From Collinsella aerofaciens (lineage in GTDB: Bacteria; Actinomycetota; Coriobacteriia; Coriobacteriales; Coriobacteriaceae), in NCBI GenBank assembly GCA_048194085.1, contig DBFABM010000020.1, positions 1,692 through 65,691 on the forward strand: a stretch of 64,000 nucleotides of DNA, in the 5' to 3' direction. The translations under genes were made by a program, and so were the position numbers. Below, one piece after another: positions 1-64,000 of the stretch. The notes under the pieces were generated by a model, which made no database searches, was not told where the DNA came from, and saw nothing but the letters and a program-made list of their open reading frames with translations. Positions within the stretch are counted from its first letter, which is position 1. Every line of letters begins with the position of its first letter.

Positions 1-1
1 C

Positions 2-805
2 AGCTTTACGCGTGCTGCAGAGCGGCTGAACTATTCGCAGTCGGGCGTGAGCCGCATGGTGGGCGACCTTGAGGCGGACTGGGGTTTTAAGGTGCTTGAT
101 CGCAGCCGCGAGGGCGTAGTGCTTTCTGCCGACGGGCGGCAGGTCATGCCGGCAGTCGAGGCGCTCTGCGAGGAATTCACTCGCTTGCAGCGACGCGTGG
201 ACGAGATGCGTGGGCTCATGCGCGGCAAGATCTGCATCGGTACGTTTTCGAGTGTGGCGACCCACGTGCTGCCGCCGGTGATTGCGCGCTTTCGCGCCGA
301 TCATCCGGATGTCGATTACGAGCTGTTGATGGGTGATTACTCCGAGATTGAGCAATGGGTGGCGGAAGGCCGCTGCGACCTGGGCTTTATTCCGCGCGAG
401 CCACGCGGCGCCGGTATGGCGTCGCGGCCGTTGGTGCAAGACGAGCTGATGGCCGTGGTGCCAGCGGACTCCTCGCTTGCCGCGGCGGAGGTCGTCTCTC
501 TTGCCGATTTGGCCAACGAGCAGTTTATTCTGCTGGAACGCGGTAGCGACGACGAGATTACGCCGCTGTTTCGTCGCGCGGGTCTGGCGGTGCGCTCTAA
601 GCTGTCGACCTGGGATGACTATGCGATTATGGCTATGGTCGAGGACGGCCTGGGCGTGAGCATTCTTCCGGCGCTCATCTTGCGCCGCTGCCAGTTCGAT
701 GTCGCCGTGCGCCCGCTCGAGGGACATCCTCATCGGCAGATCAATGCAATATATCGCACGGCTGACGTTTCGCTTGCCGCTGCTCGATTCCTTGAATACC
801 TCTAA
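2..805 (+). CDS. LysR-family transcriptional regulator, 5' end cut by window edge
   Basis: Frame 2 reads SFTRAAERLNYSQSGVSRMVGDLE... (LysR HTH recognition region) from the first bases with no start codon. A LysR effector-domain-like region follows; stop TAA at 803-805. Confidence 0.85.
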   Translation, partial: SFTRAAERLNYSQSGVSRMVGDLEADWGFKVLDRSREGVVLSADGRQVMPAVEALCEEFTRLQRRVDEMRGLMRGKICIGTFSSVATHVLPPVIARFRADHPDVDYELLMGDYSEIEQWVAEGRCDLGFIPREPRGAGMASRPLVQDELMAVVPADSSLAAAEVVSLADLANEQFILLERGSDDEITPLFRRAGLAVRSKLSTWDDYAIMAMVEDGLGVSILPALILRRCQFDVAVRPLEGHPHRQINAIYRTADVSLAAARFLEYL

Positions 806-864
806 ACGTGTACACGTCATTGTTCGCTTTGGGCAAATCTCGGAGTCTGGTACATTTTCTTATG

Positions 865-949
865 AAATTGAACTTTCGAATGAGGCACGGCGTTATACTG
901 CTGCCTAAATTGAACCTTGGTTCAATTCGTGTTCTATAAATTGAACTTT
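865..949 (+). promoter_or_regulatory. Candidate operator/promoter: three AAATTGAAC(T/C)TT repeats upstream of the HTH-aminotransferase
   Basis: AAATTGAACTTT at 865 and 938, AAATTGAACCTT at 907. The middle copy is half of the perfect palindrome AATTGAACC-TT-GGTTCAATT (908-927). The third copy overlaps a TATAAA -10-like hexamer (935-940), 28 nt before GTG 968. Confidence 0.45.
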
Positions 950-967
950 GCCAGCAAGGAGGTTCTA

Positions 968-2488
968 GTGGCCCAAGAGACGTTTAGCGATCGCCTGCGA
1001 CAGACTATGTCCGATCGCGACGTTCGCCAGTCGGACGTAATCCGCGCATCGGAGATGCTCGGCAAAAAACTCGGCAAGAGTCAGATGAGCCAATATGTGA
1101 GCGGCAAGACGATTCCGCGGCGCGATGTGGCAGAGCTGCTCGCCCGCATTTTGGAGGTCGATGTTACCTGGCTGCTTGCCGGTGACGCCGATCAAGGCGA
1201 GGCATCATCGCCCCGTAACGTTTCCAAGCCCGAACCCCATCCCTCAGCTCAAATTCCAAGGAGCGCCACCATGCGTACTTTTTCTAAATCCACCAAGCTT
1301 GATAACGTCCTGTATGATGTGCGCGGTCCCGTCGTCGACGAGGCTGCCCGTATGGAGGACGAGGGCGAGCGCATCCTCAAGCTCAATATCGGCAACCCGG
1401 CGCCCTTCGGTTTCCGCACGCCCGACGAGGTCATCAAGGATATGCGCCAGCAGCTGCCCGATTGCGAAGGCTATTCCAACTCGCGCGGCTTGTTCTCTGC
1501 GCGCAAGGCGATTATGCAGTACTCCCAGATCAAGGGCCTGCCCAATGTTCAGATGGAGCACATCTACACAGGCAACGGCGTGTCCGAACTTATTCAGCTT
1601 TCGATGAACGCGCTGCTCGACAATGGCGACGAGATTCTGATCCCTAGCCCCGACTATCCGCTGTGGACGGCGTGCGCAACCCTTGCCGGCGGTCATCCCG
1701 TGCACTATCTGTGCGATGAACAGGCGGATTGGTATCCCGACTTGGAGGATATGGAGTCCAAGATTACGAGTGCGACCAAAGCCCTCGTCATCATCAACCC
1801 CAACAACCCCACGGGTTCTGTCTATCCGCGCGAGGTGCTCGAGGGCATCGTCGAGATTGCACGCAGGCATCAGCTGATGATCTTTGCCGATGAGATCTAC
1901 GACCGCCTGTGCATGGACGGCTACGAGCACGTCTCGATTGCCTCGCTCGCTCCCGACCTGCCCTGCGTTACCTTTAGCGGCCTTTCCAAGTCGCACATGA
2001 TCGCGGGCTATCGTATTGGCTGGATGGTGCTTTCGGGCAACCAGCGCTGCATGAGCGACTTCATCATGGGCATCAACATGCTCTCCAACATGCGCCTGTG
2101 CTCCAACGTGCCGGCTCAGTCGATCGTTCAGACGGCGCTCGGCGGCCATCAGTCCGTTAACGACTACATCCGTCCCGGCGGCCGTGTCTACGAGCAGCGC
2201 AACTTTGTGTATGAGGCGCTCAACAAGATTGACGGCATCTCGGTGGTCAAGCCGCGCGCGGCGTTCTACATCTTCCCCAAGATGGATGTTAAGAAGTTCA
2301 ACATCACCGATGACGAGCAGTTTGCCCTCGACCTGCTGCACGAGAAGAAGATTCTGATCACGCGCGGCGGCGGCTTCAACTGGGCTGAGCCCGACCACTT
2401 CCGCATCGTGTACCTGCCGCGCATGGAAGTACTCAAAGAGTCCCTCGAAGACCTCGCCGACTTCTTTGACCATTACCGCCAGTCGTAG
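968..2488 (+). CDS. Bifunctional XRE-type HTH domain / class I-II PLP aminotransferase (AlaA-like)
   Basis: Start set at GTG 968, 5 nt after AGGAGG (957-962). N-terminal ~70 aa is an XRE HTH (KSQMSQYVSGKTIPRRD), followed by a Pro/Ser linker. The rest is an alanine-aminotransferase-like domain (LNIGNPAPFGF, NPNNPTG, SKSHMIAGYRIGW). Confidence 0.9.
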   Translation: MAQETFSDRLRQTMSDRDVRQSDVIRASEMLGKKLGKSQMSQYVSGKTIPRRDVAELLARILEVDVTWLLAGDADQGEASSPRNVSKPEPHPSAQIPRSATMRTFSKSTKLDNVLYDVRGPVVDEAARMEDEGERILKLNIGNPAPFGFRTPDEVIKDMRQQLPDCEGYSNSRGLFSARKAIMQYSQIKGLPNVQMEHIYTGNGVSELIQLSMNALLDNGDEILIPSPDYPLWTACATLAGGHPVHYLCDEQADWYPDLEDMESKITSATKALVIINPNNPTGSVYPREVLEGIVEIARRHQLMIFADEIYDRLCMDGYEHVSIASLAPDLPCVTFSGLSKSHMIAGYRIGWMVLSGNQRCMSDFIMGINMLSNMRLCSNVPAQSIVQTALGGHQSVNDYIRPGGRVYEQRNFVYEALNKIDGISVVKPRAAFYIFPKMDVKKFNITDDEQFALDLLHEKKILITRGGGFNWAEPDHFRIVYLPRMEVLKESLEDLADFFDHYRQS

Positions 2489-2511
2489 GGGATAGAAACT
2501 CCGCACTATGA

Positions 2512-2547
2512 AAAGCTCCCTGCAGTTGTTTTGCTGCAGGGAGCTTT
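2512..2547. terminator. Bidirectional hairpin terminator between convergent genes
   Basis: AAAGCTCCCTGCAG (2512-2525) pairs perfectly with CTGCAGGGAGCTTT (2534-2547). A run on one side and T-rich on the other. It lies between the aminotransferase stop and the def stop. Confidence 0.7.
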
Positions 2548-2562
2548 CTTGAATCGGCGGAA

Positions 2563-2973
2563 CTAAATAACAATCCCGTTGCAGTGGTCGATTTCGTGCT
2601 GGATGATCTCGGCGGTGTAGCCCGAGAAGTTTTTGATGCGGTGGACGAAGTTCTCGTCCAAATACTCCACCTTAATGCGGCGATAGCGGGTACAGGGACG
2701 CTCGCCGATCAGCGAGAGACATCCTTCGCTCGTCTGATAGGCATTGACCTGCTCAAGAATTTGAGGGTTGTACATCAGGAGTGTCCTGTTGCCGTCCTTT
2801 ACGCAGATGATGCGTTTGCGCACGCCAATCATGTTGGCGGCGAGGCCCACGCACTCGTGCTCATGCTCGTGGAGTGTATCCAGGAGGTCCTGCCCGGTCG
2901 CGGCATCGTCGGGTCCCGCGTCTTCGGAAGGCAGGCGCAAAAAGAACTCGGATTTCATGATGGGCTTAATCAT
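2563..2973 (-). CDS. def: Peptide deformylase-like protein, short 136-aa form
   Basis: Start moved to ATG 2973 (MIKPIMKSE), preceded by GAGGAG. Contains EGCLS and HEIDH metal-binding motifs. Motif 1 reads GLAANM instead of GxAAxQ. Confidence 0.8.
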   Translation of the reverse strand: MIKPIMKSEFFLRLPSEDAGPDDAATGQDLLDTLHEHEHECVGLAANMIGVRKRIICVKDGNRTLLMYNPQILEQVNAYQTSEGCLSLIGERPCTRYRRIKVEYLDENFVHRIKNFSGYTAEIIQHEIDHCNGIVI

Positions 2974-3178
2974 GGCGGGCTCCTCATGTCTCATGCTTTC
3001 GTGGACTTTTAATAATAGCGCGGAAGGAAAGCTGTGCGTCCGCGTTACAATCTTTCGACGTTGGACCATGTTGTCAGACTCGTCGTGTACGGCGTCTGGC
3101 GTAAGTCTAGGGCTCATTTTTCGCCCTGGACTGTTCCTCTGGGGCGATGCAACTGTCGTTCCAAGAGGAAGGAAATGC

Positions 3179-4594
3179 ATGGGGAGCAAATCTCAGCAAC
3201 AAGTTCAAGTAACGCCATCGGCCACTGCGGCGCTTCTCGTCGTTATGTATATTGCGGCCTTTGTTGCCGCGTTTAACGAGAACATCATTAACGTGGCGTT
3301 GCACGACATTATGGCGGCCTTTTCGGTGAGTGCCACCACGGCGCAGTGGCTCGTCTCGGGCTACATGATTGTGACGTCGATCTTTACGGCCATCATGGCC
3401 TTCCTGTCCGGCCGTTTCTCGACGCGCAAGCTGTTGTTTTTCGCATGCGGATGTATGGTCGCCGGCGAAGTCCTGTGTCTGATCGCTCCGTCGTTTAGCG
3501 TTTTGCTGCCAAGTCGTATTTTACAGGCTGCGGGATCGGGCATCTTGTTTCCGCTCATGATGAACGTGGTGCTGTCTTGCGCCCCGCGCGAGAAGCTCGG
3601 TCTGTATCTGAGCCTGGGTGGTGCCTGCATTACGCTAGGGCCGGCGTTTGGACCTGTGATCAGCGGTCTTATGTGCACGTTGTTTGGCTGGAGGGCGGTG
3701 TTCGTAGTGCCGCTGGTGGCCGGCATTGTGGTCGCTGCGGCGGGCGTAAAGCTTGTTCAGAATGTCGGAGAGCGCTCGAACACCACGCTTGATATTCTGT
3801 CGGTTGTTTTGCTCGCCGCCGGCATTACGGCATTTGTGTATTCCGTAGGCGAGTTCTCGACCAATCTGATTGCCGGCATCGTGACGCTTATCGCCGCCAT
3901 TGTGCTGCTCGGCCTGTTTGCGGCCCGCCAGCTCAAACTCGAGCATCCGGTGCTTAACGTGCGTCCCATGGCGAGCGTTCGTTTTTGGCCTGCGTGCCTG
4001 CTTGTGGTGGTGTCGATGATGACGACGTTCTCGATGAGCGTTTTGTTGCCGCTCTATTTTGAGGGCGCATACGGCATGACCGCACTTGTTGCGGGCTTGC
4101 TCATTTTGCCGGCGATTGCCTGTAACGCCGTGACCTCGATTGTGGGCGGACGCGTGATGGACGCCCGTGGCGCATGGCCGCTGCTGCCGGTCGGCTTTGC
4201 CCTGATTGCCGTGGGGCAGACTGCCATCTCGATGACGGCGGCGAGTATGAACATCGGCGTCGTTGTGGCGCTGACCGTTGTGGTGTATGCCGGAGTCGGT
4301 TTGGTGCTGAGCCCCTCGCAAACGGCCGGATTGGAGACGCTGCCTGCCGCTGAACATCCTCACGGAACGGCATTGCTTAACACGTGGAACATGATTGCCG
4401 CATCGTTTGGCCCGTCCCTGTTTATCGGCCTGCTCTCGAGTTCTGCAGCGACTGCCGGCGCGGCTGGCGCTGCGACCGACGTTGCCCAGGCGATTGGATT
4501 TGCAACTGCCGTGCGCGTGGCGGCCGTGATTGCCGTGGTCGGGTTTGTGGCGTCGCTGGTGTACGCTCGTCGCGAGTCACACATGTCGCATTAA
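3179..4594 (+). CDS. MFS transporter, DHA2/EmrB-like (about 14 TM segments by eye)
   Basis: Start at ATG 3179 (MGSKSQQQ); the upstream part of ORF 2768..4594 overlaps def antisense. Hydrophobic throughout, with an MFS drug:H+ antiporter-like N-terminal region (AAFNENIINVALHDI..., QWLVSGYM). Confidence 0.85.
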   Translation: MGSKSQQQVQVTPSATAALLVVMYIAAFVAAFNENIINVALHDIMAAFSVSATTAQWLVSGYMIVTSIFTAIMAFLSGRFSTRKLLFFACGCMVAGEVLCLIAPSFSVLLPSRILQAAGSGILFPLMMNVVLSCAPREKLGLYLSLGGACITLGPAFGPVISGLMCTLFGWRAVFVVPLVAGIVVAAAGVKLVQNVGERSNTTLDILSVVLLAAGITAFVYSVGEFSTNLIAGIVTLIAAIVLLGLFAARQLKLEHPVLNVRPMASVRFWPACLLVVVSMMTTFSMSVLLPLYFEGAYGMTALVAGLLILPAIACNAVTSIVGGRVMDARGAWPLLPVGFALIAVGQTAISMTAASMNIGVVVALTVVVYAGVGLVLSPSQTAGLETLPAAEHPHGTALLNTWNMIAASFGPSLFIGLLSSSAATAGAAGAATDVAQAIGFATAVRVAAVIAVVGFVASLVYARRESHMSH

Positions 4595-4746
4595 TGTGTG
4601 CACATAGATTCTGCAGCTAGATTAGATGGCGACACCATAAACTAATGGACGTTTTGCCGAGAGGCATGAATGTTTAAAGCGCAAAGAGTGCGCGACGGGC
4701 CCCGCGAATGGGGCGATGATGCCCGAGAGGGCCAAGAAGGAGTCTC

Positions 4747-5652
4747 ATGTCCGAGAACGAAGAGATCATGAACGAGACCGAGAACGAGACCATGACTGCC
4801 GAGGTCGAGGCAGTCGAGACCGTGGAGACCGAAGCTGCCGAGGTTGAGGCTGCTGACGAGGTTTCCGCCGAGGAGGAGGCCGAGGTTGTCGAGGCCGCCG
4901 TTGATTACGATGACGAAGAGCTGATGGACAAGATGCAGAAGGCCGCCCGCCTGCTGCGTAGCCGTCGCTTTGCTATTTCTAAGGAGGAGGAGGCCAAGGC
5001 CGAGCGCATGGCGAACATCGAGCGCGCCATCAAGCTTCTTGACCTCAAGCCCAAGATGGAGCAGAAGGAAATGTCCGACCTGCTGGGCATGCGCCTTCGT
5101 GAGCTCGATGGCCTGATGGCCGAGGCCGAGGCTGCCGATCTGGTCGGCCGCATCGACGACGCCGAGGGCGATATGCGCAAGATTGTTGTCTTCGCCGCCG
5201 AGGATGCCGCTGAGGGCCTGGTCGAGCTTGCCAACAAGAAGGAGAAGCTCCTGCCCGAGCTTTCTTACGAGGAGGCCACCGAGCTGATGGCCGCTCTCGA
5301 TAAGGTTATCGCTCCGCTCGTCGCCATGGGCCTGGACGAGGATCGCGGTCCTCGCGGCGGCCGTGACGACCGTGGTGGCCGTGGTGGCGACCGCGGCGGT
5401 CGCGGTGGCGACCGTGGCGGCCGTGGCGGCGATCGTGGCGGTCGCGGTGGCGATCGCGGCGGCCGTGGCGGCTTTGGTGACCGTGGCGGCGACCGTGGCG
5501 GTCGCGGCGGCTTCGGCGGCAACCGTGGTGGCTATGGCGACCGCGGCGGCAACCGTGGCGGCTTCGGCGGCAACCGCGGTAACGACCGCGGCGGTCGCGG
5601 TGGCGATCGTGGCGGCCGCAACGGTGGCGGCTTCCGCGGTAACCGTTTTTAG
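4747..5652 (+). CDS. Charge-segregated protein: acidic N-terminus, MarR-like winged-helix core, (D)RGGRGG-repeat C-terminal tail
   Basis: AAGGAG precedes ATG 4747. Residues 1-60 are E/D/T-rich. The centre looks like a MarR wHTH (KEMSDLLGMRLRELDGLMAEAEAADLVGRIDDAEGDMRKIVV). Residues ~199-301 are almost only R, G and D. Confidence 0.75.
   Translation: MSENEEIMNETENETMTAEVEAVETVETEAAEVEAADEVSAEEEAEVVEAAVDYDDEELMDKMQKAARLLRSRRFAISKEEEAKAERMANIERAIKLLDLKPKMEQKEMSDLLGMRLRELDGLMAEAEAADLVGRIDDAEGDMRKIVVFAAEDAAEGLVELANKKEKLLPELSYEEATELMAALDKVIAPLVAMGLDEDRGPRGGRDDRGGRGGDRGGRGGDRGGRGGDRGGRGGDRGGRGGFGDRGGDRGGRGGFGGNRGGYGDRGGNRGGFGGNRGNDRGGRGGDRGGRNGGGFRGNRF
5341..5649 (+). repeat. In-frame degenerate 21-nt tandem repeats encoding the RGG tail
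   Basis: Repeated GGCGACCG(C/T)GGCGG(T/C)CG(C/T)GGT units translate to GDRGGRG and are in frame with CDS 4747..5652. Confidence 0.85.
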
Positions 5653-5727
5653 TTACGGCGTTTTACCAAACGCCGTAACGGGCCGACGCTGCGCGGGCCA
5701 CATTTGGACAATCTGACGTTCAACTTC

Positions 5728-5762
5728 AAGGGCGCGACCAGAAGGTCAGCGCCCTTTCGTTT
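5728..5762 (+). terminator. Hairpin plus T-rich tail downstream of the RGG-tail gene
   Basis: AAGGGCGCGACC / GGTCAGCGCCCTT stem with one bulge, followed by TCGTTTC. A second hairpin, GTTACGGCG...CGCCGTAAC (5652-5679), abuts the stop codon. Confidence 0.55.
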
Positions 5763-6024
5763 CATGTCACCTTGCCTCAAATGCGACCCGCTCGCTGTCC
5801 GTCCTCTGCCTGCGGCGTTGTCTTGCTCCGGATGCGGCAGTTAGGGACGTTCCTTTTCTGCCGGCAGCTTGGGACACTCCTTGTAGTCATTGGGTGTTCT
5901 TAAACGACTACATAGAACAAGAGTGGATGATCTCCCGGTTTGAGCCTGCATTCAAGCTCAAAGTGGGAGATTATCCACTCTCATTTGTTGCGTGTCCGAA
6001 AATCCACGCTCGTTTCTACTCTGC

Positions 6025-6612
6025 CTACATTTGGAGGAAGAGCTCGTGGAGGCGGACGTCGTCGTCGAGTTCGGGGTGGAAGGTTACGCCGAGCTGGTTG
6101 CCCTGGCGCGCGGCGACGATACGGCCGTCGACTTTCGCTAAGGCCTTTGCGTCGCCGTGGACCTCGACGATGCGGGGCGCGCGGATAAACGTCAGCGGCA
6201 CTTCACCGTCGATGCCAGCTACCTGCCCCTTGGTTCGAAAGCTGCCGAGCTGCCTGCCGTAGGCATTGCGCTCGACAAGTACATCCATGGTTGCCAAACG
6301 CGGCGTGCCCTTATCGTCATGGGCGGCAAGGTCGTGAGCCAGTAGAATCAGGCCGGCGCAGGTGCCCAGGACGGGCATGCCTTCAACAATGTGGGTGCGA
6401 AGCTCATCGAGCATGCCGAGCTCGGCAAGTAGCTTGCCCTGAACGGTGGACTCGCCGCCGGGAAGTACCAGACGGTCAAAGTCCTGCTTCAAATCAGCCG
6501 CCTGCCTCAGCTCAATACAGTGTGCGCCAAGCTCAGCTAGTCTTGCCTCGTGCTCGGCAAAAGCGCCTTGGACCGCCAGCACGGCGACCGTCTGGTCTGC
6601 ATAATCGCTCAT
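6025..6612 (-). CDS. pdxT: Pyridoxal 5'-phosphate synthase glutaminase subunit PdxT
   Basis: VAVLAVQGAFAEH..., LVLPGGESTV, GTCAG active-site Cys region, FHPEL. It lies directly downstream of pdxS. Confidence 0.95.
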   Translation of the reverse strand: MSDYADQTVAVLAVQGAFAEHEARLAELGAHCIELRQAADLKQDFDRLVLPGGESTVQGKLLAELGMLDELRTHIVEGMPVLGTCAGLILLAHDLAAHDDKGTPRLATMDVLVERNAYGRQLGSFRTKGQVAGIDGEVPLTFIRAPRIVEVHGDAKALAKVDGRIVAARQGNQLGVTFHPELDDDVRLHELFLQM

Positions 6613-6632
6613 GTGCGATCCTTTCTGCTGGA

Positions 6633-7523
6633 CTAGCGCCCGCGCTCTTCCATGATAATCTCGATCTCGTCGGCGTTGATGCCCACCATGGCCTCGCCCA
6701 GGTCCTCCGAAAGCTCGGCGATGAGCTTGGCATCGGTGAAGTTTGCCACGGCCTTGACGATGGCGGCGGCGCGCTTGGCGGGGTCGCCGCTCTTAAAGAT
6801 GCCCGAGCCGACAAAGACGCCTTCGGCGCCCAGCTGCATCATCAGCGCGGCGTCGGCGGGGGTCGCTACGCCGCCGGCGGCAAAGTTCACGACGGGAAGC
6901 TTTCCCGTGGCATGGACCTCGCGCACCAGCTCGACCGGAACCTGCAGTTGCTTGGCTGCCTCAAAGAGCTCGTCGTCGCGCAGGGCAACAACGTCGCGGA
7001 TCTGCTTTTGGATTTTGCGCATGTGACGCACGGCCTGGACGACGTCGCCCGTACCCGGCTCACCCTTGGTGCGAATCATAGTGGCGCCCTCGGCAACACG
7101 GCGCAGCGCCTCGCCCAGATCGCGGGCGCCGCAGACAAATGGCACGTCAAACTGGGTCTTGTCGATGTGATAGACGTCATCGGCAGGGGAGAGAACCTCG
7201 GACTCGTCGATGTAATCGATCTCGATAGCCTGCAGGACCTGCGCCTCGACAATGTGACCGATGCGGCACTTGGCCATAACAGGGATGGAGACGGCCTCTT
7301 GGATGCCCTTGATCATCTTGGGGTCGCTCATGCGCGAGACGCCGCCTGCGGCACGGATGTCGGCCGGGATGCGCTCGAGTGCCATGACGGCGCAGGCGCC
7401 TGCCTCCTCGGCGATGCGTGCCTGCTCGGGCGTGGTGACGTCCATGATGACGCCGCCCTTGAGCATCTGCGCGAGTTCGCGATTGAGTTTGACGCGATCG
7501 GCCTTGCTGGTCTGTTCTGCCAT
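6633..7523 (-). CDS. pdxS: Pyridoxal 5'-phosphate synthase lyase subunit PdxS
   Basis: Start at ATG 7523 (MAEQTSK) after AAGGGAG. Hallmark PdxS sequence: [41 protein letters not shown], plus KGEPGTG. Confidence 0.95.
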
Positions 7524-7584
7524 GGTTGCTCCCTTGGTTGGCATGTGCATTGTTTGACGGAACATCCTATCGGGGAGCTGGGTA

Positions 7585-7631
7585 TGACATAATACTCAGT
7601 TTTCGAGATAATAATAATGTCAGCCTAATAC
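7585..7631. promoter_or_regulatory. Candidate PdxR operator in the AT-rich pdxS-pdxR divergent intergenic region
   Basis: TGACAT (7585-7590) and ATGTCA (7617-7622) are inverted. ATAATAC (7589-7595) and CTAATAC (7625-7631) are direct. The region is locally AT-rich between divergent genes. Confidence 0.3.
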
Positions 7632-7668
7632 CAGATTGAACAGCTCGATAAGGTCAGGTGGCAAACTC

Positions 7669-9108
7669 ATGCTTGACTACAATTTGGAAAAACGCGGCGA
7701 AGCATCGCTTTATGAGTATGTTTACCAGCAAATTCGAGATGATATTGTTGCTGGACGTATTGTGGCGGGGGAGCATCTTCCGTCTAAGCGCGCCTTTGCC
7801 AGTCATCTGGGAATCAGTGTCATTACCATCGAGAATGCATATAGCCAGTTACTTGCCGAGGGCTATATTTGCTCAATGCCGCGTCGTGGCTACTACGCTT
7901 GCAAGCTTCCGGATGCACCGGTTTTGCCTTTGGCTTCGCAGGGCATCGACCGAGATACCGTCTCTGTGGGCCTCAGCGCGCATGATGTCAACGGACAGGT
8001 CGAGCTGTTCGATGCACTTTCTCCTTCCGCTTTGGAGGCGGCGCGGCTTTGGCAAAGCGCACTACGGGCGACGCTGGCATCCGAAGATGAGCGCGAAATC
8101 TTTTCGCCCGCACCGGCGCAGGGCACCGCTCGGCTGCGACGCGCAATTGCTCACCACCTGCGTGGGACAAGGGGCATGAATGTCGACCCCAACAACATTG
8201 TTATCGGTGCAGGCGCCCAGCTGCTCGATACCATGTTGGTTCAGTTGCTTGGAGCCGACAAGGTGTATGCCGTTGAGGACCCGGGCTATTTGCGTCTGAC
8301 GCGTATCTATCAGGCTATGGGCTGCAAAGTTCGACATATCCCGTTGGATGACGAGGGCGTGGACTTGAGCACTCTGCAGAAAAGCGGGACCGATGTCCTT
8401 CACCTGATGCCGTCCCATCAGTATCCGACCGGCCTTGTGACGAGCATTGCGCGTCGCTATGCGCTTCTGAGCTGGGCCGCCGAGCGACCAGGTCGGTATC
8501 TCATCGAAGATGACTTTGATTGTGAGTTTCGCCTTGCCGGGAAGCCGATTCCCGCGCTCGCATCGATCGATGCCGCCCAGTCGGTTATCTACACCAACAC
8601 GTTTTCGAAGAGCCTTTCATCGGCGTTGCGTTTGGCGTATATGGTGTTGCCCGATGAGCTAATGGAGCGGTTTAGGCGCAACCTTGGTTTCTACGCCTCG
8701 TCGGTGAGCTCTGTTGACCAGGTCGCTTTGGCGCGTTTGCTGGAATCGGGTGATTACGAGCGACATGTGAACCGCGTGCGCGTTCGTGCTCGCGAGGCGC
8801 GTGATGGCCTGACGTCGCTTGTGCGGAAAGCGTTTCCGGCAGGGGAAGTCTCGATCGAGCAGGCAGATGCGGGCCTTTACTGTACCGTGGTTGCGGAGCG
8901 TGGAACGGGCGGAAGCACTTTTGCACGGGCCCTCACGCGCTCGAGCATCTCTTTTATCGATATCGGTGACTGTTTTTGGTGTGCAGATGGCGCATCTGTC
9001 CCTGAAAACTCAAGTCAAATTCTTGTTCAGTATGACGATTTGAGTCCAAAAGCGCTAAATACCTTGGAATCGCAGCTAATGGGAGCGCTCTGCAATCTAA
9101 GTGAGTAG
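7669..9108 (+). CDS. pdxR: MocR/GntR-family regulator with aminotransferase-like domain (PdxR-like)
   Basis: N-terminal GntR wHTH (LYEYVYQQIRDDIVAGRI..LPSKRAFASHLGISVITIENAY) followed by a class I aminotransferase-fold domain (FSKSL lysine motif). Divergent from pdxST. The last codons and the stop lie inside MITE copy A. Confidence 0.85.
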   Translation: MLDYNLEKRGEASLYEYVYQQIRDDIVAGRIVAGEHLPSKRAFASHLGISVITIENAYSQLLAEGYICSMPRRGYYACKLPDAPVLPLASQGIDRDTVSVGLSAHDVNGQVELFDALSPSALEAARLWQSALRATLASEDEREIFSPAPAQGTARLRRAIAHHLRGTRGMNVDPNNIVIGAGAQLLDTMLVQLLGADKVYAVEDPGYLRLTRIYQAMGCKVRHIPLDDEGVDLSTLQKSGTDVLHLMPSHQYPTGLVTSIARRYALLSWAAERPGRYLIEDDFDCEFRLAGKPIPALASIDAAQSVIYTNTFSKSLSSALRLAYMVLPDELMERFRRNLGFYASSVSSVDQVALARLLESGDYERHVNRVRVRAREARDGLTSLVRKAFPAGEVSIEQADAGLYCTVVAERGTGGSTFARALTRSSISFIDIGDCFWCADGASVPENSSQILVQYDDLSPKALNTLESQLMGALCNLSE

Positions 9109-9217
9109 GCTTTTGGAACTTTGGCGACCAGGCAGTTTTGTAACAAGCTATCTACCTGCGGTTTTGAAAAGCAGGATGACCGGGCTGCTCGGGATGTTCA
9201 AAAAAGTCTACTCACTT
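9099..9217. mobile_element. MITE-like 119-bp element, copy A
   Basis: AAGTGAGTAGGCTTTT...AAAAAGTCTACTCACTT terminal inverted repeats. The conserved centre CTACCTGCGGTTTT is shared with copies at 10519 and 20238. Confidence 0.8.
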
Positions 9218-9400
9218 GTCGCGCAAAGCTTCTGCATGAGAAAAAAATGGGGTTTTCAACAGAACTTCGTCCAGCTCTCGGCAAGCTTTTGGCCAGTTGG
9301 GGAGGACTGTTGAAAACTTGGCAGTCCGTTCGGCACCATTTTTGGCGCGTTCGCGCCAATGCGTGACTGACTGGGTTGAAATTCGTGTTTTCCTGTGCCT

Positions 9401-10528
9401 ATGAAAGATCTACTTTGTGACATATCGGCTTTTAGGTACTGGCGTTTGCCCCCTCAGGTCCGCGCTCTGTGTCCGCCGCTTCCACGACCGGAAGAAGACC
9501 GGCAGCGATATGATCTCGCCCGCAACCCGACGGCTGCGGTCGCGCTCGGTTTTCCGTTGTATACATTGGTTCAGACGAGAAACAAACGGACTTGTCCTGC
9601 CAGCATTAGGCAGCGGCTGTTTCTTGGTGAGCTTCCCAGGGAATCCGTACTGGAAACGGAGCATGGGTTTTTGATTACGTCTCCTCTACTGACGGTATTC
9701 ATCATGTCGCGGCATCTGACGGATCTTCAGCTTCTTTTGGTATTGGCGGAGATGTGTGGCTTGTTTGCGGTGTGCGCTCTGCCTGCGGCACTTGAGGCGG
9801 AGTTTTCGCGTGCAATTGATTCGGGCGCGATCTCGACAACGTTCGGTTGGGTGCGCTGCCCGTCCGAGGACGGCACCGCCTCAAATTTATGGCGTCGAGA
9901 CGCTTTGGTTTTGGGCGGAGACCTTGACCGTTTTTGTTCAGATGTTTGCGGGATACGTTACGGCAATAGATTTAGGACGGTGTCGCAACTCGTTCCATTG
10001 GGTGCCGCGTCGCCTTTTGAGGTCGAGGCGTATTTGCTACTTGCACTGCCGCGATCCCTGGGAGGCGAAGGTTTTTGCGACATAGAGCTTAATGTTGAAG
10101 TGATGCTAAGCACAAGTGCTCGAGCGATTGTGGAAAAGTCCCGTGTATATATCGACATACTTCTGTCTTCGCCGGACGGCAGGCGACAGGTGGCCATTGA
10201 ATGTCAGGGAAAGGCCTCGCACGGACGCGCAGGGGATGGCTTGCGTGACGCTGACCGCATGACGGCCCTTCAGGCCATGGGCTACGATGTGCTTCTCCTG
10301 ACACACAGACAGATATCGGATGAGGATAGATTCCGCGCGATCGTTAAGGCCATATGCAGGATGCTCGATGCTGAATATCGTGATAAAAGCTCAGATGAGC
10401 AAAGGGCTGAGACATTACTCCGGTCTGAACTATTCGTTGACTGGACAAAATTGGGAGTAATCGACGGGAAGATGCCCGTTAGACACAAAACGGCTCAATC
10501 GTGGACGGCTGCGGTTCTAAGTGAGTAG
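9401..10528 (+). CDS. Hypothetical protein with C-terminal Vsr/DUF559-like (PD-(D/E)xK) endonuclease domain
   Basis: ATG 9401. The C-terminus VYIDILLS..RQVAIECQGKASHGRAGDGLRDADRMTALQAMGYDVLLLTHRQI resembles DUF559/very-short-patch-repair endonuclease folds. GC is visibly lower than in the neighbours. The stop codon lies in MITE copy B. Confidence 0.65.
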   Translation: MKDLLCDISAFRYWRLPPQVRALCPPLPRPEEDRQRYDLARNPTAAVALGFPLYTLVQTRNKRTCPASIRQRLFLGELPRESVLETEHGFLITSPLLTVFIMSRHLTDLQLLLVLAEMCGLFAVCALPAALEAEFSRAIDSGAISTTFGWVRCPSEDGTASNLWRRDALVLGGDLDRFCSDVCGIRYGNRFRTVSQLVPLGAASPFEVEAYLLLALPRSLGGEGFCDIELNVEVMLSTSARAIVEKSRVYIDILLSSPDGRRQVAIECQGKASHGRAGDGLRDADRMTALQAMGYDVLLLTHRQISDEDRFRAIVKAICRMLDAEYRDKSSDEQRAETLLRSELFVDWTKLGVIDGKMPVRHKTAQSWTAAVLSE

Positions 10529-10637
10529 ACTTTTGGCACTTTGGTGACCAGGCCGTTTTGCAACAAGTCATTTACCTGCGGCTTTATAAAGCAATATGGG
10601 TGGTGTGCTCGGCAAGTTCCAAAAAGTCTACTCACTT
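10519..10637. mobile_element. MITE-like 119-bp element, copy B
   Basis: AAGTGAGTAGACTTTTGG...CCAAAAAGTCTACTCACTT. Same length and centre as copies A and C, and flanked by TA on both sides. Confidence 0.8.
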
Positions 10638-10701
10638 AGTTTTTGACGAGAAGCCGATGCCGAAGGCGGTCCTATTTTAGGGCGTTAACAAGTTCGTGAG
10701 G

Positions 10702-10737
10702 CACGAAAAAGGCCCGAACCAATACGGTCCGGGCCTC
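10702..10737 (-). terminator. Rho-independent terminator of the rubrerythrin gene
   Basis: On the minus strand, GGCCCGGACC..GGTTCGGGCC hairpin followed by TTTTTCGTG, about 35 nt after the rbr stop. Confidence 0.7.
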
Positions 10738-10770
10738 ATCGAGCTTGAGGTTATGTCTCAGGCGGTTGGC

Positions 10771-11331
10771 TTAGCCAAAGTAGCGCTTGAGCAGGCCGGC
10801 GAAAGCCTTGCCGTGGCGGGCCTCGTCGCGAGCCATCTCGTGCACGGTGTCGTGGATGGCATCGAGGCCAGCGGCCTTGGCGCGCTTAGCAAGATCGGTC
10901 TTGCCGGCGGTGGCGCCGTTCTCGGCCTCAACGCGCATCTCGAGGTTCTTCTTGGTGGAGTCGGTTACGACCTCGCCCAGGAGCTCAGCGAACTTGGCAG
11001 CGTGCTCGGCCTCCTCGTGGGCAGCCTTCTCCCAGTACAGGCCGATCTCGGGATAGCCCTCGCGATGAGCGACGCGCGCCATGGCCAGGTACATACCGAC
11101 CTCGGAGCACTCGCCCTCAAAGTTGGCGCGCAGGTCGGCAACGATGTCCTCGGAGACGCCCTCCATCTTGGCGACGCCCACGACGTGCTCGGCAGCCCAC
11201 TCGAGCTGACCCTCCTCCTGCTTCAGGAAGCGAGAACCGGGAACGCCGCACTGGGGGCACTTGAAGTCCTCGGGCAGCTGGTCGCCGTCGAACTCTTCCA
11301 CATAACCGCAAACGGGGCAAACAAACTTCAT
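10771..11331 (-). CDS. rbr: Reverse rubrerythrin (N-terminal rubredoxin-like domain plus diiron ferritin-like domain)
   Basis: Start ATG 11331 ([10 protein letters not shown]...CPQCG gives two CxxC pairs). Followed by ExxH diiron motifs ([24 protein letters not shown]). Confidence 0.9.
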
Positions 11332-11587
11332 GATTCGATCCTTTCGATCGATGGCGATTGTGCGCTCGTCCGGTCCCGTAAGGGCCCTCTCCGGACGTGC
11401 GTCTTGACGAGTTCTATTATCCATAAATGCAACCAAATGTGAAGCCTATTAGGAATGATTTTTAATAAAACAATTTTGAGATATGAAGATGTTGATTGAT
11501 TAACGATTGGCAGGCCGTCTTTGACCGTCGCTGAGTACAATCGGTCGAGCAAATGTTGACCAATCAACAAATGAGGGAGTTTCCTTT

Positions 11588-12808
11588 ATGCATCTAGCCC
11601 GTCGTGCCTGGTGCCGAACATATCAGACGGTTTTTCGCATTGCATTGCCGATCCTGCCCTATACCGAGCCGCGCATTTTAGAGCATGCCGAGGATGTGCC
11701 CGCGGTGCTTCAAAAGCGCTCGATCCAGAAGGTCCTTATCGTGACGGATCCCGGCATTGCCCGTCTGGGGCTCACGGCACCGCTCGAGGCGGCGCTCGCA
11801 TCCAGGGGGATTGGCGTTACGGTCTATGCCGAAACGCGTACAAACCCCACGGTTTCAAACGTGGAGGAAGCGGCGTCCCTGTACCGAGAGAGCGCCTGCC
11901 GGGCCATTATCGGCTTTGGCGGAGGATCAGCCATGGACTGCGCCAAGGGCGTGGGCGCACGCATTGCGCAGCCAAACAAGCCCATCAACAAGATGCGCGG
12001 CCTGTTGCGGATTCATCGTCGCCTGCCGCTGCTCATCGCCGTTCCCACTACCGCCGGTACGGGAAGCGAAGTCACGCTTGCGGCGGTAATTACCGATGAC
12101 GAGACGCACTACAAATACCCTATTAACGACTTTGTGCTCATCCCGCGCTTTGCGGTGCACGACCCCGAGTTTACGCGCGGTCTGCCCGCCTCCATTACGG
12201 GGCAGACGGGTATGGACGCCCTGACGCATGCCGTCGAGGCCTTTATCGGGCGAAGCACCACGCCCTATACGCGCAAGATGGCACGACAGGCGGTGCAGCT
12301 CATCCACGACAATTTGCTCGAGGCCTATGAACATGGCGACGACATGCGTGCACGTCGGAATATGCTTTCGGCGGCGTATAAGGCGGGTGTTGCCTTTACG
12401 CGCTCCTATGTTGGATACGTTCATGCCATCGCACACAGCCTGGGCGGGCGTTACGGGATTCCGCACGGCTTGGCCAACGCTATCATCCTGCCGCATATGC
12501 TTCGCGCCTATGGCGAAGCTGCTGCTCCTAAGCTCGCCGATCTCGCCCGCATGGCCGGCATCGCGCCGGTGACCGCGCAGGACAGCCTGGCGGCCGAGGC
12601 CTTTATCGATTGGGTCGATCGAATGAACGCCGCCTTGGACATTCCCAAATATGTGGCGGGCATTCGCCGCTCCGACATTCCCGAAATGGCGGCACATGCC
12701 GATGCCGAGGCCAATCCGCTGTACCCCGTTCCGCTTTTGATGGCCCGCTCGGAGCTCGAGCATATGTACGAGGTCGTCGCGGGTGGTATGTTTGAGGACG
12801 AGAACTAG
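11588..12808 (+). CDS. Iron-containing (group III) alcohol dehydrogenase
   Basis: GFGGGSAMDCAKG, VPTTAGTGSEVT, and His-rich metal site (HAIAHSLGGRYGIPHG). Confidence 0.9.
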   Translation: MHLARRAWCRTYQTVFRIALPILPYTEPRILEHAEDVPAVLQKRSIQKVLIVTDPGIARLGLTAPLEAALASRGIGVTVYAETRTNPTVSNVEEAASLYRESACRAIIGFGGGSAMDCAKGVGARIAQPNKPINKMRGLLRIHRRLPLLIAVPTTAGTGSEVTLAAVITDDETHYKYPINDFVLIPRFAVHDPEFTRGLPASITGQTGMDALTHAVEAFIGRSTTPYTRKMARQAVQLIHDNLLEAYEHGDDMRARRNMLSAAYKAGVAFTRSYVGYVHAIAHSLGGRYGIPHGLANAIILPHMLRAYGEAAAPKLADLARMAGIAPVTAQDSLAAEAFIDWVDRMNAALDIPKYVAGIRRSDIPEMAAHADAEANPLYPVPLLMARSELEHMYEVVAGGMFEDEN

Positions 12809-12817
12809 GAGGGTGCC

Positions 12818-14197
12818 ATGAACACCGAGGAAATTGCGCGCATCGTCGGCGAGCAGCGCGCCTACTTTAAGACGCACGCTACGTTTGATGTCGATGCTCG
12901 ACGTCGTGCGCTCGTGAGTTTACGCGATGCGGTACGGGCGCACGAGGCCGATATTGCCCATGCGCTCAAGACCGATTTGGGAAAATCGCATGACGAGGCC
13001 TATATGTGCGAGATTGGCACATCGCTTTCCGAGATTCGTCATCAGATCGCTCACGTGGCTCAATGGAGTCGTCCGCGCCTGCGTCCGTGCGACCTTGCCA
13101 ATGCCGTGAGTGTGTGCAAGACGCAAGCCGTGCCCTATGGCGTCACGCTCATCATGGCTCCGTGGAACTACCCGTTTTTGCTGACGCTCGAGCCGCTTGC
13201 CGGCGCCCTTGCCGCGGGCAATACTGTGGTCATCAAGCCGAGCGCCTATGCTCCGGCATCGAGCGCGGTGCTCAGGCAAATCTGTGAAGAGGCATTTGAT
13301 CAGCGCCTGGTGACGGTTGTCGAGGGCGGGCGCGCTGAGAACGAAGCGCTGCTCGATGAGCACTGGGACAAGATCTTCTTTACCGGTAGCGTTCCGGTTG
13401 GCAAGCTCGTCATGGAGCGCGCAAGTAAAAACCTTACGCCCGTGACGCTTGAGCTGGGCGGAAAGAGTCCCTGCATCGTGGATGCGACGGCAAACTTGAA
13501 GGTCGCGGCACGGCGCATCGCCTTTGGTAAATGGCTCAACGTGGGGCAGACCTGCGTGGCGCCCGACTACCTGCTGGTCGATACGCGCGTGCACGACGAG
13601 CTGCTGGGCCTCATCAAGGAGGAGGTCCGTCGCATGTTTGGCGAACATCCACTCGACAATGAGGATTACGGACATATCGTCAACGCCAAGCATTTTGCGC
13701 GTGCGCGCGGGCTGATCGATCCCGATAAGGTCGTGCTTGGAGGTGCCGCGCGCGAGGCTTCGCTCAAGATTGAGCCGACAATTTTGGACGGCGTGGCCCC
13801 CGCTGACGCCGTGATGCAGGAGGAGATCTTCGGTCCCATCTTGCCGGTGCTGACGTTTGAGAGCCTAGACGAGGCCGAAGCGTTTATTACGGATCGTCCG
13901 ACGCCGCTGGCCCTGTATATCTTTAGCCAGGATCGTGCGGTTCAGCAACGCTTTGTGCGCTACGTGCCCTTTGGCGGCGGCTGCGTCAACGACACCATCA
14001 TGCACTTGGCTACGAGCCATATGGGCTTTGGCGGCATGGGCGCGAGCGGTATGGGGCAGTACCATGGCCGCGAGAGCTTCGATACGTTTAGCCACAAGAA
14101 GAGCATCGTGAACAAGGCAACCTGGCTGGACGTGCCGTTTCGGTATGCGCCCTACGCAAGCTGGAAGCACAAATTCGTGCGCATGTTTGTGCATTAG
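12818..14197 (+). CDS. Aldehyde dehydrogenase family protein (ALDH3-like)
   Basis: FTGSVPVGK, ELGGKSPCIV, catalytic Cys context GQTCVAPDY, EEIFGPILPV. Starts 10 nt after the ADH gene. Confidence 0.9.
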   Translation: MNTEEIARIVGEQRAYFKTHATFDVDARRRALVSLRDAVRAHEADIAHALKTDLGKSHDEAYMCEIGTSLSEIRHQIAHVAQWSRPRLRPCDLANAVSVCKTQAVPYGVTLIMAPWNYPFLLTLEPLAGALAAGNTVVIKPSAYAPASSAVLRQICEEAFDQRLVTVVEGGRAENEALLDEHWDKIFFTGSVPVGKLVMERASKNLTPVTLELGGKSPCIVDATANLKVAARRIAFGKWLNVGQTCVAPDYLLVDTRVHDELLGLIKEEVRRMFGEHPLDNEDYGHIVNAKHFARARGLIDPDKVVLGGAAREASLKIEPTILDGVAPADAVMQEEIFGPILPVLTFESLDEAEAFITDRPTPLALYIFSQDRAVQQRFVRYVPFGGGCVNDTIMHLATSHMGFGGMGASGMGQYHGRESFDTFSHKKSIVNKATWLDVPFRYAPYASWKHKFVRMFVH

Positions 14198-14319
14198 AAT
14201 CAGATGGCGTAGCGACAAACGGTCGAAAGGCGCAGGCAGGATGAATTTGTGTCCGCACGAGTTCGTAGACTTCTCAATAAGGTTAAGCGCCGGTTTATCT
14301 GGCCGTTAGGGGAGTTGCT

Positions 14320-14646
14320 ATGTACGAGCCTTCACGTGTTCTTCTGTCATTTCACATTGCAGGATTTCAGTATGCCGATGGCGCTTTGGTCCTAGGCGAT
14401 CTTAAAGCGGGCGATAAACTGACGCTGTGTGCCGAGCGCGATAATCCCCATGACCCCGAGGCAGTTGCGATCTACTATGGCAAGACCAAACTTGGCTACG
14501 TTCCGGGAAACGAGGTCGGCCCACTGTCCTTGATGATGTATTACGGCCACGAGGACGTATTTGAGGCCCGTGTGCAACAGGTTGCCCCCGAGCGCAGCCC
14601 GTGGCATCAGGTGCGCGTTGGGCTCTACGTGGTGGATGCTCGCTAG
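14320..14646 (+). CDS. Stand-alone HIRAN domain protein
   Basis: FHIAGFQYADG...GDKLTLCAERDNPHDPEAVAIYY..KLGYVP is the HIRAN signature. GGGGAG lies before the ATG. Confidence 0.8.
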   Translation: MYEPSRVLLSFHIAGFQYADGALVLGDLKAGDKLTLCAERDNPHDPEAVAIYYGKTKLGYVPGNEVGPLSLMMYYGHEDVFEARVQQVAPERSPWHQVRVGLYVVDAR

Positions 14647-14664
14647 TCGGCAATGGAGGCTGCC

Positions 14665-14844
14665 ATGTTTGATGACGATGACCTGTTTGATCTGGCAGAT
14701 GATCCGTTTGAGTGGGATGTGCTACTCGATGACGATGAGCTGGAACAGGACCGTAAGATGCGGCAGGACAAGAAAACTCAGGGTGACGCTTCGAAAAAGC
14801 AAGACAAGCGCCGCCGCGGACTGTTCGGCGGGCTCTTTGGATAA
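14665..14844 (+). CDS. Small hypothetical protein with acidic N-half and basic C-half
   Basis: ATG 14665 lies 6 nt after GGAGG. Sequence: MFDDDDLFDLADDPFEWDVLLDDDELE...KKQDKRRRGLFGGLFG. Sits between the HIRAN and phosphoesterase genes. No family recognised. Confidence 0.4.
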   Translation: MFDDDDLFDLADDPFEWDVLLDDDELEQDRKMRQDKKTQGDASKKQDKRRRGLFGGLFG

Positions 14845-14910
14845 CCGCCGCATCGCTACGTCTGTATACTTAGCACGAGTTGAACACGTTGCGAAATGAG
14901 GGCATAGACG

Positions 14911-15456
14911 ATGATGTGGTTTACCGCCGACCTGCACCTGGGCGATACGAATATCTTGCACGACATGGACCGGCCGTTTGACTCGGTCGAGGAGATGAAC
15001 CGCAAGGTCATCGATGCCATCAATGAGTGCGTGGCTGCGGACGACCGCCTCTATATTCTGGGTGACTTTACCTATCGTTTGCCCCTGGCGGAGGCGGTGC
15101 GCCTGCGCGAGCGTATCGAATGCCAGAACGTGACGCTCATCCGCGGTAACCATGACGGCGACTGGGAAGATTCCGACGTACCGCAGATTTGGGAAGACGT
15201 GCGCGATTACCTGGAGATTGCTCCCGGCTATGCCAAGGGCCATCGTCTGGTTATGAGCCACTACCCCATGCTCAGCTGGAACGGCAAGGCACGTGGCGCC
15301 ATTATGCTGCATGGGCATATCCACAGCAGGGGTGACCGCGCCAACGCACGCAACCGCGATCGCGAGCGCCCTATCTTTCGCTACGATGTCGGTCTCGATG
15401 CCAACGATTACAAGCCCGTAAGCCGCGATCAGATTCTTAGCTTCTTTGGGTTATAG
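14911..15456 (+). CDS. Metallophosphoesterase (calcineurin-like) family protein
   Basis: DLHLGD, GDF, GNHD and GHIH motifs in canonical order; 181 aa. Confidence 0.85.
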   Translation: MMWFTADLHLGDTNILHDMDRPFDSVEEMNRKVIDAINECVAADDRLYILGDFTYRLPLAEAVRLRERIECQNVTLIRGNHDGDWEDSDVPQIWEDVRDYLEIAPGYAKGHRLVMSHYPMLSWNGKARGAIMLHGHIHSRGDRANARNRDRERPIFRYDVGLDANDYKPVSRDQILSFFGL

Positions 15457-15509
15457 GGCGCCAGAGCCACCACAAAGGGGACAGGCACCTTTGTGGTGGT
15501 TCTGGCGCC
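15457..15509 (+). terminator. Very long (22-bp stem) hairpin immediately after the phosphoesterase stop codon
   Basis: GGCGCCAGAGCCACCACAAAGG (15457-15478) pairs 21/22 with CCTTTGTGGTGGTTCTGGCGCC (15488-15509). No clear U-tract. Confidence 0.5.
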
Positions 15510-15596
15510 GTTGCCATTATGGCGGCGGCGCCTTTTTTGTCCGCGCGGCGCGGTAGAGTGTAGCCGGTTGATATTTGCGTCCATCGAGGAGCTGCT

Positions 15597-17354
15597 ATGA
15601 ACGAGATCAAGTGCCCGCATTGCGGCGAAGTTTTTAAGGTCGATGCGTCCGGCTATGCGGATATCGTCAAGCAAGTGCGCGATGCCGAGTTCTCGCGCGA
15701 TCTTGATGAGCGCGTAGCGGCGGCTCGACGCGAGGGCGAGCAGGCGCTGGAGCTTGAGCGTTCGCGTTCGGCGTCTGCCCTGCAGGAGGCGGAGTCTCAA
15801 CGCGACGCTCAGCTTGTCGAGCAGAAGAACGCTGCGGCGCAGGAGTTGGCACAAGAGGTTGCCAAGCGCGATGCTGAGCTTGCCGAGCTGCGCGCCAAGC
15901 TCGAGGGCGCTGCCGCAGAGCGCGAGAGTGCAAGCCAGCGCGCGGCGGTTGAGGCCCGCGCCGATGCTCAAAAGGAGAATGCCGAGCTGCAGCGCGAGAT
16001 CGACAACCTGCGTGCGCAGCTGGGGCGCAAGGATGACGAAGCCAAACTCGCCGAGGCGGCGGTGCGCAATGCCGCTCAAAACGACCTGTCCGCCCGCGAC
16101 GCTCAGATTGCCGAATTGCAGGCAAAGCTCTCCGCGGCGGATAAAGCCCAGGAGATGGCGCTTGCCGCCGCTGCGGCTGAGTCGAAACGCGAACTCGATG
16201 CCGCTCGCAGCGAGGCCGAGCGCGCGCTTGCTGACTATCGAGTGAAGGTACAGGAGAAGTTTTCCGCCGCAAAGACTCAGTCCATGCGCGAGGCCGAGGG
16301 CCTTCGTGCACAGCTTCGTGAGCAAGATCTTTCTGCAAAAATGGAGCTATCGAAGGCGGTCGCCGCGGCGGAGCGAGAGCGCGATGAGGCACGTGCCAAG
16401 CTGACGAGCGAGCTGGCGGTGCGCGATTCTCGCGAGGAGCAAGCCAAGGCGGCACACGAGCTCGAGCTTGCGCAGGCCAAGCGCGCGAGCGATGACCTGA
16501 TTCGCTACAAGGATGAAGAGATTGAGCGTCTTAAGGACATGAAGGTACGCCTGTCCACCAAGATGGTGGGCGAGTCGCTCGAGCAGCACTGCGAGACCGA
16601 GTTCAATCGCCTGCGCATGACGGCGTTTCCCAACGCGTACTTCGAGAAAGATAACGATGTGTCCGAGGGCACCAAGGGCGACTTTATCTTCCGCGAGTGC
16701 GACGCGAGCGGCAACGAGGTCATTTCGATTATGTTCGAGATGAAAAACGAGAACGACGAGACCGCGACCAAGCACAAAAACGAGGACTTCTTTAAGAAAC
16801 TCGATCACGATCGTCGCCAGAAAGGCTGTGAGTACGCGGTGCTCTGCACACTGCTCGAGCCCGAAAGCGAGCTCTATAACGCAGGGATAGTCGACGTGAG
16901 CTATCGCTACGAGAAGATGTACGTGATTCGCCCGCAATTTTTCATCCCCATGATTACACTTCTTCGCAACGCCGCCATGGGTTCGTTGCGTTATAAGCAG
17001 GAGCTGGCGGAGTACAAACAGCAGAATATCGACGTTACGAACTTCGAAGCCAAGATGGAAAAGTTCAAGAACGATTTCGGTCGCAACTACGAGATCGCGA
17101 GCCGCAAGTTCCAAACGGCGATCGATGAGATCGACAAGACGATTAGCCATCTGCAGAAAACCAAGGAGGCGTTGCTGTCCTCCGAGAACAATCTGCGCCT
17201 AGCCAACAAGAAGGCCGACGATCTTACCATTCGCAAGCTCACGTGGGGCAACAAGACCATGAAGGCGGCGTTTGACGAGGCGCGCGGGGCTGCGCCAGAG
17301 ACAAACGATGAGCCCGCCGAGGCGGATTCGTATGAGGTCGAGGACGCCGAGTAA
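15597..17354 (+). CDS. DUF2130-family protein (Zn-ribbon, long Ala/Glu coiled coil, PD-(D/E)xK-like C-terminal domain)
   Basis: N-terminus [29 protein letters not shown]. About 300 aa of coiled coil. C-terminal KGDFIFRE...[10 protein letters not shown] forms a D..ExK arrangement. Confidence 0.75.
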
Positions 17355-17374
17355 GGCATAGCGTATAGTGCAAA

Positions 17375-17410
17375 AGCGGGGCCGCTGGCGATATTGCCAA
17401 CGGCCCCGCT
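17375..17410. terminator. Bidirectional hairpin between convergent DUF2130 and helicase genes
   Basis: AGCGGGGCCG (17375-17384) pairs with CGGCCCCGCT (17401-17410). CAAAA precedes it and TTGTT follows. Confidence 0.6.
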
Positions 17411-17432
17411 TGTTCCGTTCCAGTATGTACGG

Positions 17433-20114
17433 CTAGTCCTCGAGCAGGTCCTCGATAAAGCCGACGCGGTAGTTTTTGAAGATGACCTCGCCACCGTCTT
17501 GCGTGGCGTCCAGATCGACATCGCCCATGATGCCAAAATCGTGGTCGCCATCCTCGTCGGCAAAGATCTGGTGCACGTGCCATACGTGCGCGGTCTTCTC
17601 GCCGGACTCGTCAATGGAAAACATCGCGGCGCTGCGGGCATCTCCGTCGGTGAGGATCTCCTCGTGCTGCTCATGGTAGGCATCGAGCGCCTTTTGCCAG
17701 CGGATTTCGCTCATGCCCCAGTCGTCGTCGAGCTCGCCCAGGTCGCGAACGTGCTCGCGAGCGGCAAGGGTCACGCGGCGGAAGAGCGCGTTGCGCACCA
17801 ACAGCGTGCAGCCGCGGCGGTCCGCCACGACCTCGTCGATGCCCTGCGGCGGCGCGGCGTCGAGGGCTGCCGGGTTGCCGGCGTTCTCCCACTCGTCCAC
17901 CAGGCTCGAGTCCACCGAGCGCACCACAAAGCCCAGCCACGAGATAATGTCGCGCAGGCGCTCGTCGCGCTTCTCGATGGGCACGGTGCGGTCGAGTGAA
18001 CGGTAGGCCTCGGCTAGGTAGCGCAGCAGAATGCCCTCGGAGCGGGCGATGCCGAGCTTTTGAATGTAGCCCTTAAAATCGCTCGCGCTTTCCAGCATAT
18101 CGCGCAGGACGCTCTTGGGAGAGAGCTGATAGTCGTTTGCCCAGGGCACTTCCTGGCAGTACTTGTCAAAGGCGGCGTCGAGCAAATCCTCGAGCGGCTT
18201 TTCGTACGTGACGTCTTGAATGCGCTCCAAGCGCTCCTCATACTCGACGCCGTCAGCCTTCATTTCGGCCATCGCGCGGTCGCGCGCAGCGCGCTCCTGT
18301 GCGCGCAGCACCTGCTTGGGGTCCTCGAGCGTTGCCTCGACCATCGAGATCAGATCCATGGTATAGGTCTCGCTCTCGGGATCGAGCAGCTCCAACGCGG
18401 CAAGCAAGAACGGCGAGAGCGGCTGATCGAGCGCAAAGTCCTCGGGCAGGTCGACCGTTAGCGCATAGTCGATGTCCGGCGCGGCGTCAGTCGGGGCGTC
18501 GGGTGCGGGCGGCACCTCGGTGCGAACGACGACGCCGGAATCGATGAGTGTGGCGAAGATCTCGTCGGCACGAACCTCGAGCTTGGCCTTTTCCTCGGGG
18601 GTCTGCAGGCTCGTCTCGATGAGGTCGTGTACGCGGGTTCGGGCATCGCCGCCCTGCTCGACCACGCTAATCACCATGGAGTGCGTGATGCGCAGGCGCG
18701 GCTTGAGCGTCTCGGGCTGCGTCTCGATCAGGCGCTCAAAGGTCTGCTTGTTCCAGGTGACAAAGCCCTCGGGGGCCTTTTTCTTTTTAATCTTACGGAG
18801 TTTTTTGGGGTCGTCGCCCGCCTTGGCCATGAGCTTGGCGTTCTCGATCTCGTGCTCGGGTGCCTCGGCAATTACCATGCCCTCGGTATCAAAGCCAGAG
18901 CGACCGGCGCGACCGGCGATCTGATGGAACTCGCGGGCGCGCAGGCGACGCATCTTGTAGCCGTCGAACTTGGTGAGCGCGGTGAGCACCACAGTATGGA
19001 TGGGTACGTTGATGCCGACGCCGAGTGTGTCGGTGCCGCAAATGACGGGCAACAGGCCCTGCTGCGCCAGGCGCTCGACCAGTAGGCGATAGCGCGGCAA
19101 CATGCCAGCATGGTGCACGCCGACGCCGCAGCCGAGCAAGCGCTTGAGAATCTTGCCGAAGGCCGTCGAGAAGCTCGTGCCCTTGGCCGCCTCCTTGATG
19201 GCCTCGCGCTGCTCCTTGCTGGCAATGCCAAAGTTGGCGAGCGACTGTGCCGTCGCAAGGGCGGCATCCTGGCTAAAGTGCACGATATAGAGCGGGGCCT
19301 CTCCACGGCGCATGGCGAGCTCGACGGTGCCCTCGAGCGAGGTCGTCACGTAGTCGTAGCTCAGCGGCACGGGGCGCGGGGCATCGACGACTAAGTCGCA
19401 GGTAGCGCCGGTGTGTTCCTCGAGTGAGGCGGCGATGGCAGTGACATCGCCGAGCGTGGCGCTCATGAGCATGAATTGCGTGTGAGGCAGGGTGAGCAGC
19501 GGCACCTGCCAGGCCCAACCGCGATCAGGGTCGGCAAAGTAGTGGAACTCGTCCATGGCGACGCAGCCAACATCGGCATCTTCGCCCTCGCGCAGTGCGT
19601 CGTTGGCAAGGATCTCTGCCGTGCAGCAGATGACGGGCGCCTTGGTGTTGATGTGCGTGTCGCCGGTGATCATACCGACGTTATCGCGGCCGAGCACCTG
19701 TACCAGGTCGAAGAACTTTTCGCTGACCAGAGCCTTGATAGGAGCCGTGTAGTAGCAGCGTTTGCCCTGCGCCATGCCCATAAAGAGCATGCCCAGCGCG
19801 ACGAGCGACTTGCCCGATCCGGTCGGCGTGCCCAAAATGACGTGATCGCCGGCGGCCAGGTCCATGAGGGCCTCTTCTTGGTGATCCCACAGCTCAATGC
19901 CACGGTCGCTCGTCCATTCAAAGAAGCGTTCGAAGGCCTGATCGGGCGTGAGCCATGGTTCGGGCTCACTGCCATCCTCGGGCTCCCACCAGGCGGGGGA
20001 GAGCGCGCCGAGCGAGCCGAACTCGGCTTCGGTTCCCGTGCCGCCCGAGAATGAACTGGCGGCGCCGGCGCCGGAGACGGTGCCGGCGGCGGTATCTGTC
20101 GTGGTCTGTGCCAT
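17433..20114 (-). CDS. Ski2-like DEAD/DEAH-box helicase with DUF3516-type C-terminal region
   Basis: Start ATG 20114 (MAQTTTDT). GTPTGSGKS Walker A, MDEFH, SATLG, QIAGRAGRSG. Long actinobacterial-type C-terminal extension. Confidence 0.85.
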   Translation of the reverse strand: MAQTTTDTAAGTVSGAGAASSFSGGTGTEAEFGSLGALSPAWWEPEDGSEPEPWLTPDQAFERFFEWTSDRGIELWDHQEEALMDLAAGDHVILGTPTGSGKSLVALGMLFMGMAQGKRCYYTAPIKALVSEKFFDLVQVLGRDNVGMITGDTHINTKAPVICCTAEILANDALREGEDADVGCVAMDEFHYFADPDRGWAWQVPLLTLPHTQFMLMSATLGDVTAIAASLEEHTGATCDLVVDAPRPVPLSYDYVTTSLEGTVELAMRRGEAPLYIVHFSQDAALATAQSLANFGIASKEQREAIKEAAKGTSFSTAFGKILKRLLGCGVGVHHAGMLPRYRLLVERLAQQGLLPVICGTDTLGVGINVPIHTVVLTALTKFDGYKMRRLRAREFHQIAGRAGRSGFDTEGMVIAEAPEHEIENAKLMAKAGDDPKKLRKIKKKKAPEGFVTWNKQTFERLIETQPETLKPRLRITHSMVISVVEQGGDARTRVHDLIETSLQTPEEKAKLEVRADEIFATLIDSGVVVRTEVPPAPDAPTDAAPDIDYALTVDLPEDFALDQPLSPFLLAALELLDPESETYTMDLISMVEATLEDPKQVLRAQERAARDRAMAEMKADGVEYEERLERIQDVTYEKPLEDLLDAAFDKYCQEVPWANDYQLSPKSVLRDMLESASDFKGYIQKLGIARSEGILLRYLAEAYRSLDRTVPIEKRDERLRDIISWLGFVVRSVDSSLVDEWENAGNPAALDAAPPQGIDEVVADRRGCTLLVRNALFRRVTLAAREHVRDLGELDDDWGMSEIRWQKALDAYHEQHEEILTDGDARSAAMFSIDESGEKTAHVWHVHQIFADEDGDHDFGIMGDVDLDATQDGGEVIFKNYRVGFIEDLLED

Positions 20115-20237
20115 GTGGTTGCTTTCTCTCGCGATTGTCCGCCAACTATTATGGCGTAGCGGCGGCGTGGGGTGCCAGCGCGCGAGAAAATGCAGGAAAT
20201 GGGCGTTCTGTCCGGCCGTTTGGTGCGGTTGCCAGCT

Positions 20238-20356
20238 AAGTGAGTAGACTTTTTGCGATATTGCGAGCACATGGCTTTTGCGCAAGGGCTCTACCTGCGG
20301 TTTTATGTTTCACTATGCGGGCTGTGCTTGGCTATTGCAAAAAAGTCTACTCACTT
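20238..20356. mobile_element. MITE-like 119-bp element, copy C
   Basis: AAGTGAGTAGACTTTTTGC...GCAAAAAAGTCTACTCACTT, TA-flanked, with centre CTACCTGCGGTTTT. Lies between the helicase start and the trmB stop. Confidence 0.8.
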
Positions 20357-20423
20357 AGGCTTGAGGGCCGTTCGCTGGCGCCTATTTGCGCTTGTTTGCT
20401 GACGCCGCGACCATCAGAGGCCC

Positions 20424-21263
20424 CTAGGACTCTTGTGGCAGGCGCTTCTTGCCTTTGCGGGCGCGGTTTTTAAAGTTCTCGACGGCCTCTTCCATGCCGA
20501 GAGGCACGTAGGTGAGCTCATCGAGGTTATCGGGCAGGTAGCACGCAAGGCTTTGCTCCTGCTCTCGGCCTGCTGCGAGTTGCTCTTCGGTAGGCTTCTC
20601 GCCGGGTGTGGCGCAAATGCCATAGACGGCGGCACCCATCTCGCGCGTGCGGCGCTCGTACTCGGTCTCGGGATGCTTGGGATGGTCGCGGCGGACGTCG
20701 TCGCTTACCCAAAGCGTATCGTAGCCGGCCGCGGCAAACTGTCCCAGGGCGTAATCGCGCAACGGCTTGCTATCGGTGCGCAGTGTGACGGTAGCGCCGG
20801 CTGAAAAGAGCGGGCGGTAGAGCATCAGATGGTCGACATGGACGAGTCGTTTTTTAGCGTACTTGGCCTTGGGCTGCGGCGTGGGAAAGTTAATGGTGAT
20901 GGCATCGAGCTCGCCTGCGGCAAACAGCTGTGGCAGCGATGCGGCGCCTCGGGGCAGGACGAGTGCGTTGGATAGCCCCTGTTCGCAGATTTTCTGCGCG
21001 GCATAGGCGATGCAGATGGGCTCCTGGTCCATGCCGATAAAGAGGGTGTCGGGCTCGCGGTGGGCGCGCTCGACCAGATAGGTTCCCTTGCCACAGCCAA
21101 GATCCAGGTGAAGGTGTTCGAAGGGCCTGCTGCCAGCTGGCGCGCAAGCCTCGCGCCAATCTCCGGCATAAGCCTCGGGGTTCGTCTCAATCGCATCGGC
21201 GTAGCGCTCCAGGCGCTCCTCGAGCACAAAGTTCTTAGGCGTGCGAACGTGGACGGCTCCCAT
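20424..21263 (-). CDS. trmB: tRNA (guanine46-N7)-methyltransferase TrmB
   Basis: LDLGCGKGTYL SAM motif, INFPTPQPKAKYAKKRL and TDS..L motifs typical of TrmB. Confidence 0.85.
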   Translation of the reverse strand: MGAVHVRTPKNFVLEERLERYADAIETNPEAYAGDWREACAPAGSRPFEHLHLDLGCGKGTYLVERAHREPDTLFIGMDQEPICIAYAAQKICEQGLSNALVLPRGAASLPQLFAAGELDAITINFPTPQPKAKYAKKRLVHVDHLMLYRPLFSAGATVTLRTDSKPLRDYALGQFAAAGYDTLWVSDDVRRDHPKHPETEYERRTREMGAAVYGICATPGEKPTEEQLAAGREQEQSLACYLPDNLDELTYVPLGMEEAVENFKNRARKGKKRLPQES

Positions 21264-21381
21264 GAGGCTCCTTGGTCATAAATATGGAACGCGTAGCTGC
21301 GCGTTCCGTCAATGGGTTGAAAAAGGGTGGGCATAGTTTGCCCGAAAGATGCGGTGCGGTTCGGCGGCGAGTCGCCGATAC

Positions 21382-22254
21382 CTACAGGCGCTTGAGAATC
21401 ACATAGCGGTTGAGCTCGCCGCTGCGACCGTCAGCATGGAAACGCTCAAGCTCGCGCACGGGGACCTCGCCGCTCTTGTAGAACGTGCGGACGCCGCGCA
21501 CCAGGTCGGTGATCTGCTGATCGTCAAAGTGATGGCAATAGCGGTAGGCGTGGCGGTCGTTTTGCCAGCCGATGAGGTGGTCGCCGGCTTCAAACTGCGC
21601 CGAATCGTAACCCTCAAACGGCGGGGTGAGCTCGGCGCGGGCCTCGGCACGAACGGCCTTGCGCGCCATGCGCTCGTCGTTCATAAACTCCCAAAAGCTG
21701 ATGGCGATGATGCCACCTGGGCGCGTCTGACGCACCAGGGCGTCGAGCACGCGCACGCGATACTCGCACGACGGCACGTGGTGCATAAAGCCAAAGCAGA
21801 CCGAGATGTCGGCGAGCGGGGCGTCGAAAAGCACGTCGGGCGTCTCGGCGGGGTTGAGCTTCATAAGGGCGTCGAGCACATCGAGTTCCTGGAAGTGCAG
21901 GTTGGGAATGCGCAGGGCGTGACCGCGTGCATCGATGGCCAGGTCTTGGCACGAGTCGACGCCATAGAACTCAAACGGGCAGCTGGCATCTGCCGAGGGG
22001 TTTGCGCCGTCGACGCCCTTGGCGGCAAGTGCGCCGCCGGCGGCAAAGTTCTCGAATCGCATGTTGCCGCAGGCGAGGTCGAAGACGCGGACGGGATGCT
22101 CGATCGTGGCGACGTCGAGCTGTTCGAGCGCAATGTCCATGGTGCGCACCCAGCCGGGCCACGGGGCCTGGCGCGTATCGGAAAAGGAGGCGGAGTGCTC
22201 GCGATAGAACGTATTGTTGAGCTGGATGAGCGATGAGGCGAAATCGCGGTTCAC
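21382..22254 (-). CDS. Class I SAM-dependent methyltransferase, Trm9-like
   Basis: Start uncertain: GTG 22254 after GGAGGGAG, or ATG 22302. FYREHSASFSDTRQAPWPGW, FDLACGN, FMHHVPSCEYRVRVLDALVRQTRPGGIIAISFWE and YRYCHHF parallel the Trm9/ALKBH8 methyltransferase motifs as I remember them. Confidence 0.7.
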   Translation of the reverse strand: MNRDFASSLIQLNNTFYREHSASFSDTRQAPWPGWVRTMDIALEQLDVATIEHPVRVFDLACGNMRFENFAAGGALAAKGVDGANPSADASCPFEFYGVDSCQDLAIDARGHALRIPNLHFQELDVLDALMKLNPAETPDVLFDAPLADISVCFGFMHHVPSCEYRVRVLDALVRQTRPGGIIAISFWEFMNDERMARKAVRAEARAELTPPFEGYDSAQFEAGDHLIGWQNDRHAYRYCHHFDDQQITDLVRGVRTFYKSGEVPVRELERFHADGRSGELNRYVILKRL

Positions 22255-22521
22255 GGCGCGGGACTCCCTCCGTTGGCGGTGCGGAATAAACAGTACGACC
22301 ATACTACCGTTAACGCCGCAACGGGGACAACCGAGCCGTGGGTCATTGCTTTGTTTGGACACATTTCCGCAGCTCATATGCACCCGCAACCGCCGGTTGT
22401 CAAAAAACTCACTAGAATAGGTGGCATGCTTTTGGCGGTGGCGGATAGATTTTTAACTGTGCAAGGCGCCTTAAGAACAAAAACGGTCCGGCGGCACGGC
22501 TGGCATCACATAGGAGGAACC

Positions 22522-23244
22522 ATGAATGTAGAAACTGCGCAGCGGCTCGCCGACCTTCGTCGCAGCAAGGGTTTTAGCCAAGAAGGGCTGGCGCGAAAGC
22601 TGGGGCTGTCGCGCCAGGCAGTCAGTAAATGGGAGCGCGCGGAGAGCTCGCCCGATACCGAGAACCTAATCTCGCTCGCCAAACTCTATGGCGTGAGCCT
22701 GGACGAGCTGCTCAATCCGAGCGACGAGATCGAGGACGATATCGAGTTTGAGAACGAGGACCGCGCCCGTCAGCGCGAGGCCGAGGCGGCAGAGCGTGCT
22801 CGCACCCATGAGGCGGCGGCGCGCGCTACCGAGGCGGCAACACAGGCGAGTGATGCTGCGGCCAAGGCGGCGCAAGCGGCAAGCTGGAGTGCGCAGGCCG
22901 CCAATGCCGCTACGGCGCAGGCGACGAGTGGCACCGCGGTTGGCTCGACTCCGGTGAAGGGCCCGTTCCAGTCGTTCCCGTATTGGGCCGTGTGTTGGCT
23001 ACTGTTCTTTTTGCTGATGTTCCTGTTTGGTGCCGGTCCCTTTGCCGCGCTGATCTTCTTTACGATCCCCATCTATCACTGGGTGGCGCGTGCGCTCGAT
23101 GGCGATTGGGCGCGCGGGGATATCCAGGTTGGTCCGGCGCCGGCGGTCGCTAGGACTAAGGGGGAGGACGTTTTCACAGCGGTTGACGCTGACATGGCTG
23201 CCGCGACCACCGCTGAGTCGAGTGCCAAAGAAGGTGATGAATGA
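22522..23244 (+). CDS. XRE-family HTH protein with Ala-rich linker and C-terminal membrane domain
   Basis: ATG 22522 after AGGAGG (22512-22517). RLADLRRSKGFSQEGLARKLGLSRQAVSKWE HTH. Two hydrophobic segments (YWAVCWLLFFLLMFLF, FAALIFFTIPIY). Confidence 0.8.
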   Translation: MNVETAQRLADLRRSKGFSQEGLARKLGLSRQAVSKWERAESSPDTENLISLAKLYGVSLDELLNPSDEIEDDIEFENEDRARQREAEAAERARTHEAAARATEAATQASDAAAKAAQAASWSAQAANAATAQATSGTAVGSTPVKGPFQSFPYWAVCWLLFFLLMFLFGAGPFAALIFFTIPIYHWVARALDGDWARGDIQVGPAPAVARTKGEDVFTAVDADMAAATTAESSAKEGDE

Positions 23245-24140
23245 TGAAGCTTTCACATGAATCCAAGGTACGCTTGGGCGTTGGCATCGGAGCGTTTGTG
23301 CTCATCATTGGGCTTGCCTTTGGCATTTCGCGGACATTGATTCATTTTGATGGTCCGTGGGATCTCGACGATGTTGTATCCGGCTTCTCTGGTATGGACG
23401 ATGCGGTTGACGAGGACGATCTTTTGGATGGCGGTAACTATTCCGCTCGGCCTCAGCAGCTTTCGAGCACGACTTTTGACGAAGACGCGTTCCAATCGCT
23501 CGACTTGGATGTGACGTCGGGGACGGTCGAGGTTAAACGTGTCTCTGGCGGACCGGTACGTGTCATCGAAAGCGGGCGCGTTGCAAAGGGGGCGTCTGCT
23601 TCCGATGCCGCCACTCAGAATCTGGTTAAGATCGAGGGCTCTACGCTCAAGATTCGCCAGTTCGATTGCGATGACGAGCGCGCCCATGACCGTAAGGTCA
23701 CCATTGAACTGCCGCGTGAGCTTGCCGATAACATGATGGGCATTACGGCAAACGTGGGGTTGGGAGACCTGACGGTCGCGGACATTGCGTGCCACGACTT
23801 TGATTTGACGTTGGACTCGGGAGACGTTGAGTTTACGGGCACCGTGACCGATACCCTGAATGCCGAGGTCGGTTCGGGCGATGTGACGTTCGAGCTCTAC
23901 CAGGCCCCCGCGAAGTCGATGGACGTGAGTGTGGGCTCGGGCGATGTGGAGATGACGGTTCCGAACTCGACGGGCTTTAAGGCGAGCCTCACCTTGGGCA
24001 GCGGCGACTTCGAGAGCGATTTCCTTCCGCTTGGCTACGACGGCGAGACCATTTTGAATCTTGAATTCGATAACGGCGATAAGTCTGCTACGTATCGTTT
24101 TGAGGTCGATTCGGGCGACATGTCGTTTGATCCGGAGTGA
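23241..24140 (+). CDS. DUF4097-like beta-strand-repeat protein with N-terminal membrane anchor
   Basis: Start overlaps the upstream stop (ATGA). TM segment LGVGIGAFVLIIGLAF. Repeated SGDV/GSGDV strands (TSGTVEV, DSGDVEF, GSGDVTF, GSGDVEM, GSGDFE, DSGDMSF). Confidence 0.7.
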   Translation: MMKLSHESKVRLGVGIGAFVLIIGLAFGISRTLIHFDGPWDLDDVVSGFSGMDDAVDEDDLLDGGNYSARPQQLSSTTFDEDAFQSLDLDVTSGTVEVKRVSGGPVRVIESGRVAKGASASDAATQNLVKIEGSTLKIRQFDCDDERAHDRKVTIELPRELADNMMGITANVGLGDLTVADIACHDFDLTLDSGDVEFTGTVTDTLNAEVGSGDVTFELYQAPAKSMDVSVGSGDVEMTVPNSTGFKASLTLGSGDFESDFLPLGYDGETILNLEFDNGDKSATYRFEVDSGDMSFDPE

Positions 24141-24186
24141 CATGCGGTTTTCGGAGATCGGTACATATAGGCATGCTCTTTGATGG

Positions 24187-24222
24187 AGGCGCCGAAGCCG
24201 AGATCGGCTCCGGCGCCTTTGC
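24187..24222 (+). terminator. Hairpin terminator after the DUF4097 gene
   Basis: AGGCGCCGAAGCCGA / TCGGCTCCGGCGCCT stem followed by TTGCCTTT. Confidence 0.6.
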
Positions 24223-24237
24223 CTTTACAATGGGGGC

Positions 24238-26142
24238 ATGGAACAGATTATCTTGAACATACTCGAGGCTCTGCGTCGCGGCGAGACCGTGGATGACAAA
24301 GCGCTCGTCAAACTGATACATGCCGAGGCGCGCCGTGAGGGTGCCGACAAACGCGATTTGGCCAAGCGCCGTCTGCTGCCGTTCTACCAGCGGGTTAAAC
24401 GTGAGGAGCCGGCTCGTTGGGCTGGGTGGAATGTCGATGCCGAGCTGGAACGTCAACTGCTGCAGGTGCTGCGTATGAAGCCTCGTCGCACGGCTTCGGG
24501 CGTGGCAACCATTACCGTCATCACCAAGCCGTGGCCGTGCTCGGGCGATTGCCTGTTTTGCCCCAACGACCTGCGCATGCCCAAAAGCTATTTACATGCC
24601 GAGCCGGCGTGTGCCCGTGCAGAGCAAAACTGCTTCGATCCATATCTGCAGGTGAGCGCCCGTTTGACCGCGCTTTCGCAGATGGGTCATGCGACCGATA
24701 AGATCGAGCTCATTGTGCTTGGCGGTACCTGGAGCGACTATCCGCAAGGGTATCAGATGTGGTTTATGTCGGAGCTCTTCCGCGCGCTCAATGACGATGC
24801 CGTGGCCGGCGTGGCGGCCAACCCCATGTTGGCGCGTCCGGGCATCAGCCGTGCCGAGGCAGGGCGCCTGCTCGATGACGCTCCCGCCGATGCCCTGCCG
24901 CCGGTGGTGGCGGAGCGTCGCGAACGCTATCGGGCCGTCGGTATTGCGACCGACGAGGCCGAGCTTGCGAGCGGTGTTACCGACGAGCAGGGGCGTGTGG
25001 ATGCTGCCGTGGGCGGCTATAACCGCGCGGTGCGTCGTCTGTACGGCCCTGGTACGCCGTGGGGCGAGGTTGCCGAGTGGCAAACGACAACGATGGAAGA
25101 GCTCGAGCGCCAGCAGCGCATCAACGAGACGGCGAAGCATCGTGTGGTGGGGCTCGTTATCGAGACGCGCCCCGATGCCGTAACGCCGCAGGCCCTCACG
25201 CTCATCCGCCGCCTGGGCTGCACCAAGATTCAGATGGGTATCCAGAGTCTCGACCAGCACCTGCTCGATATCAACGAGCGTCGCATTTCGGTGGCGCAGA
25301 TCGAGCGGGCGTTTTCGCTTGCGCGCCTGTTTGGCTTTAAGATCCACGCGCATTTTATGCTTAACTTGCTGGGCGCCACGCCCGAGGGGGACAAGCGCGA
25401 CTACGAGTGCTTTATGACCGAAGGGGCCTTTATGCCCGACGAGGTCAAGGTCTACCCGTGTGCGCTCATCGAGGGCTCGCGTCTGGTGGGCTGCTATGAG
25501 CGCGGCGAGTGGCGTCCCTATACCGAGGAAGAGCTGCTCGATGTGCTGGCCGACGACATCGTGGTGACGCCGGCGTTCTGCCGTATCAGTCGCATGATCC
25601 GCGACTTTAGTTCCGATGACATTATGGTGGGCAACAAGAAGCCCAACCTGCGTCAGCTCGTTGAGAACCGCCTGGTTGCTCGGGGTGACGGTGCGACGGT
25701 ACGCGAGATTCGCTATCGCGAAATCAGCACGGCGGGTGCCGACTTGCATGAGCTGACCCTTGATGAGGTCGCGTACGAGACGCCGGTGACGCACGAGCGC
25801 TTTTTGCAGTGGGTGACGCCGCAGGGCAAGATCTCGGGCTTTTTGCGGTTGTCGCTGCCCGACCATTCGTTTGTTGCCGCGCATGCGGACGAGTTGCCGA
25901 CGACGCCGGACGAGGCGATGATTCGCGAGGTACACGTGTATGGCATGGCGGCACGCGTGGGCGATCAGGGCCAGGCGGCGCAGCATCACGGGTTGGGGCG
26001 TTTGCTCGTGGAGCGTGCGTGCCATATTGCCCGGGATGCGGGTTATGCGCGTATCAACGTGATTAGCGCGATCGGTACGCGCGAGTACTATCGCCATTTG
26101 GGTTTCTACGACCACGGACTCTATCTGCAAAAGGAGCTCTAG
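24238..26142 (+). CDS. elp3: Bacterial Elp3-type radical SAM / GNAT tRNA U34 modification enzyme
   Basis: CSGDCLFC (CxxxCxxC radical SAM cluster), LIVLGGTWSDYP, VGLVIETRPD, GCTKIQMGIQSL, VKVYPCALIEGS, IREVHVYG. C-terminal GNAT (QHHGLGRLLVERA). Confidence 0.85.
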   Translation: MEQIILNILEALRRGETVDDKALVKLIHAEARREGADKRDLAKRRLLPFYQRVKREEPARWAGWNVDAELERQLLQVLRMKPRRTASGVATITVITKPWPCSGDCLFCPNDLRMPKSYLHAEPACARAEQNCFDPYLQVSARLTALSQMGHATDKIELIVLGGTWSDYPQGYQMWFMSELFRALNDDAVAGVAANPMLARPGISRAEAGRLLDDAPADALPPVVAERRERYRAVGIATDEAELASGVTDEQGRVDAAVGGYNRAVRRLYGPGTPWGEVAEWQTTTMEELERQQRINETAKHRVVGLVIETRPDAVTPQALTLIRRLGCTKIQMGIQSLDQHLLDINERRISVAQIERAFSLARLFGFKIHAHFMLNLLGATPEGDKRDYECFMTEGAFMPDEVKVYPCALIEGSRLVGCYERGEWRPYTEEELLDVLADDIVVTPAFCRISRMIRDFSSDDIMVGNKKPNLRQLVENRLVARGDGATVREIRYREISTAGADLHELTLDEVAYETPVTHERFLQWVTPQGKISGFLRLSLPDHSFVAAHADELPTTPDEAMIREVHVYGMAARVGDQGQAAQHHGLGRLLVERACHIARDAGYARINVISAIGTREYYRHLGFYDHGLYLQKEL

Positions 26143-27021
26143 ATGAACAAGCCGAGTGTTTCTGCCGGCGTCGTTGCCGGCGTTGCCCTGGGAGCCGCGG
26201 CGCTAGGTGCGGCCGCCGTCGCTGTTCGTGCTGCCTGTTTGCAGGTCGCGCGTACCCGCAACGGCCTAGCGCGTGTGAAGCGTGTGCACGACGAGAGCGG
26301 TGACGAGGTCCGCGTGCTCGTGCAGGGCGGCGTCTACCAAAGCGCAAGCTATGTCGGTGAGCGTTGGGCCGAGCCGGTCTTTGCGTACTATTACGCGTTC
26401 GACGATGTGTTTGAGGCCGAGGACGCAATGCATGACGCTTATGGTCACGGTATCGACCGCATGCTTGTGCTGGGCGGCGGCGGGTTTGCCTATCCTAAGT
26501 TCGCTCTGATGTCGCACGAGGGTTTGCGCATGGACGTCATCGAGTATGACGGAGAGATTACGCGCCTGGCGCGCCGCTGGTTCTACCTAGACGAGCTGGA
26601 GCGCGCGGCGGGCGACCGCCTGCGGGTGATTACCGCTGAGGCTCGCTCGTATCTGGGCGTGACGAGCGTGGGCCATCGTCGCTACGACGTGGTCGTGAGC
26701 GATTGCTTTGGCGGTGCCGAGCCCGTACGCGAGCTGGCGACGGTTGAAGCGTTGCGCCTGGTGCGGGGCAGCCTGAACCCCGGGGGTATCTACGTGGCCA
26801 ATATCGTGAGCGCAAACGAGGGGAGCGATGTGACGTTCCTGCGCGACTGTGCCGCCACGGCGCTTGAGGTGTTCGACCATGCTTGGGTGGTCCCATGTGG
26901 CGATGCAGAGTTCGGCGGCGAGGAGAATTATCTGCTCATCGCCAGCGACGGCGACTACGCCTTTGCCGAAGCTGTGCCCTTCGACACCGACTTCCTCGGC
27001 ACTGTCCTTCACGACAAGTAA
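26143..27021 (+). CDS. Spermidine-synthase-fold (class I SAM-dependent) protein with N-terminal membrane anchor
   Basis: ATG directly abuts the Elp3 stop (TAGATG). TM segment AGVVAGVALGAAALGAAAVAV. MLVLGGGGFAYPKF glycine motif. YDVVVSDCFGG and GGIYVANI. Confidence 0.65.
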   Translation: MNKPSVSAGVVAGVALGAAALGAAAVAVRAACLQVARTRNGLARVKRVHDESGDEVRVLVQGGVYQSASYVGERWAEPVFAYYYAFDDVFEAEDAMHDAYGHGIDRMLVLGGGGFAYPKFALMSHEGLRMDVIEYDGEITRLARRWFYLDELERAAGDRLRVITAEARSYLGVTSVGHRRYDVVVSDCFGGAEPVRELATVEALRLVRGSLNPGGIYVANIVSANEGSDVTFLRDCAATALEVFDHAWVVPCGDAEFGGEENYLLIASDGDYAFAEAVPFDTDFLGTVLHDK

Positions 27022-27048
27022 GTCTCCCCGTCCCAAAAAAGACTGGTT

Positions 27049-29493
27049 TTATGTGTGGTCGCGCCAGCTGCGGACGCGCTGCCTCATGCCCCCTATGTCG
27101 AGCACGCCTTCGGCAAAGCCCTTGCGTACGAGCTCTTCGGGAACAAACTCGTCATAGCGGTCAAAGTAAGGCACCTCGCCGGGATAGACGAGCTTGATGG
27201 GGTCGAAGTCCTTCTCGGCCTCGGCGGCGAGAACCTCAAAGAACATCTCCTCGTCGGCCTTCATCTTAAACTGCATAAAGTACGGGCGTGACGGGTCGAG
27301 CCCGCGAAGACCCAGCTCCGCGGCACATTTAATCTTGAGCATACGTTCGAGCGCCAGAAAGGCGTAGCTGCCCAACCAGGGGAAGAGCACCCAGGTATCG
27401 CCGCCCAGGTTGATGAGTGGCTTGGTCCCTGCGCCCGAAATCTCGGCCATATGGCGAGCCTGCGCCAAGCGGGCCCGCGCGTTACCCATAAGGTACGGAT
27501 ATGCCGCGTGCTCGTTGAGCGCCTTGCGCATGCGCTCGAGTACATGTGTGTTGATATCACCGGGGCAGTCGCCAAAGTAGGCCGGCACACGGCCCTTGAC
27601 CTGCGTGGCAAAGACGGTGTGACGCTTCCAGTCCACTTCCTCGACAATCCAGCAATGGCCGGCGATGGCAATGCGCTCACCGGGCGGGGGCGGGTTGACA
27701 ATCGTGCCCAGCTCGGCCGATTCGCTGCGAACGGTGAACTCCTCGTTTTCCTGGAACACGGCGTAGAACTTAAAGTTGTTGATGATGCGCTCGCCCGCGA
27801 GACCCACGATGAGTCCGCCGCCCTCGGTGACTTGGATATGGTCGATCTTAATGAGGTGACGCAGCAGTACGCGATAGTCATCGGCCGAGATGCGATGGAA
27901 ATAGCTGAGTGTGAGCACGCGCTGGGCAAGCTCTGCCGGCGTGAGCTCGCCGGTGCTGGCAAGCGTCGACATAGTCTGGTGGTAGAGTAGGCTGTAGGGG
28001 AGTCGATCGAGCTCGGGCGGCTCGACCCACTTATCCTCGCGATAGAGTTGTACGAGCGCGATACCCTGCAGGAGCTTCCACGGAATGGTTTCGGGCATCA
28101 TCGTGCGCGGCTCGGGCTCTTCCTCGCGCATGACAAACCACATCTCGGGCGGAAGATCGCGGCGTCCCGTGCGCCCCATGCGCTGCAAAAAGGAGCTGAC
28201 GGTAAACGGTGCATCGATCTGGAACGCGCGCTCCAGGCGACCGATGTCAATGCCGAGCTCCAGCGTGGAGGTGGTGACGGTTGTCTGTGCCTGTTCCTCG
28301 TCGCGCATGAGCTCCTCGGCGGTCTCGCGTAGCGATGCCGAGAGGTTGCCATGATGGATAAGGAAGCGGTCGGGCTCGTGCCGGCTTTCGCAGTAGCTGC
28401 GCAGCATGGAGCATACGGCCTCTGCCTCCTCGCGCGAGTTGGCAAAGACCAGGCACTTGCGGCCGCGGGTATGTTCAAAGATGTAGCCCATACCGGGGTC
28501 GGCGTTGTCGGGTGCGGTGTCGGTGGGGTTGAGCAGTGCCTGTTCGGTTGCCTGCGGGATGTCGACTTCGCCCTCGGGGGCTGAGGAAGTGCGACTGTCC
28601 TTGGGGGCAGCCTTGCCCCGTGCCTGCTCGCGACGTTGGCGGCGTTCCTCCTGTGGGAGTTGCCCGCTAGGGCGCATGCCTTGGGTGCTGACGGGCAGTG
28701 CCGCGGGTGGTGCCGTCTCAATGCGCTCGCATGCGAGCACCTCAGCTTCCTGCGGACCTGTGCTCTCGAATCCTCGCTGCTGTGCCTGGGGACCCGAGTT
28801 GTAGAAGTGCTCCATGGAGATGCGCCACACGCGGCGCGGCTCTTCAAAGCGTGGGATAACGCAGTCGCGCCCCGTTCCCTGTGAGAGAAAGGCACCCGTG
28901 CGCTCGGGGTCGCCGATGGTGGCCGAAAGGCCAATGCGTCGAGGTTGCACGCCGGCCATGCGCGAGAGTCGCTCGATAAGGCAGAGCGTCTGCCCGCCAC
29001 GGTCGCCGCGCATGAGCGAGTGGACCTCATCGATGACCACATAGCGCAGGTCGCAAAACATGCGCGGGATCGCCATGTGCTTATGGATTAAGAGCGCCTC
29101 GAGTGACTCGGGCGTAATCTGCAAGATGCCGTTCGGTTTTTTGATGAGCTTAGCCTTGTGCGACTGCGAGACATCGCCATGCCAGTGCCAGACAGGGATA
29201 TCGGCCTCTTCGCAGAGGTCATTGAGACGGACGAATTGATCATTGATGAGTGCCTTGAGGGGGCCAATGTAGAGGGCACCAACGCTTGCGGGCGGGTTCT
29301 CCCAAAACTCGGTCAGGATGGGAAAGAAGGCCGCTTCGGTTTTGCCGGAAGCTGTGGATGCCGTTAGGAGCACATTGTCTTGTGTGTTAAAGATGGCGTC
29401 TGCCGCCGCAACCTGGATAGAGCGCAGGCTCTCCCAATCGTGGGAGTAGATGAAGTCTTGGATAAACGGGGCGTAGCGGTCAAAGGCGTTCAC
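27049..29493 (-). CDS. Lhr/BrxHI-like DEAD/DEAH helicase; third gene of the TerB-ATPase-helicase (Shango SngC-like) operon
   Basis: Start set at GTG 29493, 4 nt after GAGAGGAGG (the TTG at 29535 is less likely). TASGKTEAAF, VIDEVH, LSATIG, TSTLELGIDIG, QRMGRTGRR. Contains a ~100-aa low-complexity insert. Confidence 0.85.
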   Translation of the reverse strand: MNAFDRYAPFIQDFIYSHDWESLRSIQVAAADAIFNTQDNVLLTASTASGKTEAAFFPILTEFWENPPASVGALYIGPLKALINDQFVRLNDLCEEADIPVWHWHGDVSQSHKAKLIKKPNGILQITPESLEALLIHKHMAIPRMFCDLRYVVIDEVHSLMRGDRGGQTLCLIERLSRMAGVQPRRIGLSATIGDPERTGAFLSQGTGRDCVIPRFEEPRRVWRISMEHFYNSGPQAQQRGFESTGPQEAEVLACERIETAPPAALPVSTQGMRPSGQLPQEERRQRREQARGKAAPKDSRTSSAPEGEVDIPQATEQALLNPTDTAPDNADPGMGYIFEHTRGRKCLVFANSREEAEAVCSMLRSYCESRHEPDRFLIHHGNLSASLRETAEELMRDEEQAQTTVTTSTLELGIDIGRLERAFQIDAPFTVSSFLQRMGRTGRRDLPPEMWFVMREEEPEPRTMMPETIPWKLLQGIALVQLYREDKWVEPPELDRLPYSLLYHQTMSTLASTGELTPAELAQRVLTLSYFHRISADDYRVLLRHLIKIDHIQVTEGGGLIVGLAGERIINNFKFYAVFQENEEFTVRSESAELGTIVNPPPPGERIAIAGHCWIVEEVDWKRHTVFATQVKGRVPAYFGDCPGDINTHVLERMRKALNEHAAYPYLMGNARARLAQARHMAEISGAGTKPLINLGGDTWVLFPWLGSYAFLALERMLKIKCAAELGLRGLDPSRPYFMQFKMKADEEMFFEVLAAEAEKDFDPIKLVYPGEVPYFDRYDEFVPEELVRKGFAEGVLDIGGMRQRVRSWRDHT

Positions 29494-29574
29494 GGGGCCT
29501 CCTCTCAAAAACGAATCTCTCAACGCGGCTGGCAACGGCTTGCTGCATTACAGTCTCAACGTTCGCCCAGATAA

Positions 29575-29611
29575 AACCTGCCAAAATAAACCTGTCCCTT
29601 TTTGGCAGGTT
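29575..29611 (-). terminator. Intra-operon hairpin (attenuator/terminator-like) overlapping the ATPase stop codon
   Basis: On the minus strand AACCTGCCAAAA..(13 nt)..TTTTGGCAGGTT followed by TTAT. Lies between the ATPase and helicase genes. Confidence 0.45.
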
Positions 29612-30914
29612 AGATGGTGAATTCGGCGAAGCTACGGTCGCCGCCTGCGGTGCCGGTGTCGCCTGTTGCTGCTGCCGGCACCAGCGCGTCGCCGCCGACG
29701 CTTTGCAGCAGCTCGGCTACGTTGGCGTCGGGGTTTTGGCATAGGATGTCGAGCAGCTCGATAAAGTCGCGAATGACTTCACGCGGCGTCAGATGTGTGT
29801 CGGCTCCCACACGACCGAACTCGATCTTGAGGAAGTCCACCAAGTCGTTCTCGGTAAGCGTGGGCGTCCAGCCAAAGTAGCCGGCGTGAATTTGCATGAG
29901 TTTTTCGATCAGCACCAGCAGCTCCTCGTAGGTGAGTGGCTGCAGACGGATGATGGGCGCGAGCATGTCCTTAAGGTCCTCGCGTGCAAAGCGGCCTTGA
30001 GCGAGTCGGCTGCGCAGGGCCTCGTAGGAGAACACGCCGCGGCGGCGGTCTTCGATGGAGGTTGGCGTGCCGCCCATGATCATGCCCAGGTACTGCGCCT
30101 TGCCCTGGAGTGTGTCGTTGTACATGGTCAGGATCTTCTCGTAGTTGTACTGGCGCGTGATCGCGTTGGGAATCTTATACAGATTCACGAGCTCGTCGAT
30201 GAGCACCAACATACCCTTGTAGCCGCTGCAGACCAAAAAACGCGCGATGAGCTTAACGTAGTCGTACCAGTCGTCGTCGCTGATGATGGTCGAGGAGCCC
30301 AGCTCGGCGCGAGCCTCGCTCTTGGTACGGTATTCGCCGCGGATCCATTTGGTCACGCGGCTCATGGCTTCTTCGTCGCCCTCGGATACGGCCGTGCGAT
30401 AGCGGCGGAGCATGCGGGTGAAGTCGAAGCCGTGGACCATTTCCTCGAGCGGGGCCAGTTGGGCATTGACGACCGACTCGTCGACGTCGGCGCACGAGGC
30501 GACCCAGCGATCAAGAATAAGGTTGAGCGCACCGCCCTCGGGGCGCGTCTTGGTCGATATATTGCGTATGAGCTCGCGGTAGGTGGCAAGGCCCTGCCCC
30601 TGACCGCCTTGCAGGCGGCGCTCGGGCGACAGGTCGGCATCAGCGACGACGAATCCCTCGCCCATGGCGTGCGTGCGGATGGTCTGGAGCAAAAAGCTCT
30701 TGCCGGCGCCGTAGCGACCGACCAGGAAGCGGAAACTCGCCCCACCGTCGGCGATGAGACTCAGATCGGTGAGCAGGGCGCGGATCTCGACCTCGCGCCC
30801 TACGGTAATGTAGGGAAGGCCGATGCGCGGGACCACGCCGCCCTTGAGCGAGTTGAGAATGACGGCAGCGACGCGCTTGGGCACGCGGGGTGCTGCGGAT
30901 GCGGTATCACTCAT
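29610..30914 (-). CDS. DUF2791/BrxD-type P-loop ATPase (Shango SngB-like)
   Basis: GRYGAGKSF Walker A, MLVLIDELV Walker B. N-terminal LNSLKGGVVPRIGLPYITVGRE typical of BrxD-like ATPases. Start overlaps the upstream gene by 8 nt. Confidence 0.8.
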   Translation of the reverse strand: MSDTASAAPRVPKRVAAVILNSLKGGVVPRIGLPYITVGREVEIRALLTDLSLIADGGASFRFLVGRYGAGKSFLLQTIRTHAMGEGFVVADADLSPERRLQGGQGQGLATYRELIRNISTKTRPEGGALNLILDRWVASCADVDESVVNAQLAPLEEMVHGFDFTRMLRRYRTAVSEGDEEAMSRVTKWIRGEYRTKSEARAELGSSTIISDDDWYDYVKLIARFLVCSGYKGMLVLIDELVNLYKIPNAITRQYNYEKILTMYNDTLQGKAQYLGMIMGGTPTSIEDRRRGVFSYEALRSRLAQGRFAREDLKDMLAPIIRLQPLTYEELLVLIEKLMQIHAGYFGWTPTLTENDLVDFLKIEFGRVGADTHLTPREVIRDFIELLDILCQNPDANVAELLQSVGGDALVPAAATGDTGTAGGDRSFAEFTI

Positions 30915-32667
30915 GGTCTAGGTATCCTCTCACGTCTGCTTCGTAGTCCTCAATAATCTGCGGCCCTGCCGCGCTAAATTCAATTACGGTGTCGCCCACC
31001 AGGTCAAAGAGCGCCTCGTTGATGGTATCGACGAGCATGTCCTCGCTCTGCCCCGATTGCACTACCGCCGATTCCGCCTGTACTGCGTTGTGCTCGAGCA
31101 GTGCGCTGAGATAGGCGTTTGCGGCAGGCGCGAGTTCGTTTGTGGCGTCAGCGGGCGCAGCAGCCGCGAACGCGGGCGTCGGCGCGAGAAGCGGTGCCAA
31201 GACACCAAACTGTTCGGTGGATATGGTCGGCTCGTCGGTCAAGTCCTGCCGAATGGGTGCCACGACCGGTTCGACAATCGCGTCGGCTACGGGCTCGGCT
31301 TCCGGTTGCCCTGAGTCCGCTGCCTCGGCTTCTGCGGATGCGTCGTCCTCGCGCTCTTCGTCGATCAAAAGCGCTTCGCGCGTTTGCGCAGCGGCGCTCC
31401 GAATGTGCCCCAGCTGACTCAGATCGATATCGATCTTGACGGGCTGGTGTGCGGCGTCCCACGAAAGCCATGCCACAATCTCGTCATCGATAATCTTGGC
31501 CAGATATTTGGGGACCTTTTCTTCCTTAAGGGGATGGGCGGGGTCCAGCGCCAGGCGCAGGCGTTGGTCGCAGGCGCGCATCATTTCACCGAGCTTGCTG
31601 CTCTTTTGCCTACTACCGTGGATACGCATGCATTCCCAAAAGCCGTTTTGGCAACGGTAGATATGGATAGGATCCAGGCGGTATTCGCAGTCCTCGTGGC
31701 GCTCGGGCGCAAAGAATACGGCCGAGGCAAACATGGTGTAGGGCATGGCCGTCTCCTCCCCAAATAAACTCGCCACGATGCCGGTCTTTCGGTGCGTGTC
31801 ATAGTAGCGCGCCATACGGACATACACGGCGCATGCCACGTGGCGCAGATCGCGGTGGTGGCTGCGGTCGAGCCGCGAGTTACTTAGGTTGTACGTGGAG
31901 AGGGCGTTGATGGCGGCCATGAGTCGCTCCTCGCGCACCTCATCGGGCGGAAGGGGGAGCGTGGGCTCGGAGGTTTTGCGACGTTTGGGGGTCTGGCCGG
32001 ACGGTGCCGGTGCCGGTACAAGGTCTCGTGCCGCGCGCCGCAGCTCGATAAGGGCGTTATCGAACATGACGGTTTTAGAGTCGCGAAGCAGCTTGGGGTC
32101 GAGCCCATGGAATACGGCGTAATCCTGCAACCACACGCGTGCAAACCGATCGATGCCGGGCTCGAAGGCGCGATAGGCATCCCAAAAAGCCTTGATCTTG
32201 TTAAAACCATCGAGCGGGTCATCTACGCCAATGCCGCAAATCAGCTCATAGAGATACAGAAAGGCAAAGGACGTAGACGTTTCCTCGACAGTTCCGCGGC
32301 GCACTTGGGCGCGCCAGGTAAAATAGCCGCGCAGCTGCCGATCGCTCATGGCGTTGTAGGTGGGAAAGTACGACTTAAAGGTGCCGTTGTAGGGGCAGTC
32401 GTCTTCAAAGTCGGCCATCAGCAGGCCTTGGCGGTAGAAAAGCTCGGCTTCCGAAAGCCAACGGCCCGCGCCGCCCTTGGGGTCATCCTGCCAGCGCGAT
32501 ATCTCGCGCATTTTACGGTACTGATCGGGGAGGAAATTCTGCATCTGTCGGCCGGTCTTGAGAATCGGCTCGTCTGCGTAGACCTCATGTGAGAAGCGAG
32601 CGGACTGATGGGTCCGGGCCTCGGCCATAATGCGCTCGATGAGCATCTTGATGTCCTGGTCGGCCAC
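30907..32667 (-). CDS. TerB-N / TerB-C domain protein (Shango SngA-like)
   Basis: GTG 32667 after GAGGAGGAG. N-terminal half is TerB-N-like (YFTWRAQVRRG, FAFLYLYELI). Acidic/Ala-rich linker. C-terminus MLVDTINEALFDLVGDTVIE..IIEDYE is TerB-C-like. Confidence 0.75.
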   Translation of the reverse strand: MADQDIKMLIERIMAEARTHQSARFSHEVYADEPILKTGRQMQNFLPDQYRKMREISRWQDDPKGGAGRWLSEAELFYRQGLLMADFEDDCPYNGTFKSYFPTYNAMSDRQLRGYFTWRAQVRRGTVEETSTSFAFLYLYELICGIGVDDPLDGFNKIKAFWDAYRAFEPGIDRFARVWLQDYAVFHGLDPKLLRDSKTVMFDNALIELRRAARDLVPAPAPSGQTPKRRKTSEPTLPLPPDEVREERLMAAINALSTYNLSNSRLDRSHHRDLRHVACAVYVRMARYYDTHRKTGIVASLFGEETAMPYTMFASAVFFAPERHEDCEYRLDPIHIYRCQNGFWECMRIHGSRQKSSKLGEMMRACDQRLRLALDPAHPLKEEKVPKYLAKIIDDEIVAWLSWDAAHQPVKIDIDLSQLGHIRSAAAQTREALLIDEEREDDASAEAEAADSGQPEAEPVADAIVEPVVAPIRQDLTDEPTISTEQFGVLAPLLAPTPAFAAAAPADATNELAPAANAYLSALLEHNAVQAESAVVQSGQSEDMLVDTINEALFDLVGDTVIEFSAAGPQIIEDYEADVRGYLDHE

Positions 32668-32754
32668 CGCTCCTCCTCTCGAACGCAGCTACGGCGACCT
32701 CATATCATAGCACAGCATCAAACAGATGTTCGAGATACCGCTGCGTTGATAGAT

Positions 32755-33471
32755 TTAGAACAGGAGGGCGTAGATGACGGCGATGACGACGGAGGGAAGC
32801 ATATTGGCCGTGCGGAAGGTCTGAGGACGGATGAGATTGACGCCGACGCAGAAGATGAGCATGGAGCCTACGAGCGAAAGGCTGTTGAGGGCTGCTGTGG
32901 TCATGATGGGGGAGAGCGCGCCGGCAAACAACGTGATCGTCCCCTGGAACACGGCTACGGGCAGGGCCGAGAAGATGCAGCCGCGTCCGAGCGACGCCGT
33001 CATGGTGCAGACGATGATGCAGTCCAGCGCTCCCTTGAGGGCGAGCGTGGACCAGTCGCCGAGCAGGCCGTCTTGGATTGATCCCACGATAGCCATGGCA
33101 CCGATGCAGACGGTGAGTGAAGTCGAGACAAAAGCGTTGGTGAACTCGTTATCGCCCTCACTGCCAGTCTTGCGCTTGAGCCATTCACCAAGGTTCTCGA
33201 TGACGGCTTCCAAGTTGACGGCCTCGCCGATGAGTGAACCGAGCGCAAATGAGACGATGAGCATGGTGGTACCGGTGGTCGCCAGCGCCTTTCCATCGAT
33301 GATGAGCATCTTTTGCATGGTGCCGCCCAGGCCGATAAACAGGACGCACAGCCCCGATGCTTTCATGAGCGTGTCTTGGATGCGCGGTGTAATGAAGCGG
33401 CCGCCCGCTAATCCCAAAAGACCGCCCGCAACTAAAAGCACAACGTTGATGATTGTTCCCAAGCCCGGCAT
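32755..33471 (-). CDS. DUF554-family membrane protein
   Basis: ATG 33471 after AGGAGGG. MPGLGTIINVVLLVAGGLLGL... and polytopic hydrophobic sequence typical of YdfK/YqgA-like DUF554. Confidence 0.8.
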   Translation of the reverse strand: MPGLGTIINVVLLVAGGLLGLAGGRFITPRIQDTLMKASGLCVLFIGLGGTMQKMLIIDGKALATTGTTMLIVSFALGSLIGEAVNLEAVIENLGEWLKRKTGSEGDNEFTNAFVSTSLTVCIGAMAIVGSIQDGLLGDWSTLALKGALDCIIVCTMTASLGRGCIFSALPVAVFQGTITLFAGALSPIMTTAALNSLSLVGSMLIFCVGVNLIRPQTFRTANMLPSVVIAVIYALLF

Positions 33472-33589
33472 GAGCCCTCCTGTATTGATGCCAACGTGGC
33501 AATCGTAGCAGAACGAAATGCGAGGCACATCGCGACCCATCTAATACGTTATATAAGTGGTATTAGGAATGATGCGCAGCATTTAAGCC

Positions 33590-35020
33590 TCAGGTGGTTG
33601 TCGGGACATAGGGATAGTATTCAAAGCGCAGTGTCATAAGCCGCTGTGGGGATTCAATAGCCGCGGCGATGATATTGGCATCGCGGGCACGATCAAACCC
33701 TTCGAGTTCGATCTGATACGAGACGTCTTGCATAATGTCCAGACGTCGCCAGGCTAGGAGTGTGTCACCATCGAATTCTAAGGTCTTGCCTCCGTCTGGA
33801 GCAACGGCGTATAAACGCAGCTTGGCGGTGGTTGCAGGGTCGACAACCGTGACCTTTTTAATTTCGTTTCGAGTATTCTTGGCGCCCAACAAGGTGAGCA
33901 GTGTTGGGGCCACGACCTCGCCCGATGGCAAAAAGACGACTTCGATGGATTCAGGAAATGCGATGATGGCTGACTTGCGGACGGGCTGATTGGCGGCGGC
34001 AACTTCGATGTTCGCAGCGTCGATGACCTCTGTGTGGTCGAGCGCGGCAAGCACGCAGCAGTTACCTTCATCGATCTCTTGAGGATCAGCAAGCCCCAGA
34101 CTGTCCGCGAGCTCGGGATCGTTTGGATCGGCAGCGGGCTCATTCGGCGCTTCGAAAGAAGCTGGGACGCTGTTTGTCGGCGACGGCGTGTCGCCCGCAC
34201 CTGCTTCTTTATCCGCGCTCTCTTCTTGTATGGTTACGTTGATGGGTTCGTCGTTTGGGGGGAGCGTCTTGGCGTCAAGCGCGGAGGGGAGAATTCCGAT
34301 GGCTCCGGATCCGCGCCACTCCATTTCGAGAAGCGCCGGGTCGGCAAGAATGCGTTGCCTGCTTTGCGCGTGGGCATCGATTTCAATAGGGCCTGCCTCT
34401 ATCCCTCGTGTAAGGCTGAGTGATCCGGCTGGCTTCTCGAAATGAGCGTCTGTGTCTTTGGTGCTGACGGCGTAGAACAGCAGGGACGCTTCTCCCGCCG
34501 CGATGGCATCGGTGTCGGCTTTGGTCAGCCGCAACGATGCCGTGAATGAGAGGGTGGGCTGCGTGTCGTCGGCATTCGCGGCGGCGCAGCCCAGACATAT
34601 ACCGCCTCCTTTCTCGAAAAACGTACCGTCGAAGGCGACCTTCGCTCCGTTCGCCGAGTCATCGACCGAAGCGATGTCGATGCGCAGCTCTAAATTGCAT
34701 GGATCGCCATCTGCATCGAGCACAACCGAGCGCCACGTGCAGACGGCGCACCCCGCCTGGGAGCCGTTTGCCTTGTTCGAACGCTTGATATCCACGACTA
34801 TCGAGCCGTCCGTATTACGACGAAGGCATCCCGAGGTTGAGATCGCGGCCTGTGCGATCGAAAAACGCTTGCACGCAATGGCGCTCGACGGATTTGGTGC
34901 GGAACTTAGGGCTGCTGGTAAGGAGTCTGCCATGACGGGAGTCGCCCAAGCGGCGACAGGCGTTCCGGTTGCGAGCGCGCCGCAGAGTGCGACGACGGGC
35001 AAAAGGTTCTTCGATGCCAT
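33590..35020 (-). CDS. Secreted hypothetical protein (476 aa), last gene of the surface-protein operon
   Basis: AAGGAG RBS. Signal peptide MASKNLLPVVALCGALATGTPVAAWA. No family recognised, and no C-terminal anchor. Confidence 0.7.
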   Translation of the reverse strand: MASKNLLPVVALCGALATGTPVAAWATPVMADSLPAALSSAPNPSSAIACKRFSIAQAAISTSGCLRRNTDGSIVVDIKRSNKANGSQAGCAVCTWRSVVLDADGDPCNLELRIDIASVDDSANGAKVAFDGTFFEKGGGICLGCAAANADDTQPTLSFTASLRLTKADTDAIAAGEASLLFYAVSTKDTDAHFEKPAGSLSLTRGIEAGPIEIDAHAQSRQRILADPALLEMEWRGSGAIGILPSALDAKTLPPNDEPINVTIQEESADKEAGAGDTPSPTNSVPASFEAPNEPAADPNDPELADSLGLADPQEIDEGNCCVLAALDHTEVIDAANIEVAAANQPVRKSAIIAFPESIEVVFLPSGEVVAPTLLTLLGAKNTRNEIKKVTVVDPATTAKLRLYAVAPDGGKTLEFDGDTLLAWRRLDIMQDVSYQIELEGFDRARDANIIAAAIESPQRLMTLRFEYYPYVPTTT

Positions 35021-35038
35021 GGGGTCTCCTTAGCTAAT

Positions 35039-35317
35039 TTAGTGCGGCCTGTCCGTGTTTTGTTTCTGGCTGCGTTTGATGTGCAGGCCGAGGCCGGCGG
35101 TTCCCGCGCCTGCTGCTGTGGCGCCTGCTGCCAAGAGCCATCGTCCATCGCCTGTCTGCGCCAATGGTTCCTCGCGGTCGCCGCGGTCGAGCCCCGAGAG
35201 GTCGACCGTCACTTGCGTGGCGGCCTGCGCCTGTTCTTGCTGGGCAAAGGCCATGGCTGGGCCAAACGCTAAGATGCTGACGGCGGCGGCCAGGGCGACG
35301 GCCTTATGCCGTGTGCG
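35039..35317 (-). CDS. Mini surface protein with signal peptide and LAXTG sortase sorting signal (CscD-like)
   Basis: GTG 35317 overlaps the upstream gene by 14 nt. Signal AVALAAAVSILAFGPAMAFA, ~40-aa mature part, then LAQTG + WLLAAGATAAGAGTAGLGL + HIKRSQK. Confidence 0.6.
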   Translation of the reverse strand, partial: RTRHKAVALAAAVSILAFGPAMAFAQQEQAQAATQVTVDLSGLDRGDREEPLAQTGDGRWLLAAGATAAGAGTAGLGLHIKRSQKQNTDRPH

Positions 35318-35903
35318 CACCGGGCTCGACCGTCCAGGTGATCGTTGCAACCTGATCGCCTTCGCCGGTTACGTGGAAGATATCGCGCGTGACGCGGGCG
35401 ACGTTTCCGCTTGTCTTGAGCTTAATTTTGTCCGTGCCGCCGGCAATGCCCTGGTAGCCCATGTCGAAGGCTGCATTCTTGGAAAGATCGAGGCCCGTCC
35501 CTTGCGCGGCGGCGCTGGCGTTCTGGAGTGCGCCGTCGGGGCCGACCTTAAAGTCGATGGAGTTCTGCGCGGTTCCGGCCTTGGCGTCGGCGGCAATGGT
35601 CCAGGTGTTCATGGCGTCGATTTTCATGTTGGTGACATGGATGCCGTAGGCCGAAAGATTGTCGATGGTGATCGCGTCTTCTGAGGGACCCTGAAGCGTG
35701 CCGTCGGCTTGGGCGACGAAGGGAATAACCGTCGGTGCGTTGAACTTGATGTTGTCGATCTCGGTCTTGACCATTACCTTCGTGGTTCCAACACGCCCGG
35801 CTGCCATAGCTGGCGTCGGGGCGGCGCCCATTGCGAGTGCGAGCGCGAGCCCTGCGCCCACGACGAGCGCTCTGGCTCCGTTCATGTTTCTGGTGATGTT
35901 CAT
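35304..35903 (-). CDS. Secreted protein, WxL-domain-like
   Basis: AAAGGA RBS. Signal peptide ...LALALAMGAAPTPAMAA. Internal NTWTI and C-terminal ATITWTVEPG resemble the two WxL motifs (distal consensus [LI]TWxLxxxP). Confidence 0.55.
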   Translation of the reverse strand: MNITRNMNGARALVVGAGLALALAMGAAPTPAMAAGRVGTTKVMVKTEIDNIKFNAPTVIPFVAQADGTLQGPSEDAITIDNLSAYGIHVTNMKIDAMNTWTIAADAKAGTAQNSIDFKVGPDGALQNASAAAQGTGLDLSKNAAFDMGYQGIAGGTDKIKLKTSGNVARVTRDIFHVTGEGDQVATITWTVEPGAHTA

Positions 35904-35992
35904 GGTCGTTCCTTTCTATTCGCCGCGGGCCGTCCCCGCGATGATTGGACGAATGCTAGTGAATTGCGTGCGGTGCTGCGTCGGCCGGAAAG

Positions 35993-36502
35993 CTAGTTCT
36001 CGGCTTGCTCAACCCGTACCTTGACACGTGTCGGATTGCCGTGGCTGTCGAGGGTCTTGGCATCGAGTGCCTGGATCTCGATGTACGCCTCGCCTTCTTT
36101 GATGCCGCCGGCGGGGCACGTCTCGATTGTCTTGCCGGTCTCGACCACACCGGATTCGTACATGGTCTCGTCGTTTTGGATGACGCGGAATCGCTGGGGA
36201 TATTTATTGTCTTGGACGTTTTGCACGTTGACGCGCAGCTTGCCGTCCTCCTGCAGCTGAGCGACCGGCGCGACCGAAATCGTCATCATGTTGTCGCGGA
36301 CGATGGCGTCGAGCTCATCTTGGATTTCCTGACGCGTTTTGCCCTCGGCCGTCGTGACCGAAGCGCCCGCCTCGGGTACGGGCTGCGACTGCCAAGCGTA
36401 TAGTCCTACGGCGACAAGGGCGCAGACGATGGCCAAGCAGGCAACGATGAGCTTCTTGCGACGACCCAGGCCTGCAAAGTGGGGTGGCTTCTTCGCGCTC
36501 AT
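35993..36502 (-). CDS. Membrane-anchored hypothetical protein (169 aa)
   Basis: ATG 36502 overlaps the stop of the upstream 98-aa ORF (ATGA). Basic N-terminus plus TM segment LIVACLAIVCALVAVGLYAW, then a beta-rich ectodomain. Confidence 0.65.
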   Translation of the reverse strand: MSAKKPPHFAGLGRRKKLIVACLAIVCALVAVGLYAWQSQPVPEAGASVTTAEGKTRQEIQDELDAIVRDNMMTISVAPVAQLQEDGKLRVNVQNVQDNKYPQRFRVIQNDETMYESGVVETGKTIETCPAGGIKEGEAYIEIQALDAKTLDSHGNPTRVKVRVEQAEN

Positions 36503-36795
36503 GCGGCATCCTTGGCGGTATAGACGCGCGCAAAGGTGGACGGGTCCGCTCCAAAGAGCATGTGAAGCATCAGACGGCGCGAGTAGACGAGCTCGTCGAA
36601 GTCGGGAGGGAGCTCGATGTCGTGGATATGCGCGATGTGGTGGGCGAGCGCCGAGAACGACTCGGGGTCGCAGATCACATCGGTGGTAACGTGGTAGACC
36701 GTCGTATCGGGGAATGCCTCTTCGTCGAAAGGCAGGAGATGGGGATCGTCGTCGACTTCGATGGCGATGCCGTACTGGGGCCAGTAATATGCCAT
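36499..36795 (-). CDS. 98-aa protein related to the C-terminal Vsr/DUF559-like module of the 9401..10528 protein
   Basis: GIAIEVDDDPH aligns with QVAIECQGKASH, VYHVTTDVICDPESF with DVLLLTHRQISDEDRF, and RRLMLHMLF with AETLLRSELF. Translationally coupled to the next gene. Confidence 0.5.
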   Translation of the reverse strand: MAYYWPQYGIAIEVDDDPHLLPFDEEAFPDTTVYHVTTDVICDPESFSALAHHIAHIHDIELPPDFDELVYSRRLMLHMLFGADPSTFARVYTAKDAA

Positions 36796-37140
36796 GGGAA
36801 CCTCCCTGCTTCTGGGCCAAAACTTCTATCGGTTTTGGCTGTCGACGCCGACCGTATCAGCCGCTACTTGACCAATTTCTGACCAAATGCTTGACGGATT
36901 GGCGTCTCCGCAGGTAAAAGGCGGCAAAAAATACTCCAACTTTTTTCGAGCGACAATCGCGCGGTCGGCGACGGCGGGGCCATATGTGTCAAAAGCATCG
37001 TCTGCCGAGGAAATCAAGCCGCTCGCCGAATTGCACGAACGTAAAAAACGCCAATTATGGAGACGGTCTCGAACACGTCGACGAAACGATGCGGTAACAT
37101 CTCCCTGCAAACACTGTAGTTAGCTAAAGGGGGAGTTCGC

Positions 37141-38742
37141 GTGTCTGCAACCATCAAACCCTTCACCGACGAGTTCGAAGAGTATGGCCGCGATGAATCT
37201 CGCGCATCGGGCGAGGCCTCGAGCATCTCGTTTCCGACAACGGAAAACGAGGTCCGTGCCATTTTGGAAAAGCTCCATGTCGAGCGTGTTCCGGTAACGG
37301 TTCAGGGCGCCCGAACCGGCCTTGCCGCCGGCGCCGTGCCCCACGGCGGGCATATCCTCAATACTTCCCGTATGAATCGCTATTTGGGCCTTCGCCGCGA
37401 TGAACAAGGCCAATTTCTGCTGCGCGTGGAGCCGGGCGTTGTGCTCTCGGAGCTGCGCAAGCAGCTGAGCAAGAAGGTGCTGCCGACCGCTGGTTGGGAC
37501 CAGGCATCGCTTGAGGCCTACGAGGAGTTCCAAGAGGCTCCCGAGCAGTTTTTTCCCACCGATCCCACCGAGGCGTCTGCCTGTCTGGGCGGCATGGCGG
37601 CATGTAACGCCTCCGGTGCCCGCAGCTACGCCTACGGCCCCATGCGCCCACATATCACGGGACTCCACGTCGTGCTGGCTGATGGCGATTTGCTTGAGCT
37701 TCGGCGCGGCGAGGCTTTTGCCCAGGGCCGCCACCTGTCGCTCGTGACGGCAGCGGGCCGTACACTCGAGCTCGATCTTCCCGGCTATACCATGCCCAAG
37801 ACAAAAAATGCTTCGGGCTATTTCGTTGCTGACGATATGGATGCCATCGATCTGTTTATCGGTGCGTGTGGCACAATCGGCGTCATCACCGAACTCGAGA
37901 TTGCCCTGCAGGTGGCACCCGCGGTCGTTTGGGGCGTGAGCTGCTTCTTCGACAGCGAAGACAAGGCCGTGTCCTTCACCGATTCTGTGCGTCCCGTCCT
38001 GTCCCATGCGGCTGCCATCGAGTACTTCGATGCTGGCGCCCTGGATATTCTACGTCGCCAGCGCGAGCAGTCGACGGCGTTTGCCTCGCTGCCTGCGCTC
38101 GACAAAGACGCCAAGGTCTGTGTCTACGTGGAGCTCGACTGCGACGACGAAGCCCAGGCGACTGAGGAGCTGTATCACTTGGGGTGGGTACTGGAGCTTG
38201 CGGGCGGCAGTGACGATGCAACATGGGTCGCGCGCACCGAGGTCGATCGCGAGTGTCAGCGATTCTTCCGCCATGCGGTGCCCGAGAGCGTCAACATGCT
38301 CATCGACGAGCGCCGCCGCATGGATCCCGCCATCACCAAACTGGGTTCGGACATGTCGGTGCCCAACGCGCACTTGGCCGATGTTATCGCCCTCTATCGC
38401 CGCACGCTGGCGGAAAGTGGGCTTGAATCTGCCGCCTGGGGGCATATCGGTAACAACCATCTGCATGTGAACATTCTGCCGCGCGATGCACAGGATTATC
38501 GCCGCGGCGGAGAACTCTTTGCCCAGTGGGCTTCCGAGGTCACGGCCATGGGCGGTGCCGTCTCCGCAGAACACGGCGTCGGCAAGATCAAGGCGGGCTT
38601 CTTGGAGACGATGTACGGTCACGAGGCCATGGTCGAGTCGGCGCGGCTCAAGCTCCAGCTCGATCCTGCCGGGCAGCTGGGTCGCGGTAACCTGTTTTCG
38701 GAGAAGCTCTTGGATGAGCTCGTCCAGAAAGGGGGCGCGTGA
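37141..38742 (+). CDS. FAD-linked oxidase, GlcD/D-lactate dehydrogenase-like (LctD-like)
   Basis: GTG 37141 after AAAGGGGGAG. FAD-binding PCMH-type N-terminus (VTVQGARTGLAAGAVP). C-terminal AEHGVGKIK motif. Followed by etfB and etfA. Confidence 0.85.
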   Translation: MSATIKPFTDEFEEYGRDESRASGEASSISFPTTENEVRAILEKLHVERVPVTVQGARTGLAAGAVPHGGHILNTSRMNRYLGLRRDEQGQFLLRVEPGVVLSELRKQLSKKVLPTAGWDQASLEAYEEFQEAPEQFFPTDPTEASACLGGMAACNASGARSYAYGPMRPHITGLHVVLADGDLLELRRGEAFAQGRHLSLVTAAGRTLELDLPGYTMPKTKNASGYFVADDMDAIDLFIGACGTIGVITELEIALQVAPAVVWGVSCFFDSEDKAVSFTDSVRPVLSHAAAIEYFDAGALDILRRQREQSTAFASLPALDKDAKVCVYVELDCDDEAQATEELYHLGWVLELAGGSDDATWVARTEVDRECQRFFRHAVPESVNMLIDERRRMDPAITKLGSDMSVPNAHLADVIALYRRTLAESGLESAAWGHIGNNHLHVNILPRDAQDYRRGGELFAQWASEVTAMGGAVSAEHGVGKIKAGFLETMYGHEAMVESARLKLQLDPAGQLGRGNLFSEKLLDELVQKGGA

Positions 38743-38744
38743 AG

Positions 38745-39560
38745 ATGAGCGATTTCCATATGGTGGTGTGCGTCAAGGCCGTGCCGGGCAGCACCGAGGT
38801 CAAGATGGACCCCAAGACCAATACCATCGTGCGCGATGGCAAGCAGGCGGTCATTAATCCCTTTGATGCGAGCGCTTTGGAATGCGCGCTGGCGCTGAAG
38901 GACGACTTTATCGGCTTTGGCATGGACGTGCGCGTGACGGTGGTGTCGATGGGCATCCCCGCGACCGAATCGCTGCTGCGCGACTGCATCGCTCGAGGCG
39001 CCGACGATGCGCTGCTGCTGACCGATCGTGCCTTTGCAGGTGCCGATACCCTGGCAACCACCTATGCCCTCAAGTGCGGCATCGAGGCGCTCGACGAGGA
39101 CTTCGACCTGCTCATCTGCGGCAAGATGGCGGTGGATGGCGATACGGCCCAGATTGGTCCCGAGCTTGCCGGTGCCTTTGATATTCCCTGCGTGACCGAC
39201 GTGAGCTGCGTGCAGAGCGCGGGCTTTACGACCTGTGGCTCGCTGGCGCTCGTTCACGGATGCGATGCCGGCGAGGAGACGGTGTACCTTGAGATGCCGT
39301 GCGCGATGACGACTGCCAAGGAGATTGGCCAGTTGCGTATGCCGAGTATTGCCGGTATTCGCGCGGCGGAGGAGGCGGACGTGCGCGTGGTCAGTGCCGC
39401 CGACGTGAACGCCGACCCCGCGCGTTGCGGTCTTGCCGGGTCGCCGACACAGGTCGTGCGCTCGTTTGTGCCCGACCGTGACCAAACGTGCGAGGCCGTT
39501 GAGGGGACGGCGTCCGAGCAGGCGGCAAAGCTTGCCAAGATTATCGAGGGGATGGCATAG
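38745..39560 (+). CDS. etfB: Electron transfer flavoprotein beta subunit
   Basis: VVCVKAVPG..VKMDP..INPFDASALECAL, LLICGKMAVDGDTAQIGP. The start could also be 38739 or 38760. Confidence 0.85.
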   Translation: MSDFHMVVCVKAVPGSTEVKMDPKTNTIVRDGKQAVINPFDASALECALALKDDFIGFGMDVRVTVVSMGIPATESLLRDCIARGADDALLLTDRAFAGADTLATTYALKCGIEALDEDFDLLICGKMAVDGDTAQIGPELAGAFDIPCVTDVSCVQSAGFTTCGSLALVHGCDAGEETVYLEMPCAMTTAKEIGQLRMPSIAGIRAAEEADVRVVSAADVNADPARCGLAGSPTQVVRSFVPDRDQTCEAVEGTASEQAAKLAKIIEGMA

Positions 39561-40760
39561 ATGAGCGGACTGATTATCGATAGCGAAGCCTGTATCGGCT
39601 GCGGTCGCTGCGTTCGCGCCTGTGCCTCGGGCGGCATCGTAGTGGAAGGCGAGCGACCCAGCCGATGCGCCCGCGTAACCGACGGCTGCATCCTATGCGG
39701 TGGGTGCGTCGACGCCTGCCCTGTCAACGCTATCTCGATCGAGCGTGACGAGGCCGCTGGTGCGGTGGACCTTGATGCATATCGAGACATTTGGGTATTC
39801 GCGCAGACCGACGAGCACGATACGGTGACTCCCGTTGCCTATGAGCTTATGGGCAAGGGCCGCGAGCTTGCCGATGCTCGCGACTGCCGTCTGGTGGCAC
39901 TGATCGGTATGGGTCCCGAGGGTTCTCTCGGCGACCTGGAGCATCTGGTTTGCGCGGGCGCCGACGAAGTCCTGGCCTGTCGCGACGAGCGCCTGCGCCA
40001 AAACGATGCGGAGGTCTACGCCCGCTTGATCTGCGATTTGGTAGCCGAACGCAAACCCGAGGCCATCCTATACGGTGCGACCGCTTTTGGCCGCGAACTG
40101 GCACCCGGCGTTGCCGTGCGCTTGCAGACGGGCCTTACGGCTGACTGCACCGTACTTTCGATGGATACGGAGACGGGGCTGCTGCAACAGACGCGTCCGG
40201 CGTTTGGCGGCAACCTGATGGCCACCATCGTCTGCCCCAATCATCGTCCCCAGATGGCAACGGTTCGTCCCGGCATCTTTAAGGCGCCCGACTTTGACTA
40301 CGACCGCTCCGGCACGATCACCCAGATATCGCTTGCGGATGATGCTAAGGCTCGTGTCGAGATCTCGATTCCCGCCGAGGAGTGGAGGCAGCAGGCCTCG
40401 ATCGCCGATGCCGAGCGCTTGGTCGTGGTGGGCCGCGGCATTGGCTCCAAGAAGAATCTGCCCCTGATGCGAAGGCTCGCCGAGGCTCTGGGAGCCGAGC
40501 TTGGTTGCACGCGACCTGTCGTGGAGGCCGGCTGGTTGGAGTGTCGCCATCAGATTGGCCAGACCGGCGTATCGGTTTCGCCCAAGCTTCTCGTGAGTAT
40601 CGGTGTTTCGGGCGCCATCCAGCATCTTGCCGGCATCGGTGGGGCAGAGTGCATTATCGCCATCAACGAGGACCCGGATGCCCCCCATCTTTGGTGCTGC
40701 CCAGTACAAGGTTGTCGGCGATGCCGTCGAGGTCGTCGAGGAACTGCTGGCCCAGCTTGA
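39561..40760 (+). CDS. etfA: Electron transfer flavoprotein alpha subunit with N-terminal 2x[4Fe-4S]-type ferredoxin domain; 3' end apparently frameshifted
   Basis: CIGCGRCVRAC and CILCGGCVDACP, then an EtfA fold (VFAQT.., PKLLVSIGVSGAIQHLAGI, IIAINEDPDAP). After the C6 run at 40681-40686 the conserved C-terminus continues in another frame to TAG 40765-40767. Confidence 0.8.
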   Translation: MSGLIIDSEACIGCGRCVRACASGGIVVEGERPSRCARVTDGCILCGGCVDACPVNAISIERDEAAGAVDLDAYRDIWVFAQTDEHDTVTPVAYELMGKGRELADARDCRLVALIGMGPEGSLGDLEHLVCAGADEVLACRDERLRQNDAEVYARLICDLVAERKPEAILYGATAFGRELAPGVAVRLQTGLTADCTVLSMDTETGLLQQTRPAFGGNLMATIVCPNHRPQMATVRPGIFKAPDFDYDRSGTITQISLADDAKARVEISIPAEEWRQQASIADAERLVVVGRGIGSKKNLPLMRRLAEALGAELGCTRPVVEAGWLECRHQIGQTGVSVSPKLLVSIGVSGAIQHLAGIGGAECIIAINEDPDAPHLWCCPVQGCRRCRRGRRGTAGPA

Positions 40761-40763
40761 GCG

Positions 40764-41576
40764 CTAGGCGCGCGCCAGCCAGTCGCGCATCTCGTCCTTA
40801 AGGCGGCTCCAAGTCGCCTGCGTGGCGGGGTCGGTAAAGGGCCGCGTAATGCCAAAGGGCGCGTCGAGCAGGCGGTAGATATCGCCCTGCTCGCGCGCCA
40901 GCGCGCGGCTTGCTGGATAGACGAGCTCAAACATAAAGCAGATAAGCCCCACCAAGAAGTCGGCGGGCTCATCGCGCTCATCGCGTGCGACGCAGCGGTG
41001 CTCGTCAAAGGCGGCAAGTGTCGGCGACGAGAAACGGCTGCCGAGAAACGTCTTCTCGTCCACCTTGAGGATAGTGTCGACGGTGCTGTCGGCGATGGTG
41101 CGCATAATGTCGATCTTGTCGCCATCGCGCACGATATCGCAGAAGCACCGTGTACGCTCGTCGAGTTGTGCCGGCAGGCGAAAGTCGCTGTGATAGGCGA
41201 TGCTCGCTCGGATGAGCTCGTCATGCGCACCGGTTTCGATAAAGTCACGGATGTTTGTCGTGGCGGGTGCATCGGCGGGATTCTCGCCAAAGAGGACCTC
41301 GATGCCCAGCGCCGCATGGCTCATGCTCTCGGCGTCCTTAAAGGTGTCCCAGCGTCGCAGCTGCTCAAAGCGGCCCATATCGTGTAGCAGGCCGCAAAGC
41401 CATGCCAGGTCAATATCTTCTGACGACCAGCCCTGCTCGCGCGCTACGGCATCGCATGCCTCGGCCACGTGGTACGTATGCTCGATTTTGAGCGCGATGC
41501 GTGGGTTGGTGGCGTCGTAGGCATCGGTGTAGCTTTTGAAGGCCGCGCGCGCCCGGTCTCGATCGATAGCTGTCAT
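40764..41576 (-). CDS. HD-domain metal-dependent phosphohydrolase
   Basis: EHTYHV...LLHDMGR (H..HD motif) and DGDKIDI. Its stop overlaps the corrected etfA stop (convergent genes). Confidence 0.75.
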   Translation of the reverse strand: MTAIDRDRARAAFKSYTDAYDATNPRIALKIEHTYHVAEACDAVAREQGWSSEDIDLAWLCGLLHDMGRFEQLRRWDTFKDAESMSHAALGIEVLFGENPADAPATTNIRDFIETGAHDELIRASIAYHSDFRLPAQLDERTRCFCDIVRDGDKIDIMRTIADSTVDTILKVDEKTFLGSRFSSPTLAAFDEHRCVARDERDEPADFLVGLICFMFELVYPASRALAREQGDIYRLLDAPFGITRPFTDPATQATWSRLKDEMRDWLARA

Positions 41577-41702
41577 AATGACTTCCTAAAAAGTTGTGTC
41601 TTTCGATCCGGTGGCAATTGTAGGTGAACTCGGTTGCTGTCGGATGATGATTCTGCCGTATCGCTACATGCGGCTCGGAGACCTTGTCAGGATGAGAAGC
41701 GT

Positions 41703-42395
41703 ATGGTGTTCAAAATCGTTAGAACCGTCTGGCCGGTGATGCTTACCTATGTTGCAATAGGTGCGCCGTGCGGAATGATCATGGGGCAGACGGGAATGGA
41801 GCCCTGGATGGTCTTTGCCCTGAGCAGCACGTTTGTGACGGGCAGCGGCCAGTTTATGATCTGCAATCTTTGGCTGGCGGACGTGCCGGCACCTTCGATT
41901 ATCGCGAGCGTTGCCGCCATCTCCTCGCGTTTTGCGCTTTACTCGGCATCGATCGCGCCGCATCTGACGGGTGCCTCGAAGCGTCAGACGCTGGCTGTTG
42001 CCGCGACACTTACCGAGGAGGCATATGGCATCTCGCTTGCCAAGTTGGTTGAAGGGGAGGATTGGGGCCCGCGCGAGTCCTTTGTGCTCAACGTGATCCT
42101 CATCGCAACATGGGGCGTTTCGTGTACGATGGGCACCATCGTCGGCGCCGTTGTCGATGTTCCCACCGCCATTGCAGCCTTTGTCTGCACCTCGCTCTTT
42201 ATCTGCCTGCTCTTTTCGCAGCGGCTGTCGCGCGGCAACGTTGTCGCGGCGGTTTCGGGCGCGGTGTCCGTCGCCGTATGCAAGTTCTTGGGCCTCACGA
42301 ATATTGCCGTGCCGGCAAGCGTCGTGGCCGGCATTGCCATTGCGTTGGCGTGCGATGCTGTATTTGACGGAAGAGGTGCCCGCGATGCCCGTTAA
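41703..42395 (+). CDS. azlC: AzlC-family branched-chain amino acid exporter subunit
   Basis: ATG 41703. Polytopic; TFVTGSGQFM motif typical of AzlC. Followed by an overlapping azlD. Confidence 0.8.
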   Translation: MVFKIVRTVWPVMLTYVAIGAPCGMIMGQTGMEPWMVFALSSTFVTGSGQFMICNLWLADVPAPSIIASVAAISSRFALYSASIAPHLTGASKRQTLAVAATLTEEAYGISLAKLVEGEDWGPRESFVLNVILIATWGVSCTMGTIVGAVVDVPTAIAAFVCTSLFICLLFSQRLSRGNVVAAVSGAVSVAVCKFLGLTNIAVPASVVAGIAIALACDAVFDGRGARDAR

Positions 42396-42708
42396 CGAGT
42401 TCTTGGTTCTGTGGCTGTCGTCGTGGGCTGCTATCGCGTTCTTTCGCATCGCGCCGGCGTTCGCCTTGCGCGGGCGGACCCTGTCGCCCCGCATTACCGA
42501 GGCCCTGGGCTATATCCCGCCCGCTGCCTTTGCCGCGCTGGTCGCCAACGACTTGGTGAGCCCCGGCGCGTTCGACGCGGGACTCTGGCCTGCCTTGGTT
42601 CCCTGGATTGCGGCCGTCGGCGTCGTGGTCGTGGCGGTCAAGACAAAATCGATGCTGTGGTGCTGCGTCTCGGGCATCGTACTCTATATTGTCTTGAGCC
42701 TTATATAG
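42385..42708 (+). CDS. azlD: AzlD-family small membrane protein
   Basis: ATG 42385 overlaps the azlC end by 11 nt. 107 aa, 3-4 TM segments, with R.AP..L....L motif (FFRIAPAFALRGRTLSP). Confidence 0.75.
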   Translation: MPVNEFLVLWLSSWAAIAFFRIAPAFALRGRTLSPRITEALGYIPPAAFAALVANDLVSPGAFDAGLWPALVPWIAAVGVVVVAVKTKSMLWCCVSGIVLYIVLSLI

Positions 42709-42858
42709 GGGTGGCGTCGCGGGCGCCGAATCTCGTTCCATCCCAACTTGTCGAATTTTTCACCGAGCTGGTCTATTTCTTCTGGTACCATGGTCAAACT
42801 TTACTGTAGCAAAGCATGACGTGGGCTTTTGTTCCGCGTCAGCGGAAATGGGGGTTTC

Positions 42859-43881
42859 ATGGCACAGGAAGCGACTGCCAACGAGCAAAAGAAATTCAAG
42901 GTTCCGCGCATCCCGGGCGACATCATGATCTATCCGATGATCGTCGGTCTTTTGCTCAACACCTTCTGCCCGCAGGTTTTTGAGATCGGCGGCTTCTTTA
43001 CGGCTGCCTGCCGCGGTGGCTCCAATACCATCGTCGCCGCGATCCTGCTGTTCGTGGGCGCCGGCATCAGCTTTAAGTCCACGCCGGGCGCCATCAAGAC
43101 CGGTATCGTCGTGCTGATTCCCAAGCTGGTCGTCGCAGCGGCTCTCGGCCTAGGCGTGGCATATTTCTTTAACGACAACTTCCTGGGTCTGAGCTCCGTG
43201 TCTATCATCGGCGGCATTACGTTTTGCAACATGGCGCTCTATACGGGCATCATGGGCGAGTTCGGCGATGAGTCCGAGCAGGGCGCCGTCGGTATCCTGT
43301 TCTTTACGGCCGGCCCCGCCGTCACGATGATCGTCCTTGGTGTTTCGGGTCTTGCCAACATCCCTGTCGGTACTATCATCGGCTCCATTTTGCCGCTCGT
43401 TATCGGCATGGTTCTGGGCAACCTGTTCCCGTTTATCAAGATCCTGCTGGTTCCCGGCGCCAATCCCGCGATCGCCGTAATTGGTTTTCAGCTCGGTGCG
43501 TCCATGAGCCTTTCGAGCTTCATCGCCGGTGGTATTTCCGGCATCTTGCTGGGCCTTGTCACGCTGTTTGTCGTCGGTCCCATCACCTTTGCGTTCGAGC
43601 GCCTGTGCGGTGGTAACGGCAAGGCTGCCGTGGCTTGTTCCACCATCGCCGGCACGGCTATGACCACGCCGGTTGCTCTCGCCGAGGTCGCGCCGCGCTA
43701 CGCCGAGCTTGCGCCCACCGCGTACGCCCAGATCGCCACTGCCGTTATCATCACGGCAATCATGGCTCCGATTCTGACCGGCTGGGTCGACAAGAAGTTC
43801 TGCCAGGGCAAGGAGGACCTGTCGCCTGCCGGTGTCGAGGCCATCGAGGAGGCCGTCGCGACCGACATCGATGGCGAGTAA
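42859..43881 (+). CDS. kdgT: 2-keto-3-deoxygluconate permease (KdgT family)
   Basis: ATG 42859. VPRIPGDIMIYPMIVGLLLNTFCPQ N-terminus and polytopic sequence are characteristic of KdgT. Confidence 0.8.
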   Translation: MAQEATANEQKKFKVPRIPGDIMIYPMIVGLLLNTFCPQVFEIGGFFTAACRGGSNTIVAAILLFVGAGISFKSTPGAIKTGIVVLIPKLVVAAALGLGVAYFFNDNFLGLSSVSIIGGITFCNMALYTGIMGEFGDESEQGAVGILFFTAGPAVTMIVLGVSGLANIPVGTIIGSILPLVIGMVLGNLFPFIKILLVPGANPAIAVIGFQLGASMSLSSFIAGGISGILLGLVTLFVVGPITFAFERLCGGNGKAAVACSTIAGTAMTTPVALAEVAPRYAELAPTAYAQIATAVIITAIMAPILTGWVDKKFCQGKEDLSPAGVEAIEEAVATDIDGE

Positions 43882-43927
43882 CGGCCGTTACCGATAATTG
43901 ATTCCGGCGTGCAATTCGCGCCGTCCG

Positions 43928-43972
43928 AGCGCCCGAACAGAAACTGTTTTGCAGTGATGTTCGGGCGCTTTG
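43928..43972 (+). terminator. Hairpin terminator after kdgT
   Basis: AGCGCCCGAACA (43928-43939) pairs with TGTTCGGGCGCT (43958-43969), followed by TTG. Confidence 0.55.
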
Positions 43973-44052
43973 CTATGATTCCCTTTACCCCTGCGGAGTA
44001 AAGGGGTGTTTATTGCCCTGATTCGAATTGGGCGATTCTGACCATTCGGATA

Positions 44053-45213
44053 TTGAAGGGATGGCGTCTAGTGGTTAAGGCACTCAAGATTGAGATATTC
44101 CTGCTATGCATGATTGTTCTTATCGGGCTTGCCGCGCGAAGTCGTCGCTCCTTGTTCTCGAGCACCCTGCAGCTATTGTTTAGCATGCTTGGCTACACCT
44201 CTGCCGCGTACATATTATTCGATATGATCTGGACGCTTTCGGATGGTGCGGACGGCACGTTGGGTATTGCTGCCAACTGGATTTCCAACGCGGTTTCGTT
44301 TTCGCTCTTTGCCATCGCGTGTCTCATTTGGTTTATCTATTCCGAGACGATGCAGGGCTCTCGCCTTGTGACCTCGCGCTATAGGGTGGTGCTTGTAACG
44401 TTGCCTACGGCTCTGGTGGTCGTGCTGGCTTTTACCAGTTACTGGACGCACGCCTTGTTCTATATCGATTCGCAGGGCGTGTATCGTCGCGGCTTTGCCT
44501 ATATGATCCAGCCCATTGTCAGCTACTGTTACGTTATACATACGTCCCTGCATGCGTTTGTGCAATCTCGCAGGGTCGAGAGCCTGCAGACGAAGGCTAT
44601 CTATCGAACCTTGGCATTTTTCGCCATTCCGGCCCTGGTGGGCGGTACCTTTCAGATCGTATACTCGGTGCCTGGCCTTTGTGTCGGCATAATGATTAGC
44701 ATGTTGCTGCTCTACATTATCTGCCAGGAGCAACTCATCTCGACCGACCCGTTGACTGGCCTCAACAATCGCAACCGTTTTGAGACCTATATGCTGTCGC
44801 TCTTCTCAAATGTGGATCAGGCCGAAGATGTGTATCTGCTCATGATGGACGCCGACGGCTTTAAGCAGATTAACGATCGCTATGGGCATGTGGAGGGCGA
44901 CCACGCTCTTCAGGTCATATCCGCTGCGCTCAAAGAAGTCTGCTCGGCGTCTGGTGGCTTTATTGCACGTTATGGTGGCGATGAGTTCGTGGTGCTCCAA
45001 AAGGCAGCAGCGGAACAGGACATCATAGATCTGTGTTCGGCGATTAACGACGAGCTCGCGCGCGCCGAGGTTCCGTATCTGTTGCGGATGTCCATTGGCT
45101 ACGCACGGGTTGGTGATGGCGTCGATACCTGGCAAGACTTGCTTCGCGCTGCCGACGCGGAACTCTACCGCGTCAAGGCCGAGAAAAAGAAAGCCGGCGC
45201 CCAGATACGCTAG
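44053..45213 (+). CDS. Membrane-bound GGDEF-domain diguanylate cyclase
   Basis: About 6 N-terminal TM segments, then DPLTGLNNRNRF, DADGFKQINDRYGH and an intact RYGGDEF active site. Start uncertain (TTG 44053 or GTG 44071). Confidence 0.85.
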   Translation: MKGWRLVVKALKIEIFLLCMIVLIGLAARSRRSLFSSTLQLLFSMLGYTSAAYILFDMIWTLSDGADGTLGIAANWISNAVSFSLFAIACLIWFIYSETMQGSRLVTSRYRVVLVTLPTALVVVLAFTSYWTHALFYIDSQGVYRRGFAYMIQPIVSYCYVIHTSLHAFVQSRRVESLQTKAIYRTLAFFAIPALVGGTFQIVYSVPGLCVGIMISMLLLYIICQEQLISTDPLTGLNNRNRFETYMLSLFSNVDQAEDVYLLMMDADGFKQINDRYGHVEGDHALQVISAALKEVCSASGGFIARYGGDEFVVLQKAAAEQDIIDLCSAINDELARAEVPYLLRMSIGYARVGDGVDTWQDLLRAADAELYRVKAEKKKAGAQIR

Positions 45214-45258
45214 AAAAAAAGGGCGCACGACCGTTGCGATGGTCGTGCGCCCTTTTTG
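45214..45258. terminator. Bidirectional rho-independent terminator
   Basis: AAAAAAA-GGGCGCACGACC..GGTCGTGCGCCC-TTTTT (perfect 12-bp stem). Lies between the convergent GGDEF and DMT genes. Confidence 0.85.
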
Positions 45259-45404
45259 CGTTTGCGGGGGCCACCGGCCATAACGCCCAGGCGCGGTGCG
45301 GCAAGACGAGCGTCTGCCGCCGCGGCTCGGTACGAAATCAACGAGAATCAGTGTGCTCCATTGAGCTAAAGTGTGCGAACGCCCTCTTTAAAAAGGTGAG
45401 CTCG

Positions 45405-46340
45405 CTAGGCTTTTTTGGGTTTGTTGACGATGATGATGCCGCCGCAGACCAACAGCAGGGCAACGATGACGGTAATGGGGCTCGTGCCAGCGCCCTCGCC
45501 GAGCAGCAGCGCGCTCAGCAGCACACCAAAGACGGGGTTCATAAACCCAAAGACCGAGACGCGGCTGACGGGGTTGACGGCAAGCAGGCGCGACCACAGC
45601 GAGTAGGCGACGGCGGAAATGAGTGCCATATAAATGATGAGCGCGATGGCGGGGGCAATCGCCGTGGGGGAGAGCGCGCCACCCATCAAAAAGCCGATGG
45701 CGGTGAGGACCAGGCCGCCGACCAAGAACTGCCACCCGGCAAGCAAGACGCCGTCGTGCTCACGCGAGAAGATACCGATCAGGCAGGTCGAAAGGGCACC
45801 CGCGACGGTGGAGGCCAGGATAAAACCCTCGCCGTCGAGCGTAAAGCCAAAGGTGCCGTCCGCGCCCGAAAGGTTGACGAGCGCGACGCCGGCAAAGCCC
45901 AGTACGCAGCCGAGCACTTTGGCCGCATTGAGCTTCTCGGTGTGAAATGCCAGGGCGGCAAAGAGGATTGCGAGGAAGTTGGCGCTGGCCTCGATGATGG
46001 AGCTCGACATGGCGCTGGCGCGCGAGAGGCCCAGGTAGAAAAAGAAGTACTGCCCGATAGTCTGGAAGAGCGACAAGATGCAGATGGGCTTGATATCGCG
46101 CGCTTGCGGAACGAGCGGTCGGCGCTGGGCCACGCTCATGCCAACAATGACCAGCATGCCGGCAAGGGTGAAGCGCAGGCCCGCGAAGAGCAGCTGCGAG
46201 GCGCTGTCGTGCGCGGGAATACCAAAGAGGCCGTAGCCGATCTTGATGCAGGGGAAGGCGGAGCCCCAGAGCGCGCAGCAAACGAGACAGCCCAGGATGA
46301 GTCCGGGCAGGGTGGCGAGATACGGCTTGCGGCTTTCCAT
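45405..46340 (-). CDS. DMT-superfamily (EamA-like) transporter
   Basis: AGGAGAAGG RBS. Ten hydrophobic segments in two EamA-like halves. Confidence 0.85.
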   Translation of the reverse strand: MESRKPYLATLPGLILGCLVCCALWGSAFPCIKIGYGLFGIPAHDSASQLLFAGLRFTLAGMLVIVGMSVAQRRPLVPQARDIKPICILSLFQTIGQYFFFYLGLSRASAMSSSIIEASANFLAILFAALAFHTEKLNAAKVLGCVLGFAGVALVNLSGADGTFGFTLDGEGFILASTVAGALSTCLIGIFSREHDGVLLAGWQFLVGGLVLTAIGFLMGGALSPTAIAPAIALIIYMALISAVAYSLWSRLLAVNPVSRVSVFGFMNPVFGVLLSALLLGEGAGTSPITVIVALLLVCGGIIIVNKPKKA

Positions 46341-46441
46341 GATGTCCTTCTCCTATACGCGCAAAGCAAAAAAGAACCCGTCACCGGGGGTGCCGGTGGC
46401 GGGTGTTGTTACCCGAGGGGATTGTACCCGATGGAAACGTA

Positions 46442-49400
46442 TTAAGCGAAGTAGGCTACGCCGCTCTCAAAGATCGGCATGAATTTGTCGCCGGGGACAT
46501 GCTCGGGCACGTTGCAGTACAGGTTGTCGCCGCGACGCTCGGCATGGCCCATCTTGCCCAGGACACGGCCGTCGGGGCTCGTGATACCCTCGATGGCGAG
46601 TGCGGAGCCGTTGGGGTTGACGGAAAGATCCATGCTGGGCTTGCCGTCCTCGCCCACGTACTGCGTGGCGACCTGGCCGTTGGCGATAAGCTGGGCGAGT
46701 ACCTCGTCGTTGGCGACAAAGCGGCCCTCGCCGTGGCTGATGGCGACGGTGTAGGGGTCGTCCAGGCTACACTGCGACAGCCACGGGGACAGGTTGGACG
46801 AGATGCGGGTGCGAACCAGACGGCTCTGATGGCGACCGATAGTGTTGAACGTCAGCGTGGGCGCATCGGGCGTGGCGTCGACGATGTCACCGTAGGGCAC
46901 CAGGCCGAGCTTGATCAGGGCCTGGAAGCCGTTGCAGATGCCCAGCATCAGGCCATCGCGGGCCTTGAGCAGGTCGCGGACTGCCTCGGTGACTTCGGGA
47001 GCGCGGAAGAACGCCGTGATGAACTTGGCGGAGCCGTCGGGCTCGTCGCCGCCCGAGAAGCCGCCGGGGATCATGACAATCTGGCTTGCACGGATGCGGC
47101 GGGCAAGCTCGTGGGTGCTCTCGGCGACGGCCTCGGGCGTGAGGTTGTTGATCACGAAGGTGTCGGCCTCGGCGCCGGCGGCGCGGAAGGCACGGGCGCT
47201 ATCGTACTCGCAGTTGTTGCCGGGGAACACGGGGATAACCACGCGCGGGCGGGCGATCTTGGCGCCGCCGTACACGTGGATGTCCTTGGCGCGGAAGTCG
47301 ATGGTCTCGACCTCGGGGGTCTCGTCGGCGCTGCGGTAGGCAAAGACGCCCTCGATGCCGCTCTCCCAGGCCTCCTGAAGCTCGGAGAGCTCGATGACTT
47401 CGGAGCCGGTGTCGATGACATAGCCCTCGACGGTGGTGCCCAGGGGCTCGACGACAACGCCGTCGGCGACCTCGGGCAGCTCGGCATCCTCGGCGAGCTC
47501 GACGATAAAGCTGCCGTAGAGCGGGGTGAAGAGGCTCTCCACGTCTACATCCTCGGCAAGCTCGATACCGATCTGGTTACCGACGCACATCTTAAAGAGG
47601 CTCTCGGCGCCGCAGCCGTAGCCGGGCGTGGAGATGGCCAGGGCGTTGCCGTTGGCGGTGAGCGCCTCGACGGCGTCAAACGCGGCGAGCAGCTGCTGGG
47701 CGTCGGGACGGTAGTCCTCGCCATAGGTAGCGGGGGCGATGCGGACGACGCGGTGCGTGAGGCCCTTGAACTCGGGCGAGACGGCGCGGGCGGCCTTGCC
47801 CACGGCGACGGCGAAGCTGATCAGGGTCGGCGGAACGTTGAGCTCGCCGGTCTCGTCCTCAAACGAACCGCTCATGGAGTCCTTGCCGCCGATGGCGCCG
47901 GCACCCAGGTCGACTTGGGCCATGAGGGCGCCCAGGACGGCTGCCGTGGGCTTGCCCCAGCGCTCGGCCTCGGTGCGCAGACGCTCGAAGTACTCCTGGA
48001 AGGAGAGATAGGCGCGCTTGTGCTCAAAGCCGGCAGCCACGAGCTTGGCGATGGACTCGACCACGGACAGGTAGGCGCCCGCAAACTGGTCGGCCTCCAT
48101 CAGATAGGGGTTGAAGCCCCATGCCATGGCACTCGCCGTGGTGGTCTCGCCGCCCACGGGGAACTTGGCGACCATGGCCGAGCTGGGGGTGAGCTGCGTC
48201 TTGCCGCCAAAGGGCATGAGCACGGTCGCGGCGCCGATGGTGGAGTCGAAGCGCTCGGAAAGGCCCTTGTTGGAAGCGACGTTGAGGTCGGTGACGAGCG
48301 TGGTCATGCGCTCGGCGAGCGTGGTGCCGGCCCAGCTGGGCTGCCACACGCTACGGGCGCACACGTGGGCGACCTGGTGCTTGGGTGCGCCGTTGGAGTT
48401 GAGGAACTCGCGGGACAGGTCGACGATAGCGACGCCGTTCCAGGCCATGCGCATGCGCGGCTCAGCGGTAACCTCGGCGATAACGGTCGCCTCCAGGTTC
48501 TCCTCGGCGGCGTAGCCCATGAACTCCTCGACGTCACCGTCGGCGACGGCGCAGGCCATGCGCTCCTGGGACTCAGAGATAGCGAGATCGGTGCCGTCCA
48601 GGCCGTCGTACTTCTTGGTCACGGTGTCCAGGTCGACATACAGGCCGTCGGCAAGCTCGCCCACGGCGACCGAGACGCCGCCGGCGCCAAAGTCGTTGCA
48701 GCGCTTGATCAGACGGCAGGCGTCGCCGCGGCGGAACAGACGCTGCAGCTTGCGCTCGACAGGGGCGTTGCCCTTCTGGACCTCGGCACCCGAGGTCTCG
48801 ATGGACTCGGTGTTCTGGGTCTTGGAGGAGCCGGTGGCGCCACCGATGCCATCGCGGCCGGTGCGGCCGCCCAGCAGGATGATCTTGTCGGTGGGGGCGG
48901 GGCACTCGCGACGAACGTGGTTTGCCGGGGTAGCGCCCACGACGGCGCCAACCTCCATGCGCTTGGCCACGTAACCGGGGTGATAGAGTTCGTTGACCTG
49001 ACCGGTGGCAAGGCCGATCTGGTTGCCGTAGCTGGAGTAGCCGGCGGCGGCAGTGGTCACGAGCTTGCGCTGCGGCAGCTTGCCCTCGAGCGTCTCGGAA
49101 ACCGGGACGGTGGGGTCACCGGCGCCGGTGACACGCATGGCCTGGTACACGTAGCTGCGGCCCGAGAGCGGGTCGCGGATGGCGCCGCCCACGCAGGTGG
49201 CGGCACCGCCGAAGGGCTCGATCTCGGTCGGGTGGTTGTGGGTCTCGTTCTTAAACAGGAACAGCCAGTCCTGGTCCTCGCCGTCGACATCGACCTTCAC
49301 CTTGACGGTGCAGGCGTTGATCTCCTCGGACTCGTCGACATCGGTCATGATGCCGATCTTCTTAAGGTACTTGGCGCCGATGGTGCCCATGTCCATGAGG

Positions 49401-50188
49401 CAGACGGGCTTGGCGTCGCGGCCGAGTTCGTGGCGCATCTCCATGTAGCGGTCGAAGGCTTGCTGCACCACGGCGTCGTCGATCGTCACGTCGTCCAGGA
49501 CGGTGCCGAAGGTGGTGTGGCGGCAGTGGTCGGACCAGTAGGTGTCGATCACGCGGATCTCGGTGATGGTGGGGTCGCGGTCCTCATCGCGGAAGTACTG
49601 CTGGCAGAAGGCGATGTCTGCCTCGTCCATGGCAAGGCCGCGATCGGCGATAAAGGCGGCAAGGCCGGCCTCGTCGAGCTCGCGGAAGCCGTCGAGCACC
49701 TCGACGGGCTGGGGCTCGGGGGTCTCCATGTACAGCGTCTCGGGCAGGTCGAGCGAGGCGATGCGAGCCTCGACGGGGTTCACCACGTAGTGCTTGATGG
49801 CATCGATGGCGGCCTCGTCCAGAGCGCCCGAGATCATATAGACCTTGGCGGAGCGCACGGCGGGGCGCTCACCCTGGCTGATGAGCTGCACGCACTCGCT
49901 GGCGGAGTCGGCGCGCTGGTCAAACTGGCCAGGCAGGAACTCGACGGCAAAGACGGCGCCATCGCTTGCGGGGAGTTCGTCGTAGGTCACATCGACCTGG
50001 GGCTCGCTAAAGACGGTCGGCACGCAGGAGCGGAAAAGCTCCTCGTCGATGCCCTCGACGTCGTAGCGGTTGATGATCCTCAGGGCCTCGATGCCCTTGA
50101 TGCCGAGAATTTCGGTCAGCTCGCCCTTGAGCTGCTGAGCCTCGACGTCGAACCCGGGTTTCTTCTCCACGTAGATACGAGAGACCAT
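46442..50188 (-). CDS. purL: Phosphoribosylformylglycinamidine synthase, single-chain large form
   Basis: Start ATG 50188 (MVSRIYVEKKPGFDVEAQ). ETHNHPTEIEPFGGAATCVGGAIRD. C-terminal glutaminase domain (GICNGFQAL, HGEGRF). Confidence 0.95.
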   Translation of the reverse strand: MVSRIYVEKKPGFDVEAQQLKGELTEILGIKGIEALRIINRYDVEGIDEELFRSCVPTVFSEPQVDVTYDELPASDGAVFAVEFLPGQFDQRADSASECVQLISQGERPAVRSAKVYMISGALDEAAIDAIKHYVVNPVEARIASLDLPETLYMETPEPQPVEVLDGFRELDEAGLAAFIADRGLAMDEADIAFCQQYFRDEDRDPTITEIRVIDTYWSDHCRHTTFGTVLDDVTIDDAVVQQAFDRYMEMRHELGRDAKPVCLMDMGTIGAKYLKKIGIMTDVDESEEINACTVKVKVDVDGEDQDWLFLFKNETHNHPTEIEPFGGAATCVGGAIRDPLSGRSYVYQAMRVTGAGDPTVPVSETLEGKLPQRKLVTTAAAGYSSYGNQIGLATGQVNELYHPGYVAKRMEVGAVVGATPANHVRRECPAPTDKIILLGGRTGRDGIGGATGSSKTQNTESIETSGAEVQKGNAPVERKLQRLFRRGDACRLIKRCNDFGAGGVSVAVGELADGLYVDLDTVTKKYDGLDGTDLAISESQERMACAVADGDVEEFMGYAAEENLEATVIAEVTAEPRMRMAWNGVAIVDLSREFLNSNGAPKHQVAHVCARSVWQPSWAGTTLAERMTTLVTDLNVASNKGLSERFDSTIGAATVLMPFGGKTQLTPSSAMVAKFPVGGETTTASAMAWGFNPYLMEADQFAGAYLSVVESIAKLVAAGFEHKRAYLSFQEYFERLRTEAERWGKPTAAVLGALMAQVDLGAGAIGGKDSMSGSFEDETGELNVPPTLISFAVAVGKAARAVSPEFKGLTHRVVRIAPATYGEDYRPDAQQLLAAFDAVEALTANGNALAISTPGYGCGAESLFKMCVGNQIGIELAEDVDVESLFTPLYGSFIVELAEDAELPEVADGVVVEPLGTTVEGYVIDTGSEVIELSELQEAWESGIEGVFAYRSADETPEVETIDFRAKDIHVYGGAKIARPRVVIPVFPGNNCEYDSARAFRAAGAEADTFVINNLTPEAVAESTHELARRIRASQIVMIPGGFSGGDEPDGSAKFITAFFRAPEVTEAVRDLLKARDGLMLGICNGFQALIKLGLVPYGDIVDATPDAPTLTFNTIGRHQSRLVRTRISSNLSPWLSQCSLDDPYTVAISHGEGRFVANDEVLAQLIANGQVATQYVGEDGKPSMDLSVNPNGSALAIEGITSPDGRVLGKMGHAERRGDNLYCNVPEHVPGDKFMPIFESGVAYFA

Positions 50189-50372
50189 TGGTTCCTGCCT
50201 TCCTGATCGGTTGGGCGTACGGTACGGTATGCGGCAGCGGTCGGTTTGCGGGGTCTGCCCTGCGGTCGCCTTGAGCCACATGTTTGTAAACCTCACTATG
50301 ATACGACAGCTCGCGGCGCGTTGAGGACGGCGAGGGTGCTACAGTGAAGCGCAAACAAGAGAAAGGCGTCAC

Positions 50373-51935
50373 ATGGCATTCGTTTCGCTCGCCATCATCG
50401 CACTCGTGGCCTTTGCGAGTCCTTTTATCGCCTCGGCGATTCCCGGGAAACCCGTTCCCGAGACGGTCTTTTTGCTCGTGCTCGGCGCGGTGCTGGGACC
50501 CCATATGCTCGGCGTCATCCATGTAGATGCTGAGGTCTCGCTTGTGTCCGAGCTGGGCCTGGCCTTTTTGTTCCTGCTTGCCGGCTTTGAGATCGACCCC
50601 AAGAGCATCACGGGCGTCGAGGGGCGCTACGGCTTGGCGACGTGGGTCGTCACGTTTGGTATCGCCTGGCTTGCCGTGCGCTTTACCCCGTGGTTCTCAG
50701 TCAGTCATTTCGACGGTATCGCCGTGACGCTTGCCCTCACTTCGACGGCGCTCGGTACGCTCGTGCCCATTATGCGTGAGCGCTCGCTCACCGGCACGCG
50801 CGTGGGCGACTCGATTCTCGCGTATGGCACTTGGGGCGAGCTCGGTCCCGTGCTCGCCATGTCGGTGCTGTTGTCTGCCCGCACTGGCATCCAAACGCTC
50901 GTTATCCTTGGCTTGTTTGCGGTGGTTTGCGTGTTGCTGGCCGTGGTCCCGAGCCGCTCCAAGCGCGTCGGCAGCCGCTTCTTTGCGTTTGTTGAGGAGC
51001 GCGCCGATACCACGTCGCAGACCTTCGTGCGCCTGACGGTGCTCATCCTGGTCACGCTCGTGGCATTCTCGGCTGTCTTTGATCTCGACATCGTGTTGGG
51101 TTCTTTTGCCGCCGGCTTTGTCCTGCGCTATATCATCCCCGAGGGCAACCATACGCTCGAGACCAAGCTCGACGGTCTGGCCTACGGTTTTTTGATTCCG
51201 GTGTTCTTTACCGTATCGGGCGCAAAGATCGATCTGACGGCCGTGGCGTCGCGCCCGGGTCTGCTCGTGGGCTTTATCGTGGCGTTGTTGATTATTCGTG
51301 CCGTGCCCATTCTTATTTCCATGAGCATTTGTCCTGCGACGCGCGATGTGTCGGCGTATGGTCGCATTACCGTGGCCCTGTACTGCACCACGGCGCTGCC
51401 GATCATCGTTGCCGTGACGAGCGTTGCCGTCAACGCGGGCGCGCTGTCGCAAGACGTCGCATCGGTTATGGTCGCCGCCGGCGCCATCACGGTGTTCTTG
51501 ATGCCGCTGCTCGCGCAGCTCTTCTACCGCGTGGTCGATGCAGCGCCGGTCACCGCCGTGGCAGAGGTTGCCGAGCATCCATCCGATGCGCTCGACATCC
51601 TGCGCGCCCACCACGACCTAGCGAGCTTGCTCGCGCGCGAGCATGAGCTGCTGACTTCGCATGGCCATGGTCGCGTATTCGAGGGCCTGCCTACGCTCGA
51701 TACGATTGCCGAGCGTCTTTCCGCCGAGGCGGCGAGCGGCCACATCGATGCCCGCATCGTGGACGCTGCGCACCTGCTTGCCGATAAGACCTATGGAGAC
51801 GAGGTCGACCCGTCCGAGCTGACTCCGCGCGAGCGTCGCCGCCTGGAGCGCGCCAAGCTCGCCGTGCGCGAATACCGCCGCCGCATGTTGGAGCTCTATG
51901 CGCGCGATGAAGCCCAGGACGACGACGGCAAGTAG
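50373..51935 (+). CDS. Cation:proton antiporter (CPA2/Kef-type) with cytoplasmic C-terminal extension
   Basis: Polytopic Na+/H+-exchanger-like sequence (ETVFLLVLGAVLGPH, FLLAGFEID). About 120 aa of charged C-terminus. Confidence 0.85.
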   Translation: MAFVSLAIIALVAFASPFIASAIPGKPVPETVFLLVLGAVLGPHMLGVIHVDAEVSLVSELGLAFLFLLAGFEIDPKSITGVEGRYGLATWVVTFGIAWLAVRFTPWFSVSHFDGIAVTLALTSTALGTLVPIMRERSLTGTRVGDSILAYGTWGELGPVLAMSVLLSARTGIQTLVILGLFAVVCVLLAVVPSRSKRVGSRFFAFVEERADTTSQTFVRLTVLILVTLVAFSAVFDLDIVLGSFAAGFVLRYIIPEGNHTLETKLDGLAYGFLIPVFFTVSGAKIDLTAVASRPGLLVGFIVALLIIRAVPILISMSICPATRDVSAYGRITVALYCTTALPIIVAVTSVAVNAGALSQDVASVMVAAGAITVFLMPLLAQLFYRVVDAAPVTAVAEVAEHPSDALDILRAHHDLASLLAREHELLTSHGHGRVFEGLPTLDTIAERLSAEAASGHIDARIVDAAHLLADKTYGDEVDPSELTPRERRRLERAKLAVREYRRRMLELYARDEAQDDDGK

Positions 51936-51947
51936 TCGATACTCTCT

Positions 51948-52190
51948 CGGGGAAGCCGCGTCCTGCTTTGAAGGCTCGGAACGGGATGTGGTTTCCGAAA
52001 CGGGGGCCGTTGGGAAACTGTGTCCCGGAATGGGCGCTCAGAGTGGGATGCAGTTTCCGCGAGAGACCCGTTGCGGAAACGGTATCCCAGAATCGGCGTT
52101 CAAAACGGGGCGCTCTTTCCGAAACATGGCCCTGAGGGAAGCTGCGTCCCGGTCTGAGTCGGAATTCCGGGACACAGCTTCCCTTTCAAA
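51948..52190. repeat. Four degenerate tandem 62-bp units, each hairpin-forming
   Basis: Units start at 51949, 52011, 52073 and 52135 with (G/C)GGAA(A/G)C.G..TCC. Each ends with TTTCCG-type sequence complementary to its own 5' end. Unit 4 forms a 16/17 stem (52135-52151 with 52166-52182). Confidence 0.7.
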
Positions 52191-52193
52191 CAG

Positions 52194-52237
52194 AAGAAGG
52201 CGCGCTGCCTGCAGTTGATGCAGACGGCGCGCCTTCT
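52194..52237. terminator. Bidirectional hairpin terminator between the antiporter and SDR genes
   Basis: AGAAGGCGCGC (52194-52204) pairs with GCGCGCCTTCT (52227-52237). Inner CTGCA/TGCAG pairing. TTGTT follows. Confidence 0.65.
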
Positions 52238-52280
52238 TTGTTGGACTATGTTGAGGCTGGGAGCTGAGGCTTGTGGTCCC

Positions 52281-53030
52281 TTAAGAGCGGGCGGCTCCGT
52301 CGACGGGGAGCACGGCGCCCGTGACATAGGAGGACATGTCGCTCGCTAGGAAAACGAAGGCGTTGGCGACGTCCTCGGGCTCGCCCATGCGGCCGAGCGG
52401 AATGGTGGCGATGATGGGCTTGATGACCTCTTCGGGAAGGTTGGCGACCATATCGGTCTTGGTCACGCCGGGAGCGACAGCGTTGACGCGAATGCCCATG
52501 GGGGCGAGCTCGCGCGAGAGCGACTGGACCATACCGTTGACGGCGAACTTGGACGTGGGATAGCCAACGCCGGAGGGCTGACCGTACTTGGCGACCATCG
52601 AGCTCGTGGTGGTGATGGTGCCGCCGTGGCCTGCCTCGGCCATAATCTTGGCAGCGGCTTGGTGGCCGTTAAAGACGGCGACGACGTTGAGGTCCATGAC
52701 CTTGGCGAACTCTTCGGCCGTGTACTCCAGAAGCGGCGAGCGCTGGGAGATGCCGGCGTTGTTAACGACCGTGTCCAGGCCACCCATGTCGGCGGCTGCC
52801 TCGGTAAAGGCCTCGGTTACGGCCTCGAGCGAGGTGAGGTCGCAGGTGCGGCCCCAGACCTTGGCCTCGGGATAGGCTGCGGCCAGCTTTTCAACGGCGG
52901 CGTCGGCAGTCTCCTGACGCGAGCCAAAGACCGTGACGGCGGCGCCCTCCTCGATAAAGCGACAGGCGATGGCATAGCCGATACCGCGCGTGCCTCCGGT
53001 GATGATTGCTTTCTTGCCCTCGAGCAACAT
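52281..53030 (-). CDS. SDR-family oxidoreductase (FabG-like)
   Basis: ATG 53030 after GAGGAAG. TGGTRGIG cofactor motif, NNAG, and YxxxK (YPTSK). Confidence 0.9.
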   Translation of the reverse strand: MLLEGKKAIITGGTRGIGYAIACRFIEEGAAVTVFGSRQETADAAVEKLAAAYPEAKVWGRTCDLTSLEAVTEAFTEAAADMGGLDTVVNNAGISQRSPLLEYTAEEFAKVMDLNVVAVFNGHQAAAKIMAEAGHGGTITTTSSMVAKYGQPSGVGYPTSKFAVNGMVQSLSRELAPMGIRVNAVAPGVTKTDMVANLPEEVIKPIIATIPLGRMGEPEDVANAFVFLASDMSSYVTGAVLPVDGAARS

Positions 53031-53175
53031 GGTGCTTCCTCTCATCGCGGGCGGACATTCGCAGCACAGCGTAGCGGTAGCCGGAATCGGTCGCGTCTGC
53101 ATATCGGTGAACGGTAGCCCGCGTTACCGATGAGCGGTTCGCGCAAATGTACTCTGCCGTTGTGCTTGGGGCAGG

Positions 53176-53213
53176 AGACAAAAGGGCTCCCGTCCCACAT
53201 CGGACGGGAGCCC
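53176..53213 (-). terminator. Rho-independent terminator of hom
   Basis: On the minus strand GGGCTCCCGTCC..GGACGGGAGCCC followed by TTTTGTCTCC, 30 nt after the hom stop. Confidence 0.8.
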
Positions 53214-53244
53214 CCAAAGCGTGTATTGCTAGGCAAGCGTTGGA

Positions 53245-54588
53245 TTAGTTGGCCATAACGCCTTCGGTCCATGCCTCGACGTCCTCGATGCGCAGGACGT
53301 TGGCGACCTCGGCCACGCAGTCGACGCTGGCAAGTTCGGCGGCGGCAGCCTGGACGTCCTTCTCGAGTGCGCGGTGCGTCAAGAAGATGACCGAGCAGGC
53401 ATCGCTGACGCCCGACTTGCCGTCCTCGACCTGGTTGATGAGCGAGATCGAGATGTTGTGCTTGGCAAAGATGTCGACCGTCTCGGACAAGGCGCCCACG
53501 CGGTCGGCGACCTTCAGGCGCACATAGTACTTGGTCTGGAGCTCGTCCATGGGCTTAAAGGCGAGGTTGTGACCGTAGGGCTCAATCTCGGGCAGCGGAG
53601 CCACGCCGCGGCTGATCTGCTCGGAGAGCGACAGGATATCGCCCACGACGGCGCTTGCGGTGGGGAAGGAGCCTGCGCCGGCACCGTAGAACATGGTTTC
53701 GCCCACGGCGTCACCCACCACGTAGACGGCGTTCATGGCGCCGTTGACCTTGGCGAGCATATGGTCTGCCGGGATGAGCGTGGGATGCACGCGGACGTCG
53801 ACGCCGGCGTCGGTGTTGCGTGCGATGCCCAGCAGCTTGATGGTGTAGCCGAGCTCGCGGGCCTGGGCAATGTCCTCGGCGCCGATGGTACGGATACCCT
53901 GCTGGTAGACATCGTCGGTGGTCACGCGGGTGCCAAAGCCGATGGAAGCGAGGATTGCCGTCTTGCTGGCGGCGTCGAAGCCGTCGACGTCGGCGGACGG
54001 GTCGGCCTCGGCATAGCCCTTTGCCTGGGCGTCGGCGAGCACGTCAGCGTAATCGGCGCCCTCGGCGTCCATGCGCGACAGGATGTAGTTGGTGGTGCCG
54101 TTAAGGATACCGGCGATGGTCAGGATCTTGTTGCCCACCAGGTCGTGCTCGAGCGTGCTGACAATGGGGATGCCACCGCCGCAGCTGGCCTCGCACTTAA
54201 TCTGCACGCCGCACGCGCGCGCCTTCTCGGCGAGCGTCTCGACATGACGGCCCAGCAGGGCCTTGTTGGCAGAGACGACGTGCTTGCTGTTCTCGAAGGC
54301 GGTGGTGAAGATTTCGGTCGCGGGGTGCTCGCCGCCGATGAGCTCGACGACGATATCGACGGCGGGGTCGGTGACGACGTCGTGCCAGTCGCTCGTAAAG
54401 GCCTCGCGCTCAATACCGGCTGCTTCGGCCTGCTCCCAGGCAAGCGCGCAGGCGCGGGTCAGCTTAAGGTCGATGCCGTAGGCGGCCAGGTACTCATCGT
54501 GGTGGCTCTTGATCAGACGGGCCACGCCGCCGCCGACGGTTCCCAGACCGATGAGGCCGACGTTCACGGTGCGCAGGGGTTCGCTCAT
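53245..54588 (-). CDS. hom: Homoserine dehydrogenase with C-terminal ACT domain
   Basis: VGLIGLGTVGGGV NAD motif, core GILNGTTNYIL and AEADPSADVDG, ACT-like tail. Confidence 0.95.
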   Translation of the reverse strand: MSEPLRTVNVGLIGLGTVGGGVARLIKSHHDEYLAAYGIDLKLTRACALAWEQAEAAGIEREAFTSDWHDVVTDPAVDIVVELIGGEHPATEIFTTAFENSKHVVSANKALLGRHVETLAEKARACGVQIKCEASCGGGIPIVSTLEHDLVGNKILTIAGILNGTTNYILSRMDAEGADYADVLADAQAKGYAEADPSADVDGFDAASKTAILASIGFGTRVTTDDVYQQGIRTIGAEDIAQARELGYTIKLLGIARNTDAGVDVRVHPTLIPADHMLAKVNGAMNAVYVVGDAVGETMFYGAGAGSFPTASAVVGDILSLSEQISRGVAPLPEIEPYGHNLAFKPMDELQTKYYVRLKVADRVGALSETVDIFAKHNISISLINQVEDGKSGVSDACSVIFLTHRALEKDVQAAAAELASVDCVAEVANVLRIEDVEAWTEGVMAN

Positions 54589-54840
54589 AGATAGCTCCTT
54601 CGTGCATCTTATGGATGGATTAACCGCTTAAAGGTTGAGTGCATTCTAGCGTGAACCGAGGGCGCGTGCTCGCCAGGCAACAGGAGTCGCACAAAACGGC
54701 ACCCCCGAAACGCTGCGGAAACATTGGAAACATGCTCGCTACAAACGGAACTCCGTAACAAACTGTCAACGTTTGCGCCATAAGGTTTGCTCCGTACCGC
54801 AAGACGGCCGCGCTGCGGCCAGCGAAAAAAGGGGGACACC

Positions 54841-55036
54841 ATGTTTAGCATCAACAACGTACTTAACCGCAGGAGTTTCCTTGTCGGAGCCACGCTTATT
54901 TTTGCCCCGATCTATTACACCCCAGCGTCCGTTTTGCTCAAGAACGCCAAGGACATGAGCTACGACATGACACTAATGGGTGTCGACGGCATGGACAGCC
55001 TATGTGATCCAGGACGGCAAGTACATCGCTTCCTAA
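54841..55036 (+). pseudogene. Collapsed remnant of a paralogous liv-type substrate-binding protein gene
   Basis: RBS and ATG 54841 encode a signal-peptide fragment (NRRSFLVGA). It is fused to IFAPIYYTPASVLLKNAKDMSYD..MGVDGMD, which matches residues of the intact SBP at 55308..56495 (about 80 % nt identity by eye with 56031-56130). An out-of-frame YVIQDGKYIAS* then matches the SBP C-terminus YVITDGKYVQA*. Confidence 0.8.
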
Positions 55037-55307
55037 GTGCGCATAAAGCACGACCGGTGAGGCTGTTTTATTCAGGGCAGGGACGCCTGTAACAGAATGG
55101 AAACATTACTTTTACATAATAAAGTGGCTAAACTGCATAAAACAATAGAAATACGCATAATTATGGATAAATGAACAAATCCAAAGAAAAGTTAAAATAA
55201 TCGCCACTTTCCTTAACTAAAGCGTCTAGTATTTTGCGAACGCCGAACACGGCGAAGGATGGCCTGTCGGGTAACCGAAACCCGACGAGATTTGAGAGGA
55301 GAGCCGC

Positions 55308-56495
55308 ATGTCGAGCCTCACCGGTAAGTCATTGAACCCTGTTATGAATCGCAGGAGCGTTATCGCGAGCGCAGCAGGTCTGGGGGCGATGTCCATTCTA
55401 GCTGGTTGCTCCTCCAACGGCGGCGACAGCGGTTCCGCTTCGAGCGACGCTTCGTTTAAGATCGGTACCATCGGCCCGCTGACCGGCGCCAACGCGTCCT
55501 ACGGCAAGTCCGTTACCCAGGGTGTCGAGCTTGGCTGCAAGGATTTCTCGACCAAGGAGCTGCCGCTTGCCAGCAAGGCCGAGGATGACCAGGCCGATGG
55601 CGAGAAGGCCGTCAACGCCTTCAACACCCTGCTCGACTGGGGCATGCAGGCCCTCGTCGGTCCGACCACCACGGGTGCGTCGGTTGCCGTTGCCGCCGAG
55701 TGCGGTAACGACCCCAAGACGTTCATGATCACCCCGTCCGCGTCCTCCGAGGACGTCACCGACGGCAAGGATTGCGTCTTCCAGGTTTGCTTCACCGACC
55801 CCAACCAGGGTGTCAACGCTGCCAAGTTCCTGGCGCAGAAGTATGCGGACGAGAAGTTCGTGCTGTTCTATAACTCCGGCGACGCATATTCTTCGGGCAT
55901 CGCAGATTCCTTTAAGGCCCAGGCTGCTGAGTCCAAGCTCGAGATTGTTGACGAGGAGACCTTTAAGGACGACTCCGCCACGAGCTTTACGAACCAGCTG
56001 ACCAAGGCCAAGCAGGCCGGCGCCACCATGATCTTTGCGCCGATCTACTACACGCCGGCGTCCGTCCTGCTCAAGAACGCCAAGGACATGGGCTACGACG
56101 TCAAGATGATGGGCTGCGACGGCATGGACGGCATCCTGGGCGTTGAGGGCTTCGATACCTCTCTTGCTGAGGGTCTGCTGCTCATGACCCCGTTCTCCGT
56201 CGACGATGAGAAGAACGCCGACTTCGTCAACGCTTACAAGGATAAGTACGGCGATACCCCCGACCAGTTTGCCGCCGACGCCTACGATGGCGTGCACGCG
56301 GTGGCCGAGGCCCTCAAGGAGGCCGGTCTTGGTGTCGACGCCGACCCGACCGAGGCCGCCGAGAAGCTGTCCAAGGCTATGCTCAAGATTACCGTTGACG
56401 GTCTGACCGGCAAGCTCACCTGGAACGATAAGGGCCAGGTCCAGAAGGAGCCCACGACGTACGTCATCACCGACGGCAAGTACGTACAGGCCTAA
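55308..56495 (+). CDS. Branched-chain amino acid (HAAT-family) ABC transporter substrate-binding lipoprotein
   Basis: GAGAGGAG RBS. Tat/lipobox-like N-terminus (NRRSVIASAAGLGAMSILAGCSS). Leu/Ile/Val-binding-protein fold motifs (IGTIGPLTG, GPTTTGAS). Confidence 0.9.
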   Translation: MSSLTGKSLNPVMNRRSVIASAAGLGAMSILAGCSSNGGDSGSASSDASFKIGTIGPLTGANASYGKSVTQGVELGCKDFSTKELPLASKAEDDQADGEKAVNAFNTLLDWGMQALVGPTTTGASVAVAAECGNDPKTFMITPSASSEDVTDGKDCVFQVCFTDPNQGVNAAKFLAQKYADEKFVLFYNSGDAYSSGIADSFKAQAAESKLEIVDEETFKDDSATSFTNQLTKAKQAGATMIFAPIYYTPASVLLKNAKDMGYDVKMMGCDGMDGILGVEGFDTSLAEGLLLMTPFSVDDEKNADFVNAYKDKYGDTPDQFAADAYDGVHAVAEALKEAGLGVDADPTEAAEKLSKAMLKITVDGLTGKLTWNDKGQVQKEPTTYVITDGKYVQA

Positions 56496-56526
56496 TTGGC
56501 CGCCTTACATAGAGCGGTTTTGATCC

Positions 56527-56588
56527 CAAGCAGGGGAGGTTTTGGCCTTCCCTGCTTGCTTGGTATCTAGGGACGATGTAACGTCCCT
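56527..56588 (+). terminator. Two hairpins between the SBP and permease genes (partial terminator/attenuator)
   Basis: CAAGCAGGGGAGG (56527-56539) pairs 12/13 with CCTTCCCTGCTTG (56546-56558). AGGGACG (56569-56575) pairs with CGTCCCT (56582-56588), followed by GTTTC. Confidence 0.5.
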
Positions 56589-56634
56589 GTTTCATACATC
56601 AACTGGAAACCTATTCGAAAGGGGGATGTGGAAC

Positions 56635-57516
56635 ATGACGGTCTTTATCCAATACCTGGTCAACGGCCTGTCCATGGGCAGCGTCTACGCCATCATCGCG
56701 TTGGGCTACACCATGGTCTACGGTATCGCCAAGATGCTGAACTTCGCTCACGGCGACGTCATCATGGTCGGTGCCTATGTCTCGTTCTGCGCCACGTCGT
56801 ATCTCGGCCTCCCGGGCTGGGCATCTGTAGTTCTCTCTTGTGTGGTCTGCACGGTTCTCGGTGTTCTCATTGAGGGTCTGGCCTATAAGCCGCTGCGCCA
56901 AGCGGGCCCGTTGGCCGTTCTGATCACGGCCATCGGCGTGTCTTACTTCCTGCAGAACGCCGCGCAGCTTCTGTGGGGCGCCACGCCCAAGAACTTCACT
57001 TCGCTCGTCACCTTCCCGGTGCCGGAGTTCTTGGCCAAGTTTAACGTAAGCGCCGTCTCGCTCGTCACCATCGTCGCCTGCCTGGTTATCATGGCCGGCC
57101 TGATGTTCTTTACAGGTAAGACCAAGATGGGCAAGGCCATGCGCGCCGTGTCCGAGGATAAGGCCGCCGCTCAGCTCATGGGCATCAACGTCAACCGCAC
57201 CATCTCGATGACGTTCGCCATCGGCTCCGCCCTCGCTGCCATCGCCGGCGTGCTCCTGTGCTCCTACTCGCCGGTCCTGCAGCCCACTACGGGCGCCATG
57301 CCTGGCATCAAGGCCTTCGACGCTGCCGTTTTCGGCGGCATCGGCTCCATCCCCGGCGCCTTTGTCGGCGGCATTCTCATCGGCATCATCGAGGCGATGG
57401 CGCAGGCTTACATTTCCACGAGCCTTGCCAACTCCATCGTCTTTGGTGTTTTGATCATCGTCCTGCTCGTCAAGCCTGCCGGCCTCTTGGGCAAGTACGT
57501 CCCCGAGAAGGTGTAG
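56635..57516 (+). CDS. livH: HAAT-family ABC transporter permease (LivH-type)
   Basis: ATG 56635. FIQYLVNGLSMGSVYAIIALGYTMVYG and MLNFAHGD are LivH hallmarks. Confidence 0.9.
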   Translation: MTVFIQYLVNGLSMGSVYAIIALGYTMVYGIAKMLNFAHGDVIMVGAYVSFCATSYLGLPGWASVVLSCVVCTVLGVLIEGLAYKPLRQAGPLAVLITAIGVSYFLQNAAQLLWGATPKNFTSLVTFPVPEFLAKFNVSAVSLVTIVACLVIMAGLMFFTGKTKMGKAMRAVSEDKAAAQLMGINVNRTISMTFAIGSALAAIAGVLLCSYSPVLQPTTGAMPGIKAFDAAVFGGIGSIPGAFVGGILIGIIEAMAQAYISTSLANSIVFGVLIIVLLVKPAGLLGKYVPEKV

Positions 57517-57525
57517 GTGAGCGTT

Positions 57526-58605
57526 ATGAAGTTTCTTAAAGACAAGCAGACGCGTCACGACTTTGTCACGTACGCCATGTGCGTTGTGGCGTTCGCCATC
57601 GTGTTCTTTATGCAGTCCAACCACATGATCCCGCGCATGATCGCCGGTCAGCTGGTTCCCATCACAGCCTATATCGTCATGGCCATCTCCCTTAACCTCG
57701 TCGTCGGCATCGCGGGCGACTTGTCGCTGGGCCACGCGGGCTTTATGAGCGTCGGCGCCTATACGGGCATCGTCACTGCCGTCGCGCTGGAGAGCACCGT
57801 TCCGTCTGATCCGATGCGTCTGATCATCAGCATTGTGGTCGGCGCTATCGCCGCTGCCATCTTGGGCTTCTTGATCGGCATCCCGGTCCTGCGCCTGAGC
57901 GGCGACTATCTGGCCATCGTGACCCTGGCTTTTGGCGAGATTATCAAAGAGGTCGTCACCTGCCTCATTGTGGGCGTCGATTCCCGCGGCCTGCATGTGA
58001 TCTTTAACATCACGGGTAACTCCACGATCGACGACCTGCACCTGCTCGAGGACGGCACCGCCATCATCAAGGGCGCGCAGGGTGCATCGGGCGTGTCGAC
58101 CTATTCGACCTTCCTTGCCGGCGCAATCCTGGTTATGGTCGCGCTCGTGATTGTGCTCAACCTGGTTCGCAGCCGTACCGGTCGTGCCATTATTGCCGTG
58201 CGCGACAACAAGATCGCTGCCGAGTCTGTGGGCATCTCCGTCACCCAGTACCGCATGATCGCCTTCGTGGTTTCCGCTGCCCTCGCCGGTGCTGCCGGAG
58301 CTCTGTTCGGCGGTAACTTCTCGCAGCTTTCCGCCACTAAGTTCGACTTCAATACGTCCATTCTCATTCTGGTGTTCGTGGTCCTGGGCGGCCTGGGCAA
58401 CATGCGCGGCTCCGTTATCGCCGCGGCGCTGCTCACGGTGCTCCCCGAGCTGCTCCGTCAGTTTTCGGACTACCGCATGCTCATCTACGCCATCGTGTTG
58501 ATTCTGGTCATGGTCTTTACCAACAACCCACAGCTCAAGGCGTTCTTCGCACGCATTAAGGATCGCTTTGCTTCCAAGAAGGAGGTGGCAGCCGATGCCC
58601 AGTAA
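57526..58605 (+). CDS. livM: HAAT-family ABC transporter permease (LivM-type)
   Basis: ATG 57526 (GTG 57517 also possible). NLVVGIAGDLSLGHAGFMSVGAY motif. Confidence 0.9.
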   Translation: MKFLKDKQTRHDFVTYAMCVVAFAIVFFMQSNHMIPRMIAGQLVPITAYIVMAISLNLVVGIAGDLSLGHAGFMSVGAYTGIVTAVALESTVPSDPMRLIISIVVGAIAAAILGFLIGIPVLRLSGDYLAIVTLAFGEIIKEVVTCLIVGVDSRGLHVIFNITGNSTIDDLHLLEDGTAIIKGAQGASGVSTYSTFLAGAILVMVALVIVLNLVRSRTGRAIIAVRDNKIAAESVGISVTQYRMIAFVVSAALAGAAGALFGGNFSQLSATKFDFNTSILILVFVVLGGLGNMRGSVIAAALLTVLPELLRQFSDYRMLIYAIVLILVMVFTNNPQLKAFFARIKDRFASKKEVAADAQ

Positions 58606-59455
58606 GTTTGAGTTCAACAAGGGCAAGATGGTCCCGTATCCTTCTGGCGCCATCGTTCCCGACCGCGACCTGGGCCAGCGCCCGGCGCTCGAGTGCATTC
58701 ACCTGGGCATTGAATTCGGCGGCCTTAAGGCGGTCGACGACTTTAGCCTAACCATCGGCAAGACCGAGATTGCCGGTCTCATCGGCCCCAACGGTGCCGG
58801 CAAGACCACGGTCTTCAACCTGCTCACCAAGGTGTACCAGCCTACGCACGGCACCATCCTGCTCGACGGTGAGGACACTTCGGGCAAGTCGGTCTACCAG
58901 GTCAACCGCATGGGTATTGCCCGTACGTTCCAGAACATCCGTCTGTTCAACACCATGACGGTGGAGGACAACGTTAAGGTCGGCCTGCACAACCAGGAGC
59001 GCTACTCCGGCTTTGAGGGCGTGCTGCGCCTGCCGACGTATTGGAAGCACGAGAAGGCCGCCCACGAGCGCGCCATGGAGCTGCTGTCCATTTTTGACAT
59101 GGAGCACCTGGCAAATGAACAGGCCGGCTCGCTTCCTTACGGCGCTCAGCGCCGTCTGGAAATCGTCCGCGCGCTTGCCACTAACCCCAAGCTGCTGCTG
59201 CTCGACGAGCCTGCCGCCGGCATGAACCCGTCCGAGACCGCAGAGCTCATGGCGAACATCGTCAAGATTCGCGACACCTTCGGCATCGCCATCATGCTTA
59301 TCGAGCATGATATGTCGCTCGTTATGAACATCTGCGAGGGCATCTGCGTGCTTAACTTTGGCAAGGTTATCGCCAAGGGTACGGCGGAGGAAATCCAGAA
59401 CAACGACGCCGTTATCGAGGCGTATCTGGGTAAGCAGGATAAGGGGGAGAACTAA
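58595..59455 (+). CDS. livG: HAAT-family ABC transporter ATP-binding protein (LivG-type)
   Basis: ATG 58595 after AGGAGG, overlapping the livM end. GPNGAGKTT Walker A, LSGG-equivalent LPYGAQRRLEI, LLLLDEPAAG. Confidence 0.9.
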   Translation: MPSKFEFNKGKMVPYPSGAIVPDRDLGQRPALECIHLGIEFGGLKAVDDFSLTIGKTEIAGLIGPNGAGKTTVFNLLTKVYQPTHGTILLDGEDTSGKSVYQVNRMGIARTFQNIRLFNTMTVEDNVKVGLHNQERYSGFEGVLRLPTYWKHEKAAHERAMELLSIFDMEHLANEQAGSLPYGAQRRLEIVRALATNPKLLLLDEPAAGMNPSETAELMANIVKIRDTFGIAIMLIEHDMSLVMNICEGICVLNFGKVIAKGTAEEIQNNDAVIEAYLGKQDKGEN

Positions 59456-60169
59456 ATGGCAGAGCCGATGCTTTCCGTCTACAACATCAACGTCTGGTAC
59501 GGCGCCATCCACGCCATCAAGGACATCTCCTTTAACGTTAACGAGGGCGAGATCGTGGCCTTGATTGGTGCCAACGGTGCCGGCAAGTCCACAACGCTCA
59601 AGACCGTCTCGGGCCTGCTGCGCTCCAAGACCGGCTCCATCAAGTTTATGGGCGAGGACATTACCCATACGCCCGCTGATAAGCTGGTTGGTAAGGGCCT
59701 GGCTCAGGTTCCCGAGGGTCGTCGCGCCTTTTTGCAGATGACGGTCGAGGAGAACCTGGAGATGGGCGCCTATACACAGCCCAAGTCCACAATTGCTCCG
59801 GGCCTGGAGCGCGTCTACGAGCAGTTCCCGCGCCTGAAGGAACGTCGTCGCCAGGTCGCCGGCACCCTTTCAGGTGGCGAGCAGCAGATGCTCGTTATGG
59901 GGCGCGCCCTTATGAGTAACCCCAAACTGCTTATGCTCGACGAACCTTCCATGGGTCTGGCACCGATTCTGATCGAACAGATCTTCCAGATTGTCGAGGA
60001 CCTGCACAAGGCCGGCACCACGGTGCTTCTGGTCGAGCAAAACGCGCAGATGGCGCTTTCCATCGCCACACGCGGTTACGTGCTCGAGACCGGCAAGATC
60101 ACCATGACCGGCACCGGCCAAGAGCTCCTGCACGACGACAACGTCCGCAAGGCCTATCTGGGCGGTTAA
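59456..60169 (+). CDS. livF: HAAT-family ABC transporter ATP-binding protein (LivF-type)
   Basis: GANGAGKST, LSGGEQQML, LLMLDEPSMGLAP. Confidence 0.9.
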   Translation: MAEPMLSVYNINVWYGAIHAIKDISFNVNEGEIVALIGANGAGKSTTLKTVSGLLRSKTGSIKFMGEDITHTPADKLVGKGLAQVPEGRRAFLQMTVEENLEMGAYTQPKSTIAPGLERVYEQFPRLKERRRQVAGTLSGGEQQMLVMGRALMSNPKLLMLDEPSMGLAPILIEQIFQIVEDLHKAGTTVLLVEQNAQMALSIATRGYVLETGKITMTGTGQELLHDDNVRKAYLGG

Positions 60170-60180
60170 TCCATTCAACA

Positions 60181-60218
60181 AAGGGGGCGCTGACCAACCC
60201 GGTCAGCGCCCCCTTTTA
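60181..60218 (+). terminator. Rho-independent terminator of the liv operon
   Basis: AAGGGGGCGCTGACC..GGTCAGCGCCCCCTT (perfect 15-bp stem) followed by TT. Confidence 0.8.
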
Positions 60219-60219
60219 A

Positions 60220-60284
60220 GTTGCGGTGAAATAGGGACTGAATACGGGCTCCAGAGGCCAAATGAGTCCCTATTCCACCGCAAC
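60220..60284. repeat. 20-bp inverted repeat (long hairpin) upstream of cutC
   Basis: GTTGCGGTGAAATAGGGACT (60220-60239) pairs 19/20 with AGTCCCTATTCCACCGCAAC (60265-60284). 25-nt loop. Confidence 0.6.
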
Positions 60285-60344
60285 TTCATGGGGATGTGTG
60301 ACAATGCCCGTCGGAAAACATCTGCTGTCTTTGGGGGTCTATCT

Positions 60345-61022
60345 ATGCTGTACGAGTTTTGTGCCGAGAACTTTGAGCGGGTGCCGGCGGCTATCGATGC
60401 CGGTGCAAGGCGTATCGAGCTGTGCGACAACCTTGCCGTTGGTGGCACCACGCCTTCGGCCGGCGTTATCAGCGCTACGACCAACTATGCACACGAGCAC
60501 GATGCGCGGGTGATGTGCATGATTCGCCCGCGTGGCGGCGACTTTCACTACAACCAGGACGAGTTGCGTATGATGGAGATGGACCTGGGCCTTGCCGTGA
60601 GCGCCGGCGTTGACGGCTTGGTCTTTGGCTGCTGCAAACCCTGCGCTGGCGGATGGGCACTCGACGAGCTTACGTTGGGCGCTCTCGTGATGGCCGCGGG
60701 CTGCGCGACCGAGGAATGCAAGCGTGAGCCCATCGACATCACCTTCCACATGGCGTTTGATCAGCTCTCGCCCGAGGCTCAGCTCGACGCGATTGACATA
60801 CTCGCCGACTGCGGCATCACACGCATCCTGACGCATGGTGGCGCTGCCGGTACGCCGATCGAGGACAACTTCGAAAACCTGGCCCGCTTGATCGAGTATG
60901 CGGGCGACCGCTTGACCATCCTTCCCGGCGGCGGCATTTCCACGGCCAACCGCGATACCGTGGCGGCGGCACTGGGCGCCTCCGAGCTCCATGGCACCAA
61001 GATTGTGCCGCTGGAGGTATAA
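60345..61022 (+). CDS. cutC: Copper homeostasis protein CutC family
   Basis: ATG 60345. MLYEFCAENFERVPAAIDAGARRIELCDNLAVGGTTPS is the CutC N-terminal signature. Confidence 0.85.
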   Translation: MLYEFCAENFERVPAAIDAGARRIELCDNLAVGGTTPSAGVISATTNYAHEHDARVMCMIRPRGGDFHYNQDELRMMEMDLGLAVSAGVDGLVFGCCKPCAGGWALDELTLGALVMAAGCATEECKREPIDITFHMAFDQLSPEAQLDAIDILADCGITRILTHGGAAGTPIEDNFENLARLIEYAGDRLTILPGGGISTANRDTVAAALGASELHGTKIVPLEV

Positions 61023-61025
61023 CCC

Positions 61026-61823
61026 GTGGCGCTGGTATTTGACGTTCAGCAGGCGAACGGTAAGCCCGACGACAACCGCCGCCCCGGCACCGCGTGTCCC
61101 TTTTGCGATACAGAAGGGCTCACCGACATCATTCGCCGTGATGGCGATTGCATTTGGCTCGAGAATAAGTTCAAGACCCTGCGCGCCACCCGTCAAACCG
61201 TGCTGATCGAGTCGGCCGATCACGATGCCGACCTGGTGACCTATGAGCCTGATGAACTCCACCATGTGATGCGGTTTGCCCTGGGTTGCTGGCAGCAGAT
61301 GATCGATTCACAGCAGTATCGAAGCGTGCTCATGTACAAGAACAAGGGTCCGCTCTCGGGCGGTAGCCTCGTTCATCCGCACATGCAGATTGTGGGTTTG
61401 GAGCAGGAAGACGGCTATGCTTCGCTGACTTCCGCCAATTTCGAAGGCATCAATGTCTGGCAACAGGGGAGGATCTCGGCCAACATCTCAACCGAACCCA
61501 TCATGGGGTTCTTTGAGATCAACGTTTCAGCCCCGCAGGGAATCTCTGCCAGCGATGACACGAGAGATCAAGCCGAGGCGGATCTCTTCGCCGATGCAGT
61601 CCAGGTAGCTCTGCGCTATATCCTGAACGAGCACCACGGTGGTCGCGCAGGGTCGTATAATCTGTTCTTCTATCACCTGGGTGGTCGGACCATTGCCAAG
61701 GCGCTGCCGCGTTGGGTGGTTTCGCCCTACTTCGTCGGCTATCGTTTAGCCCAGGTCAATGCTGAGACCACGCTCGATGTCGATGCTGAGCGCCTGCGTG
61801 CGCATCTGGAAACGTTCGTATAG
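61026..61823 (+). CDS. GalT-like HIT-superfamily protein (DUF4931-like)
   Basis: GTG 61026, 8 nt after GGAGG. CPFC zinc motif near the N-terminus. HPHMQ (HxHxQ) nucleotidyl-transferase motif. Confidence 0.6.
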   Translation: MALVFDVQQANGKPDDNRRPGTACPFCDTEGLTDIIRRDGDCIWLENKFKTLRATRQTVLIESADHDADLVTYEPDELHHVMRFALGCWQQMIDSQQYRSVLMYKNKGPLSGGSLVHPHMQIVGLEQEDGYASLTSANFEGINVWQQGRISANISTEPIMGFFEINVSAPQGISASDDTRDQAEADLFADAVQVALRYILNEHHGGRAGSYNLFFYHLGGRTIAKALPRWVVSPYFVGYRLAQVNAETTLDVDAERLRAHLETFV

Positions 61824-61853
61824 TAAGACTAACACCCGCGTAATGCGGACAGC

Positions 61854-62852
61854 CTAGCGTCCCATGGCGTCGCGGCCGGCCTCGACCCGCTTGCGCTGGG
61901 CGGCGCGCTCCTCGCCGGTTAGACGCTCAAAGAGATGTCCGATAAGCGAGGCGAGTACCTGCTGAAACAGCGTGCCGCACATGACGGGGAATACGACTTC
62001 GCCCGGAAAGTATTGCGTGGCGATGACGGCGCCCGAAGATATGTTACGCATGCCGCAGGTAAAGCACATGGTAGCCGTCTCGCTATATGGCAGATGCAGC
62101 GCACGGGCGACCAGAAAACCGATGACAAAGCCGCTGATGGCGAAGGTCAAAATAAAGAGGGCGACTTCCAGGCGCACCGCGTTCATATGCAGCACGTACT
62201 CGCTCATGGCGGTGGAGTTGGAGGCGATAACGCCCATCATCATGAATTTGCAGGCGGGCGAGAGCGCGGGGGAGAGCTTCTCGTGTCCCCATCCACGCGT
62301 GAGCTCGTTGATCACGATGCCGAGCACGGCGGGGATGGCGATCATAAAGGCCATGTCTTGCATCATGCTCGGCACATCGATCGAGACGGTGGCACCCAGC
62401 AAGAGCTTAAGCGTGAGCGGAATCGTCACAGGGGAGATAACCGAGGACGTCAGGATGATGGTGAGCGCGAGCGGGCCGTTGCCGCCGAACATGCTGATCC
62501 ACATAAAAGCGGTGACGGCCACGGGCACGCTGTACTCGAGCACGATGCCGCAGACAAGGTTGGGGTTGGAGCCAAAGAACAGCGATCCCATGGCATACGC
62601 CGCGATGGGGATGAGCACGGCCGAGACAAATAACGCCAAAATCAGATGCAGGGGACGGCGGAACACCTCAGCTACCTGGTGGAAAGTGTTGCTGAGCGCG
62701 CCCTGAAACGTCATAAAGGCGAAGAGGGCGGGAACAATGGGCTTGAGCACGCCGATCTGCTGGGGAAAGAGCACGCCGAGCGCCACGCAAATCGGAACGA
62801 TGATCTGCATATGCCCCGCGAGGAACTTTCCCAGTCCAGCCCATTGCTTCAT
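61854..62852 (-). CDS. Bile acid:sodium symporter (BASS) family transporter
   Basis: Polytopic. Motif regions (FMTFQGALS, GMRNISSGAVIA) typical of the SBF/BASS family. Confidence 0.8.
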   Translation of the reverse strand: MKQWAGLGKFLAGHMQIIVPICVALGVLFPQQIGVLKPIVPALFAFMTFQGALSNTFHQVAEVFRRPLHLILALFVSAVLIPIAAYAMGSLFFGSNPNLVCGIVLEYSVPVAVTAFMWISMFGGNGPLALTIILTSSVISPVTIPLTLKLLLGATVSIDVPSMMQDMAFMIAIPAVLGIVINELTRGWGHEKLSPALSPACKFMMMGVIASNSTAMSEYVLHMNAVRLEVALFILTFAISGFVIGFLVARALHLPYSETATMCFTCGMRNISSGAVIATQYFPGEVVFPVMCGTLFQQVLASLIGHLFERLTGEERAAQRKRVEAGRDAMGR

Positions 62853-63126
62853 ATGTCCCGTGACTCCCTTTATCCGCGAACTCGTTTGTATGGATATGCT
62901 AGACGCTCGTATGCGTCCGTGCGGCTGAAACGCTCGATTATTTCGAGGCCATTACCGCCATCGTTTGCCGAAACCGCGGCACACCGCGGCGTTTTGCGTC
63001 CGCGCTGCACGGTATAATAAATCCGTTCAACAGATCTGCCTGCCGAAGCGGGCATACACAGAGGACTCATCGCTATGAACCGTGAGAGGTATCGCGGCGA
63101 CCTGCCCCTATCAGGGGTGGGCGCCT

Positions 63127-64000
63127 ATGTCATCGCTTAAGACGACGCATCGCTGGGCGGTCGCTCAGCAAAACCCCGAGCTCGAAAAGGAGCTTTCGGC
63201 TGGTCTGGGCATTCCCGGGCTGGTGGCGCGCATTATGGTCGCGCACGGCATTGACTCCATCAAAGAGGGCCAATTGTTTTTGACGCCTTCGCTCGATCGC
63301 GACTGGGCCGACCCACTCATTATCCCGGGCATGTCGGTCGTTGCCGACCGCGTCGAGCGTGCTATTCGCAACCACGAGCACATTGCAGTCTTTGGCGATT
63401 TTGACGTTGACGGTATTACGTCGACCTGCCTGTTGACCGAGGCGCTGCGCACGTTTGGCGCCGATGTCACGCCGTTTATTCCGCACCGCTTTGATGAGGG
63501 CTACGGTCTTTCGCGCGCGGCACTCGACCGCGTTAACGAGCTCGCTCGCCCCCAGCTGATCGTGACCGTCGATAACGGCATTGCCGCCAAGGAAGAGGTT
63601 TCCTATCTGGAGAACCTGGGGATCGATTTGGTGGTCACGGACCATCACGAGCCCTCCGACCAGGTGCCGCAGGGTGTGCCCCTGACCGACCCCAAGCTCG
63701 AGGACGAGGGCCCCTCGCGTGAGCTTGCCGGTGCTGGTGTGGCGCTCAAGCTGGTGCAAGTCCTGGGTGAGCGCCTGGGCAAGCCGTCGTATTGGCGTTC
63801 GCTAATCGAGGTCGCGGCGCTGGGCACCGTGTCCGACATGATGCCGCTCACGCCCGAGAACCGCGCGCTGGTTGCCGAGGGCATCCAGCAGATGCGCGTA
63901 ACCGCTCGCCCCGGCTATATCGCGCTTGCCGCGCTTGCCAAGGCGAACCTTTCGAGCATTACGGCGGATGGCCTGTCATTCTCGCTCATTCCCCGCTTAA
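63127..64000 (+). CDS. recJ: Single-stranded-DNA-specific exonuclease RecJ, 3' end cut by window edge
   Basis: Not in the ORF track because it runs off the window. ATG 63127 gives MSSLKTTHRW.., IAVFGDFDVDGITS (DHH motif I/II region), VTVDNG, VTDHHEP (DHH motif). Confidence 0.9.
   Translation, partial: MSSLKTTHRWAVAQQNPELEKELSAGLGIPGLVARIMVAHGIDSIKEGQLFLTPSLDRDWADPLIIPGMSVVADRVERAIRNHEHIAVFGDFDVDGITSTCLLTEALRTFGADVTPFIPHRFDEGYGLSRAALDRVNELARPQLIVTVDNGIAAKEEVSYLENLGIDLVVTDHHEPSDQVPQGVPLTDPKLEDEGPSRELAGAGVALKLVQVLGERLGKPSYWRSLIEVAALGTVSDMMPLTPENRALVAEGIQQMRVTARPGYIALAALAKANLSSITADGLSFSLIPRL

Follow-up and report, generated by a model that had tools for sequence, protein, structure and literature searches.

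Several described families of short bacterial repeats resemble the elements analysed here, three copies of which lie in a 64-kb stretch of Collinsella aerofaciens DNA (hereafter the window). ERIC or IRU sequences (127 bp), which affect mRNA stability (PMC2229807), share with the Collinsella element the form of an imperfect palindrome of about 120–127 bp, a low to moderate copy number, lack of coding capacity, a position in transcribed intergenic DNA at gene ends, conservation across related species and predicted long stem-loops. However, there is no sequence relationship between the two; the Collinsella host belongs to the phylum Actinomycetota, the perfect terminal repeat is 16 bp long as against 7 bp in ERIC, and the Collinsella element carries a three-frame stop string at its very ends and occupies, in about six copies, fixed orthologous loci. 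RUP of the pneumococcus (107 bp) and the Correia or NEMIS element of Neisseria have terminal inverted repeats (TIRs), TA-like termini and hairpin potential in common with it; RUP and the 155-bp Correia element also carry stops in all frames, and their insertion at gene ends can change C-termini (PMC2229807). They differ in copy number (about 100 or more), in showing clear TA duplications and, in the case of RUP, in having an identified IS630-Spn1 partner; none of these three features was found for the Collinsella element.

The REP/BIME and REPIN–RAYT systems likewise consist of palindromic intergenic repeats that persist vertically and conserve specific bases, including a GTAG in the terminus, and IS110-family elements, among them IS621 and ISPpu10, preferentially target REPs (PMC11208160; bioRxiv 10.64898/2026.03.19.712850). 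REPs are, however, units of 20–40 bp, each with a small hairpin of its own and usually present in hundreds of copies, whereas the arms of the Collinsella element have no internal hairpin. The 377-aa ORF between the first two copies in the window (A and B), being a single-copy gene with a repeat on either side, recalls the RAYT genes but has no Y1_Tnp domain. Similar in outline, too, are attC sites and the Vibrio VCRs, which form imperfect palindromes of about 120 bp, contain one pair of inverted repeats nested within another and spacers that vary, and lie 3′ of ORFs; some IS1111-type elements target attC sites. The termini of the Collinsella element, AAGTGAGTAGAC and GTCTACTCACTT, show no match to the R″/R′ core (RYYYAAC / GTTRRRY), and its copies are scattered on the chromosome with neither an array nor an integrase. 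Collinsella is an abundant and heavily over-split genus of the human gut, and no repeat family described for it was found in the literature searched. We report here a new ERIC-, REP- and MITE-like palindromic repeat family, whose function we infer.

Build of the element

An earlier note on this DNA had described three copies of a 119-bp repeat, and these were confirmed at exactly 9099–9217 (copy A), 10519–10637 (copy B) and 20238–20356 (copy C), all taken on the + strand and each with near-perfect 16-bp inverted termini. A search with the terminus AAGTGAGTAGACTTTT at up to one mismatch gave six matches in the window, against a chance expectation of 0.1, and found no fourth copy in its 64 kb. 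The left terminal repeat of B (10519–10534, + strand) is AAGTGAGTAGACTTTT, that of C (20238–20253) is the same repeat and that of A (9099–9114) has one mismatch to it; the right terminal repeat of B lies on the − strand at 10622–10637 and those of A and C at 9202–9217 and 20341–20356. The flanks are as had been claimed, cTA to the left and TAg to the right of B and C (followed at B by TTTTT), with TG and not TA to the right of A. The proposed common centre is also present in all three copies: an asymmetric apex motif, ACCTGCGG(C/T)TTT, occupies the dyad axis of B (10574–10585, + strand) and recurs at 9154–9165 in A and 20293–20304 in C. The statement that the rest is diverged holds in part; the interiors do differ, but a second conserved inverted pair, CGA(G/C)CA(C)/GTGCTCG at element positions 27–33 and 87–93, had been missed, and in B its left arm reads TGACCAG (10545–10551, + strand) and pairs with GTGCTCG at 10605–10611. 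Taken as a whole, the layout is a 16-bp terminal repeat, a 7-bp inner repeat, spacers of variable sequence and fixed length, and an asymmetric apex, ACC-TGC-GGT followed by TTTT.

Being 119 bp long (<300 bp) and non-coding, with 16-bp TIRs, the element falls within the generic size and TIR definition of a prokaryotic MITE. An ATG-initiated mini-ORF inside it was rejected as coding, neither its frame nor its presence being conserved across sites in the alignment, and a tRNA and tmRNA scan found none. Rfam gave no match in the whole window at gathering score, and at E values up to 5 it returned only sX4 and mir-86 at chance level. The view that this is a discrete, non-coding, TIR-bounded repeat family without a counterpart in Rfam is supported.

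Three-frame stops at gene ends

The outer bounds of the element are AAGTGAGTAG...CTACTCACTT. The stop string TAA-G-TGA-G-TAG is found on the + strand at 9098–9108 in A, 10518–10528 in B and 20237–20247 in C, and is mirrored on the − strand at 10628–10638 in B and 20347–20357 in C; the right end of A retains TGA and TAG only. C-TAA-G-TGA-G-TAG does, as proposed earlier, supply one stop per reading frame, and the probability that a random 12-mer at 60% GC would give such three-frame stops is about 8.5e-5.

Two copies in the window supply the stops of real ORFs, again as claimed. Copy A (site S5A) overlaps the stop of a MocR-type ORF (GntR plus aminotransferase; 7636–9108, + strand) and copy B (site S3B) that of the 377-aa ORF (9395–10528, + strand), both ORFs ending at the TAG of the left terminus with ...LSE*. 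Orthologues of the MocR-type ORF at S5A end at the TAG (28 loci), the TGA (16 loci) or the TAA (2 loci) of the same terminus, and a TAA-ending variant also occurs at S3B. All three stops of the terminus are really used in nature, in different lineages, at this one gene end (S5A), and the family offers a natural and compact case of a terminus at which translation halts whatever the frame. Copy C (site S4C) lies between two minus-strand genes and is antisense to both, judged by the orientation of its apex motif. Transcriptionally upstream of it is a TrmB-like methyltransferase gene (20424–21263, − strand), the stop of which is 67 bp from the element; downstream is a DEAD/DUF3516 helicase ORF (17433–20285, − strand), the listed TTG start of which falls inside the element, the true start probably being further in. 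Since every terminus contains TAA-G-TGA-G-TAG, an ORF entering the element in any frame would be expected to halt within 11 nt, which would render insertion at the end of a gene harmless and buffer later frameshifts.

Copies in other genomes

A further 287 copies were present in public C. aerofaciens-group genomes and gut metagenomes, the great majority of 119 bp (n=263) and the remainder of 120 bp (n=17), 118 bp (n=6) or 115 bp (n=1). The copy count that the earlier note had suggested as a check thus finds the family well beyond the window, but the number per genome is low, namely about six fixed sites plus rare ones, a figure pooled over many genomes and not read off one complete genome; a 900-kb C. 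aerofaciens replicon held only two copies, 468 kb apart. All copies fall in only about eight loci, comprising six orthologous fixed sites (three of them in the window) and two rare ones, S8 (four loci) and N1 (one locus). These eight loci are unrelated outside the element and similarity ends exactly at the termini, as in a MITE with dispersed copies, at low copy number. Orthologues of copy A (118–120 bp) were found in 49 other loci, of copy B in 55 and of copy C in 39, and the six major sites were filled in every locus covered. Loci spanning the A/B region are all collinear at 87–97% identity, each with both copies; A and B are the two most similar copies and exchange sequence. Interiors have a median identity of 48–61% between sites and of about 85–93% within a site. 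The S8 interior is 87–92% identical to particular S1 copies, within the diversity of S1 itself; the flanks of S8 are unrelated to those of S1, and S8 is missing from most genomes.

The family is mostly sedentary and present in few copies, and is no MITE in the course of proliferation. We favour, with moderate confidence, the view that it is an old, low-copy, non-coding palindromic repeat family of the C. aerofaciens group, MITE-, ERIC- and REP-like in kind, which spread early and has been kept for a function. Most of the spread of these discrete 119-bp units, into intergenic DNA and the 3′ ends of genes, would have preceded the radiation of the species complex; since then about six copies would have been inherited vertically at fixed loci, with new copies arising rarely (S8, N1); we infer that the 119-bp elements transposed in the past. 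In viral contigs the 16-mer terminus gave only six single, unpaired, chance-like matches, and the phage collection gave no match. The six fixed copies provide landmarks for strain typing, and in metagenome-assembled genomes of Collinsella they probably give rise to chimeras and broken contigs.

Flanking TA and the question of an IS630 origin

The earlier note had read the flanks as a TA target duplication. According to this explanation the element would be a MITE derived from IS630/Tc1-mariner elements, inserting at the TA within CTAG, duplicating the TA and moved by the transposase of an IS630-family element that shares its termini and acts in trans. Its size, TIRs and lack of coding capacity suit such an origin, S8 represents a recent copy of the S1 type in a new location, and RUP is a precedent for an IS630-mobilized bacterial MITE with TA targets (PMC2229807). 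Flanks of the form C-T|A...T|A-G occur at S2, S3, S4 and S8 and at parts of S1, S5 and S7, so that CT/AG flanks are found, at least in part, on seven of eight left sides and six of eight right sides. However, N1 and most S7 copies have no T at −1 on either side, nor do the right end of S5 and most left ends of S1; these show CA...TG instead (in symmetric form at S7 and N1). Of the supposed TA duplication, the T at −1 varies, in 25% of unbiased ends, but the first A does not, and the 10 nt that follow this T are all fixed.

Neither of the two checks that had been suggested for this origin, empty sites and a transposase bounded by the same TIR, bore it out. No empty version of any major site was present among about 260 loci, and when empty S8 sites were sought via homologues of a GNAT gene, the 16 loci recovered were without a whole 367-bp block and not the element alone, leaving no clean empty site. 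The S8 intergenic region is itself a patchwork of another repeat. About 240 terminus-selected loci contained no ORF-bearing element with these termini, the 119 loci selected by a single terminus contained no autonomous IS with them, and no IS630 element adjoining these termini was seen in about 2 Mb of Collinsella DNA. Matches to a solo terminus were truncations, IS110 interruptions or one chance-like match with three mismatches; a candidate solo terminus 882 bp from S1 was rejected as a 3-mismatch string at the stop of a SIS gene, the intervening gene encoding a HAD hydrolase and not a transposase. The copy number of about six and the fixity of the sites also tell against the idea, and an IS630 origin seems to us unlikely; what is left of it is a resemblance in CTAG-like flanks.

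Constraint on termini and apex

After fixation, nucleotide diversity was 0.003 at nt 1–10 and 110–119 (the outer 10 bp, AAGTGAGTAG), as compared with 0.043 at the apex, 0.12–0.16 in the spacers and 0.05–0.2 in the flanks; outside the termini the interior as a whole ranged from 0.04 to 0.16. Across AAGTGAGTAG, mismatches amounted to 0–1% at the 196 ends that carry no ascertainment bias, and the first 10 nt of the terminus were invariant across sites and species. Outer ends that are frozen over 10 bp beside an interior that drifts indicate sequence-specific constraint, and the termini and apex are under strong constraint of this kind after fixation. It is specific bases that are invariant rather than pairing, which argues for recognition at the protein or DNA level over a simple RNA hairpin role. 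That the interior has drifted nearly to a random sequence between such unchanging ends points to a putative recognizing factor, and the elements may have been kept because they are useful to the host or to a protein that recognizes them.

Hairpin formation and a possible role in RNA

The suggestion that the TIRs can pair into a long hairpin is borne out by strong predicted folds, −44 to −55 kcal/mol on the + strand (z = −4.2 to −7.9) for the three window copies. A terminator role, also suggested, was not supported, no canonical terminator (short stem plus T-run) being detected in the elements; a promoter scan of the elements found no promoter-like site. When 111 distinct copies were analysed with RNAalifold, only the termini and the inner repeat were recovered, with two covarying pairs. 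Orientation relative to flanking transcription is mixed (roughly three sense and three antisense), which makes it unlikely that the apex motif acts in RNA in a way that depends on orientation. Selection on a single strand was looked for in two ways and set aside: GC skew was positive at four sites and negative at two (weakly at S7) and yielded no rule, and the excess of G-T over A-C mispairs (828 versus 651) follows strand composition rather than transcription. The likeness of ACCTGCGGTT to the 3′ end of Escherichia coli 16S rRNA was dropped as coincidence; the actinobacterial 16S sequence differs from that of E. coli at this point.

We also considered that the elements might be sibling small RNA genes or some other structured RNA, with the terminal stem as closing helix and the apex as functional loop. 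Fixed length, a conserved apex and strong predicted folds would suit such genes, and low copy number is typical of sibling small RNAs. Nevertheless, no Rfam family was matched even at E values up to 5, covariation is confined to two pairs, promoter-like sites are lacking, the left flanks are unrelated between sites, orientation is mixed with respect to both neighbouring genes and GC skew, the mispair imbalance tracks strand composition and not transcription, and two copies overlap the stop codons of upstream genes, all of which makes this explanation very unlikely. By analogy with ERIC and REP, the most likely role of the repeat family is that each element is co-transcribed with the upstream gene and that its long hairpin would mark or protect the 3′ end of the mRNA; sequence-specific recognition of the ends by a protein is a further possibility.

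The 377-aa protein as a candidate partner

Such recognition could resemble the REPIN–RAYT partnership, the elements acting in cis as modules that one dedicated protein recognizes, with the single-copy 377-aa protein as candidate partner. The constraint is specific to sequence and not to pairing, independent of orientation and confined within sharp limits to the apex and the outer 10 bp, and the gene always lies between A and B, the most similar and sequence-exchanging pair. The protein family was found only in Collinsella (188 matches, all 120 listed being at least 81% identical), and it has a weak match to REase_MTES_1575/DUF559, a Vsr/DUF559-like nuclease domain. Set against this, the nuclease match is below threshold (26.3 bits versus a Pfam threshold of 38.2), no transposase, HUH/Y1 or Y1_Tnp domain was found in the protein, PDB and PADLOC gave no matches to it, and its structure model is uninformative (pLDDT 36). 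Gene and repeats are both fixed, so presence and absence carry no signal of co-variation, and the bracketing may merely reflect two insertions around a horizontally acquired gene. On balance we regard a partnership of this kind as quite unlikely. A more specific version, in which the elements would be maintained and specifically recognized ‘gene-end punctuation’ modules partnered with an uncharacterized PD-(D/E)xK-type 377-aa protein, which would recognize or cleave the three-stop termini, with the apex acting as a structural landmark, is distinctly improbable; if true, it would amount to a REPIN–RAYT-like symbiosis built on a different enzyme class.

The apex as a target of an IS110-family element

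An IS110-family element, the transposase of which has DEDD_Tnp_IS110 and Transposase_20 domains, is inserted in some copies exactly at ACCTGC^GGTTTT, the dyad apex, and the corresponding putative insertion points in the window are 9159/9160 in A, 10579/10580 in B and 20298/20299 in C. The copy C site is split by the IS110 element in five other genomes, and half elements joined to the same IS ends were found at S4 (five loci) and S2 (two loci). The left junction, ...ACCTGC|ACTGATAATTG, was seen in five loci and in locus L263, and the right junction, ...ATAGGAGCGTC|GGTTTT, in loci L051, L057, L263 and L264. The same IS also occurs in a sister family of 165-bp palindromes (family 2), at the same apex position. 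Insertion at a fixed position and in fixed orientation in several copies, without duplication or loss, is as expected of a natural IS110 target, and the element apex is a specific integration site of this IS110-family element. IS110 elements are known to target REPs and repeats bearing stem-loops (PMC11208160; bioRxiv 10.64898/2026.03.19.712850).

With the IS exactly central and the left and right halves flanking it like ends, one might ask whether the 119-bp unit is merely the fused ends or the footprint of an IS110-family element and no entity of its own. At S4 and S2, however, the halves beside the same IS (its ends 91–100% identical where both were seen) belong to family 1; in L263 it adjoins a family-2 half, and in L264 a third sequence. 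The joined halves restore ACCTGC|GGTTTT with nothing lost or added, and IS110 elements excise scarlessly and lack TIRs (PMC11208160). The footprint model is effectively refuted and we hold it to be extremely unlikely, the 119-bp unit being better regarded as a repeat in its own right that the IS enters. Neither end of the IS110 element had a match in viral contigs, and Rfam found no bridge-RNA-type match in its left end, returning only a C/D-box snoRNA at chance level (E 0.15). Two 8-mers in the left end of the IS are no more than suggestive of bridge-RNA guides; they agree with the left target and with the right end of the IS, in a register that is off by 3 nt. For an IS110-family element of the bridge-RNA type, the apex defines a natural target in a gut commensal of the actinobacteria, and extends the structured palindromic targets of such elements beyond the REPs of proteobacteria.

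Distribution of the 119-bp element

The window holds three copies of the palindromic element, each exactly 119 bp long and lying where the earlier note had placed them: copy A at 9099-9217, copy B at 10519-10637 and copy C at 20238-20356. Likewise confirmed were their flanks (cTA...TAg at B and C, TG on the right of A) and the centre ACCTGCGG(T/C)TTT common to all three. The 16-bp terminus, AAGTGAGTAGACTTTT, occurs six times in the window at no more than one mismatch (chance expectation, 0.1); no seventh occurrence was found at this threshold, and a family HMM run over the window returned no copy beyond A, B and C. Predicted folds of the three copies, at -44 to -55 kcal/mol on the + strand (z = -4.2 to -7.9), uphold the hairpin proposed for them, and Rfam yielded no family match to the elements, either at the gathering score or at E values up to 5.

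A scan with a single terminus, one genome per species, gave at least 119 loci, of which those listed were from Collinsella or Coriobacteriaceae and for the most part from C. aerofaciens-complex MAGs; the label reads Oscillospiraceae on one contig and 'uncultured bacterium' on another. Metagenomes scanned with both 10-mers gave at least 120 loci, and those of their records that carry a description were human-gut assemblies. Pooling the two scans gave at least 287 elements with paired termini, whose length was 119 bp in 263, 120 bp in 17, 118 bp in 6 and 115 bp in 1. By their flanks they clustered into very few places, namely six major sites, S1, S2, S3, S4, S5 and S7, and the rare sites S8 (4 loci) and N1 (1 locus). 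S1 has genes for a HAD hydrolase and a membrane protein on its two sides; S2 separates two convergent genes, which code for a 'lipopolysaccharide biosynthesis protein' and a metallophosphoesterase; S3, S4 and S5 are the sites of copies B, C and A, respectively; and S7 is downstream of an ABC permease gene, adjoining a LuxR-type gene. The claim of a discrete repeat family with shared termini is borne out; the family is non-coding and palindromic.

Loci with the A/B region all align collinearly with the window (87-97% identity) and have both copies, and the 900-kb replicon of C. aerofaciens TSDC17.2-1.1 has just two copies, at S2 and S7, 468 kb apart and neither annotated. By and large, the copies sit at fixed orthologous sites, and the family is old and vertically inherited. 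The very few sites, the collinear A/B loci and the two copies on this replicon together argue for a low-copy family, with about six per genome as estimated from pooled genomes, rather than a proliferating MITE. The TSDC17.2-1.1 replicon itself is held in PLSDB as 'plasmid 6' (NZ_OY725717.1, loci L265 and L266); it bears housekeeping genes such as pckA and, despite the plasmid label, probably represents a segment of a chromosome. Two other fetched loci show signs of recombination at the elements: L161 has a segmental duplication, with two identically flanked S2 copies (4850-4968 and 7869-7987) at a distance of 3 kb, and at L041:502-555 other DNA stands in place of the MocR gene and the left portion of copy A.

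Anatomy and sequence constraint

Four conserved blocks are seen in the site consensus sequences: the 16-bp termini; an inner inverted pair, CGA(G/C)CA(C)/GTGCTCG, at element positions 27-33 and 87-93; an apex, ACC-TGC-GGT then TTTT, at positions 56-67; and spacers whose length is kept and whose sequence is free. Median interior identity between the six main sites is 48-61%, the highest value being that of A against B (76%), whereas whole-element identity within a site averages 88-93% (S1 interiors, 85%). Interiors near-random in sequence yet exactly kept in length are a noteworthy feature of the family. Nucleotide diversity within sites, averaged over five of them, is 0.003 at positions 1-10 and 110-119, 0.043 at the apex, 0.12-0.16 in the spacers and 0.05-0.2 in flanking DNA.

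When interpreting such values, it must be considered that the scans selected intact termini, and we therefore turned to 196 ends whose locus another end would have found. In these, AAGTGAGTAG shows 0-1% mismatch per position, or about 4 mismatches in 1,960 positions against about 150 expected at the interior rate (an expectation derived from the diversity values), and 25% of the ends have another base than T at the flanking position -1. The constraint thus starts sharply at the first A of AAGTGAGTAG, and it acts on base identity, not merely on pairing. RNAalifold supported the terminal and inner helices only, with two covarying pairs. Ends and apex are under strong sequence-specific constraint. 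Exchange between copies was also observed, some S5 copies (L053, L080) having an S3-type right half and the S7 copy of L244 an S5-type right half, where an assembly chimera is possible; these mosaics may reflect either gene conversion or assembly chimeras.

Origin and mobility

The earlier note had read the element as an IS630/Tc1-mariner-type MITE that duplicates a TA target. Unit boundaries are indeed discrete at the eight unrelated loci, most ends have flanks of the form CT/A...T/AG (slashes marking the element ends), and the interior of the rare S8 copy is 87-92% identical to particular S1 copies, within the diversity of S1 itself, while its flanks are unrelated to S1, which points to a copying event within the species complex. 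However, N1 and most S7 copies have CA...TG at both ends, the right A of S5 is always absent and the left T of S1 mostly so. Moreover, no empty form of any site was found in about 2 Mb of fetched DNA; the 16 S8-empty loci instead lack a 367-bp block comprising the element and a stretch to either side of it, of 154 bp (containing a relic of another apex motif) and of 93 bp, and a second, unrelated repeat varies between these loci. The TA duplication was therefore not borne out. Nor did any ORF-bearing element bounded by these termini appear among the 119 listed loci selected by a single terminus, so that, with inconsistent flanks, no clean empty site and no such partner, the IS630 attribution is reduced to a resemblance. 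We infer that the elements spread as a non-autonomous mobile unit.

Stop codons supplied by the termini

As had been claimed, the string TAA-G-TGA-G-TAG in the terminus provides one stop per frame, an arrangement with a chance of about 8.5e-5 in a random 12-mer at window GC. Also as claimed, two real genes take their stop from an element, both at the TAG of a left terminus: ORF 7636-9108, a GntR plus aminotransferase protein of MocR type, and ORF 9395-10528, of 377 aa. At S5, G-run indels just upstream shift the frame between lineages, and the long MocR-type ORF ends at TAG in 28 loci, TGA in 16 and TAA in 2, all in one terminus; at S3, TAG is used in 49 loci and TAA in 1. Protein databases hold ...LSE* forms along with ...ARI* and ...LQI* forms. 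Element ends are thus frame-independent translation stops at two genes, and that frozen termini should have all three stops used in nature is noteworthy. The remaining ten ends of the six major sites terminate no real gene, so the stops alone cannot explain the invariance of all ends.

The apex as target of an IS110-family element

Half elements were among the results of the family HMM search. In five genomes (L009, L098, L099, L109, L201) the left half at S4 stops exactly at ...CTACCTGC and is followed by ACTGATAATTGT..., and at S2, in two genomes (L051, L057), foreign DNA ending ...CTTATAGGAGCGTC is joined to GGTTTT... and the right half; an insert junction is also present in L264. Both insert ends occur in L263, a 4.7-kb contig with the IS at 6-4085, which begins as ACTGATAATTG after CCTGC and ends ...ATAGGAGCGTC before GGTTTT. 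Its transposase has DEDD_Tnp_IS110 and Transposase_20 domains and an XRE-type HTH at the C-terminus, and is interrupted by a nested IS21 (istA/istB). The right half flanking it (L263:4086-4180) belongs to a different palindrome of about 165 bp, 'family 2', found intact at L220:3880-4060 and L125:~775-950, whose termini, AATACTTTTCCGCGAAGTGAACGA, differ from and are longer than those of the 119-bp family, and which has a second CCTGCG(A/G)TTT motif about 20 nt from the first. The apex TTTACCTGCGGTTTT is common to both families.

Insertion is in one orientation, without duplication, between ACCTGC and GGTTTT, about 1 base off the dyad axis. As the same IS lies in both palindrome families at the same point and orientation, the palindromes are what the IS targets and do not form its ends, and it is noteworthy that the apex is a natural target of an IS110-family element. 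None of the three window copies is so interrupted (0/3). IS110-family elements are known for such targeting, both of REPs and of conserved intergenic repeats bearing stem-loops (PMC11208160; bioRxiv 10.64898/2026.03.19.712850). Two 8-mers in the non-coding left end of the IS, TGACCTGC, equal to the left target, and ATAGGAGC, equal to the right IS end, are suggestive of putative bridge-RNA guides.

Possible function and classification

What now keeps the element in place may be its usefulness or some factor that recognises it. From its position at gene 3' ends and its fold, an ERIC/REP-like role at transcript 3' ends would be the most economical function. Terminator activity, however, is not supported, as terminator scans found no such signature in the elements, and this, together with the invariance of specific bases rather than just pairing and the mixed orientation relative to transcription, argues against a purely RNA-level role and leaves room for a DNA-reading protein. 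One speculative candidate is the 377-aa product of ORF 9395-10528, whose gene invariably has copies A and B on either side. Database matches to it, 188 in number, were found in Collinsella alone (all of the 120 listed being at least 81% identical), and it has a weak, sub-threshold Vsr/DUF559-like (REase_MTES_1575) domain; its AlphaFold model (pLDDT 36) was unusable.

Correia, ERIC and RUP are bacterial MITE-like repeats with terminal inverted repeats, TA termini and long stem-loops, and all-frame stops occur in RUP and the 155-bp Correia form (PMC2229807). The Collinsella element shares their inverted repeats, TA-like termini and long predicted stem-loops, and resembles RUP and the 155-bp Correia form in its all-frame stops, so that the general kind is already familiar; a literature search using core terminus strings, and one for Collinsella MITEs, found nothing relevant. 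It is a new family of a known kind, the MITE/ERIC/REP-like palindromic intergenic repeats. The family, termini, stops and hairpin of the original interpretation stand; its TA duplication, IS630 origin and terminator activity are not supported or not shown, and neither is a high copy number.

Other repeats

A second, unrelated intergenic repeat of Collinsella, ACCT(G/A)CCAAAATAAACCTGTCCC...GG(T/C)AGGT, itself a small palindrome, lies at window 29581-29598 and at L007:3760-3800, L049:7140-7185 and L028:3985-4030; in L049 it overlaps the stop codon of a GNAT gene and is strain-variable. The window also contains a tandem array at 5303-5639 (alternating 9- and 12-nt spacing, 21 overlapping register copies, 61-76% identity) that looks like a coding repeat; a GGAAAC/GTTTCC-rich intergenic stretch at 51990-52200, with 68-nt inverted arms, 74% complementary and 36 nt apart; and a pair of 115-nt direct repeats at 54885-54999 and 56018-56132, 81% identical and spaced by 1.1 kb.

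Follow-up and report, generated by a model that had tools for sequence, protein, structure and literature searches.

We found that a 64,000-nucleotide stretch of chromosome from the Collinsella aerofaciens complex (the window) carries three adjacent genes that, as judged from their sequences, are a complete and intact Shango system, sngA-sngB-sngC. This trio is inherited vertically in an old Coriobacteriales gene block and is not the cargo of a mobile island. In the reading we prefer, to which we assign a probability of roughly 0.6, a coupled SngA-SngB sensor/loader of this vertically inherited Shango would direct the Lhr-like SngC translocase against foreign DNA. Order-wide fixation at one chromosomal spot is the sole unusual feature of the Collinsella copy: elsewhere Shango occupies a variable hotspot or a mobile element, whereas here it is fixed in a conserved Coriobacteriales housekeeping block.

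Identity and layout of the trio

The original prediction described three co-directional minus-strand genes at 27049-32667 as a Shango-like module. The ORF list contains these genes, intact and adjacent in the order A-B-C (Table 1), and every motif quoted for the three proteins is present in the translations. The 8-nt overlap of the sngB start with the sngA stop is real, and 116 nt separate sngB from sngC. The longest ORF for sngC (27049-29535) begins at a TTG at 29535; the originally proposed GTG is the better start because it is preceded by the RBS listed in Table 1 and because orthologues begin with M-x-x-FDRYAPF at that point. As claimed, the trio is flanked by Elp3-like radical-SAM/GNAT and spermidine-synthase-like genes on one side and by DUF554 on the other. 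Its surroundings are free of integrase, transposase and tRNA genes and contain no other defence or mobile genes.

Table 1 Features of the sngA-sngB-sngC locus in the window.
Feature	Position	Strand	Description
sngA	30907..32667	-	586 aa, GTG start; TerB_N, central alpha/beta domain, disordered acidic linker, TerB_C
sngB	29610..30914	-	434 aa, ATG start; BrxD-type (DUF2791, ORC/Cdc6-clade) AAA+ ATPase
sngC	27049..29493	-	814 aa, GTG start at 29493; Lhr/BrxHI-like SF2 helicase
sngA/sngB overlap	30907-30914		ATGAGTGA
sngC RBS	29498-29506		GAGAGGAGG
Candidate extended -10 element	32704..32712	-	TGcTATGAT, read from sequence; in 87-nt DUF554-sngA gap
sngA RBS	32670-32680	-	GAGAGGAGGAG
Candidate attenuator hairpin	29571..29609	-	CCTGCCAAAA-N13-TTTTGGCAGG, then TTTTAT; between sngB stop and sngC RBS

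Gene order, domain set and profile matches all correspond to Shango, the PADLOC profiles being matched end to end, and the families, order and orientation are identical to those of the E. coli and Pseudomonas aeruginosa PA14 systems. SngA matched its PADLOC profile (5.6e-77, profile positions 53-525 of 528), and Pfam placed TerB_N at aa 65-195 (5.4e-32) and TerB_C at aa 407-580 (1.3e-14); no other Pfam family was found at E 0.01, hence the protein lacks the TerB core domain. Its translation contains YFTWRAQVRRG, FAFLYLYELI, MLVDTINEALFDLVGDTVIE and IIEDYE. The AF2 model of SngA (pLDDT 87.6) has disorder at aa 452-509 and a C-terminal H-H-H-hairpin-H arrangement at aa 514-584, in a winged-helix-like TerB_C tail; a Foldseek search of the PDB and BFVD returned no significant match.

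SngB matched Pfam BrxC_BrxD (2.3e-149), and its PADLOC Shango profile (2.1e-169) scored far above BrxD (2.8e-39). GRYGAGKSF and VLIDELV are found in the translation, and the Walker A GRYGxGKSF, the Walker B DELVN and the EDRRRGV Arg motifs are invariant across nine orthologues. The C-terminal tail, FAEFTI in the window, is also conserved. SngC likewise matched its Shango profile (1.9e-274, profile positions 4-716 of 720) far better than BrxHI (2.5e-122), with Pfam hits to DEAD (4e-26) and Helicase_C (1.1e-17). TASGKTEAAF, VIDEVH, LSATIG and QRMGRTGRR are all present, and motifs I, II (DEVH), III (SAT) and VI (QRMGRTGRR) are invariant among orthologues. The SngC structure model has a pLDDT of 44. 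The solved structures nearest to its helicase core are Lhr (5v9x, 4.9e-25; 7lhl) and MrfA (6znp). SngC was also tried as a curated Lhr or ligase-associated DEXH equivalog, an assignment we rejected as it fell under the cut-off of every Lhr-type model (score/cut-off in bits: TIGR04121 193/850, PRK13767 165/849, PRK09751 84/1496).

Compared with known Shango, the Collinsella copy has lineage-specific disorder in the SngA linker (aa 441-540) and in a SngC insert (aa ~240-325) that varies between lineages, as well as the spacer with a conserved hairpin ahead of sngC.

Vertical inheritance in Coriobacteriales

Almost without exception, informative relatives carry the trio at this site (~70 species representatives; 74 of 77 informative metagenome contigs), and the C. 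aerofaciens complex shows essentially no presence/absence polymorphism. Among the ~70 representatives, no trio gene is disrupted except in one frameshifted MAG. Some lineages carry a frameshifted or displaced sngC. Two frameshifts in the sngC of L086, together with an L115 junction from which the trio is absent, suggest that it may be dispensable in some lineages.

Synonymous divergence of the trio equals that of the flanking genes, and selection is strongly purifying, with dN/dS values of 0.036 for SngC, 0.039 for SngB and 0.12 for SngA. Variability in SngA is limited to aa 441-540, and no diversifying signal was seen in the folded domains. Across lineages, SngB and SngC retain 63-82% identity, compared with 70-84% for PurL, and are better conserved than the Elp3-like, DUF554 and SpdSyn-like proteins; their rank order of divergence matches that of PurL. 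Synteny is kept across Coriobacteriales genera and two families, Coriobacteriaceae and Atopobiaceae. Coriobacterium glomerans and further Coriobacteriaceae-like lineages also have the block of PurL, DUF554, SpdSyn-like, Elp3-like and TrmB genes, and Atopobiaceae retain remnants of it (SpdSyn-like, DUF554).

The trio lacks the defence-island behaviour that would be expected of a defence module: it is nearly universal among these relatives, constrained and diverges as its flanks and PurL do. Defence systems are typically accessory genes carried on islands or MGEs, although this is not a strictly defining trait, and the trio is not distributed in that way. Universal conservation with a core-genome-like phylogeny had been named beforehand as pointing to a housekeeping role, and this is the pattern we found. 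The statement that Shango had not been characterised in Coriobacteriia stands broadly, the exception being one sentence in the HRGM2 preprint, which singles out Shango as sitting in Actinobacteriota core genomes. The same preprint describes most defence systems as accessory, leaving RM and Cas out of that statement.

Elsewhere the family is mobile. The A-B-C order also occurs on Clostridium and Aeromonas plasmids, and 696 plasmids, including 542 conjugative ones, carry SngB homologues. An Aeromonas plasmid copy is a distant relative, with identities of 43% for SngB, 34% for SngC and 19% for SngA.

Proposed function and competing explanations

Shango has been validated against phage in E. coli (Millman et al. 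2022), and the trio of the P. aeruginosa PA14 cDHS1 locus, in the same A-B-C order, lowers the EOP 10-100-fold (Johnson et al. 2023). In the literature searched we found no description of the Shango mechanism. Since the Collinsella locus does not behave as a defence island, the basis for its inferred anti-phage role is homology to these tested systems, and this leaves room for a role in genome maintenance.

Our model proposes that SngA and SngB, whose genes would be translationally coupled, probably form one sensor/loader unit. SngA would contribute the helical TerB_N, the alpha/beta domain at its centre and, on a long acidic disordered tether, the winged-helix-like TerB_C; SngB would contribute a BrxD-type, ORC/Cdc6-like AAA+ switch with intact catalytic motifs. 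Upon infection or another foreign-DNA cue, this unit would load or activate SngC, an Lhr/Ski2-like SF2 motor, whose action on phages or other invading DNA would be to unwind or strip intermediates of their replication or recombination. The helicase is the likely effector because no nuclease, toxin or modification domain was found, either by Pfam and PADLOC family profiles on all three proteins or by the Foldseek fold search on SngA. Solved Lhr enzymes translocate 3'-to-5' (PMC8053096), and BrxD has been proposed as the loader of BrxHI (PMC12839542). The Shango trio and the BREX dyad share a homologous ORC/Cdc6-type AAA+ ATPase and a homologous Ski2/Lhr-like helicase with a BrxHI-like C-terminal region, and each could plausibly work as a loader plus helicase. 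Hachiman (HamAB) offers a functional analogy only: there, DNA surveillance and control over immune output fall to an SF2 helicase, but a dedicated nuclease effector, HamA, is present, a class of domain that the above searches did not detect here. The tree of the Hachiman paper groups SngC with BrxHI, DruE and DpdJ in a defence-associated clade of SF2 helicases.

Alternatively, the Coriobacteriales trio could serve mainly in housekeeping genome maintenance (DNA repair, replication forks or R-loops), with defence absent or secondary. We consider this unlikely, although it accommodates much of the above: an intact trio fixed at one site in essentially all relatives, a dN/dS of about 0.04 with flank-like dS, the recurrence of the block in C. 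glomerans and its kin with remnants in Atopobiaceae, the PurL-like identity of SngB and SngC, and the core-genome placement by HRGM2. Moreover, Lhr and MrfA, to which SngC comes closest among characterised helicases, function in DNA repair, and sngC is chromosomal and vertically inherited like a repair gene. The locus differs from those of Lhr and MrfA/YprA in encoding neither a Nei2- nor an MrfB-type partner, and the C-terminal half of SngC is BrxHI-like and not the tetramerisation module of the Lhr CTD. Against a maintenance role, SngC lies under all Lhr-type equivalog cut-offs, the neighbours have no DNA-repair link, frameshifted or displaced sngC is tolerated in some lineages, and the homologous trios are measurably phage-protective in E. 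coli and P. aeruginosa and belong to a family that is elsewhere patchy and plasmid-borne. A core location is itself compatible with defence; HRGM2 exempts RM and Cas from the accessory rule. A broader idea, that the Shango-type trio is an order-wide core function of Coriobacteriales, either a genome-maintenance machine or an 'innate' immune module that has been permanently domesticated, the mobile Shango systems in other phyla being relatives of it, seems to us unlikely.

Two further readings have far less in their favour. The BrxD-BrxHI dyad is linked in type 2 BREX (PMC12839542), and the PADLOC matches of SngB and SngC to these families could suggest a leftover of type 2 BREX (Pgl) that lost PglX, PglZ, BrxC and PglW; the much higher Shango scores, the 134.4 bits of SngB against a cut-off of 350 for NCBIfam NF033438 (BREX_BrxD), and the lack of any methyltransferase, PglZ, BrxC or PglW among the neighbours profiled within ~10 kb, both at this locus and at the related ones we looked at, make this hardly credible. 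The dyad is, besides, always accompanied by a TerB_N/TerB_C gene, which BREX lacks. Those domain names, and the speculation in the literature that TerB proteins survey the membrane, invite comparison with a Ter-type (tellurite/metal) membrane stress-response module resembling the classical TerB proteins. This is very improbable given that SngA lacks the TerB core domain, that no TerC/TerD/TerZ-type genes are adjacent and that the partners of SngA are nucleic-acid motors; the AF2 model further predicts soluble-looking helical and alpha/beta domains with the winged-helix-like tail.

With regard to the anti-phage reading, we note that the fixed site, the synteny over two families, the PurL-like conservation and the lack of defence or mobile neighbours count against it, and that the intact, constrained genes, the 8-nt overlap and the plasmid-borne SngB homologues count for it.

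One gut Actinomycetota order therefore keeps Shango intact at the same spot, under purifying selection as strong as on genes for purine biosynthesis; fixed-site conservation of this kind is rare for defence systems. This provides a natural test of whether Shango is purely immunity or also a service to the host genome, and if the order-wide core function proved true, the Coriobacteriales copy could reveal the native Shango substrate and mechanism. The Coriobacteriales copies also form a deep vertical sequence set for studying interaction surfaces and conserved tails, such as the tethered winged-helix module of SngA and the FAEFTI of SngB. Nearly every strain of the C. aerofaciens complex should bear a Shango barrier, which bears on phage isolation and strain engineering.

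Putative regulatory elements

TGcTATGAT, upstream of sngA, is a candidate extended -10 promoter element. It is identical in 11 of the 12 commonest sequences among 61 related ones aligned, the one variant being TGtTATGAT, and it went unflagged in a simple sigma-70 scan. The hairpin between sngB and sngC is a candidate partial terminator or attenuator: its stem is present in the MFE fold and it is retained in 71 loci, the sequence immediately downstream being variable, and no compensatory changes in the stem were seen across the loci compared. At the sngB-sngC junction, other Coriobacteriales carry insertions of unrelated genes.

Family assignment and gene boundaries

The original prediction had read sngA, sngB and sngC, from the sequence alone, as a Shango-like module. 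All the motifs it quoted were found in the three translations, and the assignment was upheld by the Pfam and PADLOC profiles and by gene order. SngA matched TerB_N (5.4e-32) and TerB_C (1.3e-14) in Pfam and SngA in PADLOC (5.6e-77); TerB-N/TerB-C is reportedly the subject of a 2012 paper by Anantharaman, Iyer and Aravind. SngB matched Pfam BrxC_BrxD (2.3e-149), PADLOC SngB (2.1e-169) and PADLOC BrxD (2.8e-39), while SngC matched Pfam DEAD (4e-26) and Helicase_C (1.1e-17), PADLOC SngC (1.9e-274) and PADLOC BrxHI (2.5e-122). The three genes stand in this order also on plasmid pCF002-344 of Clostridium estertheticum, adjoining a relaxase gene and IS110, and on an Aeromonas caviae plasmid. Relative to the window, the Clostridium copy (SngB 60%, SngC 65%, SngA 28% identical) lies outside the Coriobacteriales group, and the Aeromonas copy (43%, 34% and 19%) far outside it. 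The trio shows every testable defining feature of Shango. Thus, on the strength of its family profiles and the gene order shared with Shango systems elsewhere, we classify it as a canonical Shango system.

Three other identities were considered. A remnant of type 2 BREX (Pgl) was rejected because the defining features of BREX failed, SngB scoring 134 bits against NCBIfam BREX_BrxD, whose cut-off is 350. A Ter stress system was rejected in the same way on the defining features of Ter, and SngC lacks those of Lhr proper, falling below every Lhr-type NCBIfam cut-off. By these NCBIfam scores, SngB and SngC are to be classed as paralogues of neighbouring families and not as members. The closest solved structures to the SngC helicase core are Lhr (5v9x, 7lhl) and MrfA (6znp). 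PDB searches with the three proteins returned no solved Shango component: the sequence search with SngA gave no match, and the sole match to SngB, a repeat protein, was spurious. Likewise, tblastn of SngA against a phage collection gave no match, and PHROGs held no SngA or SngB family.

Features of the window discussed in the text
Feature	Position	Strand	Remarks
sngA	30907-32667	minus	586 aa, GTG start (ORF reading)
SngA C-terminus	30907-31125	minus	winged-helix-like TerB_C tail after acidic linker
sngB	29610-30914	minus	434 aa (ORF reading)
SngB C-terminal tail	29610-29630	minus	FAEFTI
Hairpin and T-tract	29571-29609	minus	between sngB and sngC
sngC	27049-29535	minus	longest ORF; GTG at 29493 favoured as start
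476-aa protein	33590-35020	minus	no Pfam or NCBIfam match
DUF4097 protein and XRE-type HTH gene (pair)	23241-24140, 22273-23244	plus	adjoining
DUF3516 helicase and DUF2130 protein	17433-20285 (minus), 15597-17354 (plus)		near TrmB
377-aa ORF	9395-10528	plus	sub-threshold REase_MTES_1575 match

The predicted 8-nt overlap of sngA and sngB was confirmed and reads ATGAGTGA. For sngC, the favoured GTG, at the gene end originally proposed, is most likely the true start, as it is preceded by the ribosome-binding site GAGAGGAGG and orthologues begin at the same point. The ribosome-binding site of sngA is strong, and the 87 nt that separate the DUF554 gene from sngA contain a conserved TGcTATGAT element. 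The hairpin and T-tract downstream of sngB are conserved throughout the C. aerofaciens complex, being kept in 71 related loci, and the sequence just downstream of them diverges. The folding energy of the whole region was unexceptional (z = -0.34), no compensatory changes were seen in the hairpin, and consensus scans for sigma-70 promoters and terminators found sites no commoner than in shuffled sequence.

The flanks had been predicted to be of a housekeeping type, and the neighbours of the trio are indeed, as judged from their annotation, ordinary chromosomal genes: a DUF3516 DEXQ helicase, TrmB, an HTH/DUF4097 pair, an Elp3-like radical SAM/GNAT protein, a spermidine-synthase-like (SpdSyn-like) protein, DUF554 and an FAD oxidase with ETF, with PurL and homoserine dehydrogenase farther off. 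The Elp3-like flank matches Collinsella genomes at 96-98% identity, chiefly species representatives of the complex. No other defence protein was found among the profiled neighbours, the 64-kb window contains no tRNA or Rfam family, and GC content is not anomalous.

Conservation of the trio and its site

We surveyed 80 GTDB species representatives of the complex, of which only contigs reaching far enough were informative. In all of these, sngC (95-98% identity), sngB (95-100%) and sngA (85-98%) occupy the same site, so that the suggested check for presence/absence polymorphism found essentially none; a split sngA was seen in a single MAG. We also scanned metagenomes, taking the neighbouring SpdSyn-like gene as anchor: sngC directly adjoins that gene in 74 of 80 loci, and all three genes are full length in 44 of the 46 loci with enough sequence. 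Two apparent empty sites (L168, L156) were explained by contig ends or by insertion of an MFS gene (~2 kb). The one remaining exception, L115, is a low-coverage contig in which homology stops precisely at window position 27048.

The break in L115 (2182-7867 of OUQG01003026.1, 2.7x coverage) falls just before the sngC stop. Past it lie a YgiQ-type radical SAM gene (Radical_SAM_N and DUF3362) and, further on, genes judged by eye to be CPBP-protease-like and ABC-transporter-like. L115 may stem from a Collinsella lineage that lacks Shango or is rearranged, or from a chimeric assembly. The gap between the SpdSyn-like gene and sngC is itself polymorphic for insertions, of ~2 kb in seven loci (L007, at 12785-14827, L067, L075, L162, L166, L171 and L168) and ~1.5 kb in two (L149, L150). 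The 2-kb insertion, read in L007 and L168, encodes an MFS transporter of 399 aa (Pfam MFS_1, 3.2e-24); in the window, which does not have it, the gap is 27 nt.

Within the complex, dN/dS was 0.036 for SngC, 0.039 for SngB and 0.12 for SngA (dS 0.35, 0.30 and 0.35), and 0.05-0.09 for the Elp3-like, SpdSyn-like and DUF554 flanks (dS 0.26-0.28). Variability is limited to a disordered SngA linker (aa 441-540) and an insert in SngC (aa 241-320). Pairwise nucleotide distances of adjacent genes were weakly correlated for all gene pairs (Spearman rho 0-0.55; loci L002-L081), which we read as reflecting pervasive short-tract homologous recombination among the Collinsella GTDB 'species'.

A plain homologue search with SngA yielded nothing beyond near-identical Collinsella sequences; distant relatives came from a search of 50% representatives. 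At this clustering the SngA of the complex forms a single cluster, and among its next relatives, 40-59% identical, are Coriobacterium glomerans PW2 and other Collinsella MAGs. The gene order in C. glomerans runs PurL, SngA, SngB, SngC, SpdSyn-like, Elp3-like, a 275-aa gene, TrmB-like and DUF3516 helicase. Another locus, L085, matches the window on both flanks: one holds FAD oxidase/ETF and DUF554, the other PGA_cap, SpdSyn-like, Elp3-like and TrmB. In Atopobiaceae (L090 and L091, the latter Thermophilibacter provencensis), where loci were placed from named SngC relatives (Paratractidigestivibacter, Olsenella, Thermophilibacter), the order is HSP90, SpdSyn, (DUF554), SngA, SngB, one inserted gene and SngC. 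Across lineages SngB is 67-80% and SngC 63-82% identical, compared with 70-84% for PurL, 60-65% for both Elp3-like and DUF554, and 44-52% for SpdSyn-like; ranked by identity to the window, SngB follows the order of PurL.

Where the trio is altered in relatives, the change falls at the sngB-sngC junction, which can hold genes for UPRTase, an amino-acid permease, hydrogenase or others. These unrelated insertions suggest that sngC may be expressed semi-independently of sngAB. In a high-GC relative (L086, 14060-16475) a UPRTase gene separates sngB from a sngC that is complete with two frameshifts. In L087 sngAB lie directly beside PurL and the reachable sequence holds no sngC, and in L088 sngC lies 5 kb away, still beside the SpdSyn-like gene.

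The behaviour expected of a defence island was not borne out, given the synteny across families and the PurL-like divergence. Most likely, the trio was already in place before Coriobacteriaceae and Atopobiaceae diverged and has since been kept in the manner of core genes. Independently, the HRGM2 preprint describes most defence systems as accessory and lists Shango in Actinobacteriota core genomes as an exception. What is unusual here is that the trio is fixed in the core genome across an order and conserved to a degree resembling PurL; the literature flags this in one sentence, without explanation. While the Shango assignment itself is routine, this pattern provides a concrete handle on what Shango does.

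Protein architecture and possible function

A confident AF2 model of SngA (pLDDT 87.6, 136 diverse sequences) comprises TerB_N as a helical region, an alpha/beta domain in the centre (aa ~243-449), an acidic disordered stretch of ~60 residues and a C-terminal module of three helices and a beta-hairpin. In PDB and BFVD, Foldseek found no match at E <= 0.001, and consequently no effector fold was identified in SngA. Weak local matches (~70 columns) to LysR-type winged-helix DNA-binding domains recurred; Foldseek gives no query coordinates, and we infer that they fall on the C-terminal module. In SngB the Walker A, Walker B and arginine motifs are invariant, and a conserved tail follows a variable Gly/Ala linker. 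The end modules of SngA and SngB, short, conserved and tethered by variable low-complexity linkers, are possible docking elements. All SF2 motifs of SngC are invariant, and its highly conserved C-terminal half aligns with BrxHI, a protein reported to carry a wHTH, a HAS barrel and an Lhr-CTD-like DNA-binding domain (PMC12839542). The SngC model (pLDDT 44, from a low-diversity alignment of 26 sequences) was set aside, so that the fold search covered SngA only. Neither this search nor the family profiles of the three proteins revealed nuclease, toxin, protease or modification domains.

We hypothesize that the translationally coupled SngA-SngB pair would act as sensor and loader, and that the ATP cycle of SngB would gate the loading or activation of SngC; BrxD has been proposed to be a helicase loader (PMC12839542). 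SngC would be both Lhr-like motor and effector, remodelling foreign replication or recombination intermediates and presumably translocating 3'-to-5', as known from Lhr biochemistry (PMC8053096). For the trigger, the literature speculates on membrane surveillance via TerB; the window offers no support for this idea, with no Pfam match to a TerB core domain.

We put the probability that the trio acts in defence, with SngA-SngB as loader and SngC as effector motor, at roughly 60%. Shango was named and validated in E. coli by Millman et al., and in P. aeruginosa PA14 a trio in the same order cuts phage plating 10-100-fold. A serious rival, which we nevertheless consider rather unlikely, is that the trio mainly serves genome maintenance: the evolutionary pattern of the trio favours it, as does the fact that Lhr and MrfA act in repair.

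Other genes of the window

Two proteins of the window vary far more than the genes around them. The 476-aa protein is hypervariable (56-99% amino-acid identity among close relatives, dN/dS 0.33), and the DUF4097 'toastrack' protein shows 70-98% identity and a dN/dS of 0.27. The weak endonuclease-like match of the 377-aa ORF (8e-06) reaches 26 bits, below the cut-off of 38; the ORF adjoins a GntR/aminotransferase-type regulator and lies where the GC content of the window is lowest (0.535-0.553, ~8-11 kb). The DUF3516-containing DEXQ helicase, which is Suv3-like, is kept at the equivalent position in C. glomerans (L083).
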